Position numbers and translations under genes: made by a program
Origin: Escherichia coli
Lineage (GTDB): Bacteria > Pseudomonadota > Gammaproteobacteria > Enterobacterales > Enterobacteriaceae
Reading direction: 5' to 3' (one strand)
DNA length: 64,000 nucleotides
Assembly: GCF_003790525.1 (NCBI RefSeq)
Contig: NZ_CP033635.1
The notes under the pieces: generated by a model
Databases searched by the model: none
What the model saw: the letters and a program-made list of their open reading frames with translations, nothing else
Told to the model about the DNA's origin: nothing
Part shown: one piece after another, positions 1 through 64,000 of the stretch
Layout of the letters: every line of letters begins with the position of its first letter
Numbering within the stretch: position 1 is the first letter of the stretch

Positions 1-3265
<3,265 letters not shown>

Positions 3266-3428
3266 TTAAACGGCTTAACAAAAATCCAGTAATATGGATT
3301 AAAAAGCAGACTAAACCCCAAATATTTCTTATGTTTTACTTTAGACCTATTCACAGCGGTTATTGTGTGCAAATACGCCTCTTGTTACAACCTTAACCCC
3401 AATGACCGATTTTCGGGAGAGCGACACC

Positions 3429-4067
3429 ATGAGTTTATTTGATAAAAAGCATCTGGTTTCCCCCGCCGATGCCCTGCCTGGACGTAACACCCCGATGCCC
3501 GTAGCCACGCTGCATGCGGTCAACGGTCACTCAATGACCAATGTACCTGACGGAATGGAGATTGCCATTTTTGCGATGGGTTGTTTCTGGGGTGTGGAGC
3601 GTCTGTTCTGGCAGTTACCCGGCGTTTACAGCACCGCCGCAGGCTATACCGGCGGCTATACGCCAAATCCGACTTATCGGGAAGTGTGCTCCGGCGATAC
3701 TGGCCATGCCGAAGCGGTGCGCATTGTTTACGATCCATCCGTCATCAGCTATGAGCAGTTGCTACAAGTATTTTGGGAGAATCACGATCCCGCCCAGGGA
3801 ATGCGTCAGGGCAATGACCACGGTACGCAGTATCGTTCAGCGATTTATCCTCTGACCCCAGAACAGGATGCCGCCGCTCGCGCCAGTCTGGAACGTTTTC
3901 AGGCGGCGATGCTTGCCGCCGATGACGATCGTCGCATCACCACGGAAATCGCTAACGCCACACCGTTTTATTATGCCGAAGATGACCACCAGCAATATCT
4001 GCATAAAAACCCGTATGGTTACTGTGGAATTTGCGGAATTGGCGTCTGTCTGCCGCCGGAAGCATAG
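3429..4067 (+). CDS. msrA: Peptide methionine sulfoxide reductase MsrA
   Basis: Internal start [12 protein letters not shown]... gives 212 aa; GCFWG active-site motif; the longer track ORF from 3363 is rejected as a 5' extension. Confidence 0.93.
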
Positions 4068-4107
4068 CGTTACGGGTACAAATGTAGATTGTTGATAAAG
4101 TGCTATT

Positions 4108-4211
4108 TGTCTATGCCGGATGCGGCGTAAACGCCTTACCAGGCCTACAAAATCGTCCAAAATCAATAAATTGTGGGGACTGCGTAGGCCTGTTCGGCAT
4201 AGCGCATCAGC
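4108..4211. repeat. REP/BIME palindromic repeats (two inverted REP units)
   Basis: gccggatgcggcgtaaacgccttaccaggcctac followed by an inverted gtaggcctgttcggcatagcgcatcag unit; typical enterobacterial REP in an intergenic position. Confidence 0.6.
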
Positions 4212-4389
4212 CAGTTTTTCATTTTTCAGCTGTCTGAATTTTAACCCTCTGGCGGCTTTACAGTACCTTACGCTATACTAGCCACTGAAAATGCCGGTTC
4301 ACTTTCTTCGAATCGGCTTTCAATGTGTATTTCACACAAATTAATCAACTTCCCCTTCCGAGGATCTGGCCTGAAAGGTCGGATAAGAT

Positions 4390-5733
4390 ATGTTAAACAG
4401 TATTTTAGTCATACTCTGTTTGATCGCTGTAAGTGCGTTCTTCTCGATGTCCGAGATCTCGCTTGCCGCCTCACGCAAAATCAAACTTAAACTGCTGGCT
4501 GATGAAGGCAATATAAATGCCCAACGCGTTCTGAATATGCAGGAAAATCCCGGCATGTTCTTTACCGTGGTCCAAATCGGTCTGAACGCAGTGGCGATTC
4601 TCGGCGGTATCGTCGGTGATGCGGCATTTTCTCCAGCTTTTCACAGCCTGTTCTCCCGCTATATGTCGGCAGAACTCTCTGAGCAACTGAGCTTTATTCT
4701 CTCTTTCTCGTTAGTGACTGGCATGTTTATCCTGTTTGCGGATTTAACCCCGAAACGCATCGGTATGATTGCGCCAGAAGCTGTGGCTTTGCGTATCATC
4801 AACCCGATGCGCTTCTGCCTGTACGTTTGCACCCCGCTGGTGTGGTTCTTCAACGGACTGGCGAACATAATCTTCCGTATTTTCAAACTGCCAATGGTAC
4901 GTAAAGATGACATCACTTCTGATGACATCTACGCGGTAGTGGAAGCCGGTGCGCTGGCAGGCGTGTTACGTAAACAGGAACACGAGCTGATTGAAAACGT
5001 CTTTGAGCTGGAATCCCGTACCGTTCCGTCTTCAATGACACCGCGTGAAAACGTGATTTGGTTTGATCTCCACGAAGATGAGCAAAGTCTGAAGAATAAG
5101 GTGGCGGAACATCCGCACTCTAAGTTTCTCGTCTGTAATGAAGATATTGACCACATCATCGGATATGTCGATTCTAAAGACCTGCTGAACCGCGTGCTGG
5201 CTAACCAAAGCCTGGCACTGAACAGCGGCGTACAAATTCGCAACACGCTGATTGTGCCGGATACGTTAACCCTTTCAGAAGCGTTGGAAAGTTTTAAAAC
5301 CGCAGGTGAAGACTTCGCGGTGATCATGAACGAGTACGCGCTGGTAGTGGGGATCATCACCCTCAACGACGTGATGACCACGCTGATGGGCGATCTGGTC
5401 GGTCAGGGGCTGGAAGAGCAGATTGTCGCCCGTGATGAGAACTCATGGCTGATTGACGGCGGCACCCCGATTGACGACGTCATGCGCGTGCTGGATATTG
5501 ACGAGTTCCCGCAGTCGGGCAACTACGAAACCATCGGCGGCTTTATGATGTTTATGCTGCGTAAGATCCCGAAACGCACCGATTCGGTGAAATTCGCCGG
5601 CTACAAATTTGAAGTGGTGGATATCGATAACTACCGTATCGACCAACTGCTGGTGACCCGGATCGACAGCAAGGCCACCGCCCTTTCGCCAAAACTGCCT
5701 GACGCTAAAGATAAAGAAGAAAGCGTCGCGTAA
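4390..5733 (+). CDS. ytfL: UPF0053 inner-membrane protein YtfL (CNNM/TlyC-type, CBS domains)
   Basis: 447-aa ORF with N-terminal TM segments and C-terminal CBS-like region; recognised as YtfL. Confidence 0.92.
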   Translation: MLNSILVILCLIAVSAFFSMSEISLAASRKIKLKLLADEGNINAQRVLNMQENPGMFFTVVQIGLNAVAILGGIVGDAAFSPAFHSLFSRYMSAELSEQLSFILSFSLVTGMFILFADLTPKRIGMIAPEAVALRIINPMRFCLYVCTPLVWFFNGLANIIFRIFKLPMVRKDDITSDDIYAVVEAGALAGVLRKQEHELIENVFELESRTVPSSMTPRENVIWFDLHEDEQSLKNKVAEHPHSKFLVCNEDIDHIIGYVDSKDLLNRVLANQSLALNSGVQIRNTLIVPDTLTLSEALESFKTAGEDFAVIMNEYALVVGIITLNDVMTTLMGDLVGQGLEEQIVARDENSWLIDGGTPIDDVMRVLDIDEFPQSGNYETIGGFMMFMLRKIPKRTDSVKFAGYKFEVVDIDNYRIDQLLVTRIDSKATALSPKLPDAKDKEESVA

Positions 5734-5750
5734 CCCCCAGAAACATCAAC

Positions 5751-5778
5751 GGCTCCTGAATCAGGAGCCGTCTTATTA
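5751..5778 (+). terminator. Hairpin terminator downstream of ytfL (possibly bidirectional with ytfK)
   Basis: ggctcctgaatcaggagcc perfect stem-loop followed by a T-rich tract (gtcttatt). Confidence 0.55.
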
Positions 5779-5794
5779 CTGCATAGCACTTTGG

Positions 5795-6001
5795 TTAAGC
5801 CATCTCTGTTTGCAGACGCATAACCTGACGGTTAACTTCGGACATCACTGACAAATGCAGCTTATCCTTCACTTTTGGGATAAGAATCTTACCCTTATCA
5901 AATTCAAAAGCGCCAACGTCCTTGATGTATAACCGTCCACGGAACAGGATCTTTACGTACTTCGCCACCTGAAGTGGGTTGTACCGTTGGAAAATTTTCA
6001 T
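5795..6001 (-). CDS. ytfK: Small protein YtfK (DUF1107)
   Basis: Internal start [17 protein letters not shown]... gives 68 aa; upstream extension in the track ORF rejected. Confidence 0.88.
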
Positions 6002-6325
6002 TGTTATCTCCTGCTGAGTATTACGCCTGTGCGGTGCCACAATCGGCCCAACGATTATGAGGCGCAAATTTTAATGCCTAGTGACTATAGACTATCCGGG
6101 CAATGTTTCCACCGCGTATAACTTTTTTTACCTAAAGGTTACAATTATTCAGAATTATCTTTTTACCGAAGCGCGGTCTTCAGTATAAGCATTCATTTTT
6201 CATATGATTTGTGCGCTTGACCGCAAACTGGCATCACACTTGCGGGAAATTCGATAAATAGCACATATGATTAAAACTCAGACCCAAGTGGTCGGATCAC
6301 CTGCATATCATAAGAAGGAAACACC

Positions 6326-6883
6326 ATGACCCTACGCAAGATTCTGGCACTCACCTGCCTGCTGTTGCCGATGATGGCTTCCGCACATCAGTTCGAAACC
6401 GGTCAGCGAGTGCCGCCGATTGGCATCACCGATCGTGGCGAGTTGGTGCTTGATAAAGATCAGTTTAGCTACAAAACCTGGAACAGCGCGCAGTTAGTGG
6501 GAAAAGTGCGAGTACTGCAACATATTGCTGGTCGCACCTCTGCAAAAGAGAAAAACGCGACGCTGATTGAAGCGATTAAATCAGCAAAGTTACCGCACGA
6601 TCGTTACCAGACCACCACCATTGTTAACACCGACGACGCAATTCCGGGTTCCGGCATGTTTGTGCGCAGCAGTCTGGAGAGTAATAAAAAGCTTTATCCC
6701 TGGTCGCAGTTTATTGTTGATAGCAATGGCGTCGCACGCGGTGCCTGGCAGCTGGATGAAAAAAGTTCCGCTGTAGTGGTGCTGGATAAAGACGGTCGCG
6801 TGCAATGGGCCAAAGACGGGGCGCTTACTCAGGAAGAGGTGCAGCAAGTGATGGACCTGCTGCATAAATTAATTAATAAATAG
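6326..6883 (+). CDS. ytfJ: Periplasmic protein YtfJ
   Basis: 185-aa ORF with signal peptide [20 protein letters not shown]; recognised as YtfJ. Confidence 0.9.
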
Positions 6884-7613
6884 ACACTCTGAACCCCGGA
6901 TTCAGGAACGACTCGCGCGGAGTGTAATCCAGCGGTTTACCCTGCCAGTCGTGAACGTGCGCTCCGGCAGCCGCAGCCACAGCATGACCAGCGGCGGTAT
7001 CCCAAATATTCGTTGGCCCGAAACGCGGGTACAGCTGCGCCTGTCCTTCCGCCACCAGGCAGAATTTCAGCGAAGAGCCGATGGACGTGGTCTGATGTTC
7101 GCCAAGCTGTTGCAGATACTCTTTCAGCTCCGCATCTGCATGGGAACGGCTGATCACCACCAGCGGCGGGCGCGCATCGCGGACCTGAATCTGCTTGCGC
7201 ACACCGCACTCTTCTTTCCAGGCTTTGCCTTCTGCCGCGCTGTACATTACGTTCATTACCGGCGCATACACCACACCTAAAATCGGTTTGCCGTGGTCGA
7301 TGAGCGCAATGTTAACGGTGAATTCGCCATTACGTTTAATAAACTCTTTAGTACCATCCAGCGGGTCTACCAGCCAGTAACGCTGCCAGTGCTGACGGAC
7401 TTCCCAACCGGGAGGATCTTCTTCAGAAAGGACCGGAATATCCGGTGTCAGCGTACGTAAACCGTCCATGATAACGGTGTGTGCGGCAATATCCGCTGCC
7501 GTTACCGGAGAATTGTCCGCTTTGCTGACGACGTCCATCGGTTTCGTCCCGTCGTAGACCTGCATAATGGCATCGCCTGCATTCCGTGCAAGCTGGCATA
7601 CTTGATCTAACAT
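6873..7613 (-). CDS. cysQ: 3'(2'),5'-bisphosphate nucleotidase CysQ
   Basis: 246-aa [23 protein letters not shown]...; inositol-monophosphatase family motifs (WLVDPLDGT). Confidence 0.94.
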
Positions 7614-7802
7614 TTCTCCACCTCGTCTCTGTGAGCGGTGTTAACTTATTGTTTTACTTATACCCTATCGTTAATGAATGCGCCAACTGTGATAGTGTCA
7701 TCATTTTCAAAGCGTAAAATTGTGGCATTCTTCACTGTTCTATAAGTAATACGTTTATTCTCCCTTTTCTTTCGTATTCCCGATGATAAAAGGATGTCCC
7801 TG

Positions 7803-9746
7803 ATGATTAAGTTTAGCGCAACGCTCCTGGCCACGCTGATTGCCGCCAGTGTGAATGCAGCGACGGTCGATCTGCGTATCATGGAAACCACTGATCTGCA
7901 TAGCAACATGATGGATTTCGATTATTACAAAGACACCGCCACGGAAAAATTCGGACTGGTACGTACGGCAAGCCTGATTAATGATGCCCGCAATGAAGTG
8001 AAAAACAGCGTACTGGTCGATAACGGCGATTTGATTCAGGGGAGTCCGCTGGCAGATTACATGTCGGCGAAAGGATTAAAAGCAGGTGATATTCACCCGG
8101 TCTATAAGGCATTAAATACGCTGGACTATACCGTCGGCACGCTTGGCAACCATGAGTTTAACTACGGTCTGGATTACCTGAAAAATGCGCTGGCGGGAGC
8201 GAAATTCCCTTATGTAAATGCCAACGTCATTGACGCCAGAACCAAACAGCCAATGTTTACACCGTATTTAATTAAAGACACCGAAGTGGTCGATAAAGAC
8301 GGAAAAAAACAGACGCTGAAGATTGGCTATATTGGCGTCGTACCGCCGCAAATCATGGGCTGGGATAAAGCTAATTTATCCGGGAAAGTGACGGTGAATG
8401 ATATTACCGAAACCGTGCGCAAATACGTGCCTGAAATGCGCGAGAAAGGTGCCGATGTCGTTGTCGTTCTGGCGCATTCCGGGCTGTCTGCCGATCCGTA
8501 TAAAGTGATGGCGGAAAACTCAGTTTATTACCTCAGTGAAATTCCGGGCGTTAACGCCATTATGTTTGGCCATGCTCACGCCGTTTTCCCGGGTAAAGAT
8601 TTTGCTGATATCGAAGGAGCTGATATCGCGAAAGGCACGCTGAATGGTGTTCCGGCGGTAATGCCAGGCATGTGGGGCGATCATCTTGGTGTGGTCGACT
8701 TACAACTCAGTAATGACAGCGGTAAATGGCAGGTAACACAGGCGAAAGCGGAAGCACGACCGATTTACGACATCGCTAATAAAAAATCCCTCGCGGCGGA
8801 AGACAGCAAGCTGGTAGAAACACTCAAAGCCGATCACGATGCCACACGCCAGTTCGTCAGCAAGCCAATCGGTAAATCTGCCGACAATATGTATAGCTAT
8901 CTGGCACTGGTGCAGGACGATCCGACCGTGCAGGTGGTGAACAACGCGCAAAAAGCGTATGTCGAGCATTACATTCAGGGCGATCCGGATCTGGCAAAAC
9001 TGCCAGTGCTTTCAGCTGCCGCACCGTTTAAAGTTGGTGGTCGCAAAAATGACCCGGCAAGCTATGTGGAGGTGGAAAAAGGTCAGCTGACTTTCCGTAA
9101 TGCCGCCGATCTTTATCTCTACCCCAATACGCTGATTGTGGTGAAAGCCAGCGGTAAAGAGGTGAAAGAGTGGCTGGAATGCTCTGCCGGACAGTTTAAC
9201 CAGATTGATCCTAACAGCACGAAACCACAGTCACTCATTAACTGGGATGGTTTCCGCACTTATAACTTTGATGTGATTGATGGTGTGAATTATCAGATTG
9301 ATGTTACCCAGCCCGCCCGTTATGACGGCGAGTGCCAGATGATTAATGCCAATGCGGAAAGGATTAAGAACCTGACCTTTAACGGCAAGCCGATTGATCC
9401 GAACGCCATGTTCCTCGTTGCCACCAATAACTATCGCGCTTACGGCGGCAAATTTGCCGGTACGGGCGACAGCCATATCGCTTTTGCTTCACCGGATGAG
9501 AACCGCTCGGTGCTGGCAGCGTGGATTGCTGATGAGTCGAAACGTGCGGGGGAAATTCACCCGGCGGCAGATAACAACTGGCGTTTAGCACCGATAGCCG
9601 GCGATAAGAAACTGGATATCCGTTTCGAAACCTCTCCGTCAGATAAAGCCGCAGCGTTTATTAAAGAAAAAGGGCAGTATCCGATGAATAAAGTCGCGAC
9701 CGATGATATCGGGTTTGCAATTTATCAGGTGGATCTGAGTAAGTAA
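7803..9746 (+). CDS. cpdB: 2',3'-cyclic-nucleotide 2'-phosphodiesterase / 3'-nucleotidase CpdB
   Basis: Start at [19 protein letters not shown] (signal peptide) gives 647 aa; calcineurin-like and 5'-nucleotidase motifs (GNHEF). Confidence 0.93.
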
Positions 9747-9789
9747 TACACTTCTTTTTCGGCCTGCAAATCATCAACCGCATCCGGCA

Positions 9790-9874
9790 TTTATTGGCGG
9801 ATGCGATGCTGACGCATCTTATCCGCCCTACAAGCCATGAACCTTAGTCCGGATAAGCGCAGCGCATCCGGCAG
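9790..9874. repeat. REP palindromic repeats
   Basis: ggcggatgcgatgctgacgcatcttatccgccctaca and ccggataagcgcagcgcatccggcag between the cpdB and ytfH 3' ends. Confidence 0.5.
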
Positions 9875-10255
9875 TTATGCCGCACGTTCATCCCGCACCG
9901 CTAACACCTCGGGCAAATTCAACTCAATCCAGTCCGCCAGTGCAGCAACCTTTTCGCTCACCTGCTCGCCCAGCGGCGTGAGGCTATATTCCACATGCGG
10001 CGGCACCACCGGATACGCGATACGGTTAAGAAAACCATCCTGTTCTAATGCCTGTAACGACTGCGCAAGCATCTTTTCACTCACCCCGCCCATTTTGCGC
10101 CGCAGGTCGCTAAAGCGATGAGTACCTTCGCGTAGCGCCACCAGAATCAACACCCCCCAACGGCTGGTGACGTGTTTCAACACCTCGCGCGACGGGCACT
10201 GTTCGGCGAAGAGGTTACCCTCTTTCAGTTGTTGCGACAGGCTAACCTGACTCAT
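9875..10255 (-). CDS. ytfH: HxlR-type transcriptional regulator YtfH
   Basis: Start at MSQVSLSQQLKEGNLFAEQCP... gives 126 aa; winged-helix HxlR family; track ORF 5' extension rejected. Confidence 0.88.
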   Translation of the reverse strand: MSQVSLSQQLKEGNLFAEQCPSREVLKHVTSRWGVLILVALREGTHRFSDLRRKMGGVSEKMLAQSLQALEQDGFLNRIAYPVVPPHVEYSLTPLGEQVSEKVAALADWIELNLPEVLAVRDERAA

Positions 10256-10278
10256 TTCATACTTACCTTTTTGTACGT

Positions 10279-10295
10279 ACTTACTAAAAGTAAGT
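10279..10295. promoter_or_regulatory. Operator-like palindrome in the ytfH/qorB divergent promoter region
   Basis: ACTTAC-TAAAA-GTAAGT (6-bp perfect inverted arms, 5-bp AT spacer) between the divergent starts at 10255 and 10344. Assignment as a YtfH operator is inference. Confidence 0.35.
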
Positions 10296-10343
10296 TTAGG
10301 TGGTAGCGTATTTAAACACAAGACAAACCGATGGAGGCTTCCC

Positions 10344-11204
10344 ATGATCGCAATTACCGGCGCAACCGGCCAACTTGGTCACTATGTTATTGAATCCTTG
10401 ATGAAAACGGTTCCTGCCAGCCAAATAGTGGCTATCGTTCGTAATCCGGCAAAAGCCCAGGCACTGACAGCACAAGGCATTACCGTGCGTCAGGCTGATT
10501 ACGGCGATGAAGCCGCACTGACATCTGCGCTTCAGGGAGTGGAAAAACTACTGCTGATCTCTTCCAGCGAAGTGGGTCAACGTGCCCCGCAGCATCGTAA
10601 TGTTATTAATGCCGCAAAGGCGGCTGGTGTGAAATTTATCGCTTATACCAGTCTGCTTCACGCGGATAAATCTCCGCTCGGCCTCGCCGATGAGCACATT
10701 GAGACGGAGAAAATGTTGGCTGATTCTGGCATCGTTTACACCCTGCTGCGCAACGGCTGGTACAGCGAAAACTACCTCGCCAGCGCCCCGGCAGCACTGA
10801 AACACGGCGTATTTATCGGTGCGGCGGGCGATGGCAAAATCGCCTCAGCAACGCGGGCAGATTATGCGGCAGCTGCGGCACGCGTGATTAGCGAAGCAGG
10901 TCACGAAGGCAAGGTTTATGAACTGGCAGGTGATAGCGCCTGGACACTGACACAGTTAGCGGCGGAACTCACCAAACAGAGCGGCAAACAGGTTACCTAT
11001 CAAAATCTGAGTGAAGCTGATTTCGCCGCGGCACTGAAAAGCGTCGGACTGCCTGACGGACTGGCGGATATGCTGGCGGATTCTGACGTTGGCGCATCGA
11101 AAGGTGGTCTGTTTGATAACAGCAAAACGCTTAGCAAATTGATTGGCCGCCCAACGACAACGTTAGCCGAAAGCGTAAGCCATCTTTTTAATGTTAATAA
11201 CTAG
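10344..11204 (+). CDS. qorB: NAD(P)H:quinone oxidoreductase QorB (YtfG), NmrA-like
   Basis: 286-aa ORF MIAITGATGQLGHYVIESL... with Rossmann GxxGxxG. Confidence 0.92.
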   Translation: MIAITGATGQLGHYVIESLMKTVPASQIVAIVRNPAKAQALTAQGITVRQADYGDEAALTSALQGVEKLLLISSSEVGQRAPQHRNVINAAKAAGVKFIAYTSLLHADKSPLGLADEHIETEKMLADSGIVYTLLRNGWYSENYLASAPAALKHGVFIGAAGDGKIASATRADYAAAAARVISEAGHEGKVYELAGDSAWTLTQLAAELTKQSGKQVTYQNLSEADFAAALKSVGLPDGLADMLADSDVGASKGGLFDNSKTLSKLIGRPTTTLAESVSHLFNVNN

Positions 11205-11311
11205 TTAATTAAAGTGGCATCCTCCCGCATCCTCTCTGATAATGACGGGATGCCGGGAGCAATCATGTCTGCTTCCTGAACTTTCTTCTGACAGATCAAT
11301 GGATGCCAGTA

Positions 11312-12277
11312 ATGATTAGCGGCGTGCTGTACGCCCTATTAGCAGGGTTGATGTGGGGGCTTATTTTTGTCGGGCCGTTGATCGTGCCGGAATACCCGGC
11401 GATGTTGCAGTCGATGGGGCGTTATCTGGCGTTAGGGTTAATTGCGCTACCCATTGCCTGGCTGGGACGCGTGCGTCTGCGTCAGTTGGCGCGTCGCGAC
11501 TGGCTTACCGCCTTGATGCTCACTATGATGGGCAACCTCATCTATTACTTCTGCCTTGCCAGTGCCATTCAACGTACTGGCGCGCCTGTTTCCACGATGA
11601 TTATCGGCACCCTGCCGGTGGTGATTCCCGTTTTTGCCAATCTGCTTTATAGCCAGCGCGACGGCAAACTCGCGTGGGGAAAACTCGCCCCGGCACTGAT
11701 TTGTATTGGCATCGGCCTGGCGTGTGTGAATATTGCTGAGTTAAACCACGGACTCCCCGATTTTGACTGGGCACGTTATACCTCAGGCATCGTGCTAGCG
11801 TTAGTTTCCGTGGTCTGCTGGGCATGGTATGCCCTGCGCAACGCCCGCTGGCTGCGGGAAAATCCCGACAAACATCCAATGATGTGGGCGACGGCGCAGG
11901 CGCTGGTCACGCTGCCGGTTTCTCTCATCGGCTATCTCGTCGCCTGTTACTGGCTGAATATGCAAACGCCGGACTTCTCCTTACCCTTTGGCCCCCGTCC
12001 GCTGGTGTTTATTAGTCTGATGGTTGCGATAGCCGTGCTTTGCTCATGGGTTGGCGCACTCTGCTGGAACGTCGCCAGCCAGCGATTACCGACAGTGATT
12101 CTCGGGCCGCTGATTGTTTTCGAAACGCTGGCAGGTTTGCTGTACACCTTTTTACTCCGCCAGCAAATGCCGCCGCTAATGACGCTGAGCGGTATCGCGC
12201 TGTTAGTGATTGGCGTGGTCATCGCGGTCAGAGCAAAACCAGAAAAACCTTTAACTGAATCTGTCTCAGAAAGTTGA
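11312..12277 (+). CDS. ytfF: Inner-membrane protein YtfF (DMT/EamA-type transporter)
   Basis: Polytopic membrane ORF; start placed at MISGVLYALLAG (321 aa). An ATG three codons upstream (11303) is equally possible. Confidence 0.85.
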   Translation: MISGVLYALLAGLMWGLIFVGPLIVPEYPAMLQSMGRYLALGLIALPIAWLGRVRLRQLARRDWLTALMLTMMGNLIYYFCLASAIQRTGAPVSTMIIGTLPVVIPVFANLLYSQRDGKLAWGKLAPALICIGIGLACVNIAELNHGLPDFDWARYTSGIVLALVSVVCWAWYALRNARWLRENPDKHPMMWATAQALVTLPVSLIGYLVACYWLNMQTPDFSLPFGPRPLVFISLMVAIAVLCSWVGALCWNVASQRLPTVILGPLIVFETLAGLLYTFLLRQQMPPLMTLSGIALLVIGVVIAVRAKPEKPLTESVSES

Positions 12278-12335
12278 CACGCTGGCAGTGAGTTAAATAA
12301 GCCTCTGCTACGTAAGGGTTATAGCTTTTGCCTTA

Positions 12336-12358
12336 AAGATGCATTTAAAATGCATCTT
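12336..12358. promoter_or_regulatory. NsrR operator in the ytfE promoter
   Basis: AAGATGCATTT-A-AAATGCATCTT, a perfect 11-1-11 palindrome about 27 bp upstream of the ytfE ATG; matches the known NsrR box. Confidence 0.8.
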
Positions 12359-12384
12359 ATCTTATTAAGAATGAGGTATCAGCT

Positions 12385-13047
12385 ATGGCTTATCGCGACC
12401 AACCTTTAGGTGAACTGGCGCTCTCTATTCCTCGCGCTTCGGCTCTGTTTCGTAAATATGATATGGATTACTGCTGTGGCGGTAAGCAGACGCTGGCGCG
12501 CGCGGCGGCACGTAAAGAACTGGATGTTGACGTCATTGAAGCCGAACTGGCAAAGCTTGCTGAACAACCGATTGAGAAAGACTGGCGTAGCGCCCCGCTG
12601 GCGGAAATCATCGACCACATTATTGTGCGCTATCACGATCGCCATCGCGAGCAGCTGCCGGAGCTGATCCTGCAAGCGACTAAAGTCGAGCGCGTTCACG
12701 CCGACAAACCAAGTGTGCCAAAAGGGCTGACAAAATACCTGACTATGCTGCATGAAGAGCTTTCCAGCCATATGATGAAAGAAGAGCAAATTCTCTTCCC
12801 GATGATCAAACAAGGCATGGGCAGCCAGGCAATGGGGCCAATCAGCGTAATGGAAAGCGAGCACGATGAAGCGGGCGAACTGCTGGAAGTGATCAAACAC
12901 ACCACCAATAACGTCACACCGCCGCCGGAAGCCTGCACCACCTGGAAAGCGATGTATAACGGCATTAATGAACTGATTGATGACCTGATGGAGCACATCA
13001 GTCTGGAAAACAATGTACTATTCCCGCGCGCGCTGGCGGGTGAGTGA
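12385..13047 (+). CDS. ytfE: Iron-sulfur cluster repair di-iron protein YtfE (RIC)
   Basis: 220-aa [36 protein letters not shown]...; hemerythrin-like motifs. Confidence 0.94.
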
Positions 13048-13054
13048 TTTGTTC

Positions 13055-13090
13055 GATCAACGATCCTGACATGGGCAGGATCGTTGATTA
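13055..13090. terminator. Hairpin between convergent ytfE and the accessory ORF
   Basis: tcaacgatcct-gacatgggc-aggatcgttga stem-loop (11-bp arms) immediately after the ytfE stop; weak T-tract. Confidence 0.5.
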
Positions 13091-13091
13091 T

Positions 13092-14585
13092 TCAGTCATT
13101 CAGTGGAAGTAATTCATTGTTGTAACTGGTGTACTTACCTTCAACGGTAAGCAAACTGCCGTTTTTATCAAGATGCGCCGCATCGAGTTGTCGAGTCTCA
13201 TTACGCCGCTTCGCATCACGTACCAGCCCATCGCCTACGTAATAAATATAGTGGTCATCATGAGCAAAGGTATCTGATAATTGACCATTGGCGTATTTAA
13301 ACCACGTCCATTGGCCTTTCAGTTCAAAATGCTCAACCGTGTCTTCATCAATAAAATACGTATAGCGATCGTCATGTGCTAAATAATTTAATGGTGTGCC
13401 ATCGGGGCTTTTATACCACTGCCATTGCCCATTAATATCAAAAATAGTCACATCATCGCGCGCGATGAAATAAATTTTGTTCCCTACAACATTAGCACCT
13501 TTCTGTAATTCTTGTTGTGGGTCTGGTAAATGTATGACCGACAGCGTTTTTTCGACCGCAGATATATATTTCACCAGATAGAGCGAATCTTTATATTGCG
13601 CCACATTCTCCGTCAGCGGGCGAAAATATTCCGGATCAACATCAGGAATTGTCGCAACCCGGCAGTCATTAGCACGCCTGGAAGCATCACGCGTCATCCA
13701 GGTTACTTTATCCCGCTGTAGGTCAAATATACTTCGGCAGTTTTTACCGAACGCATAACGTTTCTCCCCGTCTTTATCGCGATAAATTAGCAGTGAACCG
13801 GCTATCCAGCGCACAATATGAAAGGTATCCGGATCGGCGTTGATGGCATCTCCATTCACAAAGACCTGCGATTTAGTCCGCCAGATTGTATCCCAGGGTC
13901 CCGGATTACTTTTGCTTTCGCAGCTATTAGGTGAATAAATAATGGGACGACGTGTCCAGGGTTTAATGTCAAGAATAGAATACCCTTGCGCACTACCTAA
14001 CCAGCGCCCCTGAAAGTAAAGATTGCGACGATCTTTCAGCACATCCGCGGAATCAAGTGAATTCATCCTTCCCCCCACCTGTTGCAGCGAATCCATATCG
14101 ACCTGCTTTTCGCCGTGATTATCATCCGTGCGTTCGCCATCAAAATAGAGGCTGTCTTTATCGGCAGCAAAACGCCCCCATGCGCGGAATGTTGCGGCAT
14201 CGACTTTCGGTGTTCCCGGCGGGTTCTGAACTATTTTCCCTGCCCATAAAATATGGCGGCCATCAGTCAACCAGTCGAAACGCCAACCACCGTTGGTTCT
14301 GATATAAGCGCCACCATCCACCCGCACAAAATCATTATTGATATCATCAGGAGAATCATATTCATCATCAGTGCCGTCAGATACACGGCGCAGTTGTTTG
14401 AACCTCACCTGCGGTAAATGAATATCCGGAAAATAGAGTCCGTAACCATCGCTATCTTCAACAATATATTTTGTTCCTTGCCCCCACGGTTGGTAATAAA
14501 AAGAGGCAGATGGTACGCCGGAGCAGGCTATTGAATTGAGTGAAAATAAAGCCAGTGCGAGACAAACGGGTTTAATTGGTAACAT
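13092..14585 (-). CDS. Secreted repeat protein, DKNYY-like (function unknown), longer paralog
   Basis: 497-aa ORF; N-terminal signal peptide MLPIKPVCLALALFSLNSIACSG; motifs VDAATF...FAADKDSLYFDG and ADPDTF...YRDKDGE; C-terminal W-rich tandem repeats; paralogous to the next ORF. Confidence 0.78.
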   Translation of the reverse strand: MLPIKPVCLALALFSLNSIACSGVPSASFYYQPWGQGTKYIVEDSDGYGLYFPDIHLPQVRFKQLRRVSDGTDDEYDSPDDINNDFVRVDGGAYIRTNGGWRFDWLTDGRHILWAGKIVQNPPGTPKVDAATFRAWGRFAADKDSLYFDGERTDDNHGEKQVDMDSLQQVGGRMNSLDSADVLKDRRNLYFQGRWLGSAQGYSILDIKPWTRRPIIYSPNSCESKSNPGPWDTIWRTKSQVFVNGDAINADPDTFHIVRWIAGSLLIYRDKDGEKRYAFGKNCRSIFDLQRDKVTWMTRDASRRANDCRVATIPDVDPEYFRPLTENVAQYKDSLYLVKYISAVEKTLSVIHLPDPQQELQKGANVVGNKIYFIARDDVTIFDINGQWQWYKSPDGTPLNYLAHDDRYTYFIDEDTVEHFELKGQWTWFKYANGQLSDTFAHDDHYIYYVGDGLVRDAKRRNETRQLDAAHLDKNGSLLTVEGKYTSYNNELLPLND

Positions 14586-14617
14586 AGCGTCATCCTGATG
14601 CTGTTAGCGTGAATAGG

Positions 14618-15775
14618 TTATTTAAATAAGGGTTTAAGCCCGCTCGGGGGTTGCTTCACCGATAACCAACCTCCCTTGCCTAAGTTATAACGCAGCCATT
14701 CACCTTGTTGGGCGTGTTCTTTCCCAATTCCAGTCGCTTGTTGAGTGTAAAGCTGCCCGTCTGTTGATATAAACGTGTTAGTTAATCCCCAACTACCCCC
14801 TGCTTCAAGTGAGTCGGAGAGATCCTCTGGCTTGAGATTAACCAACTCACCTTCGCCCAGGGCGTTAATTGTGACTTTATATATTTGGTTCTTATATAAA
14901 CCGGTATTCCGAACAAACAGATAAAAATATTCCGGATCAACTCCCGCCAGCGTTTCATAAATACACTCACTGCCCGCTGGAGTGGCTTCATATTTGAGCC
15001 AGGACACGTTATTCAGACCAATATTAAAAGGTGCACAGCGATAGCTGGTATCCTCCAGCTCATAGTCACGCTCGCCGCTTTTATCGCGATAAACTAAGCG
15101 TTCGCCAGGCATCCAACGTTTAATCTGAAAAGTTTTGCGATCGGCGGGCAGTGGCTTGCCATTAACAATCACCTGCGAATTTGTCTGCACAACAAATTGC
15201 AGGGAGGAATCATGCCGCAGGATTTGAAATCCGTCAGCGCTTCCCAACCAGTGCCCCTTATGCCAAAGACTATTTTTATCACGCAGTAAATTCCAGATGT
15301 CCGTCTCTTCAAGCGTTGACATATCCACCTGCTTATCACCGCTATTATCATCGGTACGCTGACCATCAAAATAGATACTGCGTTTATCAGCAGCGAAAGC
15401 GCCGAATGCCTGAAAACTGGCAGCGTCGACTATAGGTTTACCGGGGGGATTTTTCAGGACTTTGCCAGACCAAAGAACAGAGCGTCCATCGGTGAGCCAG
15501 GCATGTTCGCAATCCCCCTCATCATCGCAATCGAACTTATCGGGATTAAAATCGGACAGTAACCGGGAATCTTGTTTATTGGCTAAATTGGCAATACGCC
15601 AAAGGCGGGAAAAATTAATATCTGGTAATTCGGAGAGGATCTCATCTTTTTCCCCCTTCTGTTCGACAACATAAACCGTGCCTTTCTCCTGCTGGCGGTA
15701 ATAAAAATCCGCGCCCCAGGAAGGTGAAATAGAGGGAGGTAATGCGGCGATTAATAACCAACTGCGCTTAACCAT
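14618..15775 (-). CDS. Secreted repeat protein, DKNYY-like (function unknown), shorter paralog
   Basis: Start placed at MVKRSWLLIAALPPSISPSWGA (signal peptide, 385 aa). The track ORF extends to 16003 but would overlap the cycA 3' end, so that extension is rejected. Confidence 0.72.
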   Translation of the reverse strand: MVKRSWLLIAALPPSISPSWGADFYYRQQEKGTVYVVEQKGEKDEILSELPDINFSRLWRIANLANKQDSRLLSDFNPDKFDCDDEGDCEHAWLTDGRSVLWSGKVLKNPPGKPIVDAASFQAFGAFAADKRSIYFDGQRTDDNSGDKQVDMSTLEETDIWNLLRDKNSLWHKGHWLGSADGFQILRHDSSLQFVVQTNSQVIVNGKPLPADRKTFQIKRWMPGERLVYRDKSGERDYELEDTSYRCAPFNIGLNNVSWLKYEATPAGSECIYETLAGVDPEYFYLFVRNTGLYKNQIYKVTINALGEGELVNLKPEDLSDSLEAGGSWGLTNTFISTDGQLYTQQATGIGKEHAQQGEWLRYNLGKGGWLSVKQPPSGLKPLFK

Positions 15776-15849
15776 AATGAACTCTGCAACGAGTGGCAAA
15801 GATCCACGGTAAGCTCGCGCCTGAGGGCTGTCTATGATGGTAGATTTTT

Positions 15850-15890
15850 TTAGGAATATATAAAGACAAAGGCACCCGCAGGTGCCTTTC
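15850..15890 (-). terminator. cycA terminator hairpin
   Basis: aaaggcacc-cgc-aggtgccttt stem-loop about 20 nt after the cycA stop, followed on the minus strand by a T-rich tract. Confidence 0.6.
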
Positions 15891-15908
15891 AGAGTTATAA
15901 ACGCGGCA

Positions 15909-17312
15909 TTACTTCGCCATGCGTTTTTTACCAATAAACAGCCAGCCCAGCCCCAGCGCGATAAACCACAGCGGGGTAACCAGCAGCGCCTGGCGGGTGT
16001 CATCTTCCAGTGTCAACAACACCAGAACAAACACAAAGAACGCCATACATACCCAGCACATCAGCTTGCCGAGTGGCATCTTGTAGATCGACTTCTCATG
16101 CAGATGAGGACGCTGTTTGCGATACACCAGGTACGAGCAAAGGATAATCGTCCAGACAAACATAAACAGAATCGCGGAAACGGTTGTAATCATCGTGAAC
16201 GCGCCAATCACGCTGGGATTCACATACAACATCACCACGCCGCCGAGCAGACAGATACAAGAGAAGGTCAGCCCTTTCGCGGGTACTGCGCGCTTAGAGA
16301 GTTTAGCGAACGCTTTCGGTGCCACACCTTCCTGGGCCAGACCAAACAGCATACGGCTGGTAGAGAAGACACCGCTGTTAGCGGAAGACGCCGCAGAGGT
16401 CAGCACCACAAAGTTGATCACGCTGGCAGCCGCAGGCAAACCTACCAACACAAACAGTTCAACGAACGGGCTTTTCTCCGGGACTACCGAACTCCACGGC
16501 GTCACGGACATAATCACAATCAGCGAGAAGACGTAGAACATAATGATACGGATCGGAATGGAGTTAATCGCGCGTGGCAGTGATTTCTCTGGATCTTTGG
16601 TTTCCGCAGCGGTGGTACCTACCAGCTCAATCCCTACGAAAGCGAAAACCGCTATCTGGAATCCAGCAAAGAAGCCACTTAAGCCTTTCGGGAACCAGCC
16701 GCCGTCATTCCACAAATGTGCAAATGATGCTTCCACACCGGTCGGTGACTGAAAGTGCATCGCCACCATGACCAGGCCGACAACAATCAGCGACACGATG
16801 GCGACGATTTTGATCATCGCAAACCAGAACTCCATCTCACCGAACATTTTTACCGTGGCGAGGTTTAGAACCAGTAACAGAATGATCACGGATAACGAAG
16901 CAACCCAGTCAGAAAGCCCAGGGAACCAGAATTGCGCATAGGCGGTAATGGCAACCACGTCTGCCATACCGGTTACAACCCAGCAGAACCAGTAAGTCCA
17001 GCCGGTGAAATATCCTGCCCACGGCCCGAGTAAATCGGAAGCGAAGTCACTAAAAGATTTGTATTCCAGATTCGAAAGCAGCAATTCCCCCATTGCCCGC
17101 ATCACGAAAAAGAGCATAAAACCGATGATCATATAAACGAAAATGATCGACGGCCCGGCAAGGCTAATCGTTTTGCCGGACCCCATAAACAACCCTGTAC
17201 CAATGGCACCGCCAATGGCAATAAGCTGAATATGTCGGTTTGTGAGATTGCGCCGTAGCGACTGTTCAGCCGGAGCCTGATCATCGGCAACGACTTTTAC
17301 CTGATCTACCAT
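15909..17312 (-). CDS. cycA: D-serine/D-alanine/glycine:H+ symporter CycA (APC family)
   Basis: 467-aa ORF MVDQVKVVADDQAPAEQSLRRNLTNRHIQLIAIGGAIGTGLF...; amino-acid permease signature. Confidence 0.94.
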   Translation of the reverse strand: MVDQVKVVADDQAPAEQSLRRNLTNRHIQLIAIGGAIGTGLFMGSGKTISLAGPSIIFVYMIIGFMLFFVMRAMGELLLSNLEYKSFSDFASDLLGPWAGYFTGWTYWFCWVVTGMADVVAITAYAQFWFPGLSDWVASLSVIILLLVLNLATVKMFGEMEFWFAMIKIVAIVSLIVVGLVMVAMHFQSPTGVEASFAHLWNDGGWFPKGLSGFFAGFQIAVFAFVGIELVGTTAAETKDPEKSLPRAINSIPIRIIMFYVFSLIVIMSVTPWSSVVPEKSPFVELFVLVGLPAAASVINFVVLTSAASSANSGVFSTSRMLFGLAQEGVAPKAFAKLSKRAVPAKGLTFSCICLLGGVVMLYVNPSVIGAFTMITTVSAILFMFVWTIILCSYLVYRKQRPHLHEKSIYKMPLGKLMCWVCMAFFVFVLVLLTLEDDTRQALLVTPLWFIALGLGWLFIGKKRMAK

Positions 17313-17620
17313 GTTTTTTTCTTCCTGTACCTGTCTGTGTTGTTCAGGCTCTACGGCCTTTAGTCAGTCTATGATACGACGAATCTGTATCGGGACTCAT
17401 CGATATTAGGTAACAATACGCGGGATGAATACTAAGATTTAGATCTAATGTTAATTTTATGTTTAAAGTGAGTGTCATATCACGGTGATAACGCGAAACA
17501 GCTCACAAAAATACACGCTTACGGGGTCTTTGCAACATAAAATAGCGCCGTTTGGCAAACTGAAGGGTTTATTGCTGAATGCCTGCTCCCCTCTGGTTCG
17601 AGGGGAACAGAATGCGCTGC
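17313..17620 (-). promoter_or_regulatory. cycA promoter and 5' UTR
   Basis: 308-bp non-coding region upstream of cycA. The cycA leader is a known GcvB sRNA target, but the site was not mapped here. Confidence 0.4.
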
Positions 17621-18241
17621 TTAGAGGATTTCCAGCAGTTCGACTTCAAACACCAGGGTGCTGAACGGAGGGATGGACGCGCCTGCGCCACGCTCGCCAT
17701 ATGCCAGTTCCTGCGGGATAGTCAGTTCCCATTTAGAACCTACCGGCATCAGAGTCAGTGCTTCAATCCAGCCAGGGATCACGCCGTTAACCGGGAATTC
17801 AGCTGGCTCGCCGCGAGCAACGGAGCTGTCAAACACGGTGCCGTCGATCAGTTTACCGGTGTAATGAACACGAACGCGGTCGGTACGTGCCGGAATTGCG
17901 CCTTCACCCTGGTTGATCACGCGGAATTGCAGGCCAGATTCGGTGCTATTTACACCTTCTTTTTTGGCGTTTTCTTCCAGGTATTTCACACCTTCAGCAG
18001 CCATCGCCTGGAAACGCTGACGACGAACGGCATCGGCGCGTTCGTGGATTTCACGCAGCGCGCGGTGCACCACATCAACCGGAACAGCCGGATGTTTGCC
18101 TTCCAGCGCATCAGCAATGCCTGCAACCAGTGCTTCTGGCAGCAGCCCTTCCAGGCCAGATTCACTCAGTTGTTGCCCTACCTGCAAACCAATGCCGTAG
18201 CTTGCTTGCGCTTCGATGGTGTCAAAAGTTGGGGTGGTCAT
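17621..18241 (-). CDS. fklB: FKBP-type peptidyl-prolyl cis-trans isomerase FklB
   Basis: Start at [20 protein letters not shown] gives 206 aa; track ORF 5' extension rejected. Confidence 0.92.
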
Positions 18242-18458
18242 CGTATTTCCTTTCTTAGGGTATAAAGTAGCGGGCAGCATATCAGCCACACTTCTTTGGG
18301 TAAAACTTTGTCGCGGGAATGATGACAAATCCCGGGGAAAAAGAAACAATAGCAATATCCCGTATGAATATAATAAAGGCGGGTTTACCACGGACATCAT
18401 AGCGTTAGCTTATTCATAGGCTATGATTGAGGAACAAGACGCGGAGCAGGAGGAAACC

Positions 18459-19088
18459 ATGCCCGGGCGCTTTGAACTAAAACCAACCCTGGAGAAAGTC
18501 TGGCACGCGCCGGACAATTTTCGCTTCATGGACCCGCTGCCGCCGATGCATCGCCGGGGAGTCATTATTGCGGCAATAGTGCTGATTATCGGTATTCTTC
18601 TGCCTGGAGATGAAACACGCCAGATGCCTGTTGTCACCCGCGAAGCGCAGTTAGATATGCAATCACCCCCCCCAGGTGAAGCACAGCTACAGGCACATTT
18701 AGTGACGCCGCAAAACGATCCGGATCAGGTCGCCCCGGTCGCGCCGGAACCTATTCAGGAAGGTCAACCTGAAGAGCCACCTGTTGCAGAGACACAATCT
18801 TTCCAACCGGAAAGTGGTATCGATCAACAGTGGCGGACATATCGCGTAGAACCAGGCAAGACCCTTGCCCAGCTGTTCCGCGACCATAATTTGCCGCCTA
18901 CAGACGTGTACGCTATGGCCCAGGTCGAGGGCGCGGATAAACCACTCAGTAACCTGCAAAATGGTCAGATTGTTAAAATCCGTCAAAATGCGAATGGGGT
19001 GGTTACCGGCTTAACCATTGATACGGGAAATAATCAGCAAGTCCTGTTCACCCGCCAACCTGATGGTAATTTCATCCGCGCACGCTGA
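18459..19088 (+). CDS. ytfB: Cell-division protein YtfB (OapA/LysM-like C-terminal domain)
   Basis: Start at MPGRFELKPTLEKVWHAPDNFRFMDPLPP; TM segment then a Pro/Gln-rich linker. The upstream ATG at 18423 is possible. Confidence 0.82.
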   Translation: MPGRFELKPTLEKVWHAPDNFRFMDPLPPMHRRGVIIAAIVLIIGILLPGDETRQMPVVTREAQLDMQSPPPGEAQLQAHLVTPQNDPDQVAPVAPEPIQEGQPEEPPVAETQSFQPESGIDQQWRTYRVEPGKTLAQLFRDHNLPPTDVYAMAQVEGADKPLSNLQNGQIVKIRQNANGVVTGLTIDTGNNQQVLFTRQPDGNFIRAR

Positions 19089-19727
19089 TTACCCACGGGC
19101 AGGGTTCACCAAAAGCCAGCTCAGGATGGTCTCTTTGATCACCCTGCGTCTGGCTTCCAAAGCCTCAGGTGAAACCATGCTAATGTGATAAACCATCCCC
19201 AGTGTGTACTGGTTTATTAAATAATATGCACCCAGTGCGGCGATATTAATGTTGATTTGTAAGGGATCAATATATTTCTTAAAGGTTTTCTGCCGCTGCC
19301 CTTCTTCTAATAATGAAGCCATTGACTGCAAATGTGCATGGTTAATTTCAGCGAGGCGTTTTGATTTTTTATAATGCACACCCTTACTTTGGTTTTCACT
19401 ATGGACAATTTTTAAAAACCACGGGTTATTGATGTAATAATCCCAAGTAAAATCAATTATTTTCTCGATCGCAATAACCGGCGAAAGCCCTGAAATGTCA
19501 AGCTCTCTCTCTTTTTCGCGAATATCGTTCCAGGTATATTCCAGTACTTCAATAAACAAATTTTCTTTATTACCAAAGTGGTGATAAACCGTCTGTTTAC
19601 TGCACCCTGCTGCCTTAACAATATTATCTACTCTGGCCCCTTCGTAACCATATTCGGCAAATTCATTAACCGCGCATAGCAGCAATTTTTCCTTCAGGTT
19701 TTGTGCGTGACTGGTATCAAGATACAT
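19089..19727 (-). CDS. TetR/AcrR-family transcriptional regulator (intact)
   Basis: Start placed at [58 protein letters not shown] (TetR HTH), with a GGGGA-type RBS upstream. Track ORF upstream Met codons lack an RBS. Divergent from the downstream operon. Confidence 0.8.
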
Positions 19728-19848
19728 TCCACTTCCCCACTTCCTCTTCGTGATGGCTATCATAACCGGATTTGATCTCAGCGACAGCAAAAAGGATAAA
19801 AGTCGTAATTTCATTGAGTTATCAAATTACCTGTGATCACTCTCGCAT

Positions 19849-19870
19849 ATCAACCAACTAGATGGTTGAT
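19849..19870. promoter_or_regulatory. Candidate TetR operator palindrome in the divergent promoter region
   Basis: ATCAACCA-ACTAGA-TGGTTGAT (8-bp perfect inverted arms) between the TetR start (19727) and the SDR start (19937). Confidence 0.4.
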
Positions 19871-19936
19871 CTTTTTACCTTCCAGTCGCAAGCTAATCAT
19901 CACTCAAGGAAACAATATTCAAAAGAGGGTCATTGT

Positions 19937-20728
19937 ATGAAATCCACTCGTCCTGTTGCTGTCATCACTGGTGCTGCACGTGGTATTGGAAAGGGTTGTG
20001 CGCTGGAACTTGCTCGTAGCGGGTTTAACCTGCTGATTAACGATCGCCCTGATGCCGACAGCGTAGAAAAACTGCATATCACACAACAAGAATGTATGGC
20101 AGAAGGCGTGGAGGTCATTTGCTTCCCTGCCGATGTTGGCGATCTCTCCCTGCATGAAGAGATGCTCGACGCGGCGCAAAACCAGTGGGGGCGTCTGGAC
20201 TGTCTGCTCAACAACGCAGGGATTTCAGTGAAAAAGCGCGGTGACCTCCTCGATCTCGAGCCAGACAGTTTCGACCAAAACATTGCCATCAATACCCGCG
20301 CGCCGTTCTTCCTCGCTCAGGCATTCAGTAAACGTCTGCTCGCACAGCCGAAACCGGAAGCGGAGCTGCCGCACCGCTCGATTATTTTTGTCAGTTCAAT
20401 CAACGCCATCATGCTGGCGATGAATCGCGGCGAATACACCATTGCCAAAACCGCCGTTTCTGCCGCTGCTCGTCTGTTTGCTGCTCGCCTTTGTAATGAA
20501 CAAATTGGCGTTTATGAAGTGCGTCCTGGTCTCATCAAAACCGATATGACTATTCCGGCAACGGCCTATTACGACGAACTGATTGCCAAAGGTCTGGTGC
20601 CGTGGGGACGTTGGGGTTATCCGGCTGATATTGCTTCCACTGTCCGCGCGATGGCGGAAGGTAAACTGATTTACACCTGTGGTCAGGCGGTCGCCATCGA
20701 CGGCGGCTTAAGTATGCCGCGCTTCTGA
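19937..20728 (+). CDS. Short-chain dehydrogenase/reductase (SDR) family oxidoreductase
   Basis: Start MKSTRPVAVITGAARGIGKG (TGxxxGxG) with AGAGGG RBS; NNAG and YxxxK (YTIAK) catalytic motifs. Confidence 0.85.
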   Translation: MKSTRPVAVITGAARGIGKGCALELARSGFNLLINDRPDADSVEKLHITQQECMAEGVEVICFPADVGDLSLHEEMLDAAQNQWGRLDCLLNNAGISVKKRGDLLDLEPDSFDQNIAINTRAPFFLAQAFSKRLLAQPKPEAELPHRSIIFVSSINAIMLAMNRGEYTIAKTAVSAAARLFAARLCNEQIGVYEVRPGLIKTDMTIPATAYYDELIAKGLVPWGRWGYPADIASTVRAMAEGKLIYTCGQAVAIDGGLSMPRF

Positions 20729-20737
20729 GGCTGAATC

Positions 20738-21580
20738 ATGAGAGATCTGTTACAACGCCCGGATTTATTCAGTATCAATACCGCGACACTGGGCTATAAA
20801 ACGCCGCTGCCCGCCATTATTGATGCCTGCGCCGCACGCGGTATTGGCGCCATTGCCCCCTGGCGCAGGGAGTTGCAGGGTGAAGATCTCCAGCAAATCG
20901 CCCGCCAGCTTGCTGCCAGTAACATAAACGTTTCCGGTTTGTGCCGTAGCACCTACTACACCGCACCGACGCTGGCGGAGCGCAAACTGGCGATTGACGA
21001 TAACCGCCGGGCGCTGGACGACGCCGCTGTACTGAACGCCGCCTGTTATATGCAGGTGGTTGGCGGTCTGCCAATGGGAACAAAAGATCTGTACGAAGCG
21101 CGGGAACAGGTGAAACAAGGGATTCGCCAGTTGCTGCCACATTCGAAAGATGTCGGTGTGCCAATTGCACTGGAGCCACTGCACCCGATGACTGCTGCCG
21201 ATCGTTCTTGTCTGTGCACGTTACGTCAGGCGCTGGACTGGTGTGATGAACTCGATCCCGATGGCGAATTTGGCCTCGGCGTGGCGGTAGATGTCTACCA
21301 TGTCTGGTGGGATCCGGATCTCGTCAGTCAGATCCTGCGTGCCGGAAAACGCATCCTCGCGTTTCATGTTTCCGACTGGTTAGTGCCGACCACCGATCTG
21401 GTCAATGACCGTGGAATGCCGGGAGATGGTGTCATCAATATTCCGTCAATTCGTCGGCTGGTTGAAAACGCCGGATTTAATGGCGCTATTGAACTGGAAA
21501 TATTCTCACCGTATTGGTGGCAGCAAGATATTGACAGCACACTGGATATTAGCGTCGATCGCATCGCGCATTATTGCTAA
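20738..21580 (+). CDS. Sugar-phosphate isomerase/epimerase-like protein (xylose-isomerase-type TIM barrel)
   Basis: 280-aa ORF; family call from overall similarity to TIM-barrel AP-endonuclease-2/xylose-isomerase-like proteins (IALEPLHP region); weaker than a motif-based call. Confidence 0.65.
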   Translation: MRDLLQRPDLFSINTATLGYKTPLPAIIDACAARGIGAIAPWRRELQGEDLQQIARQLAASNINVSGLCRSTYYTAPTLAERKLAIDDNRRALDDAAVLNAACYMQVVGGLPMGTKDLYEAREQVKQGIRQLLPHSKDVGVPIALEPLHPMTAADRSCLCTLRQALDWCDELDPDGEFGLGVAVDVYHVWWDPDLVSQILRAGKRILAFHVSDWLVPTTDLVNDRGMPGDGVINIPSIRRLVENAGFNGAIELEIFSPYWWQQDIDSTLDISVDRIAHYC

Positions 21581-21589
21581 GGAATAATC

Positions 21590-22366
21590 ATGAGTGACCA
21601 ACCCGTTCTGTTCAGCAGAGCGGCGGCTTCTTGCCGCCTGACATTGAACCGTGAAGATAAATGTCATGCTATTAATGAAGAAATGATCGAATCTCTCGAC
21701 CATTATTTAAATGAAATTGAAAACGACACCACATTACGATTAGTCGAATTAACGGCAACCGGCGATAAATTCTTTTGTGCAGGCGGCGATATTAAATCGT
21801 GGTCAGCCTATTCGCCATTAGATATGGGCAGAAAATGGATTAAACGCGGCAATGACGTTTTTAATCGCCTGCGCAATTTACCTCAATTAACGGTTGCGAA
21901 TCTCAACGGTCATACCATCGGCGGTGGTATTGAACTTGCCTTGTGCTGCGATATTCGTATTGCTCGCCCCAGCGCGAAATTCTCTAATCCGGAAGTAATG
22001 CTCGGCATGGTGCCTGGCTGGATGGGCATTGAACGCGTGCTTAATCAGGTCGGTCCGGTGGTCGGTCGCCAGATGCTGATGCTGGGTAAACGCCTGACGG
22101 CGCAGGAAGCTCAGGCGGCGAATTTAATTGATGAAGTGGTAGAAAAAGAACAGGTGGAAAGCTGGATGGCGAATCAGTTAGCGCAGCTGGAAAAATGTGG
22201 TCCGGTGGCGCTTGCACATATTAAGCAACTGATTCTGGCACTGGAAAATAAACATGCCGATTACCCGCACCAGCTACTGGCCGGATTAATGTCCGCCACT
22301 CAGGATTGCCAGCAGGCGACGCGCGCCTTTGCCGAAAAAAGTAGCGTGAGCTTCCATAATCAATAA
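21590..22366 (+). CDS. Enoyl-CoA hydratase/isomerase (crotonase) family protein
   Basis: 258-aa ORF; crotonase-fold motifs (FCAGGDIKSW, GHTIGGGIELALCCDIRIA). Confidence 0.85.
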   Translation: MSDQPVLFSRAAASCRLTLNREDKCHAINEEMIESLDHYLNEIENDTTLRLVELTATGDKFFCAGGDIKSWSAYSPLDMGRKWIKRGNDVFNRLRNLPQLTVANLNGHTIGGGIELALCCDIRIARPSAKFSNPEVMLGMVPGWMGIERVLNQVGPVVGRQMLMLGKRLTAQEAQAANLIDEVVEKEQVESWMANQLAQLEKCGPVALAHIKQLILALENKHADYPHQLLAGLMSATQDCQQATRAFAEKSSVSFHNQ

Positions 22367-22375
22367 GGAAATTGT

Positions 22376-23917
22376 ATGCGTAAGATAACAACCGCCGAGG
22401 CACTGGCGGCGCAAATTCAGGACGGTGCGACTATTGCTATTAGCGGTAACGGCGGCGGTATGGTGGAAGCCGACCATATTCTGGCTGCTATTGAAGCGCG
22501 TTTCCTGCAAACCGGACACCCGCGCGATCTGACATTAATCCACTCGCTGGGTATTGGCGATCGCGACAGCAAAGGCACTAACCGTTTTGCTCACGCCGAA
22601 ATGCTCAAACGCATTATTGCCGGACATTTTACCTGGTCGCCCAAGATGCAGGAACTGGTGAAAAGCAATGCTATTGAAGCCTACTGTTTCCCTGGTGGCG
22701 TGATTCAGGCGTTGCTACGGGAGATCGGTGCCGGACGTCCGGGGCTTTTTACCCACGTTGGGCTGGGATCGTTTGTTGATCCACGCAATGGCGGCGGTAA
22801 GTCGAATGAATGCACTACCACCGACCTGGTAGAACTGATTGAAATCGATGGTGAAACCAAACTTCGTTATCGCCCTTTCAAAGTGGATTACGCGATTTTG
22901 CGTGGCACTTATGCCGATCCTCGAGGCAACGTCAGCCTTGAAGAAGAAGCGATTGATATGGATAGCTATTCCATGGCGCTGGCAGCACACAACAGCGGCG
23001 GCAAAGTGTTCGTACAGGTACGCGATGTGCTGGAAGCTGGCGCGATTGAACCACGTCGGGTCAAATTACCGGGGATTCTGGTTGATGGCATCGTTGAGCA
23101 CCGCGAACAACCGCAAACCTATCTTGGTGGTTACGACCTGACCATTAGCGGTCAACATCGCCGTCTAAGTTCTAACGACGCTATTGAACTGGTTAGTCAT
23201 CCGGTGCGTCGCCTGATTGCCCGTCGGGCAGCACGGGAACTGGTGGCAGGCGCTTCAACCAACTTTGGCTTTGGTATTCCGGGCGGTATTCCAGGCGTAG
23301 CGCTGCGCGAAGGCGTGCCTTATCAAAGTTTGTGGCTGAGTGTAGAACAGGGTGTACATAACGGCATGATGCTGGATGATGCTCTGTTCGGCTGCGCCCG
23401 TAACGCCGATGCCATTATTCCATCACTCGATCAATTCGAATTCTACAGTGGCGGAGGGATCGATATCACCTTCCTCGGCATGGGAGAGATGGATCAGTAC
23501 GGTAACGTCAACGTCTCCCATCTCAATGGCAATCTGATTGGCCCCGGCGGATTTCTCGAAATTGCGCAAAACGCCCGTAAAGTGGTGTTCTGCGGCACGT
23601 TCGACGCCAAAGGTAGCAAGATTGATGTAACGCCAGATGGCTTGCATATCGCCCAGTCAGGTCAAATCCCTAAACTGGTTACCCAGGTGGAAAAAATCAC
23701 TTTTAGCGCCGCCTACGCACAGCAAAGTGGTCAGGAAGTGTTGTATATCACTGAACGTGCAGTATTCCAGTTAACGGCAGAAGGCGTTGAATTAATTGAA
23801 ATCGCACCAGGTGTGGAGATTGAGCGCGACATTCTGCCGTATATGGCCTTCCGTCCAATTATCAATCAGCCACGCCTGATGGAAAGTAGCCTGTTTACGC
23901 CGATGGAGGATGCATGA
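22376..23917 (+). CDS. Family-I CoA-transferase (acyl-CoA:acetate/3-ketoacid CoA-transferase, YdiF-like fused subunits)
   Basis: 513-aa ORF; C-terminal ITERAVFQLTAEGVELIEIAPGVEIERDILPYM closely resembles the YdiF C-terminus (...ITERAVFTL...LIEIAPGVD...) as I recall it. Confidence 0.8.
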   Translation: MRKITTAEALAAQIQDGATIAISGNGGGMVEADHILAAIEARFLQTGHPRDLTLIHSLGIGDRDSKGTNRFAHAEMLKRIIAGHFTWSPKMQELVKSNAIEAYCFPGGVIQALLREIGAGRPGLFTHVGLGSFVDPRNGGGKSNECTTTDLVELIEIDGETKLRYRPFKVDYAILRGTYADPRGNVSLEEEAIDMDSYSMALAAHNSGGKVFVQVRDVLEAGAIEPRRVKLPGILVDGIVEHREQPQTYLGGYDLTISGQHRRLSSNDAIELVSHPVRRLIARRAARELVAGASTNFGFGIPGGIPGVALREGVPYQSLWLSVEQGVHNGMMLDDALFGCARNADAIIPSLDQFEFYSGGGIDITFLGMGEMDQYGNVNVSHLNGNLIGPGGFLEIAQNARKVVFCGTFDAKGSKIDVTPDGLHIAQSGQIPKLVTQVEKITFSAAYAQQSGQEVLYITERAVFQLTAEGVELIEIAPGVEIERDILPYMAFRPIINQPRLMESSLFTPMEDA

Positions 23918-25995
23918 GCCAGCTTGATGACACCCTCCTTGATGCGCTCACACACGTCACTTTTCCAAAGGGTTTTGTGTCAGCAGAGCCAGCGTCAATT
24001 GTCACCGTTGAGGATGTTGATTACCCGATCTGGCAAGTTGATGCGCTGGTCGTTGGTAGCGGCGCAGCAGGATTACGTGCGGCAGTTGAACTTAAACGCC
24101 GCCAGCAAAATGTGCTGATCGCCACCGCCGGGTTATATATGGGGACATCGGCATGTTCTGGCTCTGATAAACAAACACTGTTTACCGCCGCTACCGCGGG
24201 CAACGGCGACAACTTCACCAAACTGGCAGAGGCACTGGCGAGCGGTGGGGCGATGGATCACGACACCGCTTATGTCGAAGCGGTAGGTTCTCTGCACACT
24301 CTAGGCGGGTTGCAATATCTTGGTCTGGAATTACCGGAAGATCGCTATGGCGCGATTCTTCGTTATCAAACCGACCATGACGAAGCCGGGCGTGCAACCT
24401 CGTGTGGGCCGCGTACCTCAAGGTTAATGGTGAAAGTGCTGCTGGAAGAAGTACAGCGTCTTGCTATCCCAATGTTGACCAGTGCAACAGTGATTAAACT
24501 GCTACATCAGCGTGACGAAAACGGCGAAGACCGCGTGGCGGGGGCAATCCTCGCGACCGGTCATCGCGCCCATAACCCATGGGGGCTGGCAATTGTGACT
24601 GCGCCCAATGTGGTACTGGCAACAGGAGGGCCTGGCGAGCTTTATCGCGACAGTGTGTATCCACACAAATGTTTCGGCTCACTGGGGCTGGCGCTGGAGG
24701 AAGGTCTGACGCTCACCAATCTGACCGAAAGCCAGTTTGGTATCGGCACAACGCGCAGCACCTTTCCGTGGAATTTGTCCGGGACTTATGTACAGGTGAT
24801 CCCATATATCTATTCCGTGGATGCCGGGGGTAACGAGTATAACTTCCTCGCGGATTACTATCGCACCACCCAGGAGCTGGCTTCAAACATTTTCCGTAAA
24901 GGCTATCAGTGGCCGTTCCACGCCACGCGGGTAATGGATTTTGGCTCCAGCTTGTTAGATATGGCAGTAGCGCAAGAGCAGCAATCAGGGCGTCAGGTAT
25001 TTATGGATTTCAATCGTAATCCTGAACCTGTGCCGGGTGACCTGCCGTTCTCATTAGATCGACTGGACGACGACGTTCGCGCGTATCTGGAAAATAACGA
25101 CGCTCTGGCACCATCGCCCATCGAACGACTGCAACGAATGAATCCGCTGTCTATCTCGCTGTATAAGATGCACGGTTACGATCTCACCACGCAGCCATTG
25201 CAGTTTGCCATGAATAATCAGCATATGAATGGCGGCATTGAAGTCGATATCTGGGGACAAACATCTCTGCCCGGTTGTTTTGCAGTGGGGGAAGTTGCTG
25301 GCACACACGGCGTCACCCGACCTGGCGGCGCGGCGTTGAATGCCGGGCAGGTTTTTGCTGTTCGTCTGGCACGTTTTATTGGTTGCACGCAAAAGCGGAA
25401 TATTGATGGAGATATAGCACAGCTGGCAGCTCCGGCACTGGCTTCTATAAGAGAGATCATTACTCAGGCGCACGATAACGGGACCGGGATGCCGTTGTCG
25501 GTTGTGAGAGAAAAAATTCAGGCACGAATGTCTGACCATGCGGGATTTATTTGCCATGCCGATAAAGTCCGACGTGCCACTCGTGATGCCCTGCTATTGA
25601 ACGAATTTGTGCAACGACATGGATTGGCAATCAAACATGTGGGTGAAGTTGCCGAGCTGTTTATGTGGCGGCATATGACGCTGACTTCTGCCGCCGTCTT
25701 AACTCAACTGACACATTATATTGATGCAGGTGGTGGTAGCCGGGGAGCACGTATTATTCTCGACAGGGATGGAAATTCTATTCCGCAAACACGAAATGGT
25801 TTTTGTGATGCCTGGCGCTTTCGTTCAGAGCGTACTGAGGATAAAAAAGATAAACTGCTTATTCATTATTGCAACAGTATCTTTCACGTCAGAGAAACAC
25901 CTGTCCGTGAGTTTCCCACTATCCGCGGCATTTGGTTTGAAAAAAACTGGCCTGGCTTTCTTAATGGGACAATTTACCAGCCACAGGATGAATGA
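23914..25995 (+). CDS. FAD-dependent oxidoreductase (fumarate-reductase/succinate-dehydrogenase flavoprotein-like)
   Basis: 693-aa ORF; N-terminal dinucleotide fold VDALVVGSGAAGLRAAVE; ATGA overlap with the upstream CoA-transferase stop. Confidence 0.75.
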   Translation: MSQLDDTLLDALTHVTFPKGFVSAEPASIVTVEDVDYPIWQVDALVVGSGAAGLRAAVELKRRQQNVLIATAGLYMGTSACSGSDKQTLFTAATAGNGDNFTKLAEALASGGAMDHDTAYVEAVGSLHTLGGLQYLGLELPEDRYGAILRYQTDHDEAGRATSCGPRTSRLMVKVLLEEVQRLAIPMLTSATVIKLLHQRDENGEDRVAGAILATGHRAHNPWGLAIVTAPNVVLATGGPGELYRDSVYPHKCFGSLGLALEEGLTLTNLTESQFGIGTTRSTFPWNLSGTYVQVIPYIYSVDAGGNEYNFLADYYRTTQELASNIFRKGYQWPFHATRVMDFGSSLLDMAVAQEQQSGRQVFMDFNRNPEPVPGDLPFSLDRLDDDVRAYLENNDALAPSPIERLQRMNPLSISLYKMHGYDLTTQPLQFAMNNQHMNGGIEVDIWGQTSLPGCFAVGEVAGTHGVTRPGGAALNAGQVFAVRLARFIGCTQKRNIDGDIAQLAAPALASIREIITQAHDNGTGMPLSVVREKIQARMSDHAGFICHADKVRRATRDALLLNEFVQRHGLAIKHVGEVAELFMWRHMTLTSAAVLTQLTHYIDAGGGSRGARIILDRDGNSIPQTRNGFCDAWRFRSERTEDKKDKLLIHYCNSIFHVRETPVREFPTIRGIWFEKNWPGFLNGTIYQPQDE

Positions 25996-26015
25996 TATTG
26001 CAAAGGTTAATCACT

Positions 26016-26492
26016 ATGCGAAATATAATTAGATCTATTAATGCTCTGCTTGCAACATTGAATATTACCATTTTGGCGATCATTGTGGCATGTGTGACAT
26101 GGCAAGTGGTAGCACGATTTATATTTAAAAGCCCCAGTATATTTACGGATGAACTCAGTCGTTTGCTTTTTATTTGCCTTGGCCTTTTTGGTGGTGCCTA
26201 TACCGCGGGGCAGAACCGGCATCTGGCGATTGATCTGCTTCCTATGATGCTGAAAGGAAAAGCCCGGCGTCATTTATTTTTGTGTATTCAGATTATCGTT
26301 ATTATCTTCTCTACCATCATTATGGTATATGGTGGTGGGCTATTAACGCTGGACACATTCGATTCAGGTCAAACCTCACCCGCTTTAGGCTGGCAGATGG
26401 GATATATCTATATGAGTATCCCGATTAGTGGTGTTCTTATTATTATATACACCATAGATATGGTTTTAACAGAACTTAAACAACCACTCTAA
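26016..26492 (+). CDS. TRAP transporter small permease (DctQ family)
   Basis: Four-TM small hydrophobic protein; start placed at MRNIIRSINALLATLNIT with AAGG RBS. An ATG at 25992 overlapping the upstream stop is an alternative. Confidence 0.78.
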   Translation: MRNIIRSINALLATLNITILAIIVACVTWQVVARFIFKSPSIFTDELSRLLFICLGLFGGAYTAGQNRHLAIDLLPMMLKGKARRHLFLCIQIIVIIFSTIIMVYGGGLLTLDTFDSGQTSPALGWQMGYIYMSIPISGVLIIIYTIDMVLTELKQPL

Positions 26493-26534
26493 AGATAATA
26501 AACAACAACCAACCATAGTAGGAATGGAGAAATT

Positions 26535-27836
26535 ATGGATTACTGGTTACCGATTATTGTGTTATTTGGTGCCTTCTTTTTTATGTTGGCATTAGGTGTA
26601 CCTATTGTTTATGCCATTGGTTTATCCACACTGGCATCAATTTCCACACAACTCGATTTCAACTCAGCATTGAGTGTGGTTTCCCAAAAGTTAGCCTCCG
26701 GGTTAGATAGCTTTACATTATTGGCAATTCCATTTTTTATTTTGTCTGGCAACATTATGAATCATGGAGGAATAGCGCGACGATTAATCAACTTTGCCAG
26801 AATTCTTGGCGGTCGACTGCCTGGCTCACTTGCTCACTGTAATATTCTTGCCAATATGCTGTTCGGGGCAATTTCTGGTTCAGCTGTTGCTTCGGCGGCT
26901 GCGATGGGCGGCGTCATGCATCCGCAACAGGTTAAAGAGGGCTACGACCCGGCATTCAGTACTGCGGTTAACGTTGCCTCTGCCCCGACGGGTTTGCTTA
27001 TTCCACCAAGTAATACGTTAATCGTCTATTCACTGGTCAGTGGTGGTACTTCTATTGCCGCACTGTTCCTGGCGGGTTATGTTCCGGGAATTTTGCTGGG
27101 TCTGGCACTGATGGTAATAGCCGGTATTATCGCGGTACGTCGCGGTTATCCAAAGCCAGAACGCCCGACTTTACGCCAGGCTGGCGTTGCGATATGGATG
27201 GCTATCCCCAGTATTTTCCTGATTATTTTAATTATGGGGGGTGTATTAAGTGGTATTTTTACCCCGACAGAGGCCTCCGCAATTGCAGTAATTTATACCC
27301 TTTTCCTTGCACTGGTTCTTTATCGTGAAATCTCAGTTAAAGATTTACCTAAAATATTTCTGGAATCCGTTATTACCACTGCAATTGTCTTGTTATTAAT
27401 TGGTTCTTCGATGGGAATGTCATGGGCGATGTCAAACGCTGACGTTCCCTTCCTGATTCTCGATTTGCTTAACACTATTTCTGACAACCCAATAATAATC
27501 CTGCTTATTATCAATATTATCCTGTTGATTATCGGCACTTTTATGGATATGACACCGGCGGTACTGATTTTTACGCCGATATTTTTACCGGTTGTCACCG
27601 AACTGGGCATGGACCCGATTCACTTTGGTATTGTCATGGTACTGAACATGTGTATCGGTATTTGTACTCCGCCTGTAGGCAGTGTGTTATTTGTCGGTTG
27701 TAGTGTATCTAAATTACCGATTAATAAAATTATCAAACCTATGCTGCCATTTTATGCCGTGATGGTATTGGTGCTGGCAATGGTGACCTATATTCCGCAA
27801 ATCAGTATGGCATTGCCAAGAGCACTGGGTTACTGA
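26535..27836 (+). CDS. TRAP transporter large permease (DctM family)
   Basis: 433-aa polytopic membrane protein MDYWLPIIVLFGAFFFMLALGVPIVYAIGL... typical of DctM. Confidence 0.88.
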   Translation: MDYWLPIIVLFGAFFFMLALGVPIVYAIGLSTLASISTQLDFNSALSVVSQKLASGLDSFTLLAIPFFILSGNIMNHGGIARRLINFARILGGRLPGSLAHCNILANMLFGAISGSAVASAAAMGGVMHPQQVKEGYDPAFSTAVNVASAPTGLLIPPSNTLIVYSLVSGGTSIAALFLAGYVPGILLGLALMVIAGIIAVRRGYPKPERPTLRQAGVAIWMAIPSIFLIILIMGGVLSGIFTPTEASAIAVIYTLFLALVLYREISVKDLPKIFLESVITTAIVLLLIGSSMGMSWAMSNADVPFLILDLLNTISDNPIIILLIINIILLIIGTFMDMTPAVLIFTPIFLPVVTELGMDPIHFGIVMVLNMCIGICTPPVGSVLFVGCSVSKLPINKIIKPMLPFYAVMVLVLAMVTYIPQISMALPRALGY

Positions 27837-27888
27837 TGCGCATTCACTGGCGGCACCTGCCGCCATATTTATTAGAAAAGGAACATCT

Positions 27889-28860
27889 ATGAAAATAAAA
27901 GTATCCGCTGGCATTATCGGTGCTGTTCTTATGTTATCCGCAAGCCAGTCCTGGGCAGTGACATTAAAACTGAGTCATAATCAGGATAAGTCTCATCCTG
28001 TTCATAAAGCGATGGAGTTCTTTGCGAAAAAGAGCAAAGAGTACTCTAACGGTGATATTACTATTCGTATTTATCCAAATGGAACATTGGGTACTCAACG
28101 AGAAACAATGGAGCTGATTCGTTCTGGCGCTATTCCACTGGTAAAAACCAACGCGGCAGAAATGGAAGCATTTGAAAATTCCTATAAATTATTTAGCCTG
28201 CCTTATTTGTTCCGCGATCGTGATCATTATTATCAGGTCATGCAGGGCGATATCGGGAGAAAAATCCTCGACTCAACGAAAAGCAAAGGTTATTTCGGGC
28301 TGACTTTTTATGATGGAGGCGCCCGCAGTTTCTACGGCAATAAACCAGTACTGAAACCAGACGATCTCAAAGGCATGAAAGTCCGTGTCCAGCCAAGTCC
28401 TGGCGCAGTTGAAATGATCAAAGTCATGGGCGGTAACCCGACGCCACTGGATTACGGCGAGTTGTATACAGCCTTACAGCAGGGTGTGGTCGATATGGCA
28501 GAAAACAGCGTGATGGCGCTGACCACCATGCGTCACGGTGAAGTGGCAAAATCCTTCAGCCTTGACGAACACACTATGGTTCCCGATGTGGTTCTGATGA
28601 GCAATGCTGCGTTTGATAAACTTAGCCCGGAAAATCAGGCAGTTATATTAAAAGCAGCTAAAGAATCAATGAGCTACATGAAAGACTTGTGGAGCGAGGA
28701 AGAGAAACAAGAATTTGCAAAACTGGATAAAATGGGCGTGAAAGTCTACCAGGTAGATAAAGCTCCGTTTATCGAGAAAGTACAGCCAATGTACGCAAAC
28801 TTCGCTAAGGACAACCCAGCCCTTGCCCCAATGCTGGCTGATATTCAGGCAGCTAAGTAA
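27889..28860 (+). CDS. TRAP transporter periplasmic solute-binding protein (DctP family)
   Basis: 323-aa ORF with signal peptide MKIKVSAGIIGAVLMLSASQSWA; DctP-type binding protein. Confidence 0.88.
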   Translation: MKIKVSAGIIGAVLMLSASQSWAVTLKLSHNQDKSHPVHKAMEFFAKKSKEYSNGDITIRIYPNGTLGTQRETMELIRSGAIPLVKTNAAEMEAFENSYKLFSLPYLFRDRDHYYQVMQGDIGRKILDSTKSKGYFGLTFYDGGARSFYGNKPVLKPDDLKGMKVRVQPSPGAVEMIKVMGGNPTPLDYGELYTALQQGVVDMAENSVMALTTMRHGEVAKSFSLDEHTMVPDVVLMSNAAFDKLSPENQAVILKAAKESMSYMKDLWSEEEKQEFAKLDKMGVKVYQVDKAPFIEKVQPMYANFAKDNPALAPMLADIQAAK

Positions 28861-28924
28861 TTATCTTCGTAGGGCTGCTTATTGTGGCCCTTATCGATAT
28901 CTGCAAGTGCTCGCTACAAAAGCA

Positions 28925-28951
28925 AAACGCCGACCAATGGTCGGCGTTTTT
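28925..28951. terminator. Bidirectional rho-independent terminator (accessory operon / rplI)
   Basis: aaacgccgacc-aatg-gtcggcgttttt: GC stem flanked by an A-tract on one side and a T-tract on the other, between convergent dctP-like gene and rplI. Confidence 0.7.
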
Positions 28952-28971
28952 ACGTCTCGTTGAATAACGAA

Positions 28972-29433
<462 letters not shown>

Positions 29434-29462
29434 TCAAAGTCGTATTAATGGACCGTGACCGA

Positions 29463-30009
<547 letters not shown>

Positions 30010-30015
30010 CAGAAA

Positions 30016-30429
<414 letters not shown>

Positions 30430-30738
30430 TTATTCAGCCTCCTGTCTGGGTCAGCCGAATCCCGGGGAGGCAAGGAACGTGTTAAAGGTCGGCTGAAAAA
30501 TGACGCGTTATAGTACTGACATACCCCGCTAAACTCAAGGCCAGCCGACAAATAAATCTCATCTTTCACCAAATCGTACTAACACGCTGATTTGAAGTTC
30601 ATCACACTTCATCATGGTGTTTTTTTGAACAACTGCATCAGAAATGGTCACCATCCACTTCTTTATCATTGATTAAAATTAAATCAGAAGATCACCACAA
30701 GAGGAGAGCACACAAAGTCAGCCGTTGAGGAGGTATCT

Positions 30739-31014
30739 ATGTTCAGTCGTGTTTTAGCCCTTCTGGCTGTGCTTTTGCTAAGTGCAAATACATGGGCAGC
30801 CATTGAAATTAATAACCACCAGGCCAGAAATATGGACGATGTGCAAAGCTTAGGCGTGATTTATATCAACCATAACTTCGCCACTGAAAGTGAAGCACGT
30901 CAGGCATTAAATGAAGAGACAGATGCGCAGGGCGCAACGTACTACCACGTGATTCTGATGCGGGAACCGGGGAGTAACGGCAACATGCACGCCAGCGCGG
31001 ATATTTATCGCTAG
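30739..31014 (+). CDS. yjfY: DUF1471-family periplasmic protein YjfY
   Basis: 91-aa ORF with signal peptide MFSRVLALLAVLLLSANTWA. Confidence 0.88.
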   Translation: MFSRVLALLAVLLLSANTWAAIEINNHQARNMDDVQSLGVIYINHNFATESEARQALNEETDAQGATYYHVILMREPGSNGNMHASADIYR

Positions 31015-31054
31015 CACCAGGTATAACCAACGAAACATTGCCATAGTTTGCTTT

Positions 31055-31079
31055 GCCCCCTTCGCAGGGGGCTTTTTTT
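31055..31079 (+). terminator. Rho-independent terminator after yjfY
   Basis: gccccc-ttcgca-gggggc followed by TTTTTTT. Confidence 0.8.
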
Positions 31080-31142
31080 GAAAAACGGCTGCGGAATCAG
31101 ACCAGTTATCTCCCGAAGAAGGAAATTTCCGCAGCGCGTGTT

Positions 31143-31829
31143 TTACTTCTGCCCGTAATAAGCGTTGGGACCATGCTTACGCATGAAGTGTTTATTCATA
31201 AGATAGCTGTCGATGTGATTCAGTTGCGGGTTTATACTGCGCGCAATCCACGCCATTTTCGCCACTTCTTCCATCACCACCGCGTTATGCACCGCATCGT
31301 GGGCATCTTTCCCCCAGGCAAACGGCCCGTGCTGATACACCACAATTCCCGGCGTATGCAACGGCTCGGCGTCACCCAGCGTTTCGATAATCACTTTGCC
31401 GGTGTTCAGTTCGTACTCACCCTGCACCTCTTCTTCGCTTAATCCGCGCGTACACGGGATATCACCAAAGAAGTAGTCGGCGTGCGTAGTGCCTAACGCC
31501 GGGATCGCCAGCCCCGCCTGCGCCCATGCGGTAGCATGAGTGGAGTGGGTATGGACAATGCCGCCAAGCGACGGATAACGACGGTAGAGTTCGAGATGCG
31601 TCGCGGTGTCGGAAGACGGGCGATATTCCCCTTCCACCACCTTGCCGCTCATATCAACCACCACCATATCGGCCGCTTTCATGGTTTCGTAGGCAACGCC
31701 GCTGGGCTTGATCACCACCAGCCCGCGTTCGCGGTCAATGGCGCTGACGTTGCCCCAGGTAAAGGTCACCAGCCCATAGCGCGGCAGATCCATGTTGGCT
31801 TCAAATACCTGCTGTTTTAGCTTTTGCAT
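31143..31829 (-). CDS. ulaF: L-ribulose-5-phosphate 4-epimerase UlaF
   Basis: Start at [29 protein letters not shown] gives 228 aa; start overlaps the ulaE stop. Confidence 0.94.
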
Positions 31830-32683
31830 TATGCCGCCTCCACCATGCCCGCTTTCGCCATGCGCGCTTTCACCCAATCACGCGCTTTCGCCACTTCTGC
31901 TGCCGGGTCTTCCGCCGTTTCGCTCCACATCTCAATCAGGTACGGCCCGCAATAGCCACTCTGTTTGAGCGTTTCGAAGCAACGTTCGAAATCCACTACG
32001 CCTTCGCCAAACGGCACATTTTTGAAGACGCCTGGTTTGGTGTCTTTCACATGCACCGCGACGATATGCCCAATTCCGGCCTGCAATTCCATCTGCACGT
32101 CGTTGTCCCACGCCGACAGGTTGCCGATATCCGGGTAGAGCTGGAACCACGGGTTGTTGAGATAGTGCGCATAGCCCAGCGCCTTGCTGATGGAGTTCAT
32201 CAATGGATAATCCATGATCTCCATTGCCAGCGTCACCTGCGCGCGGCTTGCCATCTCAACGCTCTCTTTCAGGCCGTCACGGAAACGACGACGCGTTTCG
32301 TTATTGGCTTCCTGATAGTAAACGTCATAGCCCGCCAGTTGGATTACGCGAATGCCAACGTCCTGGGCGAACTGGATAGCTTTACGCATAATCTCCAGCC
32401 CCTGCGCCCGTACCGCGTCATCTTCGCTGCCCAGCGGGAAACGACGATGAGCAGAAAGGCACATGGACGGCACGCGCACGCCGGTTTCAACAATCGCATT
32501 CACCAGCGCCAGACGCTGCTCGCGGCTCCAGTCGAGGCGCGACAGGCGATCGTCAGTTTCATCTACCGACATCTCGACAAAATCGAAGCCTAATTTTTTT
32601 GCCAGTTGCAGCCGTTCCAGCCAGCACTCCCCGGCGGGGAGCGCTTTTTCATAGATGCCAAGCGGGATTTGTTTGGACAACAT
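31829..32683 (-). CDS. ulaE: L-ribulose-5-phosphate 3-epimerase UlaE
   Basis: 284-aa [42 protein letters not shown]... Confidence 0.94.
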
Positions 32684-32692
32684 ATCCGCTCC

Positions 32693-33343
32693 TTAACCCC
32701 ACAGTTCGGCGATGGAACGTTTGAACTGACGTGCGGCTTCCACCGGAGAAGCGGCATCACGGATACTACGGCCCGCGATAAAGACGTGAATCGGAATGCC
32801 TTTGAACAGCGGCAGATCTTCCAGCGCCAGGCCACCAGTGACGGTCACTTTGAAGCCCATATCGGAAAGACGTTTGATCGCGGTAATGTCCGCTTCGCCC
32901 CACGCTACGCCTGCGGCCTGTGCGTCACGGCTGCGGTGATAAACCACCTGCTGAATGCCTGCGTCGCGCCACTGCTGCGCCTGTTCCCAGGTCCAGTAAC
33001 CGGTCAGTTCGATCTGCACGTCGCCGTTAAACTCTTTTGCCACGTCCAGCGCACCTTTGGCAGTGTTGATATCCGCACAGCAAATCACGGTCACCCAGTC
33101 AGCGTTGGCTTCGAAGCACATGCGAGAAAGGATTTTGCCTGCATCGGCAATTTTGGCGTCAGCCAGTACGATTTTGTGCGGGTACAGCGCTTTCAGGTCA
33201 CGAACCGCACGCACGCCTTCGCCTACGCAAAGAATGGTGCCCACTTCGATAATGTCGACTTCTTCGGCAATCAGGCGAGTGGTTTCGTAGGCGCTATCCA
33301 TAGTCTGGTTGTCCAGCGCGACTTGCAACATCGGTAATGACAT
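32693..33343 (-). CDS. ulaD: 3-keto-L-gulonate-6-phosphate decarboxylase UlaD
   Basis: Start at [24 protein letters not shown] gives 216 aa; track ORF 5' extension rejected. Confidence 0.94.
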
Positions 33344-33356
33344 TTTCAATTCCTTC

Positions 33357-33821
33357 TTAAGCTGCCGCGTTGGTGCGGTCAATGAGATCCAGTACTTCCT
33401 GCTCGGTACGGCAGGCACGTAAACGGTCGAAATTCTCTTCATCTTCAAACAGGTTAACGATCTGCATGATGCCCACTTCCTGGTGAGTGTTGGCATCGAC
33501 CGCCGCCATGGTGATGAGGATATCCACCGGATCGTTATCTTCGTGGTTGAACTCCAGCGGCTTTTTCAGCGTTACCAGAGAGAAACCGGTTTTCTTAACG
33601 CCCTCTTCCGGACGCCCGTGCGGCATTGCCAGTCCCGGTGCGATAACGAAATAAGGACCAAACTGTTCAACGCCATCCAGAATCGCCTGGTAGTAACGCG
33701 GCTCTACCACATCTGCCGCTACCAGCAGGTCAACACCGATTTTCACCGCTTCCTGCCAGGTATTTGCTTCGGCCTGCAGGCGGATAGATTTATTTTCAGC
33801 CAGCGAATCACGTAATTTCAT
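33357..33821 (-). CDS. ulaC: Ascorbate-specific PTS EIIA component UlaC
   Basis: 154-aa [32 protein letters not shown]... Confidence 0.94.
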
Positions 33822-33830
33822 GGCGCGTCC

Positions 33831-34136
33831 TTACTTCACATCCTGCGGGAAATGCGCTTTGATCACTTCCAGCAGTTTCGGGCCAAAGTCAGCAGGAGAG
33901 AGCATGTTGCGCACGCCAACCACATATTTGTTGCCGGTCACGGTGATTTCGCCCGCAATGTGCGTAGAAGCGATGATGATATCCGCGCCGCTCAACTCGC
34001 TTTTGTATTCGCCAACCGCGCAGCTGTTTACCGTGTGGTCAATGTTTGATTGGGTTAAAAACTGGTCCACTTTCATCTTCATGATCATGGAACTGCCTTG
34101 TCCGTTGCCACACACAGCCAGAATACGTACGGTCAT
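33831..34136 (-). CDS. ulaB: Ascorbate-specific PTS EIIB component UlaB
   Basis: Start at [23 protein letters not shown] gives 101 aa. Confidence 0.92.
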
Positions 34137-34151
34137 AATCAAAACTCCTTA

Positions 34152-35903
<1,752 letters not shown>

Positions 35904-36968
35904 ATGAGTAAAGTGAAAAGTATCACCCGAGAATCCTGGATCCTGAGCACTTTCCCGGAGTGGGGTAGCTGGCTGAATGAAGAAATTGAACAAGAGCAGG
36001 TCGCCCCTGGCACATTTGCGATGTGGTGGCTAGGCTGCACCGGGATCTGGCTGAAATCAGAAGGTGGCACCAACGTTTGCGTTGATTTCTGGTGCGGCAC
36101 TGGCAAACAAAGTCACGGTAACCCGTTAATGAAACAGGGTCACCAGATGCAGCGCATGGCTGGCGTGAAAAAACTGCAGCCAAACCTGCGCACCACCCCG
36201 TTTGTTCTTGATCCGTTTGCGATTCGCCAGATCGACGCGGTACTGGCGACTCACGATCACAACGATCATATCGACGTTAACGTCGCTGCTGCCGTGATGC
36301 AGAACTGTGCTGATGACGTACCGTTCATTGGGCCGAAAACCTGCGTTGATTTGTGGATTGGCTGGGGCGTACCGAAAGAGCGTTGCATCGTCGTTAAACC
36401 GGGCGACGTAGTGAAGGTAAAAGACATTGAAATTCATGCACTTGATGCTTTCGACCGCACGGCACTGATCACCCTGCCTGCCGATCAAAAAGCAGCTGGC
36501 GTACTGCCGGACGGCATGGACGATCGCGCGGTAAACTACCTGTTCAAAACCCCAGGCGGTACCCTGTATCACAGCGGCGATTCCCACTACTCTAACTACT
36601 ATGCAAAACATGGTAATGAGCATCAGATCGACGTGGCTTTAGGTTCATACGGCGAAAACCCACGCGGTATTACCGACAAAATGACCAGTGCTGATATCTT
36701 GCGTATGGGCGAAGCGCTGAATGCGAAAGTGGTTATCCCGTTCCACCACGACATCTGGTCAAACTTCCAGGCCGATCCGCAAGAAATCCGCGTGCTGTGG
36801 GAGATGAAAAAAGATCGTCTGAAGTATGGCTTCAAGCCGTTTATCTGGCAGGTGGGCGGCAAATTTACCTGGCCGCTGGATAAAGACAACTTCGAGTACC
36901 ACTATCCGCGTGGTTTCGATGATTGCTTCACTATTGAACCGGATCTGCCGTTCAAGTCGTTCCTGTAA
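35904..36968 (+). CDS. ulaG: L-ascorbate-6-phosphate lactonase UlaG (metallo-beta-lactamase fold)
   Basis: Start at [23 protein letters not shown] gives 354 aa; HDHNDH metal-binding motif. Confidence 0.94.
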
Positions 36969-36975
36969 TCTGTCG

Positions 36976-37018
36976 TTTATACCGGATAGCGTGGAGTAGT
37001 TCGCGCTATCCGGCGTAG
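36976..37018. repeat. REP-like palindrome / terminator after ulaG
   Basis: accggatagcg...cgctatccggc inverted repeat. Confidence 0.45.
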
Positions 37019-37075
37019 TATTTCCTGGCTATTTCAAATATCATCTAAAAAAATCAAATTTTATCGGAATAGCTC

Positions 37076-37831
37076 ATGACTGAAGCACAAAGACATCAAA
37101 TCCTCCTGGAAATGCTCGCACAATTGGGCTTTGTGACCGTTGAGAAAGTCGTTGAGCGTCTGGGAATTTCGCCTGCCACTGCACGACGCGATATCAATAA
37201 ACTTGACGAAAGCGGCAAACTGAAAAAAGTGCGCAATGGCGCAGAAGCTATTACCCAGCAGCGCCCACGCTGGACGCCGATGAATCTGCATCAGGCGCAG
37301 AATCACGATGAAAAAGTACGTATTGCTAAAGCGGCCTCGCAGCTGGTTAATACGGGCGAAAGCGTAGTCATCAACTGCGGCTCCACCGCGTTTCTGCTTG
37401 GGCGGGAAATGTGTGGCAAGCCAGTGCAAATCATCACTAATTATCTACCGCTGGCAAATTACCTGATCGATCAGGAGCATGACAGCGTGATCATTATGGG
37501 CGGACAGTACAACAAAAGTCAGTCCATCACTTTAAGCCCGCAGGGCAGCGAAAACAGTCTCTATGCCGGGCACTGGATGTTTACCAGCGGCAAAGGGCTG
37601 ACAGCAGAAGGGTTGTATAAAACCGATATGTTGACGGCAATGGCAGAGCAGAAGATGCTGAGCGTGGTAGGGAAACTGGTGGTACTGGTTGATAGCAGTA
37701 AGATTGGCGAACGCGCGGGAATGCTTTTTAGCCGTGCCGATCAAATCGATATGCTGATCACCGGCAAAAATGCTAACCCGGAAATCCTGCAACAACTGGA
37801 AGCGCAAGGGGTCAGCATTCTGCGTGTTTAA
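37076..37831 (+). CDS. ulaR: DeoR-family repressor of the ula regulon UlaR
   Basis: 251-aa [46 protein letters not shown]... Confidence 0.94.
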
Positions 37832-38577
37832 AGATGCTGGCGGAAAAATGTCACGGCAGCATCTAACGCCTCAGGCGTAATGCGGTGACGCACGCCAGGC
37901 TGCCATGAACAGGTTAGCAGTTTATCCCGTCCCGTCTCGCTTAAGGCCTGCTGCAAACGTAGTGATTCGTCGGCAGGCACGACGTCATCGTCAAGGCCAT
38001 GCCACAGCAGTAGAGGTCTGTCACCAAGTTGTTCCAGGTGGTTTGTCGCTTCCCACTCTGCCAGCGGCGCGACAATGTTATTGAATTCATTCTGCTGTGC
38101 TGCCGTTTCAGGTATCAGCGGTGGAAACAGTGAACGGGCGAGCAATGTAAAATAGCCCGATCCCATCATGCTGGCGGTACATTTCACCGTGGGGTGGCGA
38201 GCGGTAATTCCCAGTGCCGTCATCGCGCCCATCGACGCGCCACCGACTGCCAGACGGTCATCAAGCAGCCAGTTTTCTTCGGCTATTGCCGCACGTAAAG
38301 TAGTGAATTCCTGCATACTTTGTAGCAAGATTTGCCAGAATTGATTTAACCGCCGCGCTGCGTCGCCACTAAAACGACTACCGTGATCGGGCGCATCCGG
38401 CATGATCACCCGCAAACCAGCCTGCGCCAGCGCAACGGCAAAATAGCTATACACCAGACTGGACGAAGTAAAGCCGTGATAAAAAATCGCGCACGGTAAC
38501 GGGGTATCTTTTTGCCCGACAGGATAAGCATGAAGAACGGGAATATCTGCCAGCTCGCGTGATTCTATTTCAATCAT
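37828..38577 (-). CDS. yjfP: Esterase YjfP (alpha/beta hydrolase)
   Basis: 249-aa ORF; GASMG nucleophile-elbow motif; 4-bp convergent overlap with ulaR. Confidence 0.92.
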
Positions 38578-38758
38578 CTGTCTCTCCTTTTTGTCTGGTA
38601 TGACATGAAGAAATCCTTAGCACAAGTTTCTGCTGGCGGTATTAGTTCATAATGTTGAGATGTGGGTTACGCTTTCATCACGTTTTCATTCGAAAATCGC
38701 GTACCAGGTAACAATTCGGGAACATTCCCCCAAAGTTAAATTAATAAGGCACTACACT

Positions 38759-39088
38759 ATGGTTAGCAGGAAACGTAATAGCGTTATTTACCGGTTTGCC
38801 AGTTTATTATTGGTGTTGATGTTAAGTGCCTGTAGCGCACTGCAAGGTACGCCACAGCCAGCACCGCCAGTAACCGACCATCCGCAAGAGATTCGCCGCG
38901 ACCAGACGCAAGGGTTACAGCGAATAGGTAGCGTAAGCACGATGGTTCGGGGTTCTCCGGATGACGCATTAGCAGAAATCAGAGCGAAAGCTGTCGCTGC
39001 AAAAGCTGATTATTACGTTGTCGTCATGGTGGACGAAACCATCGTGACAGGACAGTGGTATTCACAAGCCATTTTGTACCGTAAATAA
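38759..39088 (+). CDS. bsmA: Biofilm/stress lipoprotein BsmA (YjfO)
   Basis: Start at MVSRKRNSVIYRFASLLLVLMLSACSALQG (lipobox LSAC) gives 109 aa. Confidence 0.87.
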   Translation: MVSRKRNSVIYRFASLLLVLMLSACSALQGTPQPAPPVTDHPQEIRRDQTQGLQRIGSVSTMVRGSPDDALAEIRAKAVAAKADYYVVVMVDETIVTGQWYSQAILYRK

Positions 39089-39236
39089 ATCAGACAACTT
39101 ACATAGTCAGCTTTACATTGCTTTGCGTCCCTATGCGTTTACCTGTGCACAATAAATTACCGGCTGGAAGCCTGGGCGTTTATTACCGCGATGGAATGCC
39201 CTGCAACATGTGGGGAAACGAAAAATGGAGCTGACG

Positions 39237-39512
39237 ATGAAACAATTACTTGCCTCACCCTCGCTGCAATTAGTGACTTATCCTGCGAGCGCCACGGCAC
39301 AGTCTGCAGAATTCGCCAGTGCTGACTGCGTGACGGGCCTGAATGAAATAGGTCAGATCTCAGTTAGCAATATTTCAGGGGATCCGCAGGACGTGGAACG
39401 TATCGTGGCGTTAAAGGCCGATGAACAAGGTGCGTCATGGTACCGCATTATTACCATGTACGAAGACCAGCAGCCTGATAACTGGCGCGTACAGGCGATC
39501 CTGTATGCGTGA
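39237..39512 (+). CDS. yjfN: DUF1471-family periplasmic protein YjfN
   Basis: Start at MKQLLASPSLQLVTYPASATA gives 91 aa. Confidence 0.87.
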   Translation: MKQLLASPSLQLVTYPASATAQSAEFASADCVTGLNEIGQISVSNISGDPQDVERIVALKADEQGASWYRIITMYEDQQPDNWRVQAILYA

Positions 39513-39536
39513 GTATCATCTACAGCAAATGAACAA

Positions 39537-39574
39537 TGCCGGATGCGGCGCGAGCGCCTTGTCCGGCCTACAAT
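39537..39574. repeat. REP palindromic repeat
   Basis: atgccggatgcggcgcgagcgccttgtccggcctacaa between the yjfN and aidB 3' ends. Confidence 0.55.
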
Positions 39575-39628
39575 TTTAAAATATTTCATTTAGTTAATCG
39601 AAACCAGCGTCGCATCCGTCGTATACGC

Positions 39629-41254
39629 TTACAAACACACTCCTCCCGTCGCCCGCAGCAATAAATCATTCTGGATCTGCTCTGACAACCGTACGCCGCC
39701 GCGCGTATCTAACATCACCTGACACCACGCCTGCGCCATTGGCGGAGAGGCATATTTCAACATTTGCGCACCGCAGCCCAGCAGGAATAGCTGATGAGTA
39801 ATCTCTCGCCCCAATTCTTCAGCTGGCTTACGCAGCTGCTGCTGTAAACGACGAACCGCGCGATCAAAATAGCGATCCTGCCCTTTCACTTCCACAAATG
39901 CTTCCGACAATAAGTCGTATACGCCCGCTTGCTTATTGAGAACGCGCAGCACATCCAGGCACATAATATTGCCGGAACCTTCCCAAATACTGTTTACCGG
40001 CATCTCCCGGTAAAGCCGCGGCAGCTCGCTCTCCTCGCAATAACCAATGCCGCCCAGCACCTCCATCGCTTCGGCCACAAACGGAATACCATGTTTGCAG
40101 ATCACAAATTTCGCCGCAGGCGTAAATAAACGCGCCCACAGAGCTTCTTTGGCATCGGCACGCCGGTCCCACGCTCGCGCAAGACGAAACAGCAACGCCG
40201 TTTGCCCTTCAAGCTGAAGCGCCATGCGACTTAAGACATGACGCATAAGGGGCTGTTGGATCAATGGATTACCAAAAACATGGCGTTGATGTGCATGATA
40301 AATCGCCAGCGAAAATGCACGGCGCATCATGGCATGGCTACCCAGGGCGCAATCAAAACGCGTCATCCCACCCATTTTCAGGATCAGACGAATTCCTTCC
40401 CCTTCCTGCCCCAACAACCAGCCAATGGCATCCTGAAACTCCACTTCGCAGCTGGCGTTAGAGCGATTACCCAGCTTATCTTTCAGCCGCTCGAGGCGAA
40501 TCGCGTTGCGTTGCCCGTCAGGCAAAAAGCGCGGCACAAAAAAGCAGGACAAACCGCCCGTAGTCTGCGCCAGCACCAGATGCGCATCGCTTTGCGGCAC
40601 CGAGAAAAACCATTTATGCCCCACCAGCCGATAAGAGCCATCTTCCAGGCGCTCTGCGCGGGTGGTGTTGCTCATGACATCGGAACCGCCCTGCTTTTCC
40701 GTCATTCCCATGCCAATCAACAAACCGCGTTTTTGCCCACCTGGCAATAAGTGAGAATCGTAGCGATCGCTCAACAGCGGCGTGGTCCAGTCCTGAAACG
40801 GCGCGGGTAACATCTGTAACAGCAATGGCGTGGCGGCAAAGGTCATCGTTATCGGACATAACGACCCAGCCTCAACCTGCGCATGTAACATAAAACGCGC
40901 CGCGCGCGCCACAAATGCGCCGGAGCGAGCGTCTTCTTCCCAGGCAAGATTGTGCACCCGATTGGTACATAGCGCCTGCATCAGCAGGTGCCAGGCGGGG
41001 TGAAAACGCACATCGTCCAGACGGCGTCCTTGCGCATCGTAGCGCAATAATTCAGGCGGATTCACATTCGCCAGCCGCCCCAGTTCAAGGGATTCAGCCG
41101 TCCCTAACTGCTGACCAATACTGGCTAGAAAATCGCTATCCCAGCCAGCACCTTCACGCGTTACCGCTTCGCAGAGCGCGCCATCAGACAGGTATAAATT
41201 GCTGTTATTTAATGGTATAGGTTGATTAAAAACGGTGTGAGTTTGCCAGTGCAC
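39629..41254 (-). CDS. aidB: Adaptive-response protein AidB (acyl-CoA dehydrogenase family)
   Basis: GTG start giving (M)HWQTHTVFNQPIPLNNSNLYLSDGAL..., 541 aa; the ATG six codons upstream is an alternative. Confidence 0.9.
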   Translation of the reverse strand: MHWQTHTVFNQPIPLNNSNLYLSDGALCEAVTREGAGWDSDFLASIGQQLGTAESLELGRLANVNPPELLRYDAQGRRLDDVRFHPAWHLLMQALCTNRVHNLAWEEDARSGAFVARAARFMLHAQVEAGSLCPITMTFAATPLLLQMLPAPFQDWTTPLLSDRYDSHLLPGGQKRGLLIGMGMTEKQGGSDVMSNTTRAERLEDGSYRLVGHKWFFSVPQSDAHLVLAQTTGGLSCFFVPRFLPDGQRNAIRLERLKDKLGNRSNASCEVEFQDAIGWLLGQEGEGIRLILKMGGMTRFDCALGSHAMMRRAFSLAIYHAHQRHVFGNPLIQQPLMRHVLSRMALQLEGQTALLFRLARAWDRRADAKEALWARLFTPAAKFVICKHGIPFVAEAMEVLGGIGYCEESELPRLYREMPVNSIWEGSGNIMCLDVLRVLNKQAGVYDLLSEAFVEVKGQDRYFDRAVRRLQQQLRKPAEELGREITHQLFLLGCGAQMLKYASPPMAQAWCQVMLDTRGGVRLSEQIQNDLLLRATGGVCL

Positions 41255-41337
41255 TGTGTCTCCCTCCATCAATGGCAGTCACCATTAGTATGGTCACTGC
41301 CATGGATTCATGACAGAAAGAGATTGCTAAAACATTC

Positions 41338-42501
41338 TTATCCAGCAATGTAATGCGGAACGAAACGTGAGGTGTCTTTGGTGATCAACGTGTTATCTTC
41401 ACGGATCCCCATTCCGCACGCTTCATCATCGACAATCCAGCTACCGATGAGTGTGTAGCTATCGCCAAATCGCGGCAGAGGTTGAAACGCCTGGTAGATC
41501 ATCGGTTCATCGGCGTAATCACCATCAGCGTGGTCAACGACGTTATTCTGACCGTCGAAAATGGTGACGTTTCCGCCTTCGCGCGAGTAAATCGGTTTAC
41601 GCACATAGCTTTCGCCAGCGGCAATCTGCGGTTTTTCACCCTCAAACCAGGATGCAAGAAGGTTAGGATGACCAGGGAAGAAGCGCCAAAGCAGCGGCAT
41701 TAGCCCTTTATTACTCAAGATACTTTTCCATAACGGCTCCACCCATTGCTCACGACGCTTGCGCAGCAGCGGACCGTTATCGTCACGCATCATCCACTCC
41801 AGCGGATACAGCTTAAATGCACGCTGGATGACATTATCATCAAGATCGGTCAGTACTCCGCCGACGCCCAAACCGAGATCTTCAATGTAGATAAACCGCG
41901 ACTCCTGCCCTGCCTGCTGGGCGCAGTCCTGCAAGTACAGCACGGTACTCCTGTCTTCATCGGTGTCCTGACAGCAGCAAAAATAAAACGGTTCCCGACT
42001 GTAAAGCTCACTAAAGCGCGAAATCAGGCGTTCCTGAATGGCATTGTACTGATCGGCATCACGCGGAATAACGCCGCTGCGCCGGGCATCTTCCAGCCAC
42101 AACCACTGGAAATAAGCCGACTCGTACAATGAAGTTGGCGTATCGGCGTTGTACTCCAGCAACTTAACCGGTGCATTACCACACCAGGCAAAATCCATAC
42201 GGCCATACAACGAAGGATCGCGTGCGTGCCAGCTTTCGGCGATCACATCCCAGTACAACGGCGGGATCGCCAGTTGCGTCAGGATCTCTTCATCTTTAAC
42301 CGCACGATCCACCACCTCCAGGCACATCTGATGCAGTTCCGCAGTCGGTTTTTCGATCTGCTCTTCAATCTGGCGCAAAGTAAAGCGATAAGCCCGACTC
42401 TCATCCCAATAGATTTCATTGTCGATGATATGAAAGTCAAATCCGTTATCGGCGGCAATCCGGTCCAGATCCCGCCGCACAGGAACGTTGTGTCTCAGCA
42501 T
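41338..42501 (-). CDS. yjfC: Glutathionylspermidine-synthase-like ATP-grasp protein YjfC
   Basis: Start at MLRHNVPVRRDLDRIAADNGFDFHIIDNEIYWDE gives 387 aa. Confidence 0.9.
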   Translation of the reverse strand: MLRHNVPVRRDLDRIAADNGFDFHIIDNEIYWDESRAYRFTLRQIEEQIEKPTAELHQMCLEVVDRAVKDEEILTQLAIPPLYWDVIAESWHARDPSLYGRMDFAWCGNAPVKLLEYNADTPTSLYESAYFQWLWLEDARRSGVIPRDADQYNAIQERLISRFSELYSREPFYFCCCQDTDEDRSTVLYLQDCAQQAGQESRFIYIEDLGLGVGGVLTDLDDNVIQRAFKLYPLEWMMRDDNGPLLRKRREQWVEPLWKSILSNKGLMPLLWRFFPGHPNLLASWFEGEKPQIAAGESYVRKPIYSREGGNVTIFDGQNNVVDHADGDYADEPMIYQAFQPLPRFGDSYTLIGSWIVDDEACGMGIREDNTLITKDTSRFVPHYIAG

Positions 42502-42503
42502 GA

Positions 42504-43142
42504 TTAGCCTCCCCAATGCCCACGGGCGCTGGAAGAACGACCATAGCCGCCGCGAGAAACGGTTGACGCTTTTTTGGTGGTAAAGCCGCCCGAAGAGTAA
42601 GACTCTTTTTTGCCAGAACCGGAGCGCCAGGAGTAATCACCGGAAGTGTTGCGCCAGACGGGGCGGGAAGCAAATGAGGATCCGCCGCTGTTATAGACGA
42701 ACGGCTCATCGCGATCTTTACGAATAACCCGGCTTAACAAAAATCCAGAAACGACCGGGATCCAACTCTGTTCAACATTGTCGTAGTAACAATTTTCATA
42801 CTTAGACTGACAATTCTGCTGAGTCATATTCTTCGGAACATCGGCATAAAACGCCGCTTTGGCGTTGTTCCAGCCATGAGCACAGATATCTGAATTATTA
42901 CCGTCATCAATACAATCCTGCACAGTCGAGTAAAACGTTCCGTCGCCGTCGTTATCGACATCGCCACTATCGCCACAACCTTTCAATACGAAAAAAGCGG
43001 CACCGCCCATTAGCGCCAACGTTAAGTATTTTTGTGCGTAGCGATTGCGACGCGGTTCAAAAGGATTATTCGGTCTGCCAATGCGACTGATCGCTCCGTG
43101 ACCAATTTTACTGTTATTTCTTGATTTGCGTTTTCTGGCCAT
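42504..43142 (-). CDS. yjfM: DUF1190 protein YjfM
   Basis: 212-aa ORF MARKRKSRNNSKIGHGAISRIGRPN..., Gly/Ser-rich C-terminus. Confidence 0.88.
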   Translation of the reverse strand: MARKRKSRNNSKIGHGAISRIGRPNNPFEPRRNRYAQKYLTLALMGGAAFFVLKGCGDSGDVDNDGDGTFYSTVQDCIDDGNNSDICAHGWNNAKAAFYADVPKNMTQQNCQSKYENCYYDNVEQSWIPVVSGFLLSRVIRKDRDEPFVYNSGGSSFASRPVWRNTSGDYSWRSGSGKKESYSSGGFTTKKASTVSRGGYGRSSSARGHWGG

Positions 43143-43151
43143 GATCGTCCA

Positions 43152-43550
43152 TTACCATGTCATACAAGCTGCGTTAAAAATACCACCAGCCAGTGCGGCG
43201 GTTCCCATAAACATTCCTGCTGCGGTATTGTGATTAATAATTTTTTCGCTTAATGCGGGCATATAAAGTCTGACGCCAGCAAAAACGAGTAACTGAATCA
43301 CCAGTGCAATCCCGCCCCAGGCGAAATAATCCGGAATACTCACCGCATTGATTGCCGCACTGGATAAGGGGATCACGTAACCCAACAATGTACCGCTGAA
43401 TGCCAGTGACGCCGCGGTATTATTGTTTTTGATTAATTGCCATTCGTTGTGCGGTGTAATTTTGGAGTAGATAAACAGAAAAATAATCACCATAGCCACG
43501 CCAATAAAAAAATAGGCGCTAAAGGCAAGAAGTGAATCCAGTATATGCAT
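43152..43550 (-). CDS. yjfL: UPF0719 inner-membrane protein YjfL
   Basis: 132-aa four-TM ORF. Confidence 0.88.
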   Translation of the reverse strand: MHILDSLLAFSAYFFIGVAMVIIFLFIYSKITPHNEWQLIKNNNTAASLAFSGTLLGYVIPLSSAAINAVSIPDYFAWGGIALVIQLLVFAGVRLYMPALSEKIINHNTAAGMFMGTAALAGGIFNAACMTW

Positions 43551-43567
43551 CGTAAACGTCCTTGTAA

Positions 43568-44227
43568 TTAACCAATAATATGAAGTGATGTCAGTGGGAT
43601 ATCAACACCCAGCGCGCGCGAAAATAACCACTCCGGCTCGCCGAGATCGTTAAAAGATTCCTCACCATTTAACAGTAAATATTCACAGGTATCTTCGGTC
43701 ACCTGCCGTTCATAGCCCATGGTAAAATTATGCACTTCCCATTTGGCGTGGTTTTGATTTTCAACTTTTTCCAGCATATAGACGGGTTCGATATTCCCCG
43801 GTTCTTCGCTGTTAAAAAATCGCTGCCAGCGTTTTTCCTGCCAGTTTAAGGTTATAGCCCCCATCGCTTTGGCGTTGATCGCCTCGCGCCAGTGACTCTC
43901 TTTACTGATACCGTAGCTCTCTTCATAGACAAAGAGCTTGATATCATCAATGTCATCAATATTTTCGCCGCCGGTGGTATTGATTTGCAGAAACTCATCG
44001 CCTGAAGTGTAGTAGCGGAAAATCTGGCTACCGCCGCCCAGATCGATGCGGCTGACGGCGGCTACCGTAAATTCCTCACCCGGCAGCGCAATCAGCAATT
44101 CATCTTCCAGCAAACGAAACGCTAACGTGTCGAGCGTAAAGCCACTATTGAGATGAAGTCCCAGCGGACCACGAGCGATAGCAGGCTTATTATCCTTGCC
44201 AAACAGACGCTGGAAAAAACCAGACAT
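43568..44227 (-). CDS. yjfK: DUF2491 protein YjfK
   Basis: 219-aa ORF MSGFFQRLFGKDNKPAIARGPLGLHL... Confidence 0.88.
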   Translation of the reverse strand: MSGFFQRLFGKDNKPAIARGPLGLHLNSGFTLDTLAFRLLEDELLIALPGEEFTVAAVSRIDLGGGSQIFRYYTSGDEFLQINTTGGENIDDIDDIKLFVYEESYGISKESHWREAINAKAMGAITLNWQEKRWQRFFNSEEPGNIEPVYMLEKVENQNHAKWEVHNFTMGYERQVTEDTCEYLLLNGEESFNDLGEPEWLFSRALGVDIPLTSLHIIG

Positions 44228-44276
44228 ATTTTATCCTTATAATAGTTGCCAGCCTTGCAGTGAGGCTGGCAAAAAA

Positions 44277-44975
44277 TTACTCGCCCTGTTGGCGTTGCAG
44301 TCTTGCTAATACATCCTGGGCGATACTTTTATTGCTACCGCCAATTCCGGCTTCCGCCAGCTTTTCATCGAGATCGCGACCGTCTGCGACTTTTTCCAAC
44401 TGTGCGGCAGCATCCAGGCGAGCCTGACGTTCGGCCTGACGCGTTTGCAGGCGTTTTAAGGATTCTGCCGCTGTCGAAACGCTGGAAGATGCGCCAACGG
44501 TAGAGGTCGTTACAGCCTGTTGTGCACGCTGCATGGCTTCAGTGGCTTTAACGACTTCCATTTGCTGCTCAAACTGAGCGATACGCTGCGCTGTCGCTGT
44601 AACTGCTTTTTCCACGCCATCACGAGAGACTTCCAGATTCGACAACACTTGCTCTTCAGCGGTAATGAGATTCTCAAGGCGCGCGATTTCTTCAGCAACT
44701 TCGTTAATCAACGACGGATTCACGTTCTTGCTTAACGCTTCCAGCGCACGAGCTTCCAGACTGGCTTTGCGCTCACGTAAATCTTTCAGCTTATCGTGAC
44801 TTAATTTCACTCGCGCCAGCAGATCAACGCGAGATTTTCCGGCTTTATCGAGTTCAGCTTTAGCGTCACGAATATGCTGTTCCAGCATGCGCACGCCCTG
44901 GGTTTCTTCAATGGACTCTTCCGCCTGGGAGATAAACGATTTCCCCAGCGTAAATAAACTTTTTAAAATCCCCAT
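44277..44975 (-). CDS. yjfJ: PspA/IM30-family protein YjfJ
   Basis: 232-aa coiled-coil ORF MGILKSLFTLGKSFISQAEESIEETQGVRMLEQHIRDAKAEL... Confidence 0.9.
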   Translation of the reverse strand: MGILKSLFTLGKSFISQAEESIEETQGVRMLEQHIRDAKAELDKAGKSRVDLLARVKLSHDKLKDLRERKASLEARALEALSKNVNPSLINEVAEEIARLENLITAEEQVLSNLEVSRDGVEKAVTATAQRIAQFEQQMEVVKATEAMQRAQQAVTTSTVGASSSVSTAAESLKRLQTRQAERQARLDAAAQLEKVADGRDLDEKLAEAGIGGSNKSIAQDVLARLQRQQGE

Positions 44976-44993
44976 AAATACCCGTCCTTGTAA

Positions 44994-45395
44994 TTAGTGT
45001 GAATATTCTTCTGTAATTTCAGCCAGATCCAATGCGTTATCTACCAGCGAGGTTATCTCAAGCAGAATATCTTCAAGAGAAGATTTAAGCGATAACGCAC
45101 CGAAAACAATGTAATACTCTTCCTGTTGCACGCTGGAGATCCCTACCGATGACAACGGCATCATCTTCTGATTTCTTAATAAGAAGGTATTAAATTCATC
45201 TGGATTGCTGATACTACTTACCGGACAAATAAAGGTTTCGATGATCATTTGGCGGGAAGTAAAAAGAATATTGATTTGCAAATCGCCATAATCATTCATT
45301 TTAATAATTAATGCGCTTTCGCTATTTGTTACATCAATATTTTGTTCAGGTACAGTTTGCAGCGCCGTCGCCAGCGCCAACGGATTCCATGTCAT
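44994..45395 (-). CDS. yjfI: DUF2170 protein YjfI
   Basis: 133-aa ORF MTWNPLALATALQTVPEQNIDVTNSE... Confidence 0.88.
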   Translation of the reverse strand: MTWNPLALATALQTVPEQNIDVTNSESALIIKMNDYGDLQINILFTSRQMIIETFICPVSSISNPDEFNTFLLRNQKMMPLSSVGISSVQQEEYYIVFGALSLKSSLEDILLEITSLVDNALDLAEITEEYSH

Positions 45396-45472
45396 ATATT
45401 ATTCCATATAGATTAAGTTTAAATATTAATAAAATGAATATTTACAGTACGTAATTATCTTACCAGCTATAG

Positions 45473-45505
45473 ACAAAAAAAAACCATCCAAATCTGGATG
45501 GCTTT
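45473..45505 (-). terminator. Rho-independent terminator after rlmB
   Basis: On the minus strand: gccatccagatttggatgg followed by TTTTTTTTT. Confidence 0.7.
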
Positions 45506-45521
45506 TCATAATTCAGAGGAA

Positions 45522-46253
45522 CTAGCTGCGCTGACGAACCGCTTCAAATAAGCAAATTCCGGTTGCAACCGAAACGTTCAGGGAAGAAACACTTCCTGCC
45601 ATTGGGATGCTGATCAACTCATCGCAATGTTCACGGGTCAGGCGACGCATACCTTCACCTTCCGCGCCCATCACCAGCGCCAGGCGTCCGGTCATTTTGC
45701 TCTGATAGAGTGTATGATCCGCCTCGCCTGCCGTACCGACGATCCAGATATTCTCTTCCTGCAACATACGCATGGTGCGCGCCAGATTAGTCACCCGAAT
45801 CAGCGGAACGCTTTCTGCCGCACCACAGGCCACTTTTTTCGCCGTGGCGTTGAGCTGTGCGGAGCGATCTTTCGGCACAATCACCGCATGAACACCAGCG
45901 GCGTCCGCGCTACGCAGGCACGCGCCGAGGTTGTGCGGATCGGTTACGCCGTCGAGGATCAGCAGGAACGGTTGATCGAGCGAAGCGATCAGATCCGGCA
46001 GATCGTTTTCCTGATACTGCCGTCCTGGCTTCACACGAGCGATAATGCCCTGATGCACGGCACCGTCGCTTTTCTCGTCGAGATATTGGCGGTTTGCCAG
46101 CTGGATAACCACGCCCTGGGACTCAAGGGCGTGAATCAGCGGCAACAGACGTTTATCTTCACGGCCTTTTAAAATAAAGACTTCCTGAAAACGTTCAGGG
46201 GCGCGCTCCAGCAGGGCCTGCACTGCGTGGATGCCGTAAATCATTTCGCTCAT
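45522..46253 (-). CDS. rlmB: 23S rRNA (guanosine2251-2'-O)-methyltransferase RlmB
   Basis: 243-aa [35 protein letters not shown]...; SpoU family. Confidence 0.94.
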
Positions 46254-46277
46254 TAATGTACTCGTTGTTTACGTTTT

Positions 46278-46378
46278 GCCTGATGCGCTACGCTTATCAG
46301 GCCTACATGATCCCTGCAATGTATTGAATTTGCGTGATTATGTAGGCCGGATAAGGCGTTCACGCCGCATCCGGCATG
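46278..46378. repeat. BIME (two inverted REP units) between rnr and rlmB
   Basis: gcctgatgcgctacgcttatcaggcctac ... gtaggccggataaggcgttcacgccgcatccggcatg. Confidence 0.6.
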
Positions 46379-46433
46379 AACAAAGCGCATTTTGTCAGCA
46401 ATCTAACCCTCTTCTGTTTGAAGAGGGTAATGA

Positions 46434-48875
46434 TCACTCTGCCACTTTTTTCTTCGCCGCACGCTTCGCTTTGGTCGCTGCGGCTATTTTCTGCGTTTTC
46501 GCCGATGGCTTTTTCGCTTTTCTCGCGTCTTTCTTCGCCGCTTTCGGCTTCGTTTTTTTCTCGCCGCGGAAAGCGCTGTCTGGCTCAAAGTTTACCTTTT
46601 TACCGACCTGACGACGCTTGCCGCCTTTTTTACCTGCATCGCCTTTTTTCGCTTTCTCGCGCGCCGTTTTACCGACGTTGCGCGGTGCGCGTTCGCTGGA
46701 GATCAGGCTAAAGTCGATTTTACGCTCGTCCATATTAACCGCTTCGACGCGAACTTCCACGCGATCGCCCAGGCGATAAGTCTGGCCGCTGGATTCACCC
46801 ATCAGGCGTTGCCCTACCTGGTCAAAGCGATAGTAGTCATTGTCCAGCGAAGAGACATGGACCAGACCATCAATGAACAAGTCGTCCAGACGGACGAAGA
46901 AGCCAAAGCCAGTGACGCTGGAAATTACGCCTTTAAAGACGTTACCTACCTGGTCGAGCATGAAGTCACACTTCAGCCAGTCAGCTACATCGCGTGTTGC
47001 TTCGTCGGCACGACGTTCCGCCATCGAACAGTGCTGACCCAGTTGCAGCATCTCTTCCATCGAATAATGGTAGCCGCCGGTTTCAGTGGTGTTGCCCTGA
47101 TGCCCCTGCTCTTTCGCCAGCAGATATTTAATGGCGCGGTGCAGCGTCAGGTCAGGATAACGACGAATCGGCGAAGTAAAGTGCGCATAGGACTGCAATG
47201 CCAGACCGAAGTGACCACGGTTTTCCGGATCGTAAATCGCCTGTTTCATCGAGCGCAGCAGCATAGTTTGCAGCATTTCTGCATCAGGACGATCGGCAAC
47301 CGATTCCAGTAACTCTGCATAGTCGCGCGGTTCCGGCTTGTTACCGCCCGGCAATTCCAGCCCCAGCTCCGCCAGCACTGAACGGAAAGAGGTAATCGCT
47401 TCGGTGCTCGGCTTGTCGTGAATACGGAACAGTGCCGGTTCTTTGGCTTTCTCAACGAAACGCGCCGCCGAGATATTCGCCAGAATCATGCACTCTTCAA
47501 TTAACTTGTGGGCGTCGTTACGCTGAGTCTGTTCGATACGTTCAATACGGCGTTCAGCGTTGAAAATGAACTTCGCTTCTTCGCTCTCAAATGAGATCCC
47601 ACCGCGTTCTTCACGGGCTTTATCCAGCACTTTATAGAGGTTATGCAACTCTTCGAGATGCTTAACCAGCGGGGCGTACTGCTCGCGCAGATCCTGATCG
47701 CCCTGCAGAATATGCCAGACTTTGGTGTAGGTCAGACGTGCGTGAGAGCTCATTACCGCTTCATAGAATTTGTAGCCAGTCAGGCGGCCTTTCGACGAAA
47801 CCGTCATCTCGCACACCATACACAGGCGGTCTACCTGCGGGTTGAGCGAGCACAGGCCGTTAGAGAGCACTTCCGGCAGCATCGGGATAACCTGCGAAGG
47901 GAAGTACACCGACGTACCACGGTTACGCGCTTCTCTGTCCAGCGGTGTTGGCGGACGCACATAGTAGCTGACGTCGGCAATCGCGACCCATAAACGCCAG
48001 CCGCCGCCGCGTTTTTTCTCACAGTAAACTGCATCGTCAAAGTCACGGGCGTCTTCGCCATCAATGGTGACCAGCGGTAAATCGCGCAAATCGACACGGC
48101 CCGCTTTTGCTTCTTCCGGCACTTCTTCTTTCAGCCCGGCAACTTGTTGCTCAACAGCCTGCGGCCAGATATACGGAATTTCATGGGTACGCAGAGCGAT
48201 ATCAACCGCCATGCCGGTGCCCATATTGTCGCCAAGTACTTCGACGATTTTACCCACCGCTTTGGTACGGCGAGTCGGGCGTTGGGTCAGTTCAACCACC
48301 ACCACAAAGCCCATCCGCGCGCCCATGATCTGATCGGGCGGGATTAAGATATCGAAGCTCAAACGACTGTCGTCAGGAACCACAAAGCCGACGCCCGCTT
48401 CGGTAAAGTAGCGACCAACAATCTGGCTGGTTTTTGGCACCAGTACGCGGACAATACGCGCTTCACGACGACCTTTACGGTCAGCGCCCAGCGGCTGCGC
48501 CAGCACCTGATCGCCATGAATGCAGGTTTTCATCTGCTCGCTGGAGAGATACAAATCATCTTTACGCCCTTCAACCCGCAGAAAGCCGTAGCCATCACGG
48601 TGGCCAATAACGGTACCTTTCACCAGGTCGAGGCGTTCCGGCAGCGCATAGCACTGACGACGAGTGAAGACCAGTTGACCATCGCGCTCCATCGCGCGCA
48701 GGCGGCGACGCAGGCCTTCAAGCTGCTCTTCGCCTTCAATGTGCAGTTCTACCGCCAGCTCATCACGGCTGGCCGGTTTTTCACGTTTGGTTAAATGTTC
48801 GAGGATAAATTCCCGACTAGGGATGGGATTCGCGTATTTTTCAGCTTCGCGTTCCTGGAAAGGATCTTGTGACAT
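46434..48875 (-). CDS. rnr: Ribonuclease R
   Basis: Start at [28 protein letters not shown] gives 813 aa; RNB and S1 regions; Lys-rich basic C-terminal tail. Confidence 0.94.
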
Positions 48876-48913
48876 CTCGGTTCCTCCGTTGTCATCTCTG
48901 ATGAAGATTTTCG

Positions 48914-49339
48914 TCACTCCACCAGCAATAATTTATAAAGCGGTTGATTCTCTTCAACCAAATCGGCAAGCGTGTAGTTATCCAGTTCCGTAAGAAAACT
49001 TTGCACGGCCTTAGAAAGTGCCTGTTTCAACCGACAGGCAGGTGTAATGTGGCAAAACTCACTGCTGCAATTCACCAGCGATAAGGGCTCCAGCTCGCGC
49101 ACCACATCACCAATACGTATCGCACTCGCCGGTTTACCCAGACGAATGCCGCCATTTTTTCCACGAACAGCAGTCACGTAGCCGGCACGACTAAGTTGAT
49201 TGATTATTTTGACCATATGATTACGGGAGACGCCGTAGACGTCAGTCACTTCAGAAATACTGGTCATCCGCCCTTCTGGCAATGACGCCATGTAGATCAG
49301 CGCACGTAATCCGTAATCAGTGAAACTCGTTAACTGCAC
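48914..49339 (-). CDS. nsrR: Nitric-oxide-sensing repressor NsrR (Rrf2 family)
   Basis: 141-aa [52 protein letters not shown]...; three Cys ligands. Confidence 0.94.
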
Positions 49340-49543
49340 ATCAACCTCAAAAGGGAAATCGGGAAAAAATACATTTATATTGATGATAAACCAGCCACAA
49401 GCTGTGTCGCTAATTTATTTCAGTTCGGGGAAGGAAAAAAGCGAGGATTTAACACTGTGTCGGATAGCGTAATGGCTTACCCGACACAGCAATGTATCAC
49501 ACTGTTAGCCCGGCAGGCAAAATATCTGCCAGGCGTACCAGAA

Positions 49544-50845
<1,302 letters not shown>

Positions 50846-50945
50846 TCAAAATCACCGTTTGCTTAAAAATGGATTCTACCATCGCTTTTTCAGAGTTACA
50901 GCACTTTTTGCACTCAAAAATGACCTCGATCAGTCTGTTTTTTGT

Positions 50946-51143
50946 TCAGCCAATCGTTTTCCTCAACATGTAGTAGACCACAACGCCCGCAACCACAAGT
51001 CCACCGCCAAAACGACGTAAAATATTATCGGGCAAATTGGTCATCGCAGAGATCATCTTCTTCCATGCCTTCGGGTAAAGCATCGGCCCTAAACCTTCCA
51101 GTACCAAAACCAGGGCAAGCGCCAGCCAGATTGTCGAATTCAT
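50946..51143 (-). CDS. yjeT: DUF2065 small membrane protein YjeT
   Basis: 65-aa ORF MNSTIWLALALVLVLEGLGPMLYPKAWKKMISAM... Confidence 0.87.
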   Translation of the reverse strand: MNSTIWLALALVLVLEGLGPMLYPKAWKKMISAMTNLPDNILRRFGGGLVVAGVVVYYMLRKTIG

Positions 51144-51157
51144 TCATTATCCTTATA

Positions 51158-51195
51158 GAAAAAGAAAACCACCGACATCCCTGAGGATGCGGTGG
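51158..51195 (-). terminator. Rho-independent terminator after hflC
   Basis: On the minus strand: ccaccgcatcctcagggatgtcggtgg followed by a TTTTCTTTTTC tract. Confidence 0.65.
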
Positions 51196-51224
51196 CTTTA
51201 TTGACCTGTACCGCAGTCGTTATA

Positions 51225-52229
51225 TTAACGCGTTGCGGAGGTCGGCGTCTTCATGTAGCGGAAGAAATCGCTGTCCGGGCTCATGACCATCACGTCCTGA
51301 TTGCCAGAGAAGCTGTTCTCATAAGCACGCAGGCTACGGATGAATGCGTAGAAGTCCGGATCTTTACTGAATGCATCAGCAAACAGTTTGGCTGCTTCGG
51401 CATCGCCTTCACCGCGCATGATGCGGCCCTGACGCTCAGCTTCTGCCAGCGTTCTGGTCACTTCATAGTCGGCAGTTGCACGCAGTTTTTCCGCTTCTTC
51501 CTGACCTTGTGAACGGTGACGACGCGCTACCGCTTCACGCTCGGCGCGCATACGGTTGTAGATCGCTTCAGACACTTCGGTCGGCAGGTTGATCTGCTTA
51601 ATTCGCACATCGACAACTTCAATACCCAGCGCCGCCATACTGTTCGGGTTGATGACCGGAACTTTGCCCTTCGTCTCAGCCGTTACGCGCTCTGCCGCTT
51701 CGGCAATGGCGTTATCTGCCGCCGGGGTAGTAACTTCATCTTCTGTACCCGCAGAACCGGAGTTCAGCGCGTCACGTACTTCGAGGGTCAGACGACCACG
51801 GGAATCGGTGACGATGTCTTTCACGTCCAGGCGACCAATTTCAGAACGCAGACGGTCAGAGAACTTACGTTTCAACAGCACTTCCGCTTGCGAAATGTCG
51901 CCACCGCCCGTTGCCAGGTAGTAACGGCTGAAATCGCTGATGCGCCATTTGATGTAAGAGTCGACGATCAGGTCTTTCTTCTCTTTGGTCACAAAGCGGT
52001 CGGCCTGGTTGTCCATGGTCTGAATACGTGCGTCGAGCATTTTCACCGTTTCAATGAACGGTATCTTGAAATGCAGACCCGGCTCATAAACCAGAGGTTT
52101 GTTGTCATCGTCACGCAGTACCTTACCAAAACGCAGCGTAATACCGCGCTCACCTTCTTTGACGACAAAGACAGACATGTAAAGCACTACCAGCACGATG
52201 ATGATAATCGCGATAACTGACTTACGCAT
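51225..52229 (-). CDS. hflC: FtsH modulator HflC
   Basis: 334-aa ORF MRKSVIAIIIIVLVVLYMSVFVVKEGERGITLRFGKV...; SPFH domain. Confidence 0.94.
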   Translation of the reverse strand: MRKSVIAIIIIVLVVLYMSVFVVKEGERGITLRFGKVLRDDDNKPLVYEPGLHFKIPFIETVKMLDARIQTMDNQADRFVTKEKKDLIVDSYIKWRISDFSRYYLATGGGDISQAEVLLKRKFSDRLRSEIGRLDVKDIVTDSRGRLTLEVRDALNSGSAGTEDEVTTPAADNAIAEAAERVTAETKGKVPVINPNSMAALGIEVVDVRIKQINLPTEVSEAIYNRMRAEREAVARRHRSQGQEEAEKLRATADYEVTRTLAEAERQGRIMRGEGDAEAAKLFADAFSKDPDFYAFIRSLRAYENSFSGNQDVMVMSPDSDFFRYMKTPTSATR

Positions 52230-52231
52230 CG

Positions 52232-53491
52232 TTATTCCCCCTGACGCTGGTAGTCGTTACGCTGCGCGTTGGCGCGGCGTTGGTCCATAATATCGCCCTG
52301 ACTGGTGGACGACGTGTTGCTTGCTCCACTGGTTGTGGAGGAAGAGGCTGGCGGCAGACGCAGCAGATTGCTGGCACCGTTATCGCTCTTCGCCGCAGGG
52401 GCGTTACCACCTTTCAGCATCTGGTCTAACGGCAGAACCATCAGGTTGCCACCTTTGTCGTTAACCAGCACTTTGCGGGTGTTGCCCAACACTTTTTCCA
52501 TCGTCTCGATATACAGACGCTCGCGAGTAATTTCCGGCGCAGCTTTATATTCCGGCAGAAGTTTAGCAAAGCGCGCCACTTCACCCTGAGCTTCCAGGAT
52601 GGTCTGGGCCTTGTACGCACGCGCCTCTTCGAGGATACGTTGCGCCTGACCGTTCGCACGCGGCTGAACTTCGTTGGTATACGCTTCTGCTTCACGAATG
52701 TATTGCTGTTCGTTTTCACGCGCGGCAATCGCATCGTCAAACGCCGCTTTTACTTCTTCCGGCGGACGAGCTGCCTGGAAGTTGACGTCCAGCAGAGTGA
52801 TACCCATATCATACGGACGAATCGTCTCTTCCAGTTCGCGCTGAGTATCGCTACGAATCACGGTACGACCTTCCGTCAGAATGCGGTCCATGGTGTATTT
52901 ACCGATAACCCCGCGCAGGGCGCTGTCGGTAGCCTGACGCAGACTGTCATCCGGGCTGGTCACGCTATACAGATATTTTTCCGGATCGGTGACGCGGTAC
53001 TGCACGTTCATCTCAACGCGCACTACGTTCTCGTCCGACGTCAGCATCACACCAGAAGCGGCCAGTTCACGCACGGCTTCCACGTTCACCGGTTTGACTT
53101 CGTCGATAAACGTCGGTTTCCAGTTCAGACCCGGCTCAACCAGATGGCTGAATTTACCAAAGCGTGTTACCACGCCGCGTTCGGCTTCTTTAATGGTATA
53201 GAAACCACTGGCCGCCCAGATAATGACAATCGCTGCCGCTGCGATGGTAACGACGCGACCGCCAAGCTGCGGGCGCGGGCCTTGCGATGAACTGCCACCG
53301 CCAGATCCGGTGCCTTTACCGCCGCCCAGACCACCGAGCTTTTTGCTCAGTTTGCGGAAGATATCATCTAAATCAGGTGGCCCTTGATCGCGACCGCCTT
53401 TGTTTCCATTTCCCTCAGAGTTGCCGCCAGGTTTGCTGCTTCCCCACGGGTCGCGGTCTTGTCCGTTATTACCGGGCTGATTCCACGCCAT
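52232..53491 (-). CDS. hflK: FtsH modulator HflK
   Basis: 419-aa ORF MAWNQPGNNGQDRDPWGSSKPGGNSEGNGNKGGRDQGPPDLDD...; SPFH domain. Confidence 0.94.
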   Translation of the reverse strand: MAWNQPGNNGQDRDPWGSSKPGGNSEGNGNKGGRDQGPPDLDDIFRKLSKKLGGLGGGKGTGSGGGSSSQGPRPQLGGRVVTIAAAAIVIIWAASGFYTIKEAERGVVTRFGKFSHLVEPGLNWKPTFIDEVKPVNVEAVRELAASGVMLTSDENVVRVEMNVQYRVTDPEKYLYSVTSPDDSLRQATDSALRGVIGKYTMDRILTEGRTVIRSDTQRELEETIRPYDMGITLLDVNFQAARPPEEVKAAFDDAIAARENEQQYIREAEAYTNEVQPRANGQAQRILEEARAYKAQTILEAQGEVARFAKLLPEYKAAPEITRERLYIETMEKVLGNTRKVLVNDKGGNLMVLPLDQMLKGGNAPAAKSDNGASNLLRLPPASSSTTSGASNTSSTSQGDIMDQRRANAQRNDYQRQGE

Positions 53492-53576
53492 GTTTGTGCT
53501 CCATATTTGTTATGCGGTGATCCCTGTTGTCTTTCGACGCCAGAGGATATGACTCCACGCTTCAGACGCTACGCCG

Positions 53577-54857
53577 TTAGATCAGGTAATCGATCAACGC
53601 CGGTTCTTGTTTACAGAGGCGACGCCAGTCAACGATCGGCATACGAACTTGCAGACTTACGCTGCCGTCCTCCTCCATCCACTCTTTTTCTATTGCCTGA
53701 AGCTGATAAAAACGACTTCTCAGACGCCCTTCCTGCGGTGGCAGACGCAATGTATGCTGCGCCACCTCGCCGGAAAGCCGCTCCGTCAAAGCCTGAAAAA
53801 GCTGTGGTATCCCCGCTCCGGTCTGTGCGGAAAGCCAGACACGGATCGGTTTGTTCTCTTCGTCCCGATCAATACGCGGTTCGAAATCTTCCAGCATATC
53901 GATCTTGTTCATCACCAGCAGGGTTGGGATCTCGTGAGCGTCGATCTCTTCAAGAACCGTATTCACCGCTTCGATGTTTTCTTGTACACGTACATCCGCC
54001 GCATCAATGACGTGCAGCAGCAATGTGGCTTGCCGCGTCTCTTGTAACGTGGCTTTAAATGCCGCCACCAGATCGTGCGGCAGGTGGCGAATAAACCCTA
54101 CGGTATCTGCAAGTACGGTTTCACCGACATCTGCAACGTCAATACGCCGCAACGTCGGGTCGAGGGTGGCAAACAACTGGTCTGCCGCGTAGACCCGCGC
54201 TTCGGTGATGCGATTGAAAAGGGTAGATTTACCGGCGTTGGTATATCCCACCAGCGAAACAGTAGGAACGTCGGCTTTGATACGCGATTGCCGCCCCTGC
54301 TCACGCTGCTTTTCAACTCTTTCCAGGCGCGACTGTATCTGCACGATGCGATTACGCAACAAACGACGGTCGGTTTCGAGCTGGGTTTCACCCGGACCAC
54401 GCAAACCTATCCCGCCTTTCTGTCTTTCAAGGTGGGTCCAGCCACGCACCAGGCGCGTAGCCAGATGGCGCAACTGCGCCAGCTCAACCTGCAACTTACC
54501 CTCATGGGTACGCGCACGTTGGGCGAAAATATCTAAAATAAGGCCGGTGCGGTCGATGACACGACACTCGCACAAACGCTCCAGGTTACGCTCCTGCGCC
54601 GGGCTCAGGGCATGGTCAAAAAGAACGACCGAAGCTCCCGTCGCTTTTACGGCTTCCGCAATTTCAACTGCTTTACCTTCACCTACAAAATACTTTGGGT
54701 GCGGCGCTTTACGGCTACCGGTAATCACCTGCAATGCTTCGACACCGGCGGAAGAGACCAGAGATTCAAACTCCTGGAGGTCTTCCATATCTTTGTCTTG
54801 CGTAAAATAGATGTGTACCAGTACCGCCTGCTCACCAGCATCATAACGGTCAAACAA
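53577..54857 (-). CDS. hflX: GTPase HflX
   Basis: 426-aa [33 protein letters not shown]...; G1 motif GYTNAGKST. Confidence 0.94.
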
Positions 54858-54932
54858 GCGTATAACCCTCTAAATAGATCAGCGGGGAACGCAGGATCGC
54901 TGGCTCCCCGTGTAAAAAAACAGCCCGAAACC

Positions 54933-55253
<321 letters not shown>

Positions 55254-55326
55254 TTATATGCTTATTTGTACTTTGAACCTTTCGATTCTGAAAAAATTGC
55301 GCACGATACGTCTCAATTGTACACAT

Positions 55327-56277
55327 TCAGCCTGCGATAGCACCAACAACCTGTAATACTTCGTCACGCGCTTGTTCTGGTTTTTCACTGTCAAGCCAGT
55401 GAACCCCTTCCCAACCACGCAGCCAGGTTATCTGCCGCTTCGCCAACTGTCTCGTGGCGCAAACACCTCGATAAACCATTTCATCGTATGAGATTTCGCC
55501 TTCAAGGTAAGACCACATCTGGCGATAACCCACGCAACGAATGGAAGGCAAATCCGTATGCAAATCTCCTCGGGCAAAAAGCGCCCGGACTTCTGCTTCA
55601 AAACCTGAAGCCAACATCTGATGAAAACGCTGCTCAATTCGTTGATGGAGCAGTTCACGGCTCGCCGGGGCGATGGCGAACTGATGCACCTGATACGGTA
55701 GAGCGTCTCCTGACGTTTGCGTCAGTTCCGTTAAAGTTTTACCCGAAATGAAAAAAACTTCCAGTGCCCGGGAAAGCCTTTGTGGATCATTTGGATGAAT
55801 CCTTGCTGCCGCAACCGGATCGATCTCCTGAAGTTGACGATGCAATGACTCCCAACCTTGCTCTGCCGCCTGTTGCTCAATTCTGGCCCGCACTTCCGGG
55901 TCTGCCGACGGTAGCGGCGACAACCCTTCCAGCAATGCCTTGAAATACAACATCGTACCGCCCACTAACAGTGGGATCCGCCCCGCCGCGGTGATATCGG
56001 CCATTTCCGCCAGCGCATCGCGGCGAAAATCAGCAGCCGAGTAAGCCTGCGACGGATCGCGAATATCCAGCAATCGGTGCGGCGCGGCGAGTAACTCTTC
56101 AGCGTTCGGCTTCGCCGTCCCGATATCCATCCCTTTGTAAATAAGGGCAGAATCAACGCTTATCAACTCTACTGGTAAAATTTTACGCAGCTCAATGGCT
56201 AACGCCGTTTTACCGGAGGCCGTCGGCCCCATCAAAAAAATCGCCTTAGGCAGGCTCGCCTTACTGATATCACTCAT
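55327..56277 (-). CDS. miaA: tRNA dimethylallyltransferase MiaA
   Basis: 316-aa [33 protein letters not shown]... (P-loop). Confidence 0.94.
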
Positions 56278-58117
56278 CTTTCAGGGCTTTTATCGCCGGA
56301 TGTAAATCAACAGATTGTAACAGACCACCCGGCGGCGTTTTCACAAGTTGCGGACATAACCGTTCCACGTCCGCCAGCAGGGTTATGGCCTGTGCCATTG
56401 ACCACTGCGCATGTTCGCTCATCAGATTTCGTGCAATCCACTGCGCAATATTGCCAGGTTCGAATACGGACTGCTTCGCCAGGTAGCCTATCAGTTCAGG
56501 AATCAAGATTTGTAAATTTTGTTGGCGTAAGGGTAAAGGCACGGCCCTGATGGTCACATGCTGCGCATCGGACTGGAAATCAATACCCAATTCCGCCAGG
56601 GCAGACTGCGCTTTTTCTAATGCCGATTTTTCTTCGCCAGAAACTTTTAGCCGCAACGGAATAAGCAGCGGTTGGGCGCAAACTGGCGCTTCACCCGGCG
56701 TCAGTTGCGCCTGACGCAGCCAACGTTCTGCCACTGGCAAGGCTAAAAGTGAAATGTTTCCGTCGCGCTCCAGCAAGGCACAGTCGGAATGGACGATAGT
56801 CAGTACCCGACCAAAACTCTGACTGTTCGCCGCAAGTGCAGGTTCCTGCGGTTCTGGCGCTTTTGGTTTTTGCATCGGCGCGGGCGTTTGCAAAAGCTGG
56901 CGATACACTTCACCTTGCTGTTTCTGGTAACCTGGCTGCGCATTCGGCCAGGGGGCAGCCGGACGACTGCCTGAGGCGGGCGCAGGAGTGTAACGCGGAG
57001 CTACTGGCTCACGAACTGCCGGTTCAGCAAAATGATTGCGCCCCGCCGCCACGCGGTTTTCCGGAATAGCACGCGGTGCAGGTTGGGGTTCATCGTCCAG
57101 CGGTAGCGGCGTTTCCAGTTGCTGTTGTAGCACGCTCAGCACGCCCTGATAGATAAAATCATGCACCAGACGCGACTGATGGAAACGCACTTCGTGTTTG
57201 GCAGGGTGCACGTTGACGTCCACCTGATGTGGGTCGATCTCCAGATACAACACAAATGCCGGTTGCTGATCGGCCCCCAGTTTGTCTTCACAGGCCTGGC
57301 GGATCGCGTGATTGATCAGGCGATCGCGCATCATGCGACCGTTCACGTAGCAATACTGAATTTCTGCCAGGGCGGGCGTGGTGTGATTCGGATCGGCCAC
57401 CCAGCCGCGCAGGGTGAGATCGCCGTGTTGCCATTCAATCGCCAGCGCTTGTTCGAGAAAAGCGGTGCCGCAAATCGCGCCTAAGCGCCGTTCTTTTTGC
57501 CCGCCTTCCGGCACTGCACGGTACTGACGCACAATTTTACCGTTATGCGACAGGTTGATCGTGACGTCGAAACGCGCCAGCGCAATGCGGCGAATAATTT
57601 CATCGATATGGTTAAATTCGGTTTTCTCGGTGCGCAGGAATTTGCGCCGCGCCGGGGTGTTGTAGAACAGATCCAGCACCTCCAGCGTCGTTCCCACCGG
57701 ATGCGCCGCCGGTTTAACCGTCACGTCCATATCGCGCCCTTCGGCATAGGCCTGCCAGGCTTCCTGCTGTTCTGCGGTGCGTGAAGTGAGCGTCAGGCGG
57801 GAAACCGAACTGATACTCGCCAGCGCCTCACCGCGAAAGCCCAGGCTGATAATGGCTTCGAGATCGTCCAGAGAGGCGATTTTACTGGTGGCATGACGAG
57901 CCAGCGCCAGCGCCAGCTCATCTTTTTTGATACCGCAGCCGTTATCACGAATGCGGATAAGTTTCGCCCCGCCACGTTCGATATCAATATCGATACGCGT
58001 CGCACCTGCATCGAGGCTGTTTTCCACCAGTTCTTTGACTACCGACGCAGGTCGCTCGACCACCTCACCTGCGGCAATCTGGTTCGCCAGTTGTGGCGGT
58101 AAGACCTGAATTGGCAT
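56270..58117 (-). CDS. mutL: DNA mismatch repair protein MutL
   Basis: Start at [39 protein letters not shown] gives 615 aa; GHKL ATPase. Confidence 0.94.
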
Positions 58118-58126
58118 CAATCGTCC

Positions 58127-59464
58127 TTAGTTTGGCAGCGTACGATCTGGCGTCGTCACCGTACTGGCAGTTTGTGCCGTTGCACCCTGCGGCGCAGATT
58201 GCATCGGATGCGCAAGGAAATAATTGCGCAGACCTTTATAAATGGCTTCTGCCAGCTGTTGTTGGTAATCGTCGCTCGCCAGCAAACGTTCTTCGCTGTT
58301 GTTGCTGATAAAACCGGTTTCGACCAGTACTGATGGGATATCCGGCGAACGCAGAACGCCAAGGCTGGCGTGTTCTGGTCGACGTTTATGAATTTCGCCA
58401 ATGCGTTGCAACTGACTGATCATACTGGTCGCTACATCATACCCTACCCGCTGGGAATGACCGAACTGTAAATCCAGCACCGCCTGGCTCAAATAGGGGT
58501 CAGACTGACTGTTCGCCAGCACATCGCCCGCTCCGCCCAGTAGCTCCGACTGTTTCTCATGCTGTTCCAGCCAGCTTGCCATCTCGCTGTTTGCACGACG
58601 GTTAGAGAGCACCCATACGGAAGCGCCAGTCGCACTGCGGTTTGGTGCGGCATCAGCGTGAATCGACACGAGGAAATTGGCGTTTTGCTTACGTGCCACA
58701 TCGCTGCGCCCCATCACCGAAATAAAGTAATCCCCGTCACGGGTTAAAACGCCTTTAAACATTGGATCGTCATTGAGCAAAGTACGTAATTTACGTGCGA
58801 TGGCGATGGTGACATTTTTCTCCCGCGTACCACCGGGGCCGATAGCGCCAGGATCCTGACCGCCGTGTCCGGCATCAATAGCGATGATAATTTTATCGCC
58901 AGTGTTAGCCGTCGCGCGCGCTGCCGGACGCGTTACCGTATTACTGCTGATAACACCCGTAGTGCGGTTACTTTCCGTTTTAAACGGATTGCGCGCCGGT
59001 TCGCTGACGCGCGGTGCGCCAACCGCAGGCGTTTCAACGCGTTTCGCAACCACAGGCGGCGGAGGAGGCGGTGGCGGCGCATCGGCGTTAATCGTAAAGA
59101 CGACAGTGTAATTGCTGCCATTCTGCCGCTTCACCGCTTCGGTTTTACCATTTTCGGTAAGATCGACCACCAGCCGTAGCGTTTGTGCATCTTTAGGCGT
59201 TCCAGAGCGAATCGCCTTCACCAGATTATTGCCGCTGAACAACAACGGCAGTCCCTGAATCACGCCCGTTTGTTTGATATCGAGCGCCACGATGCGTTTG
59301 CTTTGATGGCTAAACGCATAATCAGGATCGCCAATAAAACTCAACGTTATCCGCGCCTGTTGGTTGCCGTTAGAAACCTGAATATCAGAGAGCGTCGCGG
59401 CACCCACCTGCGCGCACAGCAGCAGCAACGTCGCTACCAACCAATTTCTGATGCGATACATCAT
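58127..59464 (-). CDS. amiB: N-acetylmuramoyl-L-alanine amidase AmiB
   Basis: Start at [30 protein letters not shown] gives 445 aa; poly-Pro linker; Amidase_3 domain. Confidence 0.92.
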
Positions 59465-59482
59465 CCCGCCACCTTTCAAAGG

Positions 59483-61461
<1,979 letters not shown>

Positions 61462-61463
<2 letters not shown>

Positions 61464-62601
61464 GTCAGAGCCCCTCGATCTCAATCAGTTAGCGCAAAAA
61501 ATTAAACAGTGGGGGCTGGAACTGGGCTTTCAGCAGGTAGGTATTACCGATACCGATCTCAGCGCGTCCGAGCCCAAACTGCAAGCATGGCTGGACAAAC
61601 AATACCACGGCGAAATGGACTGGATGGCGCGTCACGGTATGCTGCGTGCTCGTCCTCACGAATTATTGCCCGGTACGCTGCGCGTGATCAGCGTGCGGAT
61701 GAATTACCTTCCTGCTAACGCCGCATTTGCCAGCACGCTGAAAAACCCCAAACTCGGCTATGTTAGCCGTTATGCGCTGGGCCGTGACTATCACAAACTT
61801 CTGCGCAACCGACTCAAAAAGCTGGGCGAGATGATTCAGCAACATTGTGTTTCGCTGAATTTTAGACCGTTTGTCGATTCTGCGCCTATTCTTGAGCGCC
61901 CGTTAGCTGAAAAAGCTGGGCTCGGCTGGACAGGTAAGCACTCACTTATCCTCAATCGCGAGGCCGGCTCGTTCTTCTTTTTAGGCGAATTGCTGGTCGA
62001 TATTCCGCTACCCGTGGATCAACCAGTCGAGGAAGGATGCGGTAAATGCGTGGCCTGTATGACGATTTGCCCGACCGGTGCCATCGTCGAGCCATATACC
62101 GTCGATGCTCGCCGCTGTATCTCTTATCTCACCATCGAACTGGAAGGGGCGATCCCGGTAGAGTTGCGACCATTAATGGGAAACCGTATTTACGGTTGCG
62201 ATGACTGCCAGCTTATCTGCCCGTGGAATCGCTATTCGCAACTCACTACAGAAGACGATTTCAGCCCGCGTAAGCCGCTACACGCACCGGAACTCATTGA
62301 GTTATTCGCCTGGAGCGAAGAGAAGTTTTTAAAAGTCACGGAAGGTTCGGCGATTCGCCGTATAGGTCACCTGCGTTGGCTGCGTAATATCGCCGTAGCC
62401 TTAGGCAATGCCCCCTGGGATGAAACGATTTTGACAGCGCTGGAAAGTCGTAAAGGTGAGCACCCACTTCTTGATGAGCACATAGCGTGGGCGATTGCGC
62501 AGCAAATCGAGAGGCGAAATGCGTGCGTGGTCGAAGTGCAATTACCGAAAAAACAGCGTCTGGTTCGGGTGATTGAAAAAGGGTTACCGCGTGACGCCTG
62601 A
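61462..62601 (+). CDS. queG: Epoxyqueuosine reductase QueG
   Basis: Start at MSEPLDLNQLAQKIKQWGLELGFQQVG gives 379 aa; 4Fe-4S motifs CGKCVACMTICP and CDDCQLICP. Confidence 0.92.
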
Positions 62602-62870
62602 TTCATCCACAGCTTGTGAATAAAAATAAAAACGCATTGCAATTCAAGCCGGAAAAAATCGTCAAGTGATCGATACGACAAAACGAAATCTTAATTTTTA
62701 ACTTATCTATCAATAGGTTAAAAAAATACTATTCACCGTGCGAAGTTTCTTTGAAATTAAGATTACGGCCTGAGGCTGTGGATAACTCTGTTTACAAGAG
62801 TTTGTCAGAGACAACAAAAACCAGCAATAACGCATCGCGTCGCTGTGGATATTTTATTGAGAGAAGAATT

Positions 62871-62946
<76 letters not shown>

Positions 62947-62981
62947 TTGGGTGGTCTGTGCTTTACAGCACTTTCAAATTT

Positions 62982-63057
<76 letters not shown>

Positions 63058-63214
63058 TTAATCTTCGTCTTTCGAACTGCTACTACCTTGGCTGCCTTCA
63101 CTCACCTTAGTCACTTACTTTTGTAAGCTCCCAAGGATTCGTTCAGTTGCCGCCTTGTCGCAATTCGAAATACTGCGATTGGGTGGTCTGTGCTTTGCAG
63201 CACTTTTCAAATTT

Positions 63215-63290
<76 letters not shown>

Positions 63291-63347
63291 GTACTACTTA
63301 ATTTTGCTTTCGTAATTTTCGCATTTCTGCGTCGTTACGGGAGGCGC

Positions 63348-63375
63348 ATTATACGAGAAATCTTTCCCTCTGCAA
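63348..63375 (-). promoter_or_regulatory. Candidate sigma-70 promoter of the tRNA-Gly cluster
   Basis: On the minus strand: TTGCAG, 16 bp, TATAAT, then the GC-rich discriminator GCGCCTCC; AT-rich UP-like tract further upstream. Confidence 0.45.
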
Positions 63376-63500
63376 CCCCCCTAAAAAATTTTTTTTGAGT
63401 TTTTATCTCAAGTGCTGAAATTATCGGCAAGACGTTCAATTTAGCGTCAAAATCACGCCACCGCAAGTGGATTACGGCGCTTACGTGACCAGGAAAAAAT

Positions 63501-64000
63501 TTACAGCTTGATAAAATGCTCGCGGTAGTAAGCCAGCTCCGCCACCGATTCACGGATATCATCCATCGCCTGATGCGTCCCCTGCTTGGTAAAACCATCA
63601 AGAATTTCCGGCTTCCAGCGGCGCGCCAGCTCTTTCAGGGTGCTGACATCGAGATAACGGTAGTGGAAGTAGGCTTCCAGCTCCGGCATGTATTTAAACA
63701 GGAAGCGACGGTCCTGACCGATGCTGTTACCACAAATCGGCGATTTTCCCGCAGGCACCCACTGTTTTAAGAATTCGAGCGTTGCCAGTTCAGCTTCACG
63801 ATCGCCCATCGTGCTCGCTTTCACGCGCTCCACCAGCCCGCTGGCGGTATGGGTGCGCACGTTCCAGTCATCCATCAGCGCCAGCTGTTCATCGGACTGA
63901 TGTACTGCAATGGTCGGCCCTTCTGCCAGAATATTCAGGTTGGCATCGGTCACCAGCGTGGCAATCTCAATAATGCGATCGCGCTCGGGATCCAGACCGG
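63501..64000 (-). CDS. orn: Oligoribonuclease Orn, C-terminal part (5' end runs off the window)
   Basis: Minus-strand ORF ...[41 protein letters not shown]... ending ...YYREHFIKL; the N-terminus lies beyond position 64000. Confidence 0.92.

Follow-up and report, generated by a model that had tools for sequence, protein, structure and literature searches.

The convergent ytfJ and cysQ genes overlap by 11 bp in an Escherichia coli strain without ytfI

Chromosomal integration hot spots between core genes are known in the pan-genomes of E. coli and the enterobacteria. The junction between the convergent genes ytfJ and cysQ resembles such hot spots in that one inter-gene position holds unrelated, mostly low-GC cargo that differs by lineage; however, each of its inserts is tiny, with one or two genes in 0.9-2.1 kb, the ytfI segment located there in E. 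coli K-12 has no detected integrase, tRNA, target-site duplication, or terminal inverted repeats, and only the insert of Citrobacter youngae shows a flanking duplication (42 nt). Overlapping 3' antisense transcript pairs are also known, such as the 'excludon'-type arrangements and the convergent mRNAs that are processed by RNase III. Complete mRNAs of ytfJ and cysQ must likewise be complementary at their 3' ends, although their obligatory overlap, unlike that of excludon-type pairs, is only 11 nt, and we know of no long antisense transcript or regulatory link for these two genes. From full-length RNA profiling of E. coli, convergent gene pairs are said to share a bidirectional intrinsic terminator. 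In likeness to those pairs, ytfJ and cysQ converge and have one strong hairpin close to their 3' ends; unlike theirs, this hairpin is located inside one coding region rather than between the genes, is devoid of the A-tract and U-tract flanks that define bidirectional terminators, and precedes the ytfJ stop in the ytfJ sense, and hence it cannot serve both genes.

The locus itself has been described in part. ytfI was presented as a K-12-specific inserted segment that is absent from strains SE11 and SE15 (Higashi et al., 2016; PMC4720273, S10 Fig), and H-NS was found to bind ytfI in K-12 and to spread to cpdB, cysQ, ytfJ, and ytfK (PMC4720273). As the insertion and its absence from SE11 and SE15 are already published, the core of the present finding is known. 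The feature is an ordinary one. We analyzed a stretch of 64,000 nucleotides from an E. coli genome (assembly GCF_003790525.1, contig NZ_CP033635.1; hereafter the window), which has the ytfI-absent state given in PMC4720273 for SE11 and SE15, as opposed to K-12 in which ytfI is present. Taking all lines of comparison together, we consider it highly probable that the ytfJ/cysQ overlap is ancestral, that ytfI is a later insertion, and that the transcripts of the two genes end inside each other's gene.

The gene pair in the window and in K-12

The features of the gene pair in the window are as follows.

6326..6883, plus strand: ytfJ coding sequence, periplasmic YtfJ family protein, 185 aa, stop TAG at 6881-6883 (ORF list)
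6873..7613, minus strand: cysQ coding sequence, 3'(2'),5'-bisphosphate nucleotidase, 246 aa, stop TAA (TTA on the plus strand) at 6873-6875 (ORF list)
6873..6883, no strand assigned: convergent 3' overlap of ytfJ and cysQ, 11 bp, TTAATAAATAG (sequence and ORF list)
6869..6876, no strand assigned: site matching the insertion point of ytfI in K-12 (BLAST against K-12 and haplotype comparison)

The overlap reads as I-Y-stop of cysQ on the minus strand and as (I)N-K-stop of ytfJ on the plus strand. The original prediction of an 11-bp overlap proved to be real, as both stops lie at these positions and the gene ends given by PGAP agree; the identical 11-bp overlap is found in the RefSeq PGAP annotation of E. 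coli B C3029, GN04133, and 2014C-3075. In the last of these strains (NZ_CP027447.1), the junction region is 100% identical to the window, compared with only 98.5% over window positions 1..27180, which shows that the window derives from another strain. That the overlap could be an artefact of ORF calling, the true end of one gene lying upstream and the coding regions not truly overlapping, is so improbable as to be negligible; nothing was found in its favour other than the usual reservation that a program sets ORF ends mechanically, whereas stop codons, unlike starts, are unambiguous ends. Moreover, the alignments of both proteins to their family models extend to the last residues: YtfJ of the window is a full-length member of PF09695 (1.5e-77, 259 bits against a cutoff of 24) and covers positions 1-183 of 184 of TIGR01626 (306.5 bits, cutoff 151), while CysQ covers positions 1-246 of 246 of the NF008182 equivalog model (526 bits, cutoff 379) and scores 378 bits against TIGR01331 (cutoff 229). 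The C-terminal residues of both proteins are conserved across 80 genomes (for CysQ, the last 11 residues, ending in FRVSIY, at 80/80 loci), and the identity of the junction sequence in many independent genomes speaks against a frameshift error. Within a 40-kb annotated neighbourhood, ytfJ/cysQ is the sole overlapping pair among eight convergent pairs; one of the other seven has a gap of 0 and the others have gaps of 32-128 bp. Convergent genes for a LysM-like protein and a TetR/AcrR regulator, with a gap of 0 bp, are found at window ~19087..19088 (L086 32509/32510, closest genome, RefSeq).

The order cysQ, ytfI, ytfJ that the original prediction gave for K-12 is correct: in MG1655 (b4214-b4216), cysQ occupies 4436755-4437495, ytfI 4437707-4438645 (312 aa), and ytfJ 4438708-4439262, and the cysQ and ytfJ stops, rather than meeting directly, have 1212 bp between them. 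When the window was aligned to this locus, the flanking genes were the same, with 98% identity on both flanks, and the 1212-bp segment was missing. The earlier statement that no ytfI-like gene lies at the junction was therefore right, as homology to K-12 breaks at 6868|6873 with nothing in between; by BLAST of the window, the ytfJ-side homology stops at 6868 and the cysQ-side homology starts at 6873. Homology to other Escherichia on the ytfJ side reaches ~6876, which makes the breakpoint ambiguous within TTAA (6873-6876). The ytfI segment is positioned immediately 3' of the cysQ stop. The CysQ C-terminus (...FRVSIY) is unchanged between the window and K-12, and the YtfJ tail differs, with 185 aa ending in LLHKLINK in the window and 184 aa ending in LLQKLLK in K-12.

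In K-12, the GC content is 36% in ytfI and 28% and 34% in its two spacers, compared with 55% in cysQ and 52% in ytfJ. The sole ORF of the segment is ytfI; no transposase or other mobility gene, integrase, or tRNA was detected in it, and its ends have neither convincing terminal inverted repeats nor a target-site duplication beyond the ambiguous TTAA. We considered and rejected a transposon or IS-type element, the repeat search at the ends having given internal hairpins only. Searches with YtfI gave no meaningful family match in Pfam, PADLOC, NCBIfam, or PHROGs, nothing in phages (tblastn), and no match on true plasmids, as the four 'plasmid' matches fall in E. coli records 0.65 to 4.9 Mb long, which are probably chromosomal pieces. 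The K-12 segment (L001) has a strong hairpin at each end, one at 3495..3544 just past the cysQ stop (z -4.0) and the other at ~4650..4690 between the ytfI and ytfJ stops (CCCCTATC...GATAGGGG), which would provide cysQ and ytfJ of K-12 each with a terminator-like structure of its own. The window also contains a second strain-variable tail-to-tail insert, of polarity opposite to ytfI, being present here and absent from K-12: a 2.9-kb segment of 46% GC at 13049..15927, between the convergent ytfE and cycA, which in K-12 are 44 bp apart. Its two genes are annotated as hypothetical proteins of 497 and 385 aa, for which Pfam gave no match above threshold and PADLOC gave none at all.

Distribution and polarity of the overlap

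We searched 5426 complete E. coli genomes with a 601-bp query centred on the window junction. The query matched 5418 genomes and was contiguous in 3795 (70%); the K-12 insert was present in 1623 (30%), and the two counts add up to exactly 5418. The locus is a clean dimorphism in E. coli, with the direct overlap in ~70% and ytfI in ~30%, and the window, which tested negative for the ytfI-bearing haplotype, belongs to the direct-junction class of 3795 genomes. The carriers of ytfI comprise K-12 derivatives, O157:H7, O55:H7, and many clinical and animal isolates; the copies of the segment are mostly 96-100% identical to that of K-12, and a few are only 80-95% identical. The 1623 carriers, which extend beyond K-12, and the diverged copies show that the ytfI segment is neither K-12-specific nor recent. 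In a few genomes, IS1 is found within or adjoining the segment, and ETEC1738 has lost ytfI and part of ytfJ. The original prediction had offered a K-12-lineage insertion as one explanation; the insertion is upheld by the overlap in nearly all outgroups and by the AT-rich nature of the segment, but its confinement to K-12 is not, as 1623 of the 5418 genomes carry it.

For the polarity of the change, one genome per Enterobacteriaceae species was scanned, which yielded 80 loci, and both stop codons were located in each.

11-bp overlap, 41/80 loci: Escherichia whittamii, Escherichia sp. E1V33 and MOD1-EC7003, Citrobacter, Salmonella arizonae, Klebsiella, Raoultella, Kosakonia
7-bp overlap, 27/80 loci: Enterobacter, Lelliottia, Leclercia, Pluralibacter, Silvania
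4-bp overlap, 6/80 loci: Kluyvera, Yokenella, Trabulsiella
cysQ and ytfJ separated by an insert or spacer, 6/80 loci: E. coli relative L005, E. albertii, C. youngae, two Kluyvera species, K. intermedia

The stops overlap in 74 of the 80 species representatives and, beyond these loci, the 11-bp overlap is also found in E. fergusonii and S. enterica, from which we conclude that the overlap is ancestral to the family and that ytfI is an insertion. Judging from its retention as 11, 7, or 4 bp in those 74 representatives, the overlap is more than stop codons read there by chance. ytfJ and cysQ have kept this tail-to-tail arrangement, with their stop regions overlapping, from a time before the genera of the Enterobacteriaceae split, and the window represents the uninterrupted ancestral form. 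The ytfI gene of K-12 is a later, horizontally acquired, AT-rich single-gene segment placed directly 3' of the cysQ stop; its insertion replaced the last three codons of ytfJ, changing L-I-N-K-stop to L-L-K-stop, and it is now segregating as a presence/absence polymorphism in ~30% of E. coli.

The other explanation that had been offered, a clean loss of ytfI in the window strain, is not needed to explain the data. In such a history, an ancestor of the window lineage would have had ytfI or another insert, and a deletion would have re-fused the genes and left an overlap that falsely looks ancestral; we regard it as improbable. In its favour, all sampled insert-free E. coli junctions read CATAAATTAATTAATAAATAG and those of other Escherichia and Citrobacter read CATAAGTTGCTCAATAAATAG, a difference of four clustered, AT-directed substitutions (AAATTAATTAAT versus AAGTTGCTCAAT), while the ytfJ end of K-12 retains the ancestral-like GTTGCTCAA. 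This combination is indicative that the history was not a simple single insertion into the present haplotype. Furthermore, ytfI copies differ by up to ~3.5-6% among strains, and by more in a few, in keeping with an old age of the segment in the species, and the laboratory strains K-12 (ytfI present) and B (ytfI absent), which we take to be both of phylogroup A, would place presence and absence among relatives. However, a deletion would have to restore the exact 11-bp register and the 185-aa YtfJ of Citrobacter, Salmonella, Klebsiella, E. fergusonii, and E. whittamii, and no remnant of the segment is found in the window. Nor can a single deletion between the known ends of the K-12 or L005 segments yield the window sequence; two are required, and the route from a K-12-like haplotype to the window by two deletions was judged less likely than substitutions in the ytfJ tail, which is fast-evolving in all genera, so that four substitutions there are not very unusual. 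A 13-mer (AATTAATAAATAG) common to the window and to the cysQ-proximal insert ends of L005 and E. albertii was considered as an excision scar and rejected, as the cysQ codons I-Y-stop dictate 11 of the 13 bases and so account for most of this identity. Flank polymorphism between B and K-12 is ordinary, with 5 of 585 nt differing in the ytfJ flank and 14 of 603 nt in the cysQ flank. Although ancestral overlap followed by insertion is the reading that we prefer, the E. coli haplotypes could hint at a more complex history, involving old haplotypes, recombination, or loss and re-fusion.

Other inserts at the junction

The six loci at which cysQ and ytfJ are separated carry diverse cargo. The E. 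coli relative L005 has a divergent ytfI at the junction. In E. albertii NBRC 107761 (L007 4792..5949), the junction is occupied by the gene for a 385-aa pentapeptide-repeat protein of 33% GC, which has weak similarity to PipB/PipB2 and to HECT-type type III effector models. The insert of C. youngae ATCC 29220 (L044 4676..6631) carries the gene for a membrane protein of 298 aa, the Cys/Gly/Ser-rich tail of which consists of SSCGG-like units encoded by 15-nt repeats, and then the gene for a radical SAM/SPASM enzyme; by their sequences, the two look like a peptide-modification pair. The ytfJ 3' end is duplicated over 42 nt with 95% identity, and the two copies flank this insert. Two Kluyvera species have a Peptidase_S11 gene at the junction, and K. 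intermedia has only a 71-bp spacer that contains a hairpin. At all six loci, the cysQ stop is intact, and ytfJ has between one and three of its final codons rewritten (duplicated in C. youngae). Four unrelated types of cargo thus occupy the junction in independent lineages (E. coli, E. albertii, C. youngae, Kluyvera), and it behaves as a small recurrent landing site.

Transcript ends and the inverted repeat in ytfJ

As there is no intergenic space, each transcript would have to end inside the other gene. On the ytfJ side, no significant or terminator-like structure was found on the plus strand past the ytfJ stop (folding z -0.4 to -0.5), and the ytfJ transcript probably continues antisense into cysQ until Rho stops it. 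Two further features are relevant to the transcript ends.

6889..6905, minus strand: small palindrome CTGAAYCCNGGRTTCAG in the last cysQ codons (L-N-P-G-F-R), flagged as terminator-like by a consensus scan
6840..6864, minus strand: inverted repeat in ytfJ codons 172-180 (V-Q-Q-V-M-D-L-L-H), candidate 3' hairpin of cysQ (folding)

The palindrome was rejected as a conserved terminator, as it is Escherichia-specific and largely dictated by codons, and termination there would precede the stop codon. In other genera, there is a different short GC hairpin with shifted pairs (86% of cells paired, no compensatory change), and the palindrome is probably a by-product of the cysQ codons. An Rfam scan of 5700-8000 found nothing at the ytfJ/cysQ junction; a strong match to the ES239 sRNA (150 bits, E 1.6e-30) is located at 7680..7802 on the minus strand, in the divergent cysQ-cpdB intergenic region.

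In the cysQ sense, the inverted repeat in ytfJ is the first strong structure past the cysQ stop, beginning 8 nt 3' of it, and consists of a 9-10-bp stem with a 5-nt loop. Folding z-scores in this sense are -2.3 to -3.4, and the 73-nt segment past the cysQ stop folds at -19.6 kcal/mol. Among 73 distinct sequences, the stem core TGCAGCAGG/CCTGCTGCA is nearly invariant, 6 of 10 pairs never vary, and 94.5% of cells are paired. Covariation is limited to one stem pair, which changes from G-C to A-U in three Escherichia sequences with G.U intermediates in E. coli, and the main support for a conserved structure comes from constraint at synonymous sites: the synonymous-site entropy is 0.27 at V172, 0 at Q173, 0.34 at L178, and 0.10 at L179, compared with 0.7-2.3 at other Val and Leu codons of ytfJ. 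Taken as an intrinsic terminator, the structure has the stem-loop (a 10-bp stem and a 5-nt loop, 8 nt past the cysQ stop) but not the U-tract, as its tail reads CCUCUUCCUG; it went unflagged by the terminator consensus scan, whose threshold is 5 T or more in 8. A 91-aa antisense ORF at 6590..6865 (minus strand), which starts at the hairpin, was rejected as a gene because it lies in a codon-complementary frame in which stops are rare by construction, and because in Citrobacter-type sequences a stop interrupts it after ~13 codons.

The insert-bearing loci offer a further comparison. Every one of them has a different strong hairpin 5-15 nt past the cysQ stop, the duplication in C. youngae leaves a perfect copy of the ytfJ hairpin beside the cysQ stop, and in the two Kluyvera lineages with a substitute cysQ hairpin the ytfJ-embedded stem is degraded to 6 bp. 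Together with the synonymous constraint, these observations suggest that the hairpin serves the cysQ transcript, most likely by marking or protecting the 3' end of its mRNA. It may be a weak intrinsic terminator or a stem to which a Rho-terminated transcript is trimmed and by which its 3' end is protected, a role that we put forward tentatively, as it seems somewhat less than an even prospect. The wider proposal, in which the C-terminal coding region of ytfJ doubles as the cysQ 3' UTR, the hairpin acts as terminator or 3'-end stabiliser, any insert that splits the pair must supply a hairpin, and the junction is a recurrent landing site, is likewise possible, and we hold it with reserve as clearly short of an even chance.

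Alternatively, the inverted repeat may have nothing to do with cysQ and may reflect the protein sequence with preferred codons, or a structure of the ytfJ mRNA, with cysQ transcripts being ended by Rho non-specifically; we take this to be a serious possibility that falls only a little short of even. CTG, CAG, and GTG are indeed preferred codons, but other Leu, Val, and Gln codons of ytfJ vary freely in the same 80 genomes. The single covarying pair and the missing U-tract are in line with a repeat unrelated to cysQ, as is the retention of the ytfJ hairpin in K-12, L005, and E. albertii despite another cysQ hairpin; against it stand the decay of the hairpin in the Kluyvera lineages that have a substitute, and C. 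youngae, in which the hairpin was duplicated and cysQ kept the perfect copy by its stop. The wobble pairs are divided: in half of the species, the outermost pair can form, as G-C or G.U, in the ytfJ sense alone, whereas three independent G.U pairs fit the cysQ sense only and one, at the stem top, fits the ytfJ sense. Owing to the outermost pair, the structure may matter on either strand; in the ytfJ sense, the hairpin precedes the stop codon, where a terminator would be harmful.

Any two complete mRNAs of ytfJ and cysQ are necessarily complementary over at least 11 nt. With transcripts ending as proposed, the two would be complementary over ~11-45 nt, and if the reading of the hairpin as the cysQ 3' structure is right, over ~45 nt instead of 11. 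Antisense effects or transcriptional interference between the two genes, which the original prediction had named as possible, are plausible from this arrangement.

By itself, the finding is of little weight; the new observations, modest ones, are the hairpin embedded in ytfJ and the recurrence of small insertions. What it corrects is a K-12-centred expectation: the ytfI layout is the minority and derived one, the overlapping pair is the norm, and a missing ytfI is no anomaly. Since ytfI recruits H-NS onto its neighbours in K-12, no spreading of H-NS onto cpdB, cysQ, ytfJ, and ytfK would be expected in the window strain (PMC4720273), and strains like it should express cysQ and ytfJ free of such silencing. 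If the proposed role in cysQ is true, it would explain why the synonymous sites of the ytfJ hairpin are frozen across the Enterobacteriaceae, and each insertion that split the pair would have had to bring or duplicate a hairpin for cysQ. In essence, the repeated small insertions show that tail-to-tail junctions tolerate new genes, and the hairpin, should it be confirmed, would exemplify how the end of transcription of one gene can constrain the coding sequence of its opposite-strand neighbour.

Follow-up and report, generated by a model that had tools for sequence, protein, structure and literature searches.

The palindrome ACTTAC-TAAAA-GTAAGT between the divergent Escherichia coli genes ytfH and qorB reads, from its sequence context, as the promoter-proximal half of a 35-bp operator with four half-sites rather than as the whole site. 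We consider it probable that YtfH is a repressor of the QorR/YodB kind that binds this element (10261-10295), represses qorB as well as itself, and is freed from DNA when quinones or other thiol-reactive compounds act on Cys20. The anatomy of the sequence, its conservation, its co-occurrence with the gene pair and, from the literature, the de-repression of qorB are shown directly; that YtfH physically binds, with what stoichiometry, where the promoters lie, whether the regulator controls itself and which signal it senses are inferred. YtfH is among the remaining E. coli transcription factors without an assigned function or known binding site, and is listed as a factor of unknown function in reviews and surveys; a bounded candidate operator with named half-sites and predicted contact bases makes this uncharacterised regulator directly testable. 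Positions below are those of the window, i.e. the whole 64-kb stretch of E. coli DNA that was analysed, in which the gene pair and the candidate operator are arranged as follows.

ytfH: 9875-10255, minus strand, 126-aa HxlR/DUF24-family winged-helix regulator (open reading frame and RefSeq annotation).
qorB (ytfG): 10344-11204, plus strand, NmrA-like NAD(P)H:quinone oxidoreductase, the presumed regulated target (open reading frame and annotation).
Composite operator (candidate): 10261-10295, 35 bp, ACTTAC-N6-GTACGT-ACTTAC-N5-GTAAGT, two inverted-repeat sites.
Half-site H1: 10261-10266, ACTTAC.
Half-site H2: 10273-10278, GTACGT.
Half-site H3: 10279-10284, ACTTAC.
Half-site H4: 10290-10295, GTAAGT.
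Site A (H1+H2): 10261-10278, 6-6-6 with one arm mismatch, in the ytfH leader.
Site B (H3+H4), the palindrome of the initial annotation: 10279-10295, 6-5-6, ACTTAC-TAAAA-GTAAGT.

Gene coordinates were cross-checked against the RefSeq annotation of E. coli SMS-3-5, a 100% match to the window. The start codon of ytfH, which reads CAT on the plus strand, occupies 10253-10255 and the qorB ATG lies at 10344; by these start codons the 88 bp that the initial annotation had placed between the two genes are exact (spacer 10256-10343, 37.5% GC), as is its position for the palindrome (ACTTACTAAAAGTAAGT). QorB matches the Pfam NmrA family with an E-value of 2.5e-24. The E. coli ytfH start sits within ATGAAATGA (10252-10260, minus strand), and a two-codon mini-ORF, ATG-AAA-TGA, overlaps the annotated ATG; an upstream ATG (MKT...) abutting half-site H1 is apparently the ytfH start in several other genera. 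Between the 3' ends of cpdB and ytfH, at 9761-9828, there is a REP/BIME-like palindromic element; either strand of it matches Rfam naRNA4 (RF02564) weakly (31 bits; gathering score 59.5).

By itself the palindrome is weakly unusual, and the case for an operator rests on conservation. Its arms can be extended to 7-3-7 (ACTTACT/AGTAAGT), but perfect inverted repeats of the 6-5-6 form number 19 in the window (about 0.03 per 88 bp), and an inverted repeat with 7-nt arms and a spacer of 0-10 nt is present in about 6% of shuffled spacers. Directly upstream, at 10261-10278, lies a second, imperfect copy overlooked in the initial annotation, ACTTAC-CTTTTT-GTACGT, and TACTTAC is also present as a direct repeat 18 bp apart; in some loci, e.g. 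L142 and L167, this site A is a perfect palindrome. Half-site centres are 11 bp apart in site B and 12 bp apart in site A. Both sites have the form of a MarR/HxlR-type operator, a pseudopalindrome of 15-20 bp spanning about one helical turn at or near a promoter, although their unequal spacers (6 nt in site A versus 5 nt in site B) count against the operator reading. Two other groupings of the half-sites were rejected: a single long palindrome over 10261-10295, as the centre of its outer arms (10278) and that of GTACGTAC (10276.5) do not coincide, and a dimer site formed by the adjacent 12-bp palindrome H2+H3, which was judged unlikely because its half-site centres are 6 bp apart compared with the ~39 Å spacing of recognition helices reported for YodB.

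Scanning genomes with YtfH gave 80 Enterobacteriaceae species loci (82-99% protein identity); in 77 of them qorB is divergent and the spacer measures 84-97 bp. When 76 distinct Enterobacteriaceae spacers are compared, the mean majority fraction over the block 10259-10296 is 0.967 and 71% of its columns are invariant, compared to 0.76 and 15% for the remaining spacer outside the block and 0.689 and 5% for ytfH third-codon positions in the same genomes. The operator block is under strong purifying selection. Where it does vary, at 10264 (T/A), 10275 (A/G) and 10292 (A/T), the base is a middle one of a half-site, which yields the half-site consensus ACnnAC and fits contacts at the outer AC/GT bases. 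H3 is invariant in the spacers of enterobacteria that retain qorB, and H4 is the least conserved half-site (consensus GTWAGY), with GTAAGT kept by about 30% of 90 loci, mainly Escherichia, Citrobacter and Salmonella, and GTTAGY present in most others. Conservation of the palindrome across Enterobacteriaceae, on which the initial annotation had made its reading depend, is thus borne out for the sequence, but perfect symmetry is confined to about that 30% of the loci.

Two named Lelliottia species (L060, L074) and an unclassified Enterobacteriaceae isolate (L076) had no qorB homologue that we could find upstream of ytfH; in L060 and L074 the neighbours of ytfH are thiol:disulfide ORFs, scsBCD-like in appearance. 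The orphan ytfH of these three loci retains site B, in L060 as the perfect ACTAAC-TAAAA-GTTAGT, while site A has decayed in two of the three.

Promoter elements were assigned from hexamers conserved at fixed offsets, and Shine-Dalgarno sequences were read from the spacer itself. They are:

qorB -10 (inferred): 10304-10309, plus strand, TAGCGT, a TAnnnT at fixed offset.
qorB extended -10: 10301-10302, plus strand, TG, invariant in Enterobacteriaceae.
qorB -35 (inferred): 10281-10286, plus strand, TTACTA, upstream of the -10 at a spacing of 17 bp, within H3 and the spacer of site B.
ytfH -10 (candidate): 10293-10298, minus strand, TAAACT, overlapping H4, in the E. coli-like clade.
ytfH -10 (alternative candidate): 10287-10292, minus strand, TACTTT, a TAnnnT.
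ytfH -35 (candidate): 10316-10321, minus strand, TTGTGT, 17 bp from TAAACT.
ytfH Shine-Dalgarno: 10265-10269, minus strand, AAGGT, overlapping H1.
qorB Shine-Dalgarno: 10333-10337, plus strand, GGAGG, of which GGAG is conserved.

The putative qorB -10 follows H4 at a constant distance, with TAnnnT exactly 8 nt past H4 in 95% of 86 loci, and the corresponding -35 agrees with the consensus at three of six positions. On the opposite strand a TAnnnT at 10287-10292 or 10288-10293, overlapping H4, is found in 94% of loci; a minus-strand TTG has the offset of the candidate ytfH -35 in 42% of loci and is shifted 5 bp closer in 50%, in parallel with the two variants of the -10. A sigma-70 promoter scan of the spacer gave no site at threshold. 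In genomic SELEX the ytfG-ytfH spacer was bound by the RpoD holoenzyme and, strongly, by the RpoS holoenzyme, the latter with a peak intensity of 90.2, among the stronger peaks shown. In four more distant loci (L082, L084-L086) a C directly precedes the TAnnnT hexamer, which would fit a sigma-S promoter.

The conservation of the block is therefore confounded, since H1 shares bases with the ytfH ribosome-binding site and start codon, H3 with the -35 and H4 with a -10. It could be argued that the block is conserved merely as a set of packed promoter and translation signals (qorB -35, ytfH -10, ribosome-binding site and start codon), with an incidental dyad and no regulator, and the overlaps of H1 with AAGGT and the start codon, of H3 with the inferred -35 and of H4 with the candidate -10 hexamers agree with this, as does the binding of the spacer in vitro by RNA polymerase holoenzymes alone. 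However, promoter hexamers are usually degenerate, yet some 30 contiguous bases are invariant here, including H2, which matches no such signal. With the comparative and expression data given below, we regard packed signals as an improbable explanation and favour a site for a DNA-binding regulator.

To follow the element by DNA alone, metagenome contigs were scanned with the exact pattern ACTWAC-N2-V-N3-GT-N2-GTACTTAC-N5-G-N2-AG, in which V excludes the enterobacterial spacer. At least 120 stretches matched, and 80 loci were among the matches listed. A divergent HxlR homologue lies on the H1 side in 78 of these 80 listed loci, the two exceptions having less than 110 nt of sequence on that side, and a qorB homologue lies on the H4 side in 75 of the 80 listed. 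At positions that the pattern leaves free, the matches listed strongly prefer T at 10291 and T or C at 10295; GTAAGT is the commonest H4 (44% of 75 distinct metagenome sequences among the matches listed). The site B spacer is always 5 nt; in the matches listed its central positions 10286-10288 are at least 88% A/T, and T, A and T of a -10-like hexamer stay enriched at 10304, 10305 and 10309.

Four loci among the matches listed (L140, L142, L153 and L167) have the motif beside an HxlR gene whose product is about 33% identical to that of ytfH. The downstream gene encodes a classical SDR in L140 (motif at about 6633-6666) and a YceI-family protein in L142 (motif at 1512-1545), so the motif also precedes unrelated targets, which argues against packed qorB and ytfH signals as the cause of its conservation. 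L167 carries an extended array, GTAAGT-ACTTAC-N6-GTAAGT-ACTTAC-N5-GTAAGT.

Quinone reductase genes often belong to global oxidative-stress regulons, and ytfH clusters by expression with OxyR and SoxS, both of which would suit binding of the site by some other regulator, such as a global stress factor, in place of YtfH. An adjacent HxlR gene nevertheless accompanies the motif in nearly all of the DNA-only matches listed (78 of 80), in very different bacteria, and also in plasmid cassettes. A host-specific global factor would not travel along with the motif in this way, and is for that reason unlikely. Nor does the motif behave as part of a dispersed regulon: BLAST, which sees near-identical copies of at least about 20 bp, revealed a single copy of the 45-bp block 10256-10300 per E. 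coli genome, and the composite pattern was found nowhere else in the 64-kb window or in 415 kb of related loci. Two candidates for further regulon sites in the window, matches with two mismatches at 45440 and 52220, were set aside as being at chance level. We therefore give very little weight to another regulator, and retain YtfH as the presumed ligand of the site.

The arrangement of half-sites extends well beyond close relatives. In L082, L084, L086, L087, L092 and L096, where the proteins are 53-68% identical and the divergent gene belongs to the NmrA family, H1-N6-H2-H3-N5-H4 is kept with different spacer sequences. A BLAST search of plasmids with the 45-bp block gave matches of about 90% identity in Hymenobacter volaticus (Bacteroidota) and Azospirillum brasilense (Alphaproteobacteria). 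In both plasmids (L218, 1803-1887, and L219, 1773-1893, respectively) all four E. coli half-sites are unchanged, and the matches lie between divergent HxlR and qorB-like genes whose products are 60-66% identical to those of E. coli. This identity suggests, from the sequences compared, either horizontal spread of a cassette or extreme constraint on the operator. That the four half-sites persist in Bacteroidota and Alphaproteobacteria despite differing spacers and -10 hexamers is a further point against conservation as mere promoter and translation signals. Partial matches to Bacillus, Lactobacillus, Enterococcus and Streptomyces plasmids (E about 2-8) were treated as chance.

A paralogous HxlR-qorB-like pair (59% and 61% identity) is carried by the conjugative plasmid pJ53-KPC_Vir (L081, 2448-2597), adjoining genes for a TetR protein and a nitroreductase. 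In its operator H1-H3 are retained, H2 being a perfect GTAAGT, and H4 is absent; the same 29-bp match is listed for about 20 other Klebsiella and Enterobacter plasmids. The annotated start of the L081 regulator is probably 48 nt too short.

A bolder reading, which we put forward tentatively and would call possible rather than probable, is that ytfH, its operator and qorB form a self-contained mobile cassette for electrophile defence, near-identical in its operator across Pseudomonadota and Bacteroidota and on chromosomes and plasmids alike, in which operator and promoter are one portable module, the grammar of the site is common to a wider HxlR subfamily and two dimers act cooperatively. The operator would then itself provide the -35-like TTAC of the promoter it controls and fix the -10 at a distance of 8 nt; the ~33% identical paralogues found with SDR and YceI genes would use the same four-half-site grammar; and the two dimers would bind cooperatively on different faces of the helix. 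It is unusual for non-coding DNA that an operator is nearly identical in Bacteroidota and Alphaproteobacteria, and this suggests a portable sensor-promoter module and a possible biosensor part.

YtfH belongs to the HxlR/DUF24 family (PF01638, E-value 2.5e-32, 111 bits against a cut-off of 20.8), and its closest solved structure is that of the Salmonella YtfH orthologue (PDB 1yyv). Cys20 is the sole cysteine in the translated protein, and the tripeptide Cys20-Pro21-Ser22 (CPS) is invariant in 14 homologues of 43-66% identity. In a phmmer alignment Cys20 pairs with Cys11 of HxlR, the residue reported to react with formaldehyde (PMC7835342). A cysteine of the reactive type at the N-terminus of helix 1 characterises the thiol-sensing subgroup (YodB, QsrR, HypR, HxlR, QorR), in which the alignment would place YtfH.

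The regulatory data come from a bioRxiv preprint of December 2025 (10.64898/2025.12.20.695731, supplementary note 6), in which CRISPRi knockdown of ytfH in E. coli K-12 raised qorB by log2 4.6 (~24-fold), with qorB as the sole differentially expressed gene and the effect detected in about 4% of cells; its authors state that no YtfH binding data existed. The K-12 sequence is identical to the window over 10256-10300. Several annotation sources already label enterobacterial YtfH orthologues QorR, as does the SEED subsystem 'NADPH:quinone oxidoreductase 2', and the operator sequence found no mention in the literature searched. The remark in the initial annotation that the target of YtfH is not well defined thus needs partial revision: the preprint and the QorR labels point to qorB, and YtfH-DNA binding is putative. 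The rise of qorB when ytfH is knocked down requires a cis site, and this too speaks against packed signals with no regulator.

The same result bears on a further explanation, an RNA hairpin in which ACUUACUUUU of the ytfH leader (10295-10286) pairs with AAAAAGGUAAGU (10272-10261) and masks the ribosome-binding site. For the minus-strand transcript of 10256-10300 a fold of -9.1 kcal/mol is predicted, with a z-score of -2.1, but a hairpin in ytfH RNA would leave the de-repression of qorB unexplained. Moreover, folding of the full spacer is no stronger than that of shuffled sequences on either strand (z-scores +0.53 and -0.94), and the only pair that varies, 10264:10292, is a mismatch in the majority of loci and hence gives no sign of compensatory change. 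The 5' arm of the hairpin also contains the likely ytfH -10 hexamers and would thus go untranscribed. A search of 10256-10343 with Rfam 15 covariance models gave no match at E-values up to 1. We consider such a hairpin a highly improbable basis for the conserved dyad, and return to its reading as a protein-binding site.

In Corynebacterium glutamicum the genes of QorR and qor2 reportedly form a divergent pair, and sensing by QorR proceeds through a single N-terminal cysteine. QorR is described in PMC3351151, which cites Ehira et al. (2009, J Biol Chem 284:16736), as a DUF24/HxlR-type repressor of the quinone oxidoreductase gene qor2 that senses oxidants. YtfH is likewise an HxlR/DUF24-type protein encoded beside a quinone oxidoreductase gene, the link to QorR itself lying in annotation labels alone; it differs in coming from Gram-negative enterics and in having a candidate operator of four half-sites with spacers of 6 and 5 nt. 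The layout of regulator divergent from oxidoreductase gene recurs in the Enterobacteriaceae (77 of 80 loci), in the metagenome loci listed (75 of 80), and in L218 and L219.

YodB of Bacillus subtilis and QsrR of Staphylococcus aureus, members of the same family, are quinone-sensing repressors whose targets are quinone or azo reductases, and in YodB, QsrR and HypR the equivalent N-terminal cysteine responds to quinones, diamide or hypochlorite. In the alignment Cys20 occupies the N-terminus of helix 1, like the reactive cysteines of YodB and QsrR. The YodB box, TACT-N7-AGTA, is a short palindrome bound in two adjacent major grooves (PMC8063818), and has an exact match here:

YodB box: 10278-10292, TACT-N7-AGTA, the sole match in the 64-kb window against 0.23 expected.

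In this register, however, most other genera have AGTT for AGTA, and the conserved AG at 10293-10294 falls outside it; the best-conserved register here, ACTTAC-N5-GTWAGY, is 2 bp off the YodB box and is duplicated. YodB and YtfH also have low sequence identity (PDB 5hs7, E-value 2e-9), and as YtfH has a single cysteine the Cys6-Cys101' disulfide of YodB cannot form in it. HypR and HxlR of B. subtilis share the Pfam family with YtfH and both bind inverted repeats. The HypR operator is given as GTATCAA-AA-TTGATAC in PMC3351151, and the palindromic DNA of the HxlR crystal contains GTATCC-TCGA-GGATAC (PMC7835342). These two proteins are activators when modified and use outward-facing half-sites of the GTATC type, whereas YtfH is repressor-like by the preprint and its half-sites are ACTTAC/GTAAGT. 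Most likely, then, judging by these resemblances, ytfH-qorB joins the QorR/YodB kind of local redox-controlled circuit, with an unusually well conserved cis element. Together with the knockdown result this suggests a quinone or electrophile sensor of the QorR/YodB type in E. coli, a class that has been studied mainly in Gram-positives.

The proposal in the initial annotation that the palindrome is a plausible operator through which YtfH controls qorB and/or itself is supported by selection, by co-occurrence with the regulator gene, by promoter overlap and by the CRISPRi preprint, with binding putative. We propose that two YtfH dimers probably bind, one at site A and one at site B. In both sites 11-12 bp separate the half-site centres, close to a full turn of the helix, which resembles YodB and QsrR. 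In this model, site B would cover the qorB -35 and promoter spacer together with the -10 region of the back-to-back ytfH promoter, and site A the ytfH leader and ribosome-binding site; with this placement, bound YtfH would shut off qorB and hold down its own expression. If QorR, YodB and QsrR are a guide, Cys20, which stands at the start of helix 1, would be modified by quinones, by oxidants of the diamide type or by other thiol-reactive electrophiles, and this modification would free YtfH from DNA and so induce the quinone reductase.

One of the more distant loci, L086, contains a second divergent HxlR-SDR pair (3726-3925), in which a different motif, AACTACTRAAACGATACTA, is repeated twice, implying operators specific to each paralogue within the family.

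Follow-up and report, generated by a model that had tools for sequence, protein, structure and literature searches.

A perfect 11-1-11 palindrome upstream of ytfE in Escherichia coli as a probable NsrR operator, and its natural alleles

Introduction

The NsrR operator at ytfE in Escherichia coli K-12 is reportedly treated in the work of Bodenmiller and Spiro from 2006 and of Partridge and colleagues from 2009, and we know of no structure of E. coli NsrR on ytfE operator DNA. NsrR acts in trans on many promoters. For its sites, Rodionov and colleagues (2005, PMC1274295) predicted the consensus gATGyAT-N5-ATrCATc, which they located ahead of ytfE (dnrN), hmp, and hcp. The same authors cite a confirmation by Spiro that the repeat mediates NsrR repression of ytfE (PMC1274295). 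In the established model, repression by holo-NsrR is lifted when NO nitrosylates its Fe-S cluster (PMC5320621, PMC9052748). The ytfE promoter region serves as an NsrR-controlled NO reporter in EHEC (PMC7336997). YtfE itself has recently been recast as more than an Fe-S repair protein, namely as a nitrite reductase producing NO (PMC9052748).

A close known counterpart of the locus described here is the ytfE site of the E. coli strain CFT073, which is the identical 23-mer, AAGATGCATTTAAAATGCATCTT, and is occupied in NsrR ChIP-seq (Mehta et al. 2015, PMC5320621, Table 4). It has the best PatSer score among the 11-1-11 sites of that genome, its ChIP-seq summit lies 50 bp before the start codon, and its half-sites are given at distances of 33 and 45 bp from that codon (PMC5320621, Table 2); under nitrate-derived NO, ytfE is up 69.6-fold in CFT073 (PMC5320621). 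As a structural model for reading such sites there is the complex of Streptomyces coelicolor NsrR with its hmpA1 operator (PDB 7B0C, as cited in PMC10783083), which likewise joins an Rrf2-family dimer to a 23-bp pseudo-palindromic operator, although both the organism and the operator sequence are different.

Results and discussion

The palindrome and its identity as an NsrR site

In the 64,000-nucleotide stretch of E. coli DNA that was analysed (the window), qorB (10344..11204), ytfF (11303..12277), and ytfE (12385..13047) follow one another, all on the plus strand. Between ytfF and ytfE, the intergenic region (12278..12384, +) contains the promoter of ytfE along with the operator and a Shine-Dalgarno sequence, GAGG (12373..12376). 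An initial annotation of the window had described a perfect 11-1-11 palindrome at 12336..12358, just upstream of ytfE, and the sequence read-out bears out both the symmetry and the place. The half-sites, AAGATGCATTT at 12336..12346 and AAATGCATCTT at 12348..12358, are 100% complementary and stand on either side of a 1-nt spacer, A, in the context ...gccttaAAGATGCATTTAAAATGCATCTTatcttattaagaatgaggtatcagctATG..., with a gap of 26 bp between the palindrome and the ATG of ytfE at 12385.

Here, we propose, with a probability of about 95%, that this palindrome is the NsrR operator repressing ytfE, with NsrR supplied in trans from 48914..49339. An NsrR site at ytfE is already on record, exact sequence included. 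The 23-mer fits the published consensus gATGyAT-N5-ATrCATc, and the claim that it matches the experimentally defined NsrR motif holds letter for letter, the ChIP-seq-positive ytfE site of CFT073 having the same sequence and the same distance to the ytfE start codon (PMC5320621). The half-site centres in the window, ~32 and ~44 bp upstream of the ATG, are in line with the positions in Table 2 of the CFT073 study. The site itself is the same in the two strains, and the genes that flank it in the window (with a 2.9 kb insertion after ytfE) match SMS-3-5-like strains.

Scanning the window with an NsrR position weight matrix (PWM), a check that the initial annotation had proposed, singles out the same site. 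The matrix was symmetrised, drew on the 26 distinct sites of 11-1-11 type in CFT073 Table 4, and was built both with and without the ytfE site; the operator scores 31.68 bits with that site in the matrix and 30.96 of a possible 31.10 bits with it left out, which at ~31 bits amounts to the matrix maximum. Elsewhere in the 64 kb the best score is 13.4 bits, the runner-up positions being 60822, 45420, and 17434, at 13.4, 12.2, and 12.0 bits (overall range 11.8-13.4 bits). These three were rejected as NsrR sites, as their scores are at or below those of the weakest published (training) sites and none has a promoter-associated ChIP peak in the corresponding region of CFT073, where no further promoter-associated NsrR ChIP-seq peak is given (PMC5320621). 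On the strength of this gap in scores and of the CFT073 ChIP-seq listing, the window has one credible NsrR operator. Other E. coli NsrR sites are more degenerate, at 12-26 bits against 31 at ytfE in the window. A query of AAGATGCATTTNAAATGCATCTT with up to 3 mismatches gave a single match in the 64 kb, namely 12336..12358, and 0 matches in 100 dinucleotide-preserving shuffles.

Perfect inverted repeats with arms of at least 11 nt number four in the window, the operator included, so it is the sequence and position of the operator that are significant and not its symmetry alone. The other three, with arms of 11-13 nt, are GC-richer, lie 3' of genes, and look like terminators: one follows the gene at 4390..5733 (5749..5771), one has 13-nt arms and follows the ytfE stop codon as a terminator-like hairpin of -24 kcal/mol (13056..13088), and one follows a TRAP substrate-binding gene (28924..28950).

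Might the ytfE palindrome similarly be an intrinsic terminator, or a hairpin stabilising the 3' end, of the co-oriented ytfF? It comes 58 bp after the ytfF stop codon (12275..12277), a terminator scan flags it (10 pairs, a 3-nt loop, and 5 T in an 8-base tail), and the allele in the window folds at -10.7 kcal/mol (z = -4.6). Against this, the stem is AT-rich, with G-C pairs at 3/10 positions, where an intrinsic terminator would have a stable G+C-rich stem, and the tail, AUCUUAUUAA, has no U run in place of the expected U-tract. Terminator-like hairpins at other places in the window are far stronger, as with the one after ytfE. The majority allele of E. coli (~4244 genomes) has a C-A mismatch in the stem and reaches only -4.0 kcal/mol, hence the hairpin is not what is conserved; and in other genera the palindrome lies 26 bp before ytfE without ytfF upstream. 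We consider a terminator role very unlikely.

Conservation within and beyond E. coli

The window is chromosomal E. coli DNA: the 251 bp around the site were matched in 5414-5415 of the 5426 complete genomes of the species. As a side observation, the 5418 matches to the ytfF-ytfE region include three in plasmid-labelled records, which may be mis-assigned replicons or chromosomal fragments carried on large plasmids.

For other species, an exact-pattern scan with AAGATGYATTTNAAATRCATCTT was run over one genome per species, taking the first ORF on each side of every match. It found the NsrR consensus in at least 120 species, at no fewer than 120 loci, from genera that include members of the Enterobacterales, Acinetobacter, Legionella, Methylobacter, Vibrio, and members of the Francisellaceae and Bacillaceae. 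Among the matches listed, 111 loci were classified, as ytfE (42), flavohaemoglobin-type (42; Globin + FAD_binding_6 + NAD_binding_1, or globin only), truncated globin (22), or tehB (5), and an nsrR homologue adjoins the site in 31 of the at least 120 loci listed. This co-occurrence across species is independent comparative support for the motif belonging to NsrR and the NO-response genes.

The same co-occurrence bears on whether the palindrome is the site of another regulator (FNR, Fur, IscR, or another Rrf2 protein) and merely NsrR-like. In its favour, the hmp promoters have an FNR site that overlaps their NsrR site. A review has ytfE de-repressed in fnr and fur mutants, but according to the same review the ytfE promoter has no recognisable site for either protein, and the effects are thought to be indirect (PMC9268430). 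By eye, the FNR/CRP-family pattern TTGAT-N4-ATCAA does not fit the 23-mer, while the identical sequence is occupied by NsrR in the ChIP-seq of CFT073 (PMC5320621), and the motif's place beside nsrR homologues in those 31 other-species loci also speaks for NsrR. We find it highly improbable that the site belongs to a different regulator, and continue to read it as an NsrR operator, a reading that nothing seen in the analysis speaks against.

Among the matches listed, the 42 ytfE loci have their start codon mostly 26 bp after the palindrome, as in the window, and the palindrome and this spacing are kept across 42 Enterobacterales species despite diverged flanks. Short palindromes do occur, and otherwise nothing favours the notion that this one is a functionless AT-rich repeat that arose by chance. 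The shuffles (0 of 100 with a match, even with 3 mismatches), the presence of the region in 5414-5415 of 5426 E. coli genomes, and the palindrome with its fixed spacing amid diverged flanks in 42 species all stand against it; to judge from the alignments, conservation refutes a chance origin, for which we see a vanishingly small likelihood.

Within the operator, the central base (12347), nominally left free by NsrR, is A in gene orientation at 42/42 ytfE loci among the matches listed. By contrast, it varies at other NsrR targets, with counts at the loci listed of A15/T24/C2/G1 for flavohaemoglobin and A5/T5/C9/G3 for truncated globin. Just outside the 23-mer, positions ±1 and ±2 are nearly all A/T among the loci listed: the ytfE and TehB loci have no G/C there, and the few exceptions at other loci include 3 C and 1 G at +1 of the truncated-globin loci. 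In effect, the operator may have a 13-1-13 form. In having the 11-1-11 consensus and A/T-only flanks at ±1 and ±2, the ytfE site resembles both the hmp, hcp, ygbA, and yeaR operators of E. coli and the hmp/globin operators of Acinetobacter, Legionella, Methylobacter, and Bacillaceae, each of them placed 10-30 bp ahead of the start codon in an NO-response gene's upstream region.

Operator alleles in E. coli

Comparison with the K-12 ytfE promoter, likewise suggested at the outset, places the K-12 operator at the orthologous position with one base different. The 141 bp aligned between K-12 (DH1) and the window are identical save for 12352 (+), which is position 17 of the operator, giving 22/23 identical bases within the operator and 118 outside it. 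This base is G in the window and A in K-12 and most E. coli; the right arm of K-12 is AAATACATCTT, leaving its repeat with one mismatch where that of the window is perfect. The variable base coincides with the degenerate y/r position of the published consensus (PMC1274295).

Alleles were counted with 45-nt queries that had the variable base at their centre; with these, the 28-base exact word of megablast excludes the other allele. The G allele is found in ~1036 complete E. coli genomes and the A (K-12) allele in ~4244, such that the perfect-palindrome form makes up ~19%, or about one fifth, of complete E. coli genomes. Strains with the G allele include UPEC 536, FDAARGOS_497, SMS-3-5, and the likewise uropathogenic CFT073. 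The perfect form is thus a frequent natural minority allele and no peculiarity of this strain. Roughly half of the Enterobacterales species sampled have it too: at the 42 ytfE loci listed, the perfect C/G form is found in 19 species and the C/A form of K-12 in 18, so the form in the window is neither derived nor unusual.

The two alleles differ in PWM score, with K-12 lying 0.7-0.8 bit below the window, and in the predicted RNA hairpin (-10.7 kcal/mol in the window, z = -4.6, as against -4.0 in the K-12/majority allele). The G allele probably acts just as that of K-12 does. It is possible, though unlikely, that G/A at 12352 is a functional cis-regulatory polymorphism, giving tighter NsrR repression, or a shifted induction threshold, of ytfE in G strains. 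Were this so, the hairpin, more stable by 6.7 kcal/mol, might alter read-through from ytfF or the ytfE leader; and as YtfE may make NO that inactivates NsrR, a small change in the operator could move the set-point of the whole NsrR regulon.

Two further variants were seen. The operator of E2348/69 has the left arm AAGGTGCATTT, and that of DETEC-S565 reads AAGATGTATTT-A-AAATACATCTT, a second perfect palindrome in which a left-arm C>T change pairs with the right-arm A.

The operator and the ytfE promoter

What might the operator overlap in the ytfE promoter? Its repeat is said, in the abstract of Bodenmiller and Spiro from 2006, to overlap the -10 element of the ytfE, hmpA, and ygbA promoters. 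In the window, a simple sigma-70 scan of 12150..12500 gave no canonical promoter, so the case for promoter overlap draws on weaker hexamer candidates together with conservation. Our own -35/-10 PWM gave several weak, mutually exclusive promoter candidates, and in combination with an alignment of 43 Enterobacterales ytfE upstream regions it left three -10 hexamers as candidates, all of them paired with a weak -35.

The first candidate, TAAAAT (12346..12351, +), lies inside the operator and takes in the invariant central A. The second, TATCTT (12358..12363, +), runs from the last operator base; it is TATATT in most other genera, is conserved beyond the operator, and is the commonest of the top-3 promoter predictions across species. 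The third, AAAGAT (12335..12340, +; TAAGAT in some genera), overlaps the left arm and would place the start at the central A of the operator. All three (starting at 12335, 12346, and 12358) overlap or abut the operator, and each conserved promoter candidate would set the operator between about -34 and +12, within the footprint of RNA polymerase; none of them would bury the palindrome deep in the transcribed leader, the case named at the outset as speaking against an operator. We infer from them that the operator lies within the ytfE promoter, as well as its exact geometry relative to the -10 element and the start site.

The top PWM hit, TTGACA at 12274 with AATAAG, was rejected as the ytfE promoter: its -10 is poor, it is unconserved beyond Escherichia, and it overlaps the stop codon of ytfF.

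At ytfE, the conservation of the bases 3' of the operator exceeds what operator preferences would account for by themselves. The invariant central A suggests a promoter constraint (a -10 position or the start nucleotide) superimposed on the operator at ytfE. Together, the A found at 42/42 ytfE loci listed and the extra downstream conservation suggest that at this gene the operator also serves as part of the core promoter.

The alignment of the 43 upstream regions also brought out a conserved block, TAAGGGTTATAGC (consensus AAAGGGTTATAGC), at 12313..12325 (+). It lies 9-10 bp upstream of the operator and is kept in ~40 Enterobacterales species whose surrounding sequence has diverged. It matches neither a canonical -35 nor a canonical -10. 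Reading it as a NarL heptamer or as a TAAGG/CCTTA inverted repeat was tried and dropped, the fit being inconsistent across the aligned species.

In light of this arrangement, a holo-NsrR dimer, bearing its Fe-S cluster, would bind the two AAGATGCATTT half-sites. As these lie on, or directly beside, the putative core ytfE promoter, bound NsrR would stop RNA polymerase from initiating. NO would then nitrosylate the cluster, NsrR would leave the DNA, and ytfE would be transcribed. In vivo occupancy and NO induction of ytfE come from the literature on other strains, and would apply to this one by analogy.

Regulator and target

The product of ytfE, a di-iron RIC protein and here the regulated gene, scores 417.7 bits against the NCBIfam equivalog NF008221 (cut-off 254) and is identical to MG1655 YtfE at 218/220 residues. 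The gene nsrR encodes the trans-acting, [Fe-S], NO-sensing repressor of the Rrf2 family (141 aa, GTG start); it scores 292.8 bits against NF008240 (cut-off 182) and lies between purA and rnr. Its coordinates, 48914..49339, are those of the initial annotation, which left its strand unstated; the gene is on the minus strand, opposite to ytfE. NsrR in the window is identical to that of MG1655 at 141/141 residues, including C91, C96, and C102, which we take to be the cluster ligands. The 222 bp upstream of nsrR differ from MG1655 by one base, with the GTG start conserved.

That regulator and target are about 36 kb apart in the window had been noted beforehand, and the distance stands (36.6 kb from operator to nsrR). 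That nsrR and ytfE share one window is ordinary synteny with no functional linkage. The distance in MG1655 is ~25.4 kb (nsrR at 4406190..4406615 and the ytfE operator at about 4432021), and the difference is accounted for by two accessory insertions in the window (2.9 kb and ~9.7 kb).

The earlier statement that the regulatory circuitry is intact holds at the level of sequence, for the operator, for ytfE, and for NsrR (141/141). The strain has the standard NsrR-ytfE nitrosative-stress switch, with operator, target, and repressor all intact, and the value of this finding is at the level of annotation. What is mildly new are the allele frequencies, the invariant central A at ytfE, and the conserved block at 12313..12325.

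Accessory insertions

The 2.9 kb insertion lies between ytfE and cycA (13092..16003) and is absent from K-12 and FDAARGOS_497. SMS-3-5 and other strains have it at 100% identity, and at least 80% of it is covered in 269 of the 5426 genomes. On its minus strand are two hypothetical genes, 13092..14585 (497 aa) and 14618..15775 (385 aa as annotated); their products are paralogues, sharing 36% identity over 343 aa (E = 1e-62). Neither protein matches an NCBIfam or Pfam family above cut-off, the one match being to DKNYY and sub-threshold. The 497-aa protein has a lipoprotein-like N-terminal signal (...LNSIAC).

The second insertion is an accessory island at about 19089..28860 (~9.7 kb), absent from K-12 at that position and present in part in FDAARGOS_497. 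By the SMS-3-5 annotation, its genes encode a TetR/AcrR regulator, a 3-ketoacyl-ACP reductase, a sugar-phosphate isomerase, an enoyl-CoA hydratase, a CoA transferase, an FAD oxidoreductase, and a three-gene TRAP transporter, and the island looks like a putative catabolic cassette for some organic acid.

Follow-up and report, generated by a model that had tools for sequence, protein, structure and literature searches.

The window analysed here, a 64,000-nucleotide stretch of Escherichia coli DNA (contig NZ_CP033635.1), carries between ytfB and rplI a locus of nine genes, one for a repressor, five for enzymes and three for the components of an acid importer. Positions 19000-29000 share 100% identity with NC_010498.1 positions 4771311-4781311 (E. 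coli SMS-3-5), and all nine open reading frames were full-length and agreed with the RefSeq annotation of that strain. The eight plus-strand genes are tightly packed, with gaps of 9, 9, 9, -4, 20, 42 and 52 bp from the SDR gene through dctP, and a Shine-Dalgarno sequence was seen ahead of each gene of the locus; the term 8-gene operon, used in a preliminary description made from the letters alone, is correct for these genes, which we infer from the sequence to be co-transcribed. Between the stop codons of dctP and rplI lies a bidirectional intrinsic-terminator-like hairpin (28924..28950; 7 GC pairs in a 12-bp stem), bordered by an A-tract and a T-tract and falling within the flank conserved in all alleles. 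That description had reported this hairpin as shared with rplI and mobility genes as absent; both points held, the latter for the ytfB-rplI interval of the window, and every gene-family call was upheld by NCBIfam, Pfam and PDB searches.

The regulator (19089..19727, minus strand; RefSeq WP_001361377.1) is a TetR-family protein of 212 aa with Pfam TetR_N and TetR_C_29 domains, and is separated from the divergent SDR gene by a 209-bp regulatory region (19728..19936). This region contains a palindrome, ATCAACCAACT|AGATGGTTGAT (19849..19870; 11+11 nt, 91% complementary), that is a probable TetR operator. Its 18-bp core, CAACCAAC(T/C)AGATGGTTG, was invariant across all E. coli alleles examined and in E. 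albertii, K. oxytoca, K. huaxiensis and Salmonella, with the intergenic DNA around it only 70-86% identical from E. coli to Klebsiella/Salmonella, and in five further taxa related TCAAC..GTTGA palindromes precede homologous clusters linked to a TetR gene. The core is likely to be the site at which TetR represses the operon, and binding of the substrate or an intermediate would cause its release; the invariance of the core also backs the divergent TetR arrangement described previously. A sigma-70 promoter scan of 19728..19936 gave no strong consensus match.

The first enzyme gene (19937..20728, plus strand) encodes a classical SDR of 263 aa and starts at ATG 19937, preceded by GAGGG, which was preferred to the longer reading frame from 19862. 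The motifs TGAARGIG (residue 11), Asp36, NNAG (residue 92) and Y167xxxK171 suggest that the protein is probably NAD-dependent. It matched NCBIfam PRK12745 at 420 bits and is annotated as a 3-ketoacyl reductase; the closest structures in the PDB, 4DA9 and 4ONE, have no assigned function. The next gene (20738..21580, plus strand) encodes a xylose-isomerase-like TIM-barrel protein of 280 aa (Pfam AP_endonuc_2, 6e-38) that retains the motif residues E146, D185, H188 and E252 and belongs to the keto-sugar isomerase/epimerase branch, being closest to S. meliloti SMc04130 (PDB 3JU2/3QC0, 3e-85) and then to IolI and ketose 3-epimerases. The crotonase-family enoyl-CoA hydratase/dehydratase (21590..22366, plus strand; 258 aa) keeps both catalytic Glu residues, E115 in GGGIE and E135 in PE, and matched many NCBIfam enoyl-CoA hydratase models, each under the equivalog cut-off. 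The best-characterised match of any enzyme in the set was that of the fused family-I CoA-transferase (22376..23917, plus strand; 513 aa), which aligned over its full length with E. coli YdiF, an acetate/short-chain acyl-CoA transferase (PDB 2AHU, 6e-115), and shares its fused alpha/beta architecture and catalytic Glu (residue 324, in SVEQG); it is a YdiF paralogue in a different operon, scoring under every NCBIfam equivalog cut-off. Motif inspection found the catalytic motifs intact in all of the enzymes, and none of the five reached an NCBIfam equivalog model of the known hexuronate pathways.

The YdiF-type match, the crotonase with both Glu residues and the 3-ketoacyl reductase annotation agree with a beta-oxidation-like pathway, in line with the preliminary description, for a short-chain acid (hydroxy-, keto- or enoic) other than a sugar acid, which would be taken up and converted to a CoA thioester, desaturated or reduced by the flavoprotein, hydrated by the crotonase and oxidised by the SDR to a 3-ketoacyl-CoA. 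We consider this unlikely, as the cluster has no thiolase, ligase or lyase to complete a cycle, the keto-sugar isomerase would be left without a role, and the genuine FabG and FadB models scored far under their cut-offs.

The fifth enzyme, a flavoprotein of 693 aa referred to here as FAD-X (23914..25995, plus strand), has the L-aspartate-oxidase/SdhA fold and represents an uncharacterised family. It is only 16-21% identical to fumarate reductase, succinate dehydrogenase and L-aspartate oxidase, scores 5-6-fold under the cut-off of every equivalog model, lacks the covalent-FAD His, has Gly at the capping-domain His position (FrdA H232) and carries a beta-rich C-terminal extension of about 90 residues; unlike in Frd/Sdh systems, a gene for an Fe-S subunit is absent. 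In a neighbourhood survey of the family covering 86 loci, the commonest neighbours were SDRs (34) and a levoglucosan-dehydrogenase-like Gfo/Idh/MocA protein (28), followed by GMC oxidoreductases (22), LacI regulators (20), sugar ABC genes (20), TIM-barrel proteins (18), and KdgK-like (11) and Eda-like (11) genes. The CoA-transferase and crotonase accompanied FAD-X at 13 loci from Alpha-, Beta- and Deltaproteobacteria and Clostridia, at one of which a non-homologous family-III CoA-transferase had been substituted for the family-I enzyme. The conserved core consists of the SDR, TIM barrel and flavoprotein, found elsewhere with carbohydrate-type genes, and the CoA-transferase and crotonase form a recurrent add-on; a scheme of CoA activation followed by hydration/redox steps, as first suggested, under-describes these enzymes. 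Relatives in a betaproteobacterium and Desulfobacterales adjoin acyl-CoA dehydrogenase, EtfAB and MaoC genes, and one further locus (L010) encodes a MaoC dehydratase, as a beta-oxidation-like route would predict, but the family is partnered mainly by enzymes of carbohydrate metabolism, by sugar transporters and by KdgK/Eda-like genes.

The transferase/crotonase/flavoprotein composition mirrors CaiB, CaiD and CaiA of the carnitine CoA-recycling cycle of E. coli, whose logic is that of a CoA-transferase, a crotonase dehydratase and a flavoprotein acting on a beta-hydroxy acid. The operon might accordingly be an electron-sink or dehydroxylation module aiding anaerobic redox balance in the gut and not a carbon-source pathway, with a beta-hydroxy acid dehydrated as its thioester, the enoyl-CoA reduced by the flavodoxin-fed flavoprotein and CoA passed to the next substrate. 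Consistent with this are the fumarate-reductase/NadB fold of FAD-X and its lack of an Fe-S or haem partner, the occurrence of the family in strict gut anaerobes, and a bona fide long-chain flavodoxin, a dedicated low-potential donor, at the end of the cluster in its plasmid-type and Sodalis forms. However, the transferase is of family I where that of Cai is of family III, the flavoprotein has the NadB/Sdh fold and not that of an acyl-CoA dehydrogenase such as CaiA, and the SDR and TIM barrel have no Cai counterpart; these two being the most conserved partners, together with KdgK/Eda in relatives, full catabolism is favoured, and we regard an electron sink as rather improbable.

Downstream of FAD-X, the plus strand encodes the TRAP small permease DctQ (26016..26492, from the RefSeq start; NCBIfam YiaM-like match), the large permease DctM (26535..27836; 433 aa; TIGR00786, 458 bits, above cut-off) and the solute-binding protein DctP (27889..28860; 323 aa; NF037995 and TIGR00787, above cut-off). 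DctQ may instead start at 25992, where its ATG and the flavoprotein stop share the tetranucleotide ATGA; AGGA lies 6 nt upstream of this start. DctP falls in the hexuronate-binder clade: its nearest PDB entries bind D-glucuronate or D-galacturonate (PMC7660916), and it is 53-56% identical to the binders of three-component hexuronate TRAP systems (Salmonella STM3169-3171; Vibrio uxa/uxu-linked DctPQM; 4N91, 4MHF, 4N15). The carboxylate-binding Arg is kept, and N31, Q32, R146, R166, N206 and D233 correspond to six of the seven glucuronate contacts of STM3169; the seventh is Q70, Gln replacing the Glu of STM3169-type binders, as in the V. cholerae homologue, whose cluster contains uxaC, uxuA, uxuB, kdgK, eda and a beta-glucuronidase gene. 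The residues adjoining N206 are likewise unlike those of the Vibrio protein. The site thus appears to be of hexuronate type. The earlier proposal of TRAP uptake of an organic acid is supported. Hexuronate TRAPs are linked to uxaC and uxuAB, whereas that of the window is linked to the five enzymes described above; in the genomes examined, an STM3169 orthologue, where also carried, lies at a separate locus, ygiQ-ftsP.

The TRAP genes, although present here, are only one of two alternative modules. In other alleles the transporter module (25978..28917) is replaced by an MFS gene with hipBA, yjfZ or EamA, the match to these alleles ending at 25754-25977 and starting again at 28918, and GC content is 43% in the TRAP genes and 52% in the enzyme genes. 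The MFS of these alleles is a member of the sugar-acid ACS (D-galactonate) subfamily, so that both transporter types indicate sugar acids, against a beta-oxidation-like substrate. Among 5,426 complete E. coli genomes, 3,121 (58%) carry the regulator and five enzymes; the transporter is the sole swapped part, TRAP being counted in 1,445 genomes and MFS in 1,686. Klebsiella shows this dimorphism too, which is an old one.

The transporters of two related clusters leave room for another reading: the Pseudescherichia-type MFS gave equal scores against the aromatic-acid and galactonate subfamilies, and that of Brenneria, whose SDR and TIM proteins are 74% and 70% identical to those of the window, is a PcaK-type aromatic-acid:H+ symporter. 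These would fit a route acting on a hydroaromatic or alicyclic acid, for example quinate or shikimate, whose six-membered ring with hydroxyls and a carboxylate resembles a pyranuronate in shape, with inositol-like chemistry by the SDR and TIM protein, CoA-dependent ring chemistry by the crotonase and reduction of a ring C=C by the flavoprotein. The inosose isomerase IolI is the nearest characterised relative of the TIM protein, and the ydiB-aroD-ydiF neighbourhood of K-12 ties a YdiF transferase to quinate/shikimate genes. This seems the least probable of the alternatives: at E<10 no dehydroshikimate dehydratase matched the TIM protein, AroE/YdiB-type and AroD-type genes are absent, KdgK-like and Eda-like partners suit open-chain C6 sugar acids and not carbocycles, and the binding-site residues of DctP are those of glucuronate binders. 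The Brenneria symporter, the one differing contact residue of DctP and the fatty-acid-like look of the ACAD/ETF/MaoC neighbours count, for their part, against a hexuronate.

The label accessory, given to the operon at first, did not stand. In Klebsiella and Salmonella the ytfB-rplI site likewise contains the regulator and five enzymes, which with a transporter make up a seven-gene set; this set also occurs on a non-syntenic contig with TRAP, on an IncFII-replicon contig of Salmonella and on the Sodalis chromosome. In K-12 MG1655 the interval from rplI to ytfB contains only yjfZ and the pseudogene ytfA. Alignment revealed that ytfA is the C-terminal remnant of the TetR gene, retaining only about 400 nt, and that 102 bp of the SDR gene is left; K-12 is a two-deletion remnant of the locus.

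Five catalytically intact cytoplasmic enzymes thus lie directly upstream of the TRAP genes in one packed unit with an importer for a carboxylated, sugar-like solute, a high-affinity TRAP here and an ACS-family MFS in other alleles. The explanation that we favour, at a little less than an even chance, is a chromosomal, ancestrally enterobacterial operon, repressed by TetR, for catabolism of a hexuronate-type sugar acid taken up from outside, namely D-glucuronate or a compound close to it; the preliminary statement that the substrate cannot be deduced was too pessimistic, and its interpretation is partly supported and its observation confirmed. Keto-sugar chemistry mixed with CoA-thioester steps is the best reading. 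The SDR would oxidise a hydroxyl and the TIM barrel isomerise or epimerise beside the new keto group; the YdiF-type transferase would thioesterify a carboxylate, allowing the crotonase to hydrate or beta-eliminate at the beta carbon (C4 of a hexuronate), with CoA probably passed from product back to substrate as in the Cai cycle; and FAD-X would carry out C=C reduction or dehydrogenation with a flavodoxin-type partner. The product, a 2-keto-3-deoxy-sugar acid, may then reach central metabolism through KdgK and Eda, whose genes lie at other genomic sites. Both the order of these steps and the reaction of the flavoprotein are conjectural. Glucuronate as the identical substrate would be redundant, because E. 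coli already uses it through ExuT with UxaC and UxuAB.

Known pathways resemble this scheme in part. With KduI/KduD and UxaC/UxuB/UxuA, the routes from uronates to 2-keto-3-deoxygluconate, it shares an isomerase and an SDR-type reductase for keto-uronate intermediates, and relatives of the cluster adjoin KdgK-like and Eda-like genes, but there is no family-level homology (SDR versus the KduD model, 118 bits; cut-off 339 bits), a TIM barrel stands where those routes have a cupin isomerase, and they use neither CoA nor a flavoprotein. In relatives, the flavoprotein gene lies directly downstream of that for the levoglucosan-dehydrogenase-like enzyme and adjoins xylose-isomerase-like TIM proteins, recalling 3-keto-sugar pathways such as that of levoglucosan with LgdA/LgdB, which run through oxidation, elimination or isomerisation, and reduction; however, the LGDH model scored 298 bits (cut-off 650 bits), the window has an SDR in place of Gfo/Idh/MocA, and the Lgd pathway has no flavoprotein or CoA enzymes. 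Enteric sugar-acid catabolism through acyl-CoA intermediates with MFS uptake has a precedent in the 2-deoxy-D-ribonate route of Klebsiella michiganensis (Price et al. 2019, PMC6365646), which comprises CoA-synthetase, hydroxyacyl-CoA dehydrogenase, thiolase, lactonase and glycerate kinase and, unlike the window, no TIM barrel, crotonase or Frd-like flavoprotein. We found no earlier characterisation of the locus, and no experiment or paper linking its genes to a substrate; on the reading that we favour, the operon would provide a route for the breakdown of a glucuronate-like sugar acid that most likely has not been described before.

The ORF list and the RefSeq annotation concurred in placing between ytfB and rplI a TetR gene (19089-19727, minus strand) and, divergent from it, eight plus-strand genes encoding an SDR (19937-20728), a xylose-isomerase-like TIM-barrel protein (20738-21580), a crotonase (21590-22366), a fused family-I CoA-transferase (22376-23917), a 693-aa FAD protein (23914-25995; hereafter the flavoprotein) and the TRAP subunits DctQ (26016-26492), DctM (26535-27836) and DctP (27889-28860). 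The segment 19000-29000 of the window was 100% identical to the E. coli SMS-3-5 chromosome (NC_010498.1). Successive plus-strand genes are separated by 9, 9, 9, -4, 20, 42 and 52 bp, every gene start has a Shine-Dalgarno sequence, and an alternative start for dctQ, ATG 25992, shares an ATGA with the stop of the gene before it. A hairpin with a 12-bp stem and runs of A and T on either side (28924-28950) lies between the stop codons of dctP and rplI. The families assigned by NCBIfam, Pfam and matches to solved structures were those named in the preliminary description, which had also reported the divergent regulator, the tight packing with a hairpin terminator at rplI, and a K-12 rplI-ytfB interval with only yjfZ and the ytfA fragment. 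In K-12 MG1655 this interval indeed contains just yjfZ and the ytfA pseudogene. Because ORFs, annotation, families, spacing, hairpin and K-12 content all agree, that description was accurate in these respects. The locus is a real, intact and widespread operon, predicted to be of the repressor-controlled catabolic kind. A second, GC-rich hairpin, TGGCGGCACCTGCCGCCA followed by TATTTATT at 27848-27865, was seen inside the 52-bp dctM-dctP gap, where it may act as an internal attenuator or influence RNA stability, and so affect how much binding protein is made relative to permease.

The operon had also been called accessory, a label that has to be replaced, as the locus is ancestral. In Klebsiella oxytoca, K. 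huaxiensis and Salmonella enterica, the regulator and the five enzyme genes were likewise found between ytfB and rplI, with 77-82% DNA identity to the window, close to the 83-86% of the flanking cycA and fklB; this synteny, together with the similar divergence of the flanks, rules out insertion of an island in SMS-3-5. The CoA-transferase and flavoprotein genes were present in 3,121 of 5,426 complete E. coli genomes. The TRAP module was found in 1,445 of these 5,426 genomes, and a gene for a 425-aa MFS transporter replaces it in 1,686. The TRAP and MFS alleles lose homology at the flavoprotein gene's 3' end (25754-25977) and regain it at 28918, and the transporter module is the only part exchanged between them; downstream of their transporter gene, MFS alleles carry hipBA, yjfZ or an EamA gene. 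The same dimorphism was found in Klebsiella. Between E. coli and K. huaxiensis, DNA identity was 73-78% for the TRAP genes and 75-82% for the enzyme genes, so that the dimorphism is old and a recent transfer of the TRAP module between genera is ruled out. The space between transporter and rplI was observed to vary by lineage, containing a hipBA-type toxin-antitoxin pair with a frameshifted hipA, yjfZ (DUF2686, itself sometimes frameshifted) or an EamA-family gene, as in the comparison loci L002 (11495-13256), L003 (11621-12416) and L005 (13468-14394).

K-12 represents the MFS and yjfZ form minus two deletions, of 545 bp and about 7.3 kb, after which TetR survives as its C-terminus (ytfA) and the SDR gene as a 102-bp relic. 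Some other E. coli and Shigella lineages show decay of the locus: their TIM gene is shortened to 207 aa and their CoA-transferase gene is broken up. One such E. coli/Shigella-type contig (L094, 9001-11960) has the CoA-transferase gene as ORFs of 151 and 339 aa and a TIM protein of 207 aa; protein-database entries for the 207-aa form bear the names E. coli, Shigella boydii and S. flexneri, and those for partial flavoprotein genes the name S. dysenteriae. Some assemblies also yielded predicted proteins of 973-1078 aa joining CoA_trans and FAD_binding_2 domains (database matches P0003, P0033 and P0087), which probably arose from single-base changes at the 4-bp gene overlap (23914-23917) that fused the reading frames. 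The 3' end of ytfB, the TetR gene and the intergenic region (18500-19936) form a deeply divergent haplotype in SMS-3-5, with a GC content of 40-42% and 77-86% DNA identity to other E. coli alleles, whereas the enzyme genes reach 93-98%, and rplI and the rps genes >99%. This haplotype was found at >=90% identity in about 390 of 5,416 genomes, with about 5,000 at 60-80% identity; in the window the ytfB stop abuts the TetR stop, whereas in other alleles the two genes overlap convergently by 17 bp.

Outside the ytfB-rplI site, the operon set recurs on a non-syntenic contig (L010) with a TRAP system, a TetR gene and an extra MaoC dehydratase gene, in the chromosome of Sodalis ligni, and on a Salmonella contig that has an IncFII replicon, where its neighbours include a resolvase and a Tn3-family transposase. 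A genuine long-chain flavodoxin gene closes the Salmonella IncFII-linked and Sodalis copies (FldB model, 217.5 bits against a cut-off of 215 bits). Recurring in several unrelated settings, the operon genes behave as one unit. The Salmonella enterica contig (L095, AAACYH010000016.1, 1827-18846) has a diverged but complete cassette, its TIM protein being 75% identical, with the flavodoxin gene, and also carries RepA1-leader/IncFII RepA, ProQ/FinO and Hha genes. The plasmid form is rare, as a search of PLSDB with the IncFII-linked cassette found no matching plasmid; the E. coli records included one plasmid match.

The regulator has TetR_N (2.9e-14) and TetR_C_29 (1.4e-30) Pfam domains. In the 209-bp divergent region, we located a 22-bp palindrome with the half-sites ATCAACCAACT and AGATGGTTGAT (19849-19870), the core of which, CAACCAAC(T/C)AGATGGTTG, does not vary among the E. 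coli alleles examined, E. albertii, the two Klebsiella species and Salmonella, whereas the remainder of the region is only 70-86% identical. Related palindromes of the TCAAC..GTTGA type were also present upstream of homologous TetR-linked clusters in Brenneria, Pseudescherichia, Phytobacter, Mangrovibacter and contig L010. The palindrome is thus a predicted TetR operator with a good phylogenetic footprint. A simple scan of the divergent region for promoters gave no consensus match, and we therefore claim no promoter there. A second inverted repeat, AT-rich and with arms GTAATTTCAT and ATCAAATTAC (19805-19830), lies 20 bp upstream of the conserved palindrome and is only partly conserved in other alleles.

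The catalytic motifs are intact in the SDR, crotonase, CoA-transferase and TIM-barrel proteins. The SDR has the TGxxxGxG, NNAG and YxxxK motifs, with Asp36 suggesting NAD as cofactor. Its RefSeq product name, FabG, is not supported, since it scored 127 bits against 298 for TIGR01830 and 114 against 296 for PRK05653; it passed only the legacy model PRK12745, which was built on its own subfamily. In the crotonase, E115 (in GGGIE) and E135 (in NPEV) are equivalent to the catalytic glutamates E144 and E164 of rat ECH, and none of the substrate-specific equivalog models was passed, the best score being 152 bits against a cut-off of 394. The full-length CoA-transferase is a fused alpha-beta chain with Glu324 in SVEQG (motif S-x-E-x-G), residues 6-508 aligning with YdiF (2AHU; 6e-115). 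The TIM protein (Pfam AP_endonuc_2, 6.1e-38) has about 55% identity to SMc04130 of S. meliloti (3JU2) and keeps with it the motifs of E146, D185, H188 and E252, which, judging from the family, would be metal ligands. After 3JU2, the solved proteins closest to it are IolI, an inosose isomerase, and ketose 3-epimerases, and it also matched PDB 7VPF at 1e-62; assignment as a dehydroshikimate dehydratase was rejected, as no such PDB match was obtained even at E<10. We also rejected the Klebsiella deoxyribonate acyl-CoA pathway, which uses a CoA-synthetase, a beta-hydroxyacyl-CoA dehydrogenase, a thiolase and a glycerate kinase (PMC6365646), whereas the operon has a different gene set and the gene lists showed none of these four in the window.

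The flavoprotein has an FAD_binding_2 domain and the fold of the fumarate reductase/succinate dehydrogenase/L-aspartate oxidase class, and keeps the His/Arg pair of the FAD domain (H437 and R469). Alignment by eye showed that in place of the capping-domain histidine of FrdA (H232) and NadB (H244) it has an invariant Gly276, with ESQFGI for QYHPT, and that its GTSxxSGSDKQT segment lacks the covalent-FAD histidine of Sdh/Frd. Its best score with the Frd, Sdh and NadB equivalog models was 124 bits against a cut-off of 718, and the operon has no gene for an Fe-S subunit. The family comprises 418 representatives at 50% clustering (E<=1e-30); fold searches of AFDB and the PDB for a named relative returned generic names only, and none of its AlphaFold database neighbours has a curated name. 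Among the AFDB neighbours were unannotated full-length members, 30-37% identical, from the Asgard archaeon Promethearchaeum syntrophicum and the gut anaerobes Enterocloster bolteae, Victivallis vadensis and Coriobacterium glomerans.

Genes within 7 kb of the flavoprotein gene were compared in 86 loci from named genomes and metagenomes, a sample biased to closer relatives because it consists of the best 80 of at least 597 matches and a few others. Neighbours encoded SDRs (34 loci), Gfo/Idh/MocA oxidoreductases (28, usually immediately upstream and with levoglucosan dehydrogenase as best model), GMC oxidoreductases (22), LacI regulators (20), sugar ABC transporters (20), TIM-barrel proteins (18), TetR regulators (14), crotonases and CoA-transferases (13 each), and KdgK-like kinases and Eda-like aldolases (11 each); planctomycete loci add OYE/FadH ene-reductases and a GH28-like gene. 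The conserved core of NAD-dependent dehydrogenase, TIM isomerase/epimerase and flavoprotein points to carbohydrate-type chemistry, which in relatives would lead towards a 2-keto-3-deoxy-sugar-acid kinase and aldolase. Crotonase and CoA-transferase, which repeatedly accompany the flavoprotein in Alpha-, Beta- and Deltaproteobacteria and Clostridia, may form a module for thioester-activated hydration or beta-elimination. In Tropicimonas, a family-III (CaiB-type) transferase takes the place of the family-I enzyme, an exchange that speaks for CoA transfer being genuinely needed in the pathway; the same pairing of functions would suit a rival explanation, a Cai-like electron-sink cycle, to be weighed against the sugar-type neighbours. 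In a betaproteobacterial cluster, genes for an acyl-CoA dehydrogenase and EtfAB are also present, as might be expected of a second rival, a beta-oxidation-like route for a non-sugar acid, to be set beside the kinases and aldolases of the other loci.

The substrate class was approached through the TRAP subunits, encoded adjacently at 26016-28860 and recognized by TIGR00787 and NF037995 (DctP), a YiaM-like match (DctQ) and TIGR00786 (DctM). The nearest solved relatives of DctP are structural-genomics TRAP binding proteins, of which 4N91, 4MHF and 4N15 bind D-glucuronate or D-galacturonate (PMC7660916). STM3169, the characterised glucuronate binding protein of Salmonella, contacts its ligand through N35, Q36, E74, R150, R170, N210 and D237 (PMC7660916); DctP shares six of these seven contacts (N31, Q32, R146, R166, N206 and D233), including R166, which aligns with Arg170, the conserved arginine that pairs with the ligand carboxylate, and has Q70 for E74. 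The Q70 state is common to a 56-59% identical protein of Vibrio cholerae, the gene for which lies amid uxaC, uxuA, uxuB, kdgK, eda and a beta-glucuronidase gene. Genes of the uxaC/uxuAB type are not linked to the window DctP, which has the SDR, TIM, crotonase, CoA-transferase and flavoprotein genes as neighbours. The E. coli orthologue of STM3169 is encoded at a separate locus, ygiQ-ftsP, and has all seven contacts at the published numbering. Many E. coli carry that locus (L092 in E. coli AVS0226), another accessory cluster of the sugar-acid TRAP type, with genes for a GntR/FCD regulator, a mannitol-dehydrogenase-family protein, a Zn-ADH, an Ldh-family oxidoreductase and DctPQM; its binding protein, taken as the STM3169 orthologue from this identity of contacts and numbering, is 53% identical to the window DctP. 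The alternative MFS transporter falls, below cut-off, in the D-galactonate (ACS) sugar-acid subfamily. A caution comes from the Brenneria version of the cluster, which has a PcaK-type aromatic-acid symporter, as would fit a third rival, a hydroaromatic-acid pathway. Given the relatives and contacts of DctP, the Vibrio gene context and the ACS-type MFS, a hexuronate-like sugar acid is the best-supported predicted substrate class.

For such a substrate, a uronyl-CoA would be open to beta-elimination because the C4 hydroxyl of a hexuronate is beta to the C6 carboxyl, and elimination would give a 4,5-ene of the product class made by polysaccharide lyases, after which the TIM and SDR proteins could play the roles of KduI and KduD. 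As two versions of the cluster include a flavodoxin gene, the flavoprotein may be a reductase linked to flavodoxin. Combining these steps, we put forward, as a speculative and unlikely scheme, an undescribed CoA-dependent route for sugar acids of hexuronate type, in which a C6 thioester would allow the crotonase to remove the C4 substituent by beta-elimination, as a 'lyase' working inside the cell on monosaccharides, the flavoprotein, as a new branch of the NadB/Sdh fold linked to flavodoxin, would act on the resulting carbohydrate intermediate, and the TIM and SDR proteins, as KduI and KduD, would yield 2-keto-3-deoxygluconate.

A full-text literature search, with subscription journals outside its coverage, found no paper on this gene cluster, a negative result that is not proof of novelty; one survey names ytfA as a variably present TetR gene. 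A complete, regulated catabolic operon carried by most E. coli genomes has remained unstudied, having escaped attention because K-12 deleted the locus. The likely substrate, a sugar acid of host or dietary origin, bears on the use of gut and urinary-tract niches and on metabolic differences among lineages, some Shigella and related E. coli being in the course of losing the locus. The old TRAP/MFS dimorphism at a single locus offers a clean natural experiment on high- versus low-affinity uptake of the same substrate, and the operon hypothesis is directly testable. The flavoprotein family is large, has no characterised member and is found amid carbohydrate clusters of many phyla, so that one function assigned here would annotate hundreds of representative clusters of an orphan enzyme family; should the CoA-dependent reading be true, the family, with members in Planctomycetota and gut Firmicutes as well as E. 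coli, would represent a new class of carbohydrate-active flavoenzymes.

Follow-up and report, generated by a model that had tools for sequence, protein, structure and literature searches.

The locus examined here raises the question of whether a short palindrome lying between ytfA, a gene for a TetR-family regulator, and a divergent catabolic and transport operon is the operator through which that regulator acts. To our knowledge, YtfA is among the few Escherichia coli TetR-family regulators without a known target, operator or ligand, and it has probably been ignored because ytfA is only a pseudogene in K-12. Our search of the literature returned no report of the operator, of a YtfA target, of YtfA binding, or of a footprint, transcription start or expression at this locus, and the only perturbation data for ytfA concern the K-12 pseudogene.

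The ytfA locus and its variation among E. coli strains

The stretch of DNA that was analysed, 64,000 nucleotides in full and called the window below, has 100% identity to E. coli SMS-3-5 (NC_010498.1), and the locus lies in a strain-variable island with ytfB on one side and rplI on the other. The first-pass annotation of this DNA had described a 209-bp divergent region between a TetR gene and an SDR gene, and the RefSeq CDS bounds at 19727 (-) and 19937 (+) confirm it. On the far side of this spacer an operon of eight genes, from the SDR gene to the TRAP genes, runs divergently from ytfA:

19089..19727, minus strand: ytfA, TetR-family regulator, 212 aa (RefSeq annotation, Pfam)
19728-19936, between the divergent CDSs: ytfA-SDR spacer, 209 bp (RefSeq annotation)
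19937-20728, plus strand: SDR, first gene of the operon (RefSeq, Pfam, NCBIfam)
20738-21580, plus strand: xylose-isomerase-like TIM barrel (RefSeq, Pfam, NCBIfam)
21590-22366, plus strand: enoyl-CoA hydratase (RefSeq, Pfam, NCBIfam)
22376-23917, plus strand: fused CoA-transferase (RefSeq, Pfam, NCBIfam)
23914-25995, plus strand: fumarate-reductase-like flavoprotein, 693 aa (RefSeq, Pfam, NCBIfam)
25992..28860, plus strand: TRAP transporter genes DctQ, DctM and DctP (Pfam)
27889-28860, plus strand: TRAP binding protein gene (relatives with solved structures)

Judged by its domains, YtfA is a bona fide TetR protein, in which Pfam places a TetR_N HTH at residues 19-61 (E 1.7e-14) and a TetR_C_29 C-terminal ligand domain at residues 83-201 (E 1e-30). 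Its relatives in the PDB all belong to the TetR family, the nearest solved structure being the uncharacterised 3npi, and none of the curated NCBIfam equivalogs was matched by YtfA. The name ytfA for the TetR gene follows earlier work (PMC6790063, PMC4287617), and a survey of the TetR family records ytfA in some E. coli strains, SMS-3-5 among them (PMC6790063).

Searches of 5426 complete E. coli genomes found the locus in 3135-3158 of them (~58%), including Nissle 1917 and ETEC H10407, and it is missing from about 42%. In K-12 MG1655 (4424500-4429500) ytfA is an annotated 402-bp pseudogene, yjfZ (DUF2686) stands in place of the whole SDR-to-TRAP operon, and the palindrome is absent. A remnant resembling that of K-12, made up of TetR residues 86-210 and a 34-aa SDR fragment, is present in Escherichia sp. 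E1V33.

The locus is also mosaic among the strains that carry it. When SMS-3-5 is compared with the majority E. coli alleles, YtfA shows 83-84% amino acid identity and the spacer 82-85% nucleotide identity, and the SDR, TIM-barrel and hydratase proteins next to them reach 94-99%, which marks a mosaic boundary. Such a boundary points to recombination, or to divergent selection acting on the regulator, with an operator that stayed constant. The ytfA of the majority allele encodes 215 aa and overlaps the end of ytfB. Directly upstream of the ytfA start codon, at 19729-19744, the SMS-3-5 and 00-3076 alleles carry a tandem direct repeat of two copies of CCACTTCC, which reads GGAAGTGG GGAAGTGG on the coding strand and is Shine-Dalgarno-like; the majority alleles are missing this repeat.

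Form, conservation and recurrence of the palindrome

The perfect inverted repeat that had been read in the spacer, ATCAACCA-ACTAGA-TGGTTGAT at 19849..19870, matches the sequence exactly, with arms of 8 nt and a spacer of 6 nt (in full, ATCAACCAACTAGATGGTTGAT, 19849-19870). Its 8-6-8 form stands as read but is not the best description: the palindrome extends inward to an 11+11 repeat in which 10 of 11 pairs match, the central CTAG is itself palindromic, and the whole is better described as a 22-bp 10-2-10 element. At 22 bp, it has the size of a palindromic operator (about 15-30 bp) and lies next to the regulator gene.

19849..19870, no strand assigned: predicted YtfA operator, ATCAACCAAC-TA-GATGGTTGAT, 22 bp (conservation, motif beside YtfA homologues)

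The simplest alternative is that the palindrome is a functionless chance feature. The chance expectation for a perfect 8-nt inverted repeat with a spacer of 0-12 nt is ~0.04 per 209 bp (209 x 13 / 4^8); in favour of this alternative, such repeats are common, with ~20 distinct ones in the 64-kb window, so that the palindrome by itself is only suggestive. Two other palindromes of the window may be recorded here: a perfect 11-1-11 palindrome, AAGATGCATTT-A-AAATGCATCTT at 12336-12358, lies ~27-49 bp upstream of ytfE (12385-13047) and is presumably the NsrR operator known from the ytfE promoter, and a 17-nt perfect palindrome, CGACCTTGGCAAGGTCG, occurs in 3 copies (62904, 63015 and 63248) within ~350 bp.

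Recurrence of the palindrome in orthologous intergenic regions had been set beforehand as a check on the operator reading, and we found it conserved across 12 enterobacterial spacers. In the alignment of these 12 sequences, 19 of the 22 palindrome columns are invariant, compared with 67 of 209 (32%) over the whole spacer; the two longest stretches of invariant columns in the spacer, 19860-19871 and 19851-19858, both fall within the palindrome, and an equally conserved 22-column window arose in none of 100,000 column shuffles. Among seven E. coli alleles whose spacers are 82-100% identical to that of the window, both arms are invariant and the sole change is a T to C in the central spacer. A scan that started from the TetR gene, with one genome per species, located this operon also in E. 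whittamii, E. albertii, Klebsiella spallanzanii and Entomohabitans teleogrylli, and in each of them the palindrome shows 0-2 changes, at outer bases; those of E. albertii and K. spallanzanii are one-sided and affect the two outermost bases of the left arm. Across the alignment the palindrome tracks the start of the operon and not that of ytfA. The Entomohabitans spacer is 423 bp long, and there the distance from the palindrome to ytfA has grown from 121 to 337 bp and the distance to the SDR start is unchanged, which makes the palindrome part of the control region of the operon. Within E. coli it occurs as a single copy per genome in 3143 of the 5426 genomes, solely those having the locus.

An inverted repeat may also act in RNA, here as the hairpin of an intrinsic terminator or attenuator, followed by a U-run, in the leader transcript. 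A terminator scan does flag ATCAACCAACTAGATGGTTGAT followed by CTTTTTACCT, and the hairpin folds at -9 kcal/mol (z = -3.06 versus shuffles). However, only 3 of the 8 pairs of the stem are G-C, the T-run is missing in Entomohabitans (GATCCAGATTTAATC) and eroded in other alleles, and the one-sided arm changes of E. albertii and K. spallanzanii have no compensation on the other arm. What is kept in unrelated gene contexts without T-runs is the palindrome sequence itself, beyond its pairing. Moreover, no upstream gene reads into the palindrome, with transcription starting upstream of 19849 the CRP site described below would come to lie at or downstream of the start, and Rfam 15 covariance models gave no match at E <= 1 on either strand of 19650-20050. 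Folding and conservation, which revealed neither a G+C-rich stem nor a conserved U-run nor compensatory changes, lead us to reject the terminator, and a role in RNA is very improbable.

The palindrome accompanies relatives of the regulator well beyond the enterobacteria. YtfA homologues with 33-41% identity, all with TetR_N and TetR_C_29, are encoded in Alphaproteobacteria (Oceanibaculum, Belnapia, Tistrella, Ferrovibrio and several MAGs), where they flank genes for an NMT1/THI5-type binding protein and an ABC permease; a tblastn search with the operon proteins against these loci found none of them. Because the homologues lie beside an ABC transporter and not beside this operon, they are uninformative on the inducer. 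These genomes have 61-72% G+C, yet the loci contain AT-rich 22-mers at 1-5 mismatches from ATCAACCAAC-NN-GTTGGTTGAT, usually two of them, one just upstream of tetR and the other just downstream, before the permease gene. In several of the loci one of the two operators abuts the tetR start. Related loci gave 21 matches to the consensus in 121 kb, whereas control loci with unrelated TetR genes gave 4 in 339 kb, none of them below the limit of 5 mismatches. The half-sites follow the profile aTCAACCAAC, in which the CA of positions 7-8 is invariant in 34 of 34, and the predicted E. coli operator departs from the family consensus once, with GAT for GTT. In Oceanibaculum the downstream site starts within the -10 of a near-consensus TTGACA-17-TAACAT promoter, which is a classic place for a repressor.

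Next to this search by regulator, a search by motif was made in metagenomes, in which contigs were queried with TCAACCAACNNGTTGGTTGA and 82 were returned. A YtfA-family TetR (at least 120 aa aligned) is encoded on 37 of the 82, and on 32 of the 82 a TetR HTH starts no more than 800 bp from the motif; 20 of these 32 have the helix NKQL(I/V)Y, close to the SKQTVY of YtfA. A different TetR clade, with the helix HKATLYHY (GMHKATLYHYV.NKESI), is found on 18 other contigs, where in most cases a fixed 1.4-1.9 kb separates it from the motif, and a third, NNATLHHY (INNATL[IH]H[HY]), lies mostly at 85-160 bp and in one locus at 561 bp. The loci of the HKATLYHY clade have an exact palindrome, TCAACCAAC-NN-GTTGGTTGA. 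These neighbours identify the palindrome as a TetR-family operator type of which the YtfA clade is one user among others, and the presence of clades with different recognition helices beside the same motif means that the motif is not unique to YtfA-type proteins. For three YtfA relatives with a K-R instead of a K-Q helix we found no shared alternative palindrome, and in two of the three tetR lies inside an operon and its upstream region is coding; a correlation of recognition helix with operator (K-R versus K-Q) is suggestive only.

Both searches thus found the site conserved with the regulator, in orthologous as well as homologous loci, and this conservation near and far supports the first-pass proposal that the palindrome is a TetR operator. 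The exceptional conservation of the site, together with its cross-phylum recurrence next to TetR genes, argues strongly against chance and excludes it as an explanation; that the palindrome has no function is hardly credible. A less drastic alternative is that the site serves some regulator apart from YtfA, for example a global transcription factor or one encoded at an unlinked locus. The several TetR clades that accompany the motif in metagenomes, with their different recognition helices, speak for this, as the motif does not single out one binder. Against it, the site is present once per genome, solely with ytfA and the operon, and was lost with both in K-12; it co-occurs with YtfA-family genes in Gamma- and Alphaproteobacteria although the regulated genes differ; and the 64-kb window contains no further site at <=4 mismatches besides 19849-19870 itself (1 mismatch). 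We regard another binder as improbable.

The CRP site and the candidate promoters of the spacer

The same annotation had expected a simple ligand-derepressed switch, and on this point the locus proved different: a CRP site abuts the palindrome, and CRP was bound there in ETEC (PMC4287617). The site and the candidate promoter elements of the operon are as follows:

19832..19847, no strand assigned: CRP site TGTGA-TCACTC-TCGCA (consensus match, conservation, ETEC ChIP-seq)
19866..19871, plus strand: candidate -35 TTGATC of the putative operon promoter, inside the right operator arm (PWM scan, 12/12 invariant)
19889..19894, plus strand: candidate -10 CAAGCT of the putative operon promoter (conservation, PWM scan)

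The CRP site agrees with the consensus TGTGA-N6-TCACA at 9 of 10 half-site bases; both halves are conserved, the N6 between them is variable, and the outgroups have TCACA or TCACG, nearer the consensus. Its centre, at 19839.5, is 20 bp from the operator centre, with a 1-bp gap to the palindrome, in 12 of 12 sequences. A 16-mer, TGTGATCACTATCGCA, was reported from ETEC H10407 as the CRP ChIP-seq site 'ETEC_4557/ETEC_4558 (ytfA)' (PMC4287617). It is identical to the 16-mer of the allele class that H10407 carries, and on the RefSeq chromosome of that strain (NC_017633.1) it lies at 4941093-4941108, 1 bp from the palindrome. The published coordinate of the CRP peak is ~197 bp below this RefSeq position. 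Because the adjacent yjfY/rpsF entry is shifted alike (~191 bp) and the ChIP-seq motif search was limited to 50 bp around peak centres (PMC4287617), the mismatch amounts to a coordinate offset of about 190 bp. CRP occupies the ytfA-SDR spacer in vivo in ETEC H10407, according to published ChIP-seq of that strain, which is another than the strain of the window.

A simple sigma-70 consensus scan of the spacer found no promoter. The candidate -10 of the operon has the counterparts CATTTT in K. spallanzanii and CATCTT in Entomohabitans, with A2 and T6 invariant, and the stretch between -35 and -10 (19872-19888) is 17 nt long in 12 of 12 sequences and variable in sequence. The PWM score of this promoter, 5.35, is not above background (the median best random score being 5.98), and the operon promoter is therefore not callable from sequence scores alone. 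A low score would be normal for an activator-dependent promoter, and we place the promoter by geometry and conservation: the best-fitting one would start near 19901, which would centre CRP at -61.5 and let the operator span -52 to -31. The first-pass suggestion that the operator overlaps the operon promoter would hold in this arrangement, as judged from geometry only.

On the ytfA side one element was retained:

19759..19764, minus strand: candidate ytfA -10 TATGAT, putative and weak, with a start near 19752 (PWM score 7.38)

This candidate is conserved in Escherichia and K. spallanzanii and lies ~85 bp from the operator, and elsewhere in the spacer no second operator or half-site for autoregulation of ytfA was found at <=6 mismatches. 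The top PWM score (9.53) belonged to a leftward TTGATA-18-TAATTT with the left arm as -35, which was set aside, its -10 being unconserved in other alleles; a TTGATCT direct repeat at 19772 was likewise discarded as not conserved across the 12 sequences.

A proposed switch and its relation to known systems

Taken together, we consider it very likely that YtfA, the predicted TetR-family repressor encoded on the other side of the spacer, has its operator at 19849-19870. In the model that we infer, for the identity of the binder, the sign of regulation, the position of the promoter and the ligand alike, the operon would be transcribed from a class I CRP-dependent promoter, with CRP at -61.5, a -35 that falls within the right arm of the operator, and a weak -10. 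From its site at -52 to -31, YtfA would occlude the -35 and the DNA beside CRP, the docking place of the RNA polymerase alpha C-terminal domain, and in covering both it would keep the operon off even with cAMP-CRP present. A small molecule bound by the C-terminal domain would release YtfA, and expression would require inducer and catabolite derepression together.

As the likely ligand we would expect the acid that the TRAP system imports, plausibly a sugar acid, or else a CoA thioester formed along the pathway. Among solved structures, those nearest to the TRAP binding protein are 4X8R, 4N8Y, 4N91 and 4MHF (E 1e-59 to 1e-72), whose ligands are the hexuronates glucuronate or galacturonate (PMC11668362, PMC7660916); relatives that bind these acids make a sugar acid, or a CoA-thioester of the pathway, our best guess for the ligand. 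The enzymes of the operon (CoA-transferase, enoyl-CoA hydratase, SDR and flavoprotein) are CoA-dependent, unlike the classical Uxu/Uxa route for hexuronates.

The repressive sign is assumed by analogy, from the behaviour of the TetR family, whose members are overwhelmingly ligand-released repressors, and from the Oceanibaculum arrangement. The opposite sign, with YtfA an activator or a co-activator with CRP, has some room in the proposed promoter, which has a weak core and places the site between CRP and the -35, upstream of the -10, a position open to activators. This alternative is nevertheless quite unlikely: it goes against the family rule just given, the homologous Oceanibaculum site covers the -10 and the start of a near-consensus promoter, as a repressor site would, and the E. 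coli site overlaps the only plausible -35.

Repression by YtfA might also involve more than plain occlusion at a plain operator, although the joint reading, in which the site combines anti-activation, dual gating and an operator shared between clades, is doubtful. With a 1-bp gap to CRP and an invariant 20-bp spacing of centres, YtfA might, like CytR, work mainly as an anti-activator and block recruitment by CRP. Each palindrome arm contains an outward-facing, -35-like TTGAT(A/C) hexamer, and through these a single bound repressor could gate both divergent promoters. The 22-bp palindrome seems to be common to at least three TetR clades across phyla, which hints at a widely reused operator 'dialect' with specificity set elsewhere.

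As proposed, the system resembles a conventional TetR repressor-operator pair superimposed on a catabolic promoter under CRP control. The classical operators of the family are tetO, of 15 bp and bound by one dimer, and QacR IR1, of 28 bp and bound by two dimers, and the YtfA operator, at 22 bp (10-2-10), falls between them. As in these two systems, a divergently encoded regulator combines an N-terminal HTH with a C-terminal ligand domain, the palindromic operator lies in the shared spacer, where it would overlap core promoter elements, and release by ligand is expected; YtfA differs in its TetR_C_29 ligand domain and in its targets, a catabolic and TRAP operon instead of an efflux pump, and autoregulation is not evident for E. 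coli ytfA. Within E. coli the likeness is to RutR, whose operator is TTGACCAnnTGGTCAA: both are TetR-family regulators of a catabolic operon with a palindrome of the ACCA...TGGT type, and their HTHs show detectable similarity (E about 1e-6). The half-sites, however, are TCAACCA-N6-TGGTTGA for YtfA and are separated by N2 for RutR, YtfA scores 37 bits, far short of the 368 that the RutR NCBIfam model requires, and the C-terminal domain and the regulon are different. KstR-type TetR operators have the sequence TnnAACnnGTTnnA and share with the YtfA family consensus the centre AAC-NN-GTT (CCAAC-TG-GTTGG) and a pathway with CoA thioesters; the outer half-site sequence differs, and on one side of the E. 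coli site GTT is replaced by GAT.

The closest likeness in promoter layout is to lac, where CRP at -61.5 is combined with LacI and the main operator lies downstream at +11. Here, too, a CRP site, occupied in vivo in ETEC, would lie at -61.5 relative to the best-fitting promoter, the same control region includes a predicted site for a local repressor, and expression would require inducer and cAMP-CRP. In contrast to lac, the predicted YtfA site lies between CRP and the -10, with the 1-bp gap to the CRP site, a position that may also permit interference with CRP-dependent recruitment, that is, anti-activation.

What has very probably been pinned down is an ordinary bacterial switch, which leaves the concepts of gene regulation unchanged. 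For YtfA it is new in three respects: a predicted 22-bp operator, a likely regulon in the accessory 8-gene catabolic and TRAP operon, and CRP as co-regulator. For the wider TetR_C_29 clade, the consensus operator opens the way to regulon prediction in Alphaproteobacteria. The regulator and the substrate of the operon are now directly testable, for example with a ytfA-operator reporter as a sugar-acid biosensor.

Follow-up and report, generated by a model that had tools for sequence, protein, structure and literature searches.

Downstream of a group of enzyme genes, the Escherichia coli DNA analysed here (64,000 nt of contig NZ_CP033635.1, hereafter the window) carries the three genes of a TRAP transporter, and the question that this locus raises is whether enzymes and transporter form a single unit and, if so, which substrate the transporter brings to the enzymes. 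The region considered in the first-pass annotation is the 3′ two-thirds of an operon of eight genes in the same strand (19937–28860), situated between ytfB and rplI; the window is identical to the SMS-3-5 sequence, for which a RefSeq (PGAP) annotation exists. On balance, we favour as moderately probable a model of a catabolic operon regulated by YtfA, whose TRAP transporter would import a hexuronate-like sugar acid for processing as CoA thioesters and whose transporter genes can be swapped for others.

Enzyme genes and their junctions

The first gene (19937..20728, + strand, as all eight) codes for an SDR oxidoreductase of the NCBIfam PRK12745 '3-ketoacyl-ACP reductase' family, with the motifs TGxxxGIG and YxxxK in its translation; an alternative start at 19862 was discarded, as it lacks a Shine-Dalgarno sequence (SD) and PGAP uses 19937, which has one. 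It is followed by a gene (20738..21580) for a xylose-isomerase-like TIM-barrel protein (Pfam PF01261), a putative keto-sugar isomerase/epimerase. In a structure search its nearest matches were three 'sugar isomerases' (3QC0, 3JU2 and 7VPF), with IolI and ketose 3-epimerases coming next, the close relatives found being all of unknown function. The third gene (21590..22366) codes for a crotonase-family enoyl-CoA hydratase/dehydratase (Pfam ECH_1) that contains both catalytic-Glu motifs (GGGIELAL and NPEVMLG), and the fourth (22376..23917; 513 aa) for a fused CoA-transferase that aligns end to end with YdiF (2AHU, E = 5.6e-115). Residue E324 of this protein lies opposite E333 of YdiF, which we take, from the work on 2AHU/2AHV, to be the catalytic glutamate forming the enzyme-CoA thioester, and this places it in family I (YdiF/SCOT). 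Searches of the operon against Pfam and NCBIfam identified no thiolase or lyase for cleaving the carbon chain.

The fifth gene (23914..25995) codes for a soluble FAD protein of 693 aa (Pfam FAD_binding_2, PF00890, matched over residues 43–475), belonging to a family with 418 representatives at E<1e-30. The sequences VVGSGAAG, QH437MNGG and H465GVTR469PGG are conserved across this family and align with AAHYTCGG and LHGANR of NadB; they correspond to the GxGxxG of the FAD-binding domain and to the HxxxGG and HGxNR motifs, whose His and Arg lie near the flavin. The flavoprotein therefore belongs, as a distant member, to the SdhA/FrdA/NadB superfamily, but has a capping region of its own. Indeed, the NadB and SdhA profiles align only with its FAD domain and its C-terminal part, the alignment with NadB ending at ...NLtEsQF, and positions ca. 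255–397 align to no solved member of the superfamily. Where NadB and SdhA carry QFHPT, the family reads QFGIG. We rejected an identity as fumarate reductase or aspartate oxidase because the His/Arg pair of the capping domain, which binds the second carboxylate of fumarate, succinate or aspartate, was not found.

Intergenic distances along the eight genes are, from 5′ to 3′, 9, 9, 9, −4, 20, 42 and 52 nt, so that tight packing is limited to the five enzyme genes. We considered two genes as candidates for translational coupling when stop and start overlap, or when the stop lies near the next start and the SD is within the upstream gene. This arrangement occurs at the four enzyme junctions: the stop codon of the SDR gene overlaps the SD of the TIM-barrel gene (TGAGG), and a TAAGGA sequence spans stop and SD both between the TIM-barrel and crotonase genes and between the crotonase and CoA-transferase genes. 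It does not occur between the flavoprotein gene and dctQ (20 nt), between dctQ and dctM (42 nt) or between dctM and dctP (52 nt), and each of these three genes is preceded by an SD of its own. The putative coupling signals would thus consist of three junctions with the stop embedded in the SD, plus one overlap of 4 nt.

This overlap, between the CoA-transferase stop and the flavoprotein start, was located correctly by the first-pass annotation. It is an ATGA (23914..23917, within ggatgcATGAgc) in which the ATG at 23914 opens the flavoprotein gene and the TGA at 23915–23917 closes the CoA-transferase gene, with the strongest SD of the operon (GGAGGA, −9.3 kcal/mol) 3 nt upstream of the ATG. An overlap of 4 nt is a routine feature of operons, and its information lies in its conservation rather than in its existence: it is also found in five enterobacterial lineages (E. 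coli S88, K. oxytoca, Salmonella, K. huaxiensis and an enteric contig), while the homologue from a Rhodocyclaceae genome has instead a gap of 11 nt. Overlaps of this type also occur in nnr/tsaE, mutL/miaA and ulaE/ulaF, in the same 50-kb stretch.

TRAP genes and expression of the operon

The last three genes code for the TRAP small membrane subunit (dctQ, 26016..26492 with the PGAP start, 158 aa; Pfam DctQ, PF04290, positions 1–131 of 132), the large membrane subunit (dctM, 26535..27836, 433 aa; Pfam DctM, PF06808, 1–413 of 413) and the periplasmic solute-binding protein, or SBP (dctP, 27889..28860, 323 aa; Pfam DctP, PF03480, 2–285 of 286). The three components of a DctP-type TRAP transporter are therefore present, with matches to TIGR00786 (the large subunit) and TIGR00787 above their cutoffs. 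The N-terminus of DctP, MKIKVSAGIIGAVLMLSASQSWA, precedes the mature domain and, from its sequence and the structural model (pLDDT 89.7; residues 1–20 disordered, below 50), reads as a signal peptide for export. Residues R146 and R166 of DctP are invariant in 37 homologues and have the same 20-residue spacing as R127 and R147 of SiaP, in the numbering that we assume for that protein; the offset between both proteins (query 26–309, chain 5–290) is consistent with this pairing at the level of the whole alignment. In SiaP, the conserved arginine R147 pairs with the carboxylate of the ligand (PMC4646407).

The first-pass annotation proposed that the enzyme genes are translationally coupled to the transporter genes, and mentioned as a possible dctQ start an ATGA (gaATGAtat, 25992..25995, + strand) at the flavoprotein stop, although it preferred 26016. 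The ATGA is present, and a start at this position would impose strict translational coupling of the transporter to the enzymes; the ATG is in frame and has an AGGA 3 nt upstream. This is, however, a poor spacing for an SD, and the ATGA is replaced by ATAA in a second E. coli lineage (L005). Additionally, the N-terminus of orthologous DctQ proteins is conserved from the Met equivalent to 26016, where PGAP also places the start, and the sequence 5′ of this Met is a non-homologous spacer, of 20 nt here and of 12, 91 (K. huaxiensis) and 228 nt (Rhodocyclaceae) in orthologues. Only weak SDs (−3.8 kcal/mol) precede dctQ, with AAAGG ahead of the ATG at 26016. From these comparisons, the ATGA at 25992 is a coincidence and not a start of dctQ, its use as such being extremely unlikely, and the preference for 26016 was well founded. 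Since the only candidate overlap for dctQ is this accidental, non-conserved ATG, coupling of the transporter to the enzymes by translation was an overstatement.

Transcription as a single unit fares better. The genes are co-directional and separated by short gaps, and the internal promoters or terminators that the first-pass annotation had named as evidence against a single unit were not in excess over shuffled sequence (13 promoter-like sites versus 15.1, and 13 terminator-like sites versus 11.4). No promoter-like site was found upstream of dctQ, and an Rfam scan returned no element, with one match of 24.8 bits dismissed for being below the gathering score of 97. The five enzyme genes and the TRAP genes look, then, like one transcription unit, as judged from spacing for both co-transcription and coupling. 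The spacer between dctM and dctP can form a GC-rich hairpin (27848..27865, + strand; UGGCGGC-ACCU-GCCGCCA) followed by UAUUUAUU, and this hairpin with its U-rich tail, together with two promoter-like sites within dctM, suggests that dctP is possibly expressed in part by itself. We did not retain the hairpin as a general conserved regulatory element because, although the two E. coli lineages compared both have it, it is absent from K. huaxiensis and from contig L089, and its z-score is −1.7. The sole convincing terminator is a bidirectional intrinsic one located 3′ of dctP (28924..28950), formed by a 12-bp stem between A and T runs and common to the convergent rplI; it sits in core DNA, with homology to K-12 and S88 resuming at 28918–28919. 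A long mRNA would comprise the five enzyme genes, coupled in translation, and then dctQ, dctM and dctP, ending at the rplI terminator.

Divergent from the operon is ytfA (19089..19727, − strand), which codes for a full-length regulator of the TetR family (TetR_N and TetR_C_29 in Pfam; RefSeq CDS). The gene, so named, is variable among E. coli strains (PMC6790063), and the K-12 ytfA pseudogene matches the 3′ part of the copy in the window. The 209-bp divergent promoter region contains a palindrome, ATCAACCA-N6-TGGTTGAT (19849..19870), with a core CAACCA-N6-TGGTTG that is unchanged in E. coli (two forms), K. oxytoca, Salmonella and K. huaxiensis, and that differs in one arm position in contig L089 (CTGGTTG); the sequence around it is otherwise variable. 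We infer that this palindrome is the operator of YtfA, which would bind to it as a repressor and probably free the promoter in response to the substrate or an intermediate.

Order, origin and exchange of the transporter genes

The order of the TRAP genes at the operon end, Q-M-P, was also correct in the first-pass annotation, as supported by the full-length Pfam matches and the SMS-3-5 RefSeq annotation, but it is not unusual. In the K-12 yiaK-S operon, for 2,3-diketo-L-gulonate, yiaM (Q), yiaN (M) and yiaO (P) are likewise co-directional and packed with sugar-acid enzyme genes, which makes the order unremarkable in E. coli. The DctM of the window reaches 291 bits with the YiaN model, although the proteins of both systems are paralogous and not orthologous, being below the equivalog cutoffs. 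Unlike the operon described here, yiaK-S has its TRAP genes in the middle and not at the end, and contains no CoA-transferase, crotonase or flavoprotein.

The closest outgroup of DctP is formed by SBPs of TRAP systems located in glucuronate-utilisation clusters. Those of Vibrio cholerae, Providencia and Aeromonas show 54–61 % identity to DctP and are encoded within uxaC/uxuB/uxuA clusters, accompanied by kdgK and eda in Vibrio and Aeromonas; those of Vibrio and Providencia also include GH2/GH31 genes. In these clusters dctQM are co-transcribed with the catabolic genes, as they would be here, whereas dctP is transcribed divergently instead of following dctM, and catabolism is by the classical isomerase pathway, no enzyme of which is encoded in our operon. 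The nearest structures to DctP are TRAP SBPs from the EFI (30–39 % identity), including 4X8R, with bound glucuronate, and 4N8Y, with bound galacturonate (PMC11668362). The TRAP transporter in the window appears from these relationships to be a descendant of the hexuronate lineage; we have not filed it as a member because its neighbours are the SDR, TIM-barrel, crotonase, CoA-transferase and FAD genes, with no uxaC, uxuA or uxuB, and an identity of ca. 57 % leaves room for a change of ligand. The Q-M-P order would then be a historical by-product: in the outgroup dctQM head the enzyme operon with dctP apart, and here dctP would have come to lie downstream of dctQM in the same orientation.

The transporter genes behave as a replaceable module in the genomes compared. 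The TRAP form of the locus occurs in about 1445 of the 5426 complete E. coli genomes, and in about 1667 of them exactly the same position is occupied by an MFS transporter of the D-galactonate/hexuronate (ACS) subfamily, of sugar-acid type; both forms add up to 3112 genomes, about 57 %, and K-12 retains only remnants. The five enzymes are found with TRAP genes in Q-M-P order in E. coli, K. huaxiensis and contig L089, and with the ACS-family MFS in E. coli, K. oxytoca and Salmonella, always in the same locus. The recombination breakpoint between both forms is within the 3′ end of the flavoprotein gene (25700..25760): DNA identity to E. coli S88 is 97–99 % upstream of it, 57–63 % over the last ca. 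280 bp of the gene and nil beyond, which at the protein level corresponds to 96 % for residues 1–600 and 56 % from residue 601 to the end. A co-variation of the flavoprotein C-terminal tail with the type of transporter was discarded, because across genera identity is 51–57 % to both types.

This breakpoint and the drop in GC content, from ca. 53 % in the enzyme genes to 40–45 % in the TRAP genes, indicate that the TRAP cassette has a separate evolutionary history. It could even be a passenger inserted by recombination, with its own expression signals and an import function unrelated to the five enzymes, as might be argued also from the hairpin and promoter-like sites 5′ of dctP, from the spacers of 91 and 228 nt before dctQ in K. 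huaxiensis and Rhodocyclaceae, and from the inversion of dctP in the latter. Nevertheless, in the window only 20 nt separate dctQ from the flavoprotein gene, with no promoter-like site upstream, and in four genera the position is always taken by a transporter for organic acids, be it TRAP or an MFS of ACS type. Moreover, the same five enzymes, with just 40–62 % identity, adjoin an orthologous TRAP of the same subfamily (Q 67 %, M 85 %, P 76 %) in the Rhodocyclaceae genome (63.5 % GC), so that the association extends beyond Enterobacteriaceae; we thus consider a passenger cassette very unlikely. The replacement of TRAP by an MFS at the same spot in other strains argues instead that the transporter probably feeds the enzymes. 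The proposal of the first-pass annotation that TRAP imports their substrate is hence strengthened, both by this swap and by the linkage in Rhodocyclaceae.

Candidate substrate and pathway

Several associations point to a hexuronate-like sugar acid, a polyhydroxy-carboxylate, as the probable substrate, which would be processed in part as CoA thioesters: the location of DctP relatives in uxaC/uxuB/uxuA clusters, the glucuronate and galacturonate ligands of 4X8R and 4N8Y among its nearest PDB relatives, the assignment of the alternative MFS to the D-galactonate/hexuronate subfamily, the resemblance of the TIM barrel to keto-sugar isomerases/epimerases, and the proximity of flavoprotein homologues elsewhere to KdgK, Eda and sugar dehydrogenases. 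The CoA chemistry is suggested by the conserved catalytic Glu of YdiF and by the crotonase motifs. In TRAP transporters an organic acid is bound in the periplasm by the SBP, which passes it to the membrane subunits for ion-coupled uptake, and DctP would deliver the substrate to DctQM in this way. In the cytoplasm, rearrangement of hydroxyl and keto groups would fall to the SDR and the TIM-barrel isomerase/epimerase. A CoA thioester would be formed by the YdiF-like CoA-transferase and then hydrated or dehydrated by the crotonase, and the FrdA/NadB-like flavoprotein would act on the adjacent C=C bond, either reducing or introducing it; the sequence of these reactions is itself conjectural.

Related clusters complicate this assignment. 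Pseudescherichia, Phytobacter and Mangrovibacter (TetR-SDR-Gfo/Idh/MocA-TIM-MFS-FAD), as well as Brenneria (SDR-TIM-FAD), contain orthologous SDR, TIM-barrel and FAD genes, with flavoproteins 56–60 % identical to ours. These clusters, also uncharacterised, share the TetR_C_29 regulator with our operon and contain a carboxylate-type MFS, but they have a Gfo/Idh/MocA dehydrogenase in place of CoA-transferase and crotonase, and transporters of other families. Their lack of CoA enzymes, along with an MFS that scores best as aromatic-acid/H+ symporter or PcaK-like, weakens both the sugar-acid assignment and the action of the flavoprotein on a CoA ester. The substrate might thus be a hydroaromatic or aromatic acid (quinate/shikimate-like, or a phenylpropanoid), reduced by the flavoprotein as a CoA ester, in agreement with the PcaK-like transporter adjoining SDR-TIM-FAD in Brenneria and the aromatic-acid/H+ symporter of the Pseudescherichia type, with the similarity of the CoA-transferase to YdiF, presumably encoded near ydiB/aroD in K-12, and with the dehydroshikimate dehydratase fusion (5HMQ) among TIM barrels of this fold. 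We find this unlikely, as both transporters of the E. coli-type operon derive from sugar-acid lineages, the nearest relatives of the TIM barrel are similar to sugar isomerases/epimerases, and KdgK and Eda adjoin the flavoprotein family in many genomes.

The succession of CoA-transferase, crotonase and flavoprotein also mirrors the CaiB/CaiD/CaiA logic of the cai operon, and could serve as a reductive electron sink of the carnitine type, with CoA transfer to a hydroxy-acid, dehydration by the crotonase, reduction by the flavoprotein, recycling of CoA and excretion, rather than assimilation, of the product. The membership of the flavoprotein in the fumarate-reductase superfamily and the lack of an encoded thiolase or lyase would fit such a scheme, but it leaves the SDR and the TIM barrel without a function, homologous flavoproteins occur without CoA enzymes and beside the assimilatory KdgK and Eda, and the CoA-transferase is of family I while CaiB is of family III; on these grounds we regard it as distinctly improbable.

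Returning to the sugar acid, a precedent for CoA thioesters of such compounds, with beta-oxidation-type enzymes in one cluster, is the deoxyribonate pathway of Klebsiella (PMC6365646). We discarded that our operon is the acyl-CoA deoxyribonate cluster of K. michiganensis, because gene content differs from the published cluster, which comprises a CoA-synthetase, a thiolase, a glycerate kinase, a lactonase and two MFS transporters (PMC6365646). Both this cluster and the cai operon resemble ours in combining a dedicated transporter with the conversion of a carboxylate to a CoA thioester in a single gene cluster, but both lack a TIM barrel and a FrdA-like flavoprotein, and the cai operon relies on a family III CoA-transferase and a reductase of the acyl-CoA-dehydrogenase type. 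No account of what this operon does emerged from literature searches on its combination of genes, on yjfZ with TRAP, on uronate with CoA enzymes, and on 7VPF and SMc04130. Tentatively, and as a possibility well short of probable, a hitherto undescribed route through CoA thioesters might exist in E. coli and its relatives for a sugar acid of hexuronate type. The YdiF-type transferase would activate the carboxylate; with the thioester in place, the crotonase would remove or add a beta-hydroxyl, and the C=C bond that results would be dealt with by a flavoprotein from a new branch of the fumarate-reductase/aspartate-oxidase superfamily. Stereochemistry would be adjusted by the SDR together with the TIM-barrel isomerase, and uptake would be maintained as a long-lived polymorphism in one locus, by a high-affinity TRAP or an MFS symporter.

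Overlapping genes and a terminal transporter are textbook operon architecture and need no new biology. What is worth retaining is an uncharacterised pathway of five enzymes that is present in more than half of the complete E. coli genomes, and also in Klebsiella and Salmonella, in two forms of the locus differing only in the uptake system; since K-12 has lost the locus, standard laboratory work with this strain would not have met the pathway. The exchange of TRAP and MFS is a natural experiment that ties the transporter to the enzymes, and it provides two independent handles on the substrate, the ligand of DctP and the growth of both forms. If this substrate is a sugar acid from the gut or the urinary tract, the operon would be a niche determinant that varies between strains.

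Organisation and transcription of the operon

The sequence of E. coli SMS-3-5 is 100 % identical over the 10 kb surrounding the operon (19937-28860, plus strand), and the RefSeq annotation of this identical sequence places the locus between ytfB and the convergent gene rplI. It contains a TetR regulator gene (19089..19727, minus strand) and, on the plus strand, genes for a "3-ketoacyl-ACP reductase" (SDR), a TIM barrel of the sugar-phosphate isomerase/epimerase family, an enoyl-CoA hydratase, an acyl-CoA:acetate/3-ketoacid CoA-transferase and a FAD-dependent oxidoreductase (the flavoprotein), followed by those for the TRAP small permease, large permease and binding protein (dctQ, dctM, dctP); Pfam and NCBIfam matches were consistent with this annotation. 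We found no publication on the function of this operon. SMS-3-5 carries two "hypothetical protein" genes beyond cycA (window ca. 14000-15800; 4784536-4787219 in the SMS-3-5 record), whereas in K-12 ytfE comes next; this is probably another strain-specific insertion near the operon.

The first three enzyme junctions are of 9 nt each, with the stop codon inside the next Shine-Dalgarno sequence (TGAGG, TAAGGA and TAAGGA). The CoA-transferase stop overlaps the flavoprotein start in an ATGA at 23914-23917, as the first-pass annotation had claimed, and the GGAGGA just 5′ of this start is the strongest Shine-Dalgarno of the operon (-9.3 kcal/mol). These arrangements suggest a coupling of the five enzyme genes as tight as is found in bacteria. 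The overlap is kept in E. coli S88, K. oxytoca, Salmonella, K. huaxiensis and the enteric contig L089, and is absent from the Rhodocyclaceae homologue. Overlaps of the ATGA kind are routine; the same 50 kb also contains nnr/tsaE, mutL/miaA and ulaE/ulaF. Three database entries, P0003 (1078 aa), P0033 and P0087, have the CoA-transferase and flavoprotein fused into one; at this overlap, either a 1-nt change or an artefact of gene calling is presumably the cause.

A second ATGA is present at 25992-25995, where a dctQ start would overlap the flavoprotein stop. This candidate was rejected because another E. coli lineage, with a flavoprotein 94 % identical, has ATAA at those bases. The earlier preference for a start at 26016 was correct: it is also the PGAP start, and its product (MRNIIR) aligns with the DctQ N-termini from K. 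huaxiensis (MRKMIK), contig L089 (MRQVIK) and Rhodocyclaceae (MQRAMK), whose genes are preceded by non-homologous spacers of 91, 12 and 228 nt, respectively. Overlap between a transporter gene and an enzyme gene is therefore absent; the gaps measure 20, 42 and 52 nt (flavoprotein-dctQ, dctQ-dctM and dctM-dctP), each followed by its own Shine-Dalgarno, that of dctQ being weak (-3.8 kcal/mol). The proposed translational coupling of enzyme to transporter genes is thus not supported in the strict sense. The 91-nt spacer of K. huaxiensis lies at 8046-8135 of its locus, and the Rhodocyclaceae operon has an inverted dctP and a gene for a MaoC-like dehydratase before the SDR gene; these two operons may organise the expression of their transporters in another way.

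Consensus scans identified 13 promoter-like sites (15.1 in shuffled sequence) and 13 terminator-like sites (11.4 in shuffled sequence), judged as no excess in either case, and none of either kind at the flavoprotein/dctQ junction, where an internal promoter or terminator would separate the transporter from the enzymes. An Rfam search of the operon region found no element. The sole strong terminator, a 12-bp hairpin at 28924-28950, is in core DNA common to K-12 and serves rplI on the opposite strand. A GC hairpin of 7 bp, followed by a U-rich tail, in the dctM-dctP spacer (27848-27865) occurs in both E. coli lineages examined and is missing from the K. huaxiensis and L089 spacers; its stability was not significant against shuffled sequences (z = -1.7). 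It could modulate the transcription unit, either attenuating transcription or stabilising a processed dctP mRNA. Of the earlier proposal, then, the single unit is well supported by comparative evidence, whereas its strict translational coupling to the transporter is not, and the architecture of the operon is ordinary.

The 209-bp divergent region upstream of the SDR gene holds, at 19849-19870, the palindrome ATCAACCA-N6-TGGTTGAT, likely the operator of the TetR regulator. Its core, CAACCA-N6-TGGTTG, is invariant in E. coli (both transporter forms), K. oxytoca, Salmonella and K. huaxiensis within a variable spacer, and contig L089 has one arm position changed (CTGGTTG). The regulator is named ytfA and listed as strain-variable among E. 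coli (PMC6790063).

Exchange of the transporter and loss of the operon

The most informative result of the analysis is that the enzyme genes are followed by one of two transporters. The TRAP cassette was present in 1445 of the 5426 complete E. coli genomes, and a 425-aa MFS transporter followed the same five enzyme genes in 1667 of them. DNA identity between SMS-3-5 (TRAP) and S88 (MFS) is 97-99 % over most of the flavoprotein gene, falls to 57-63 % in its last ca. 280 bp, and then homology ends; the deduced flavoproteins are 96 % identical before this breakpoint and 56 % after it. At the same ytfB-rplI locus, the MFS form is found in K. oxytoca and Salmonella, and the TRAP form, in the order Q-M-P, in K. 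huaxiensis and contig L089. Additionally, a Rhodocyclaceae genome (63.5 % GC) has the same five enzymes (40-62 % identity) adjoined by a TRAP system with subunit identities of 67, 85 and 76 %. An organic-acid uptake system is thus always attached to the enzyme set, and this swap and linkage lend strong comparative support to the earlier idea that the TRAP system would import the substrate of the enzymes. The GC content of the TRAP genes is 40-45 %, versus ca. 53 % in the enzyme genes; the cassette has an evolutionary history of its own, and the transporter is a swappable module.

The first ca. 180 bp of the flavoprotein gene (23914-24094) are only 77-80 % identical between SMS-3-5 and S88, and ytfB plus ytfA (18423-19900) 67-86 %, unusually divergent within one species; the two alleles form a mosaic.

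K-12-type genomes have lost the operon, retaining (K-12 locus L002, 3088-3596) a ytfA pseudogene that corresponds to the 3′ two-thirds of the TetR gene (19089-19472) and a 102-bp SDR fragment, 82 % identical to 20026-20127, with yjfZ replacing the rest. These remnants indicate that K-12 is a deletion derivative at this locus. In S88 (locus L085, 10978-16325) the flavoprotein gene carries an internal stop and is annotated as a pseudogene, and the MFS gene is followed by a hipBA-like toxin-antitoxin pair and then rplI; in UTI89, NU14 and UM146, an IS1 separates the flavoprotein and MFS genes. In B2 strains that carry the MFS form, the pathway seems to be decaying.

The order Q-M-P after the enzymes was confirmed in the window. 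The majority of TRAP systems have the binding protein first (PMC5812351, review), as did the five unrelated systems near flavoprotein homologues at the loci examined (four P-Q-M, the fifth with Q undetected). However, the characterised yiaMNO system of E. coli is also Q-M-P within an enzyme operon, so the order is not novel and the idea that it is unusual is not supported. In the closest outgroup (V. cholerae, Providencia and Aeromonas; binding proteins 54-61 % identical) the enzyme operon opens with dctQM, and dctP runs divergently from it. The dctP of Rhodocyclaceae is convergent to enzymes-Q-M, and that of the enteric operons is downstream in the same orientation, a series that would make a plausible history for Q-M-P.

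Enzymes and probable substrate

The CoA-transferase resembles YdiF and conserves its catalytic Glu in the alignment, and both motifs with the catalytic Glu residues are present in the crotonase. The flavoprotein retains the His and Arg motifs that lie near the flavin in NadB/SdhA. Its capping region is unalignable and lacks the histidine of QFHPT, a motif of NadB and SdhA, ruling out a fumarate reductase or aspartate oxidase. In the related SDR-TIM-FAD clusters of Pseudescherichia, Phytobacter, Mangrovibacter and Brenneria a Gfo/Idh/MocA dehydrogenase replaces the two CoA enzymes, so the substrate of the flavoprotein may be something other than a CoA ester. Sugar-acid CoA thioesters do exist in the Klebsiella deoxyribonate pathway, although that cluster differs from this operon (PMC6365646).

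Several observations favour a hexuronate-like polyhydroxy-carboxylate as the substrate. The nearest outgroup TRAP systems adjoin uxaC, uxuB and uxuA, joined by kdgK and eda in Vibrio and Aeromonas and by GH2 and GH31 genes in Vibrio and Providencia, which is the context of a classical glucuronate pathway. The nearest solved binding proteins are an EFI set including 4X8R (glucuronate-bound) and 4N8Y (galacturonate-bound). The closest relatives of the TIM barrel are unassigned "sugar isomerases", then IolI and ketose 3-epimerases, and flavoprotein homologues from alphaproteobacteria and Planctomycetes adjoin KdgK, Eda, levoglucosan-dehydrogenase-like and GMC oxidoreductases, and sugar ABC transporters. 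The alternative MFS transporter belongs to the D-galactonate/hexuronate (ACS) subfamily, one source labelling it hexuronate-transporter-like; those of the related SDR-TIM-FAD clusters score best as aromatic-acid symporters, which makes a hydroaromatic acid a conceivable alternative substrate. The operon contains no genes for enzymes of the uronate isomerase pathway and is thus not a second glucuronate operon of known kind. The locus holds an uncharacterised pathway that varies between strains, and its TRAP/MFS polymorphism is instructive.
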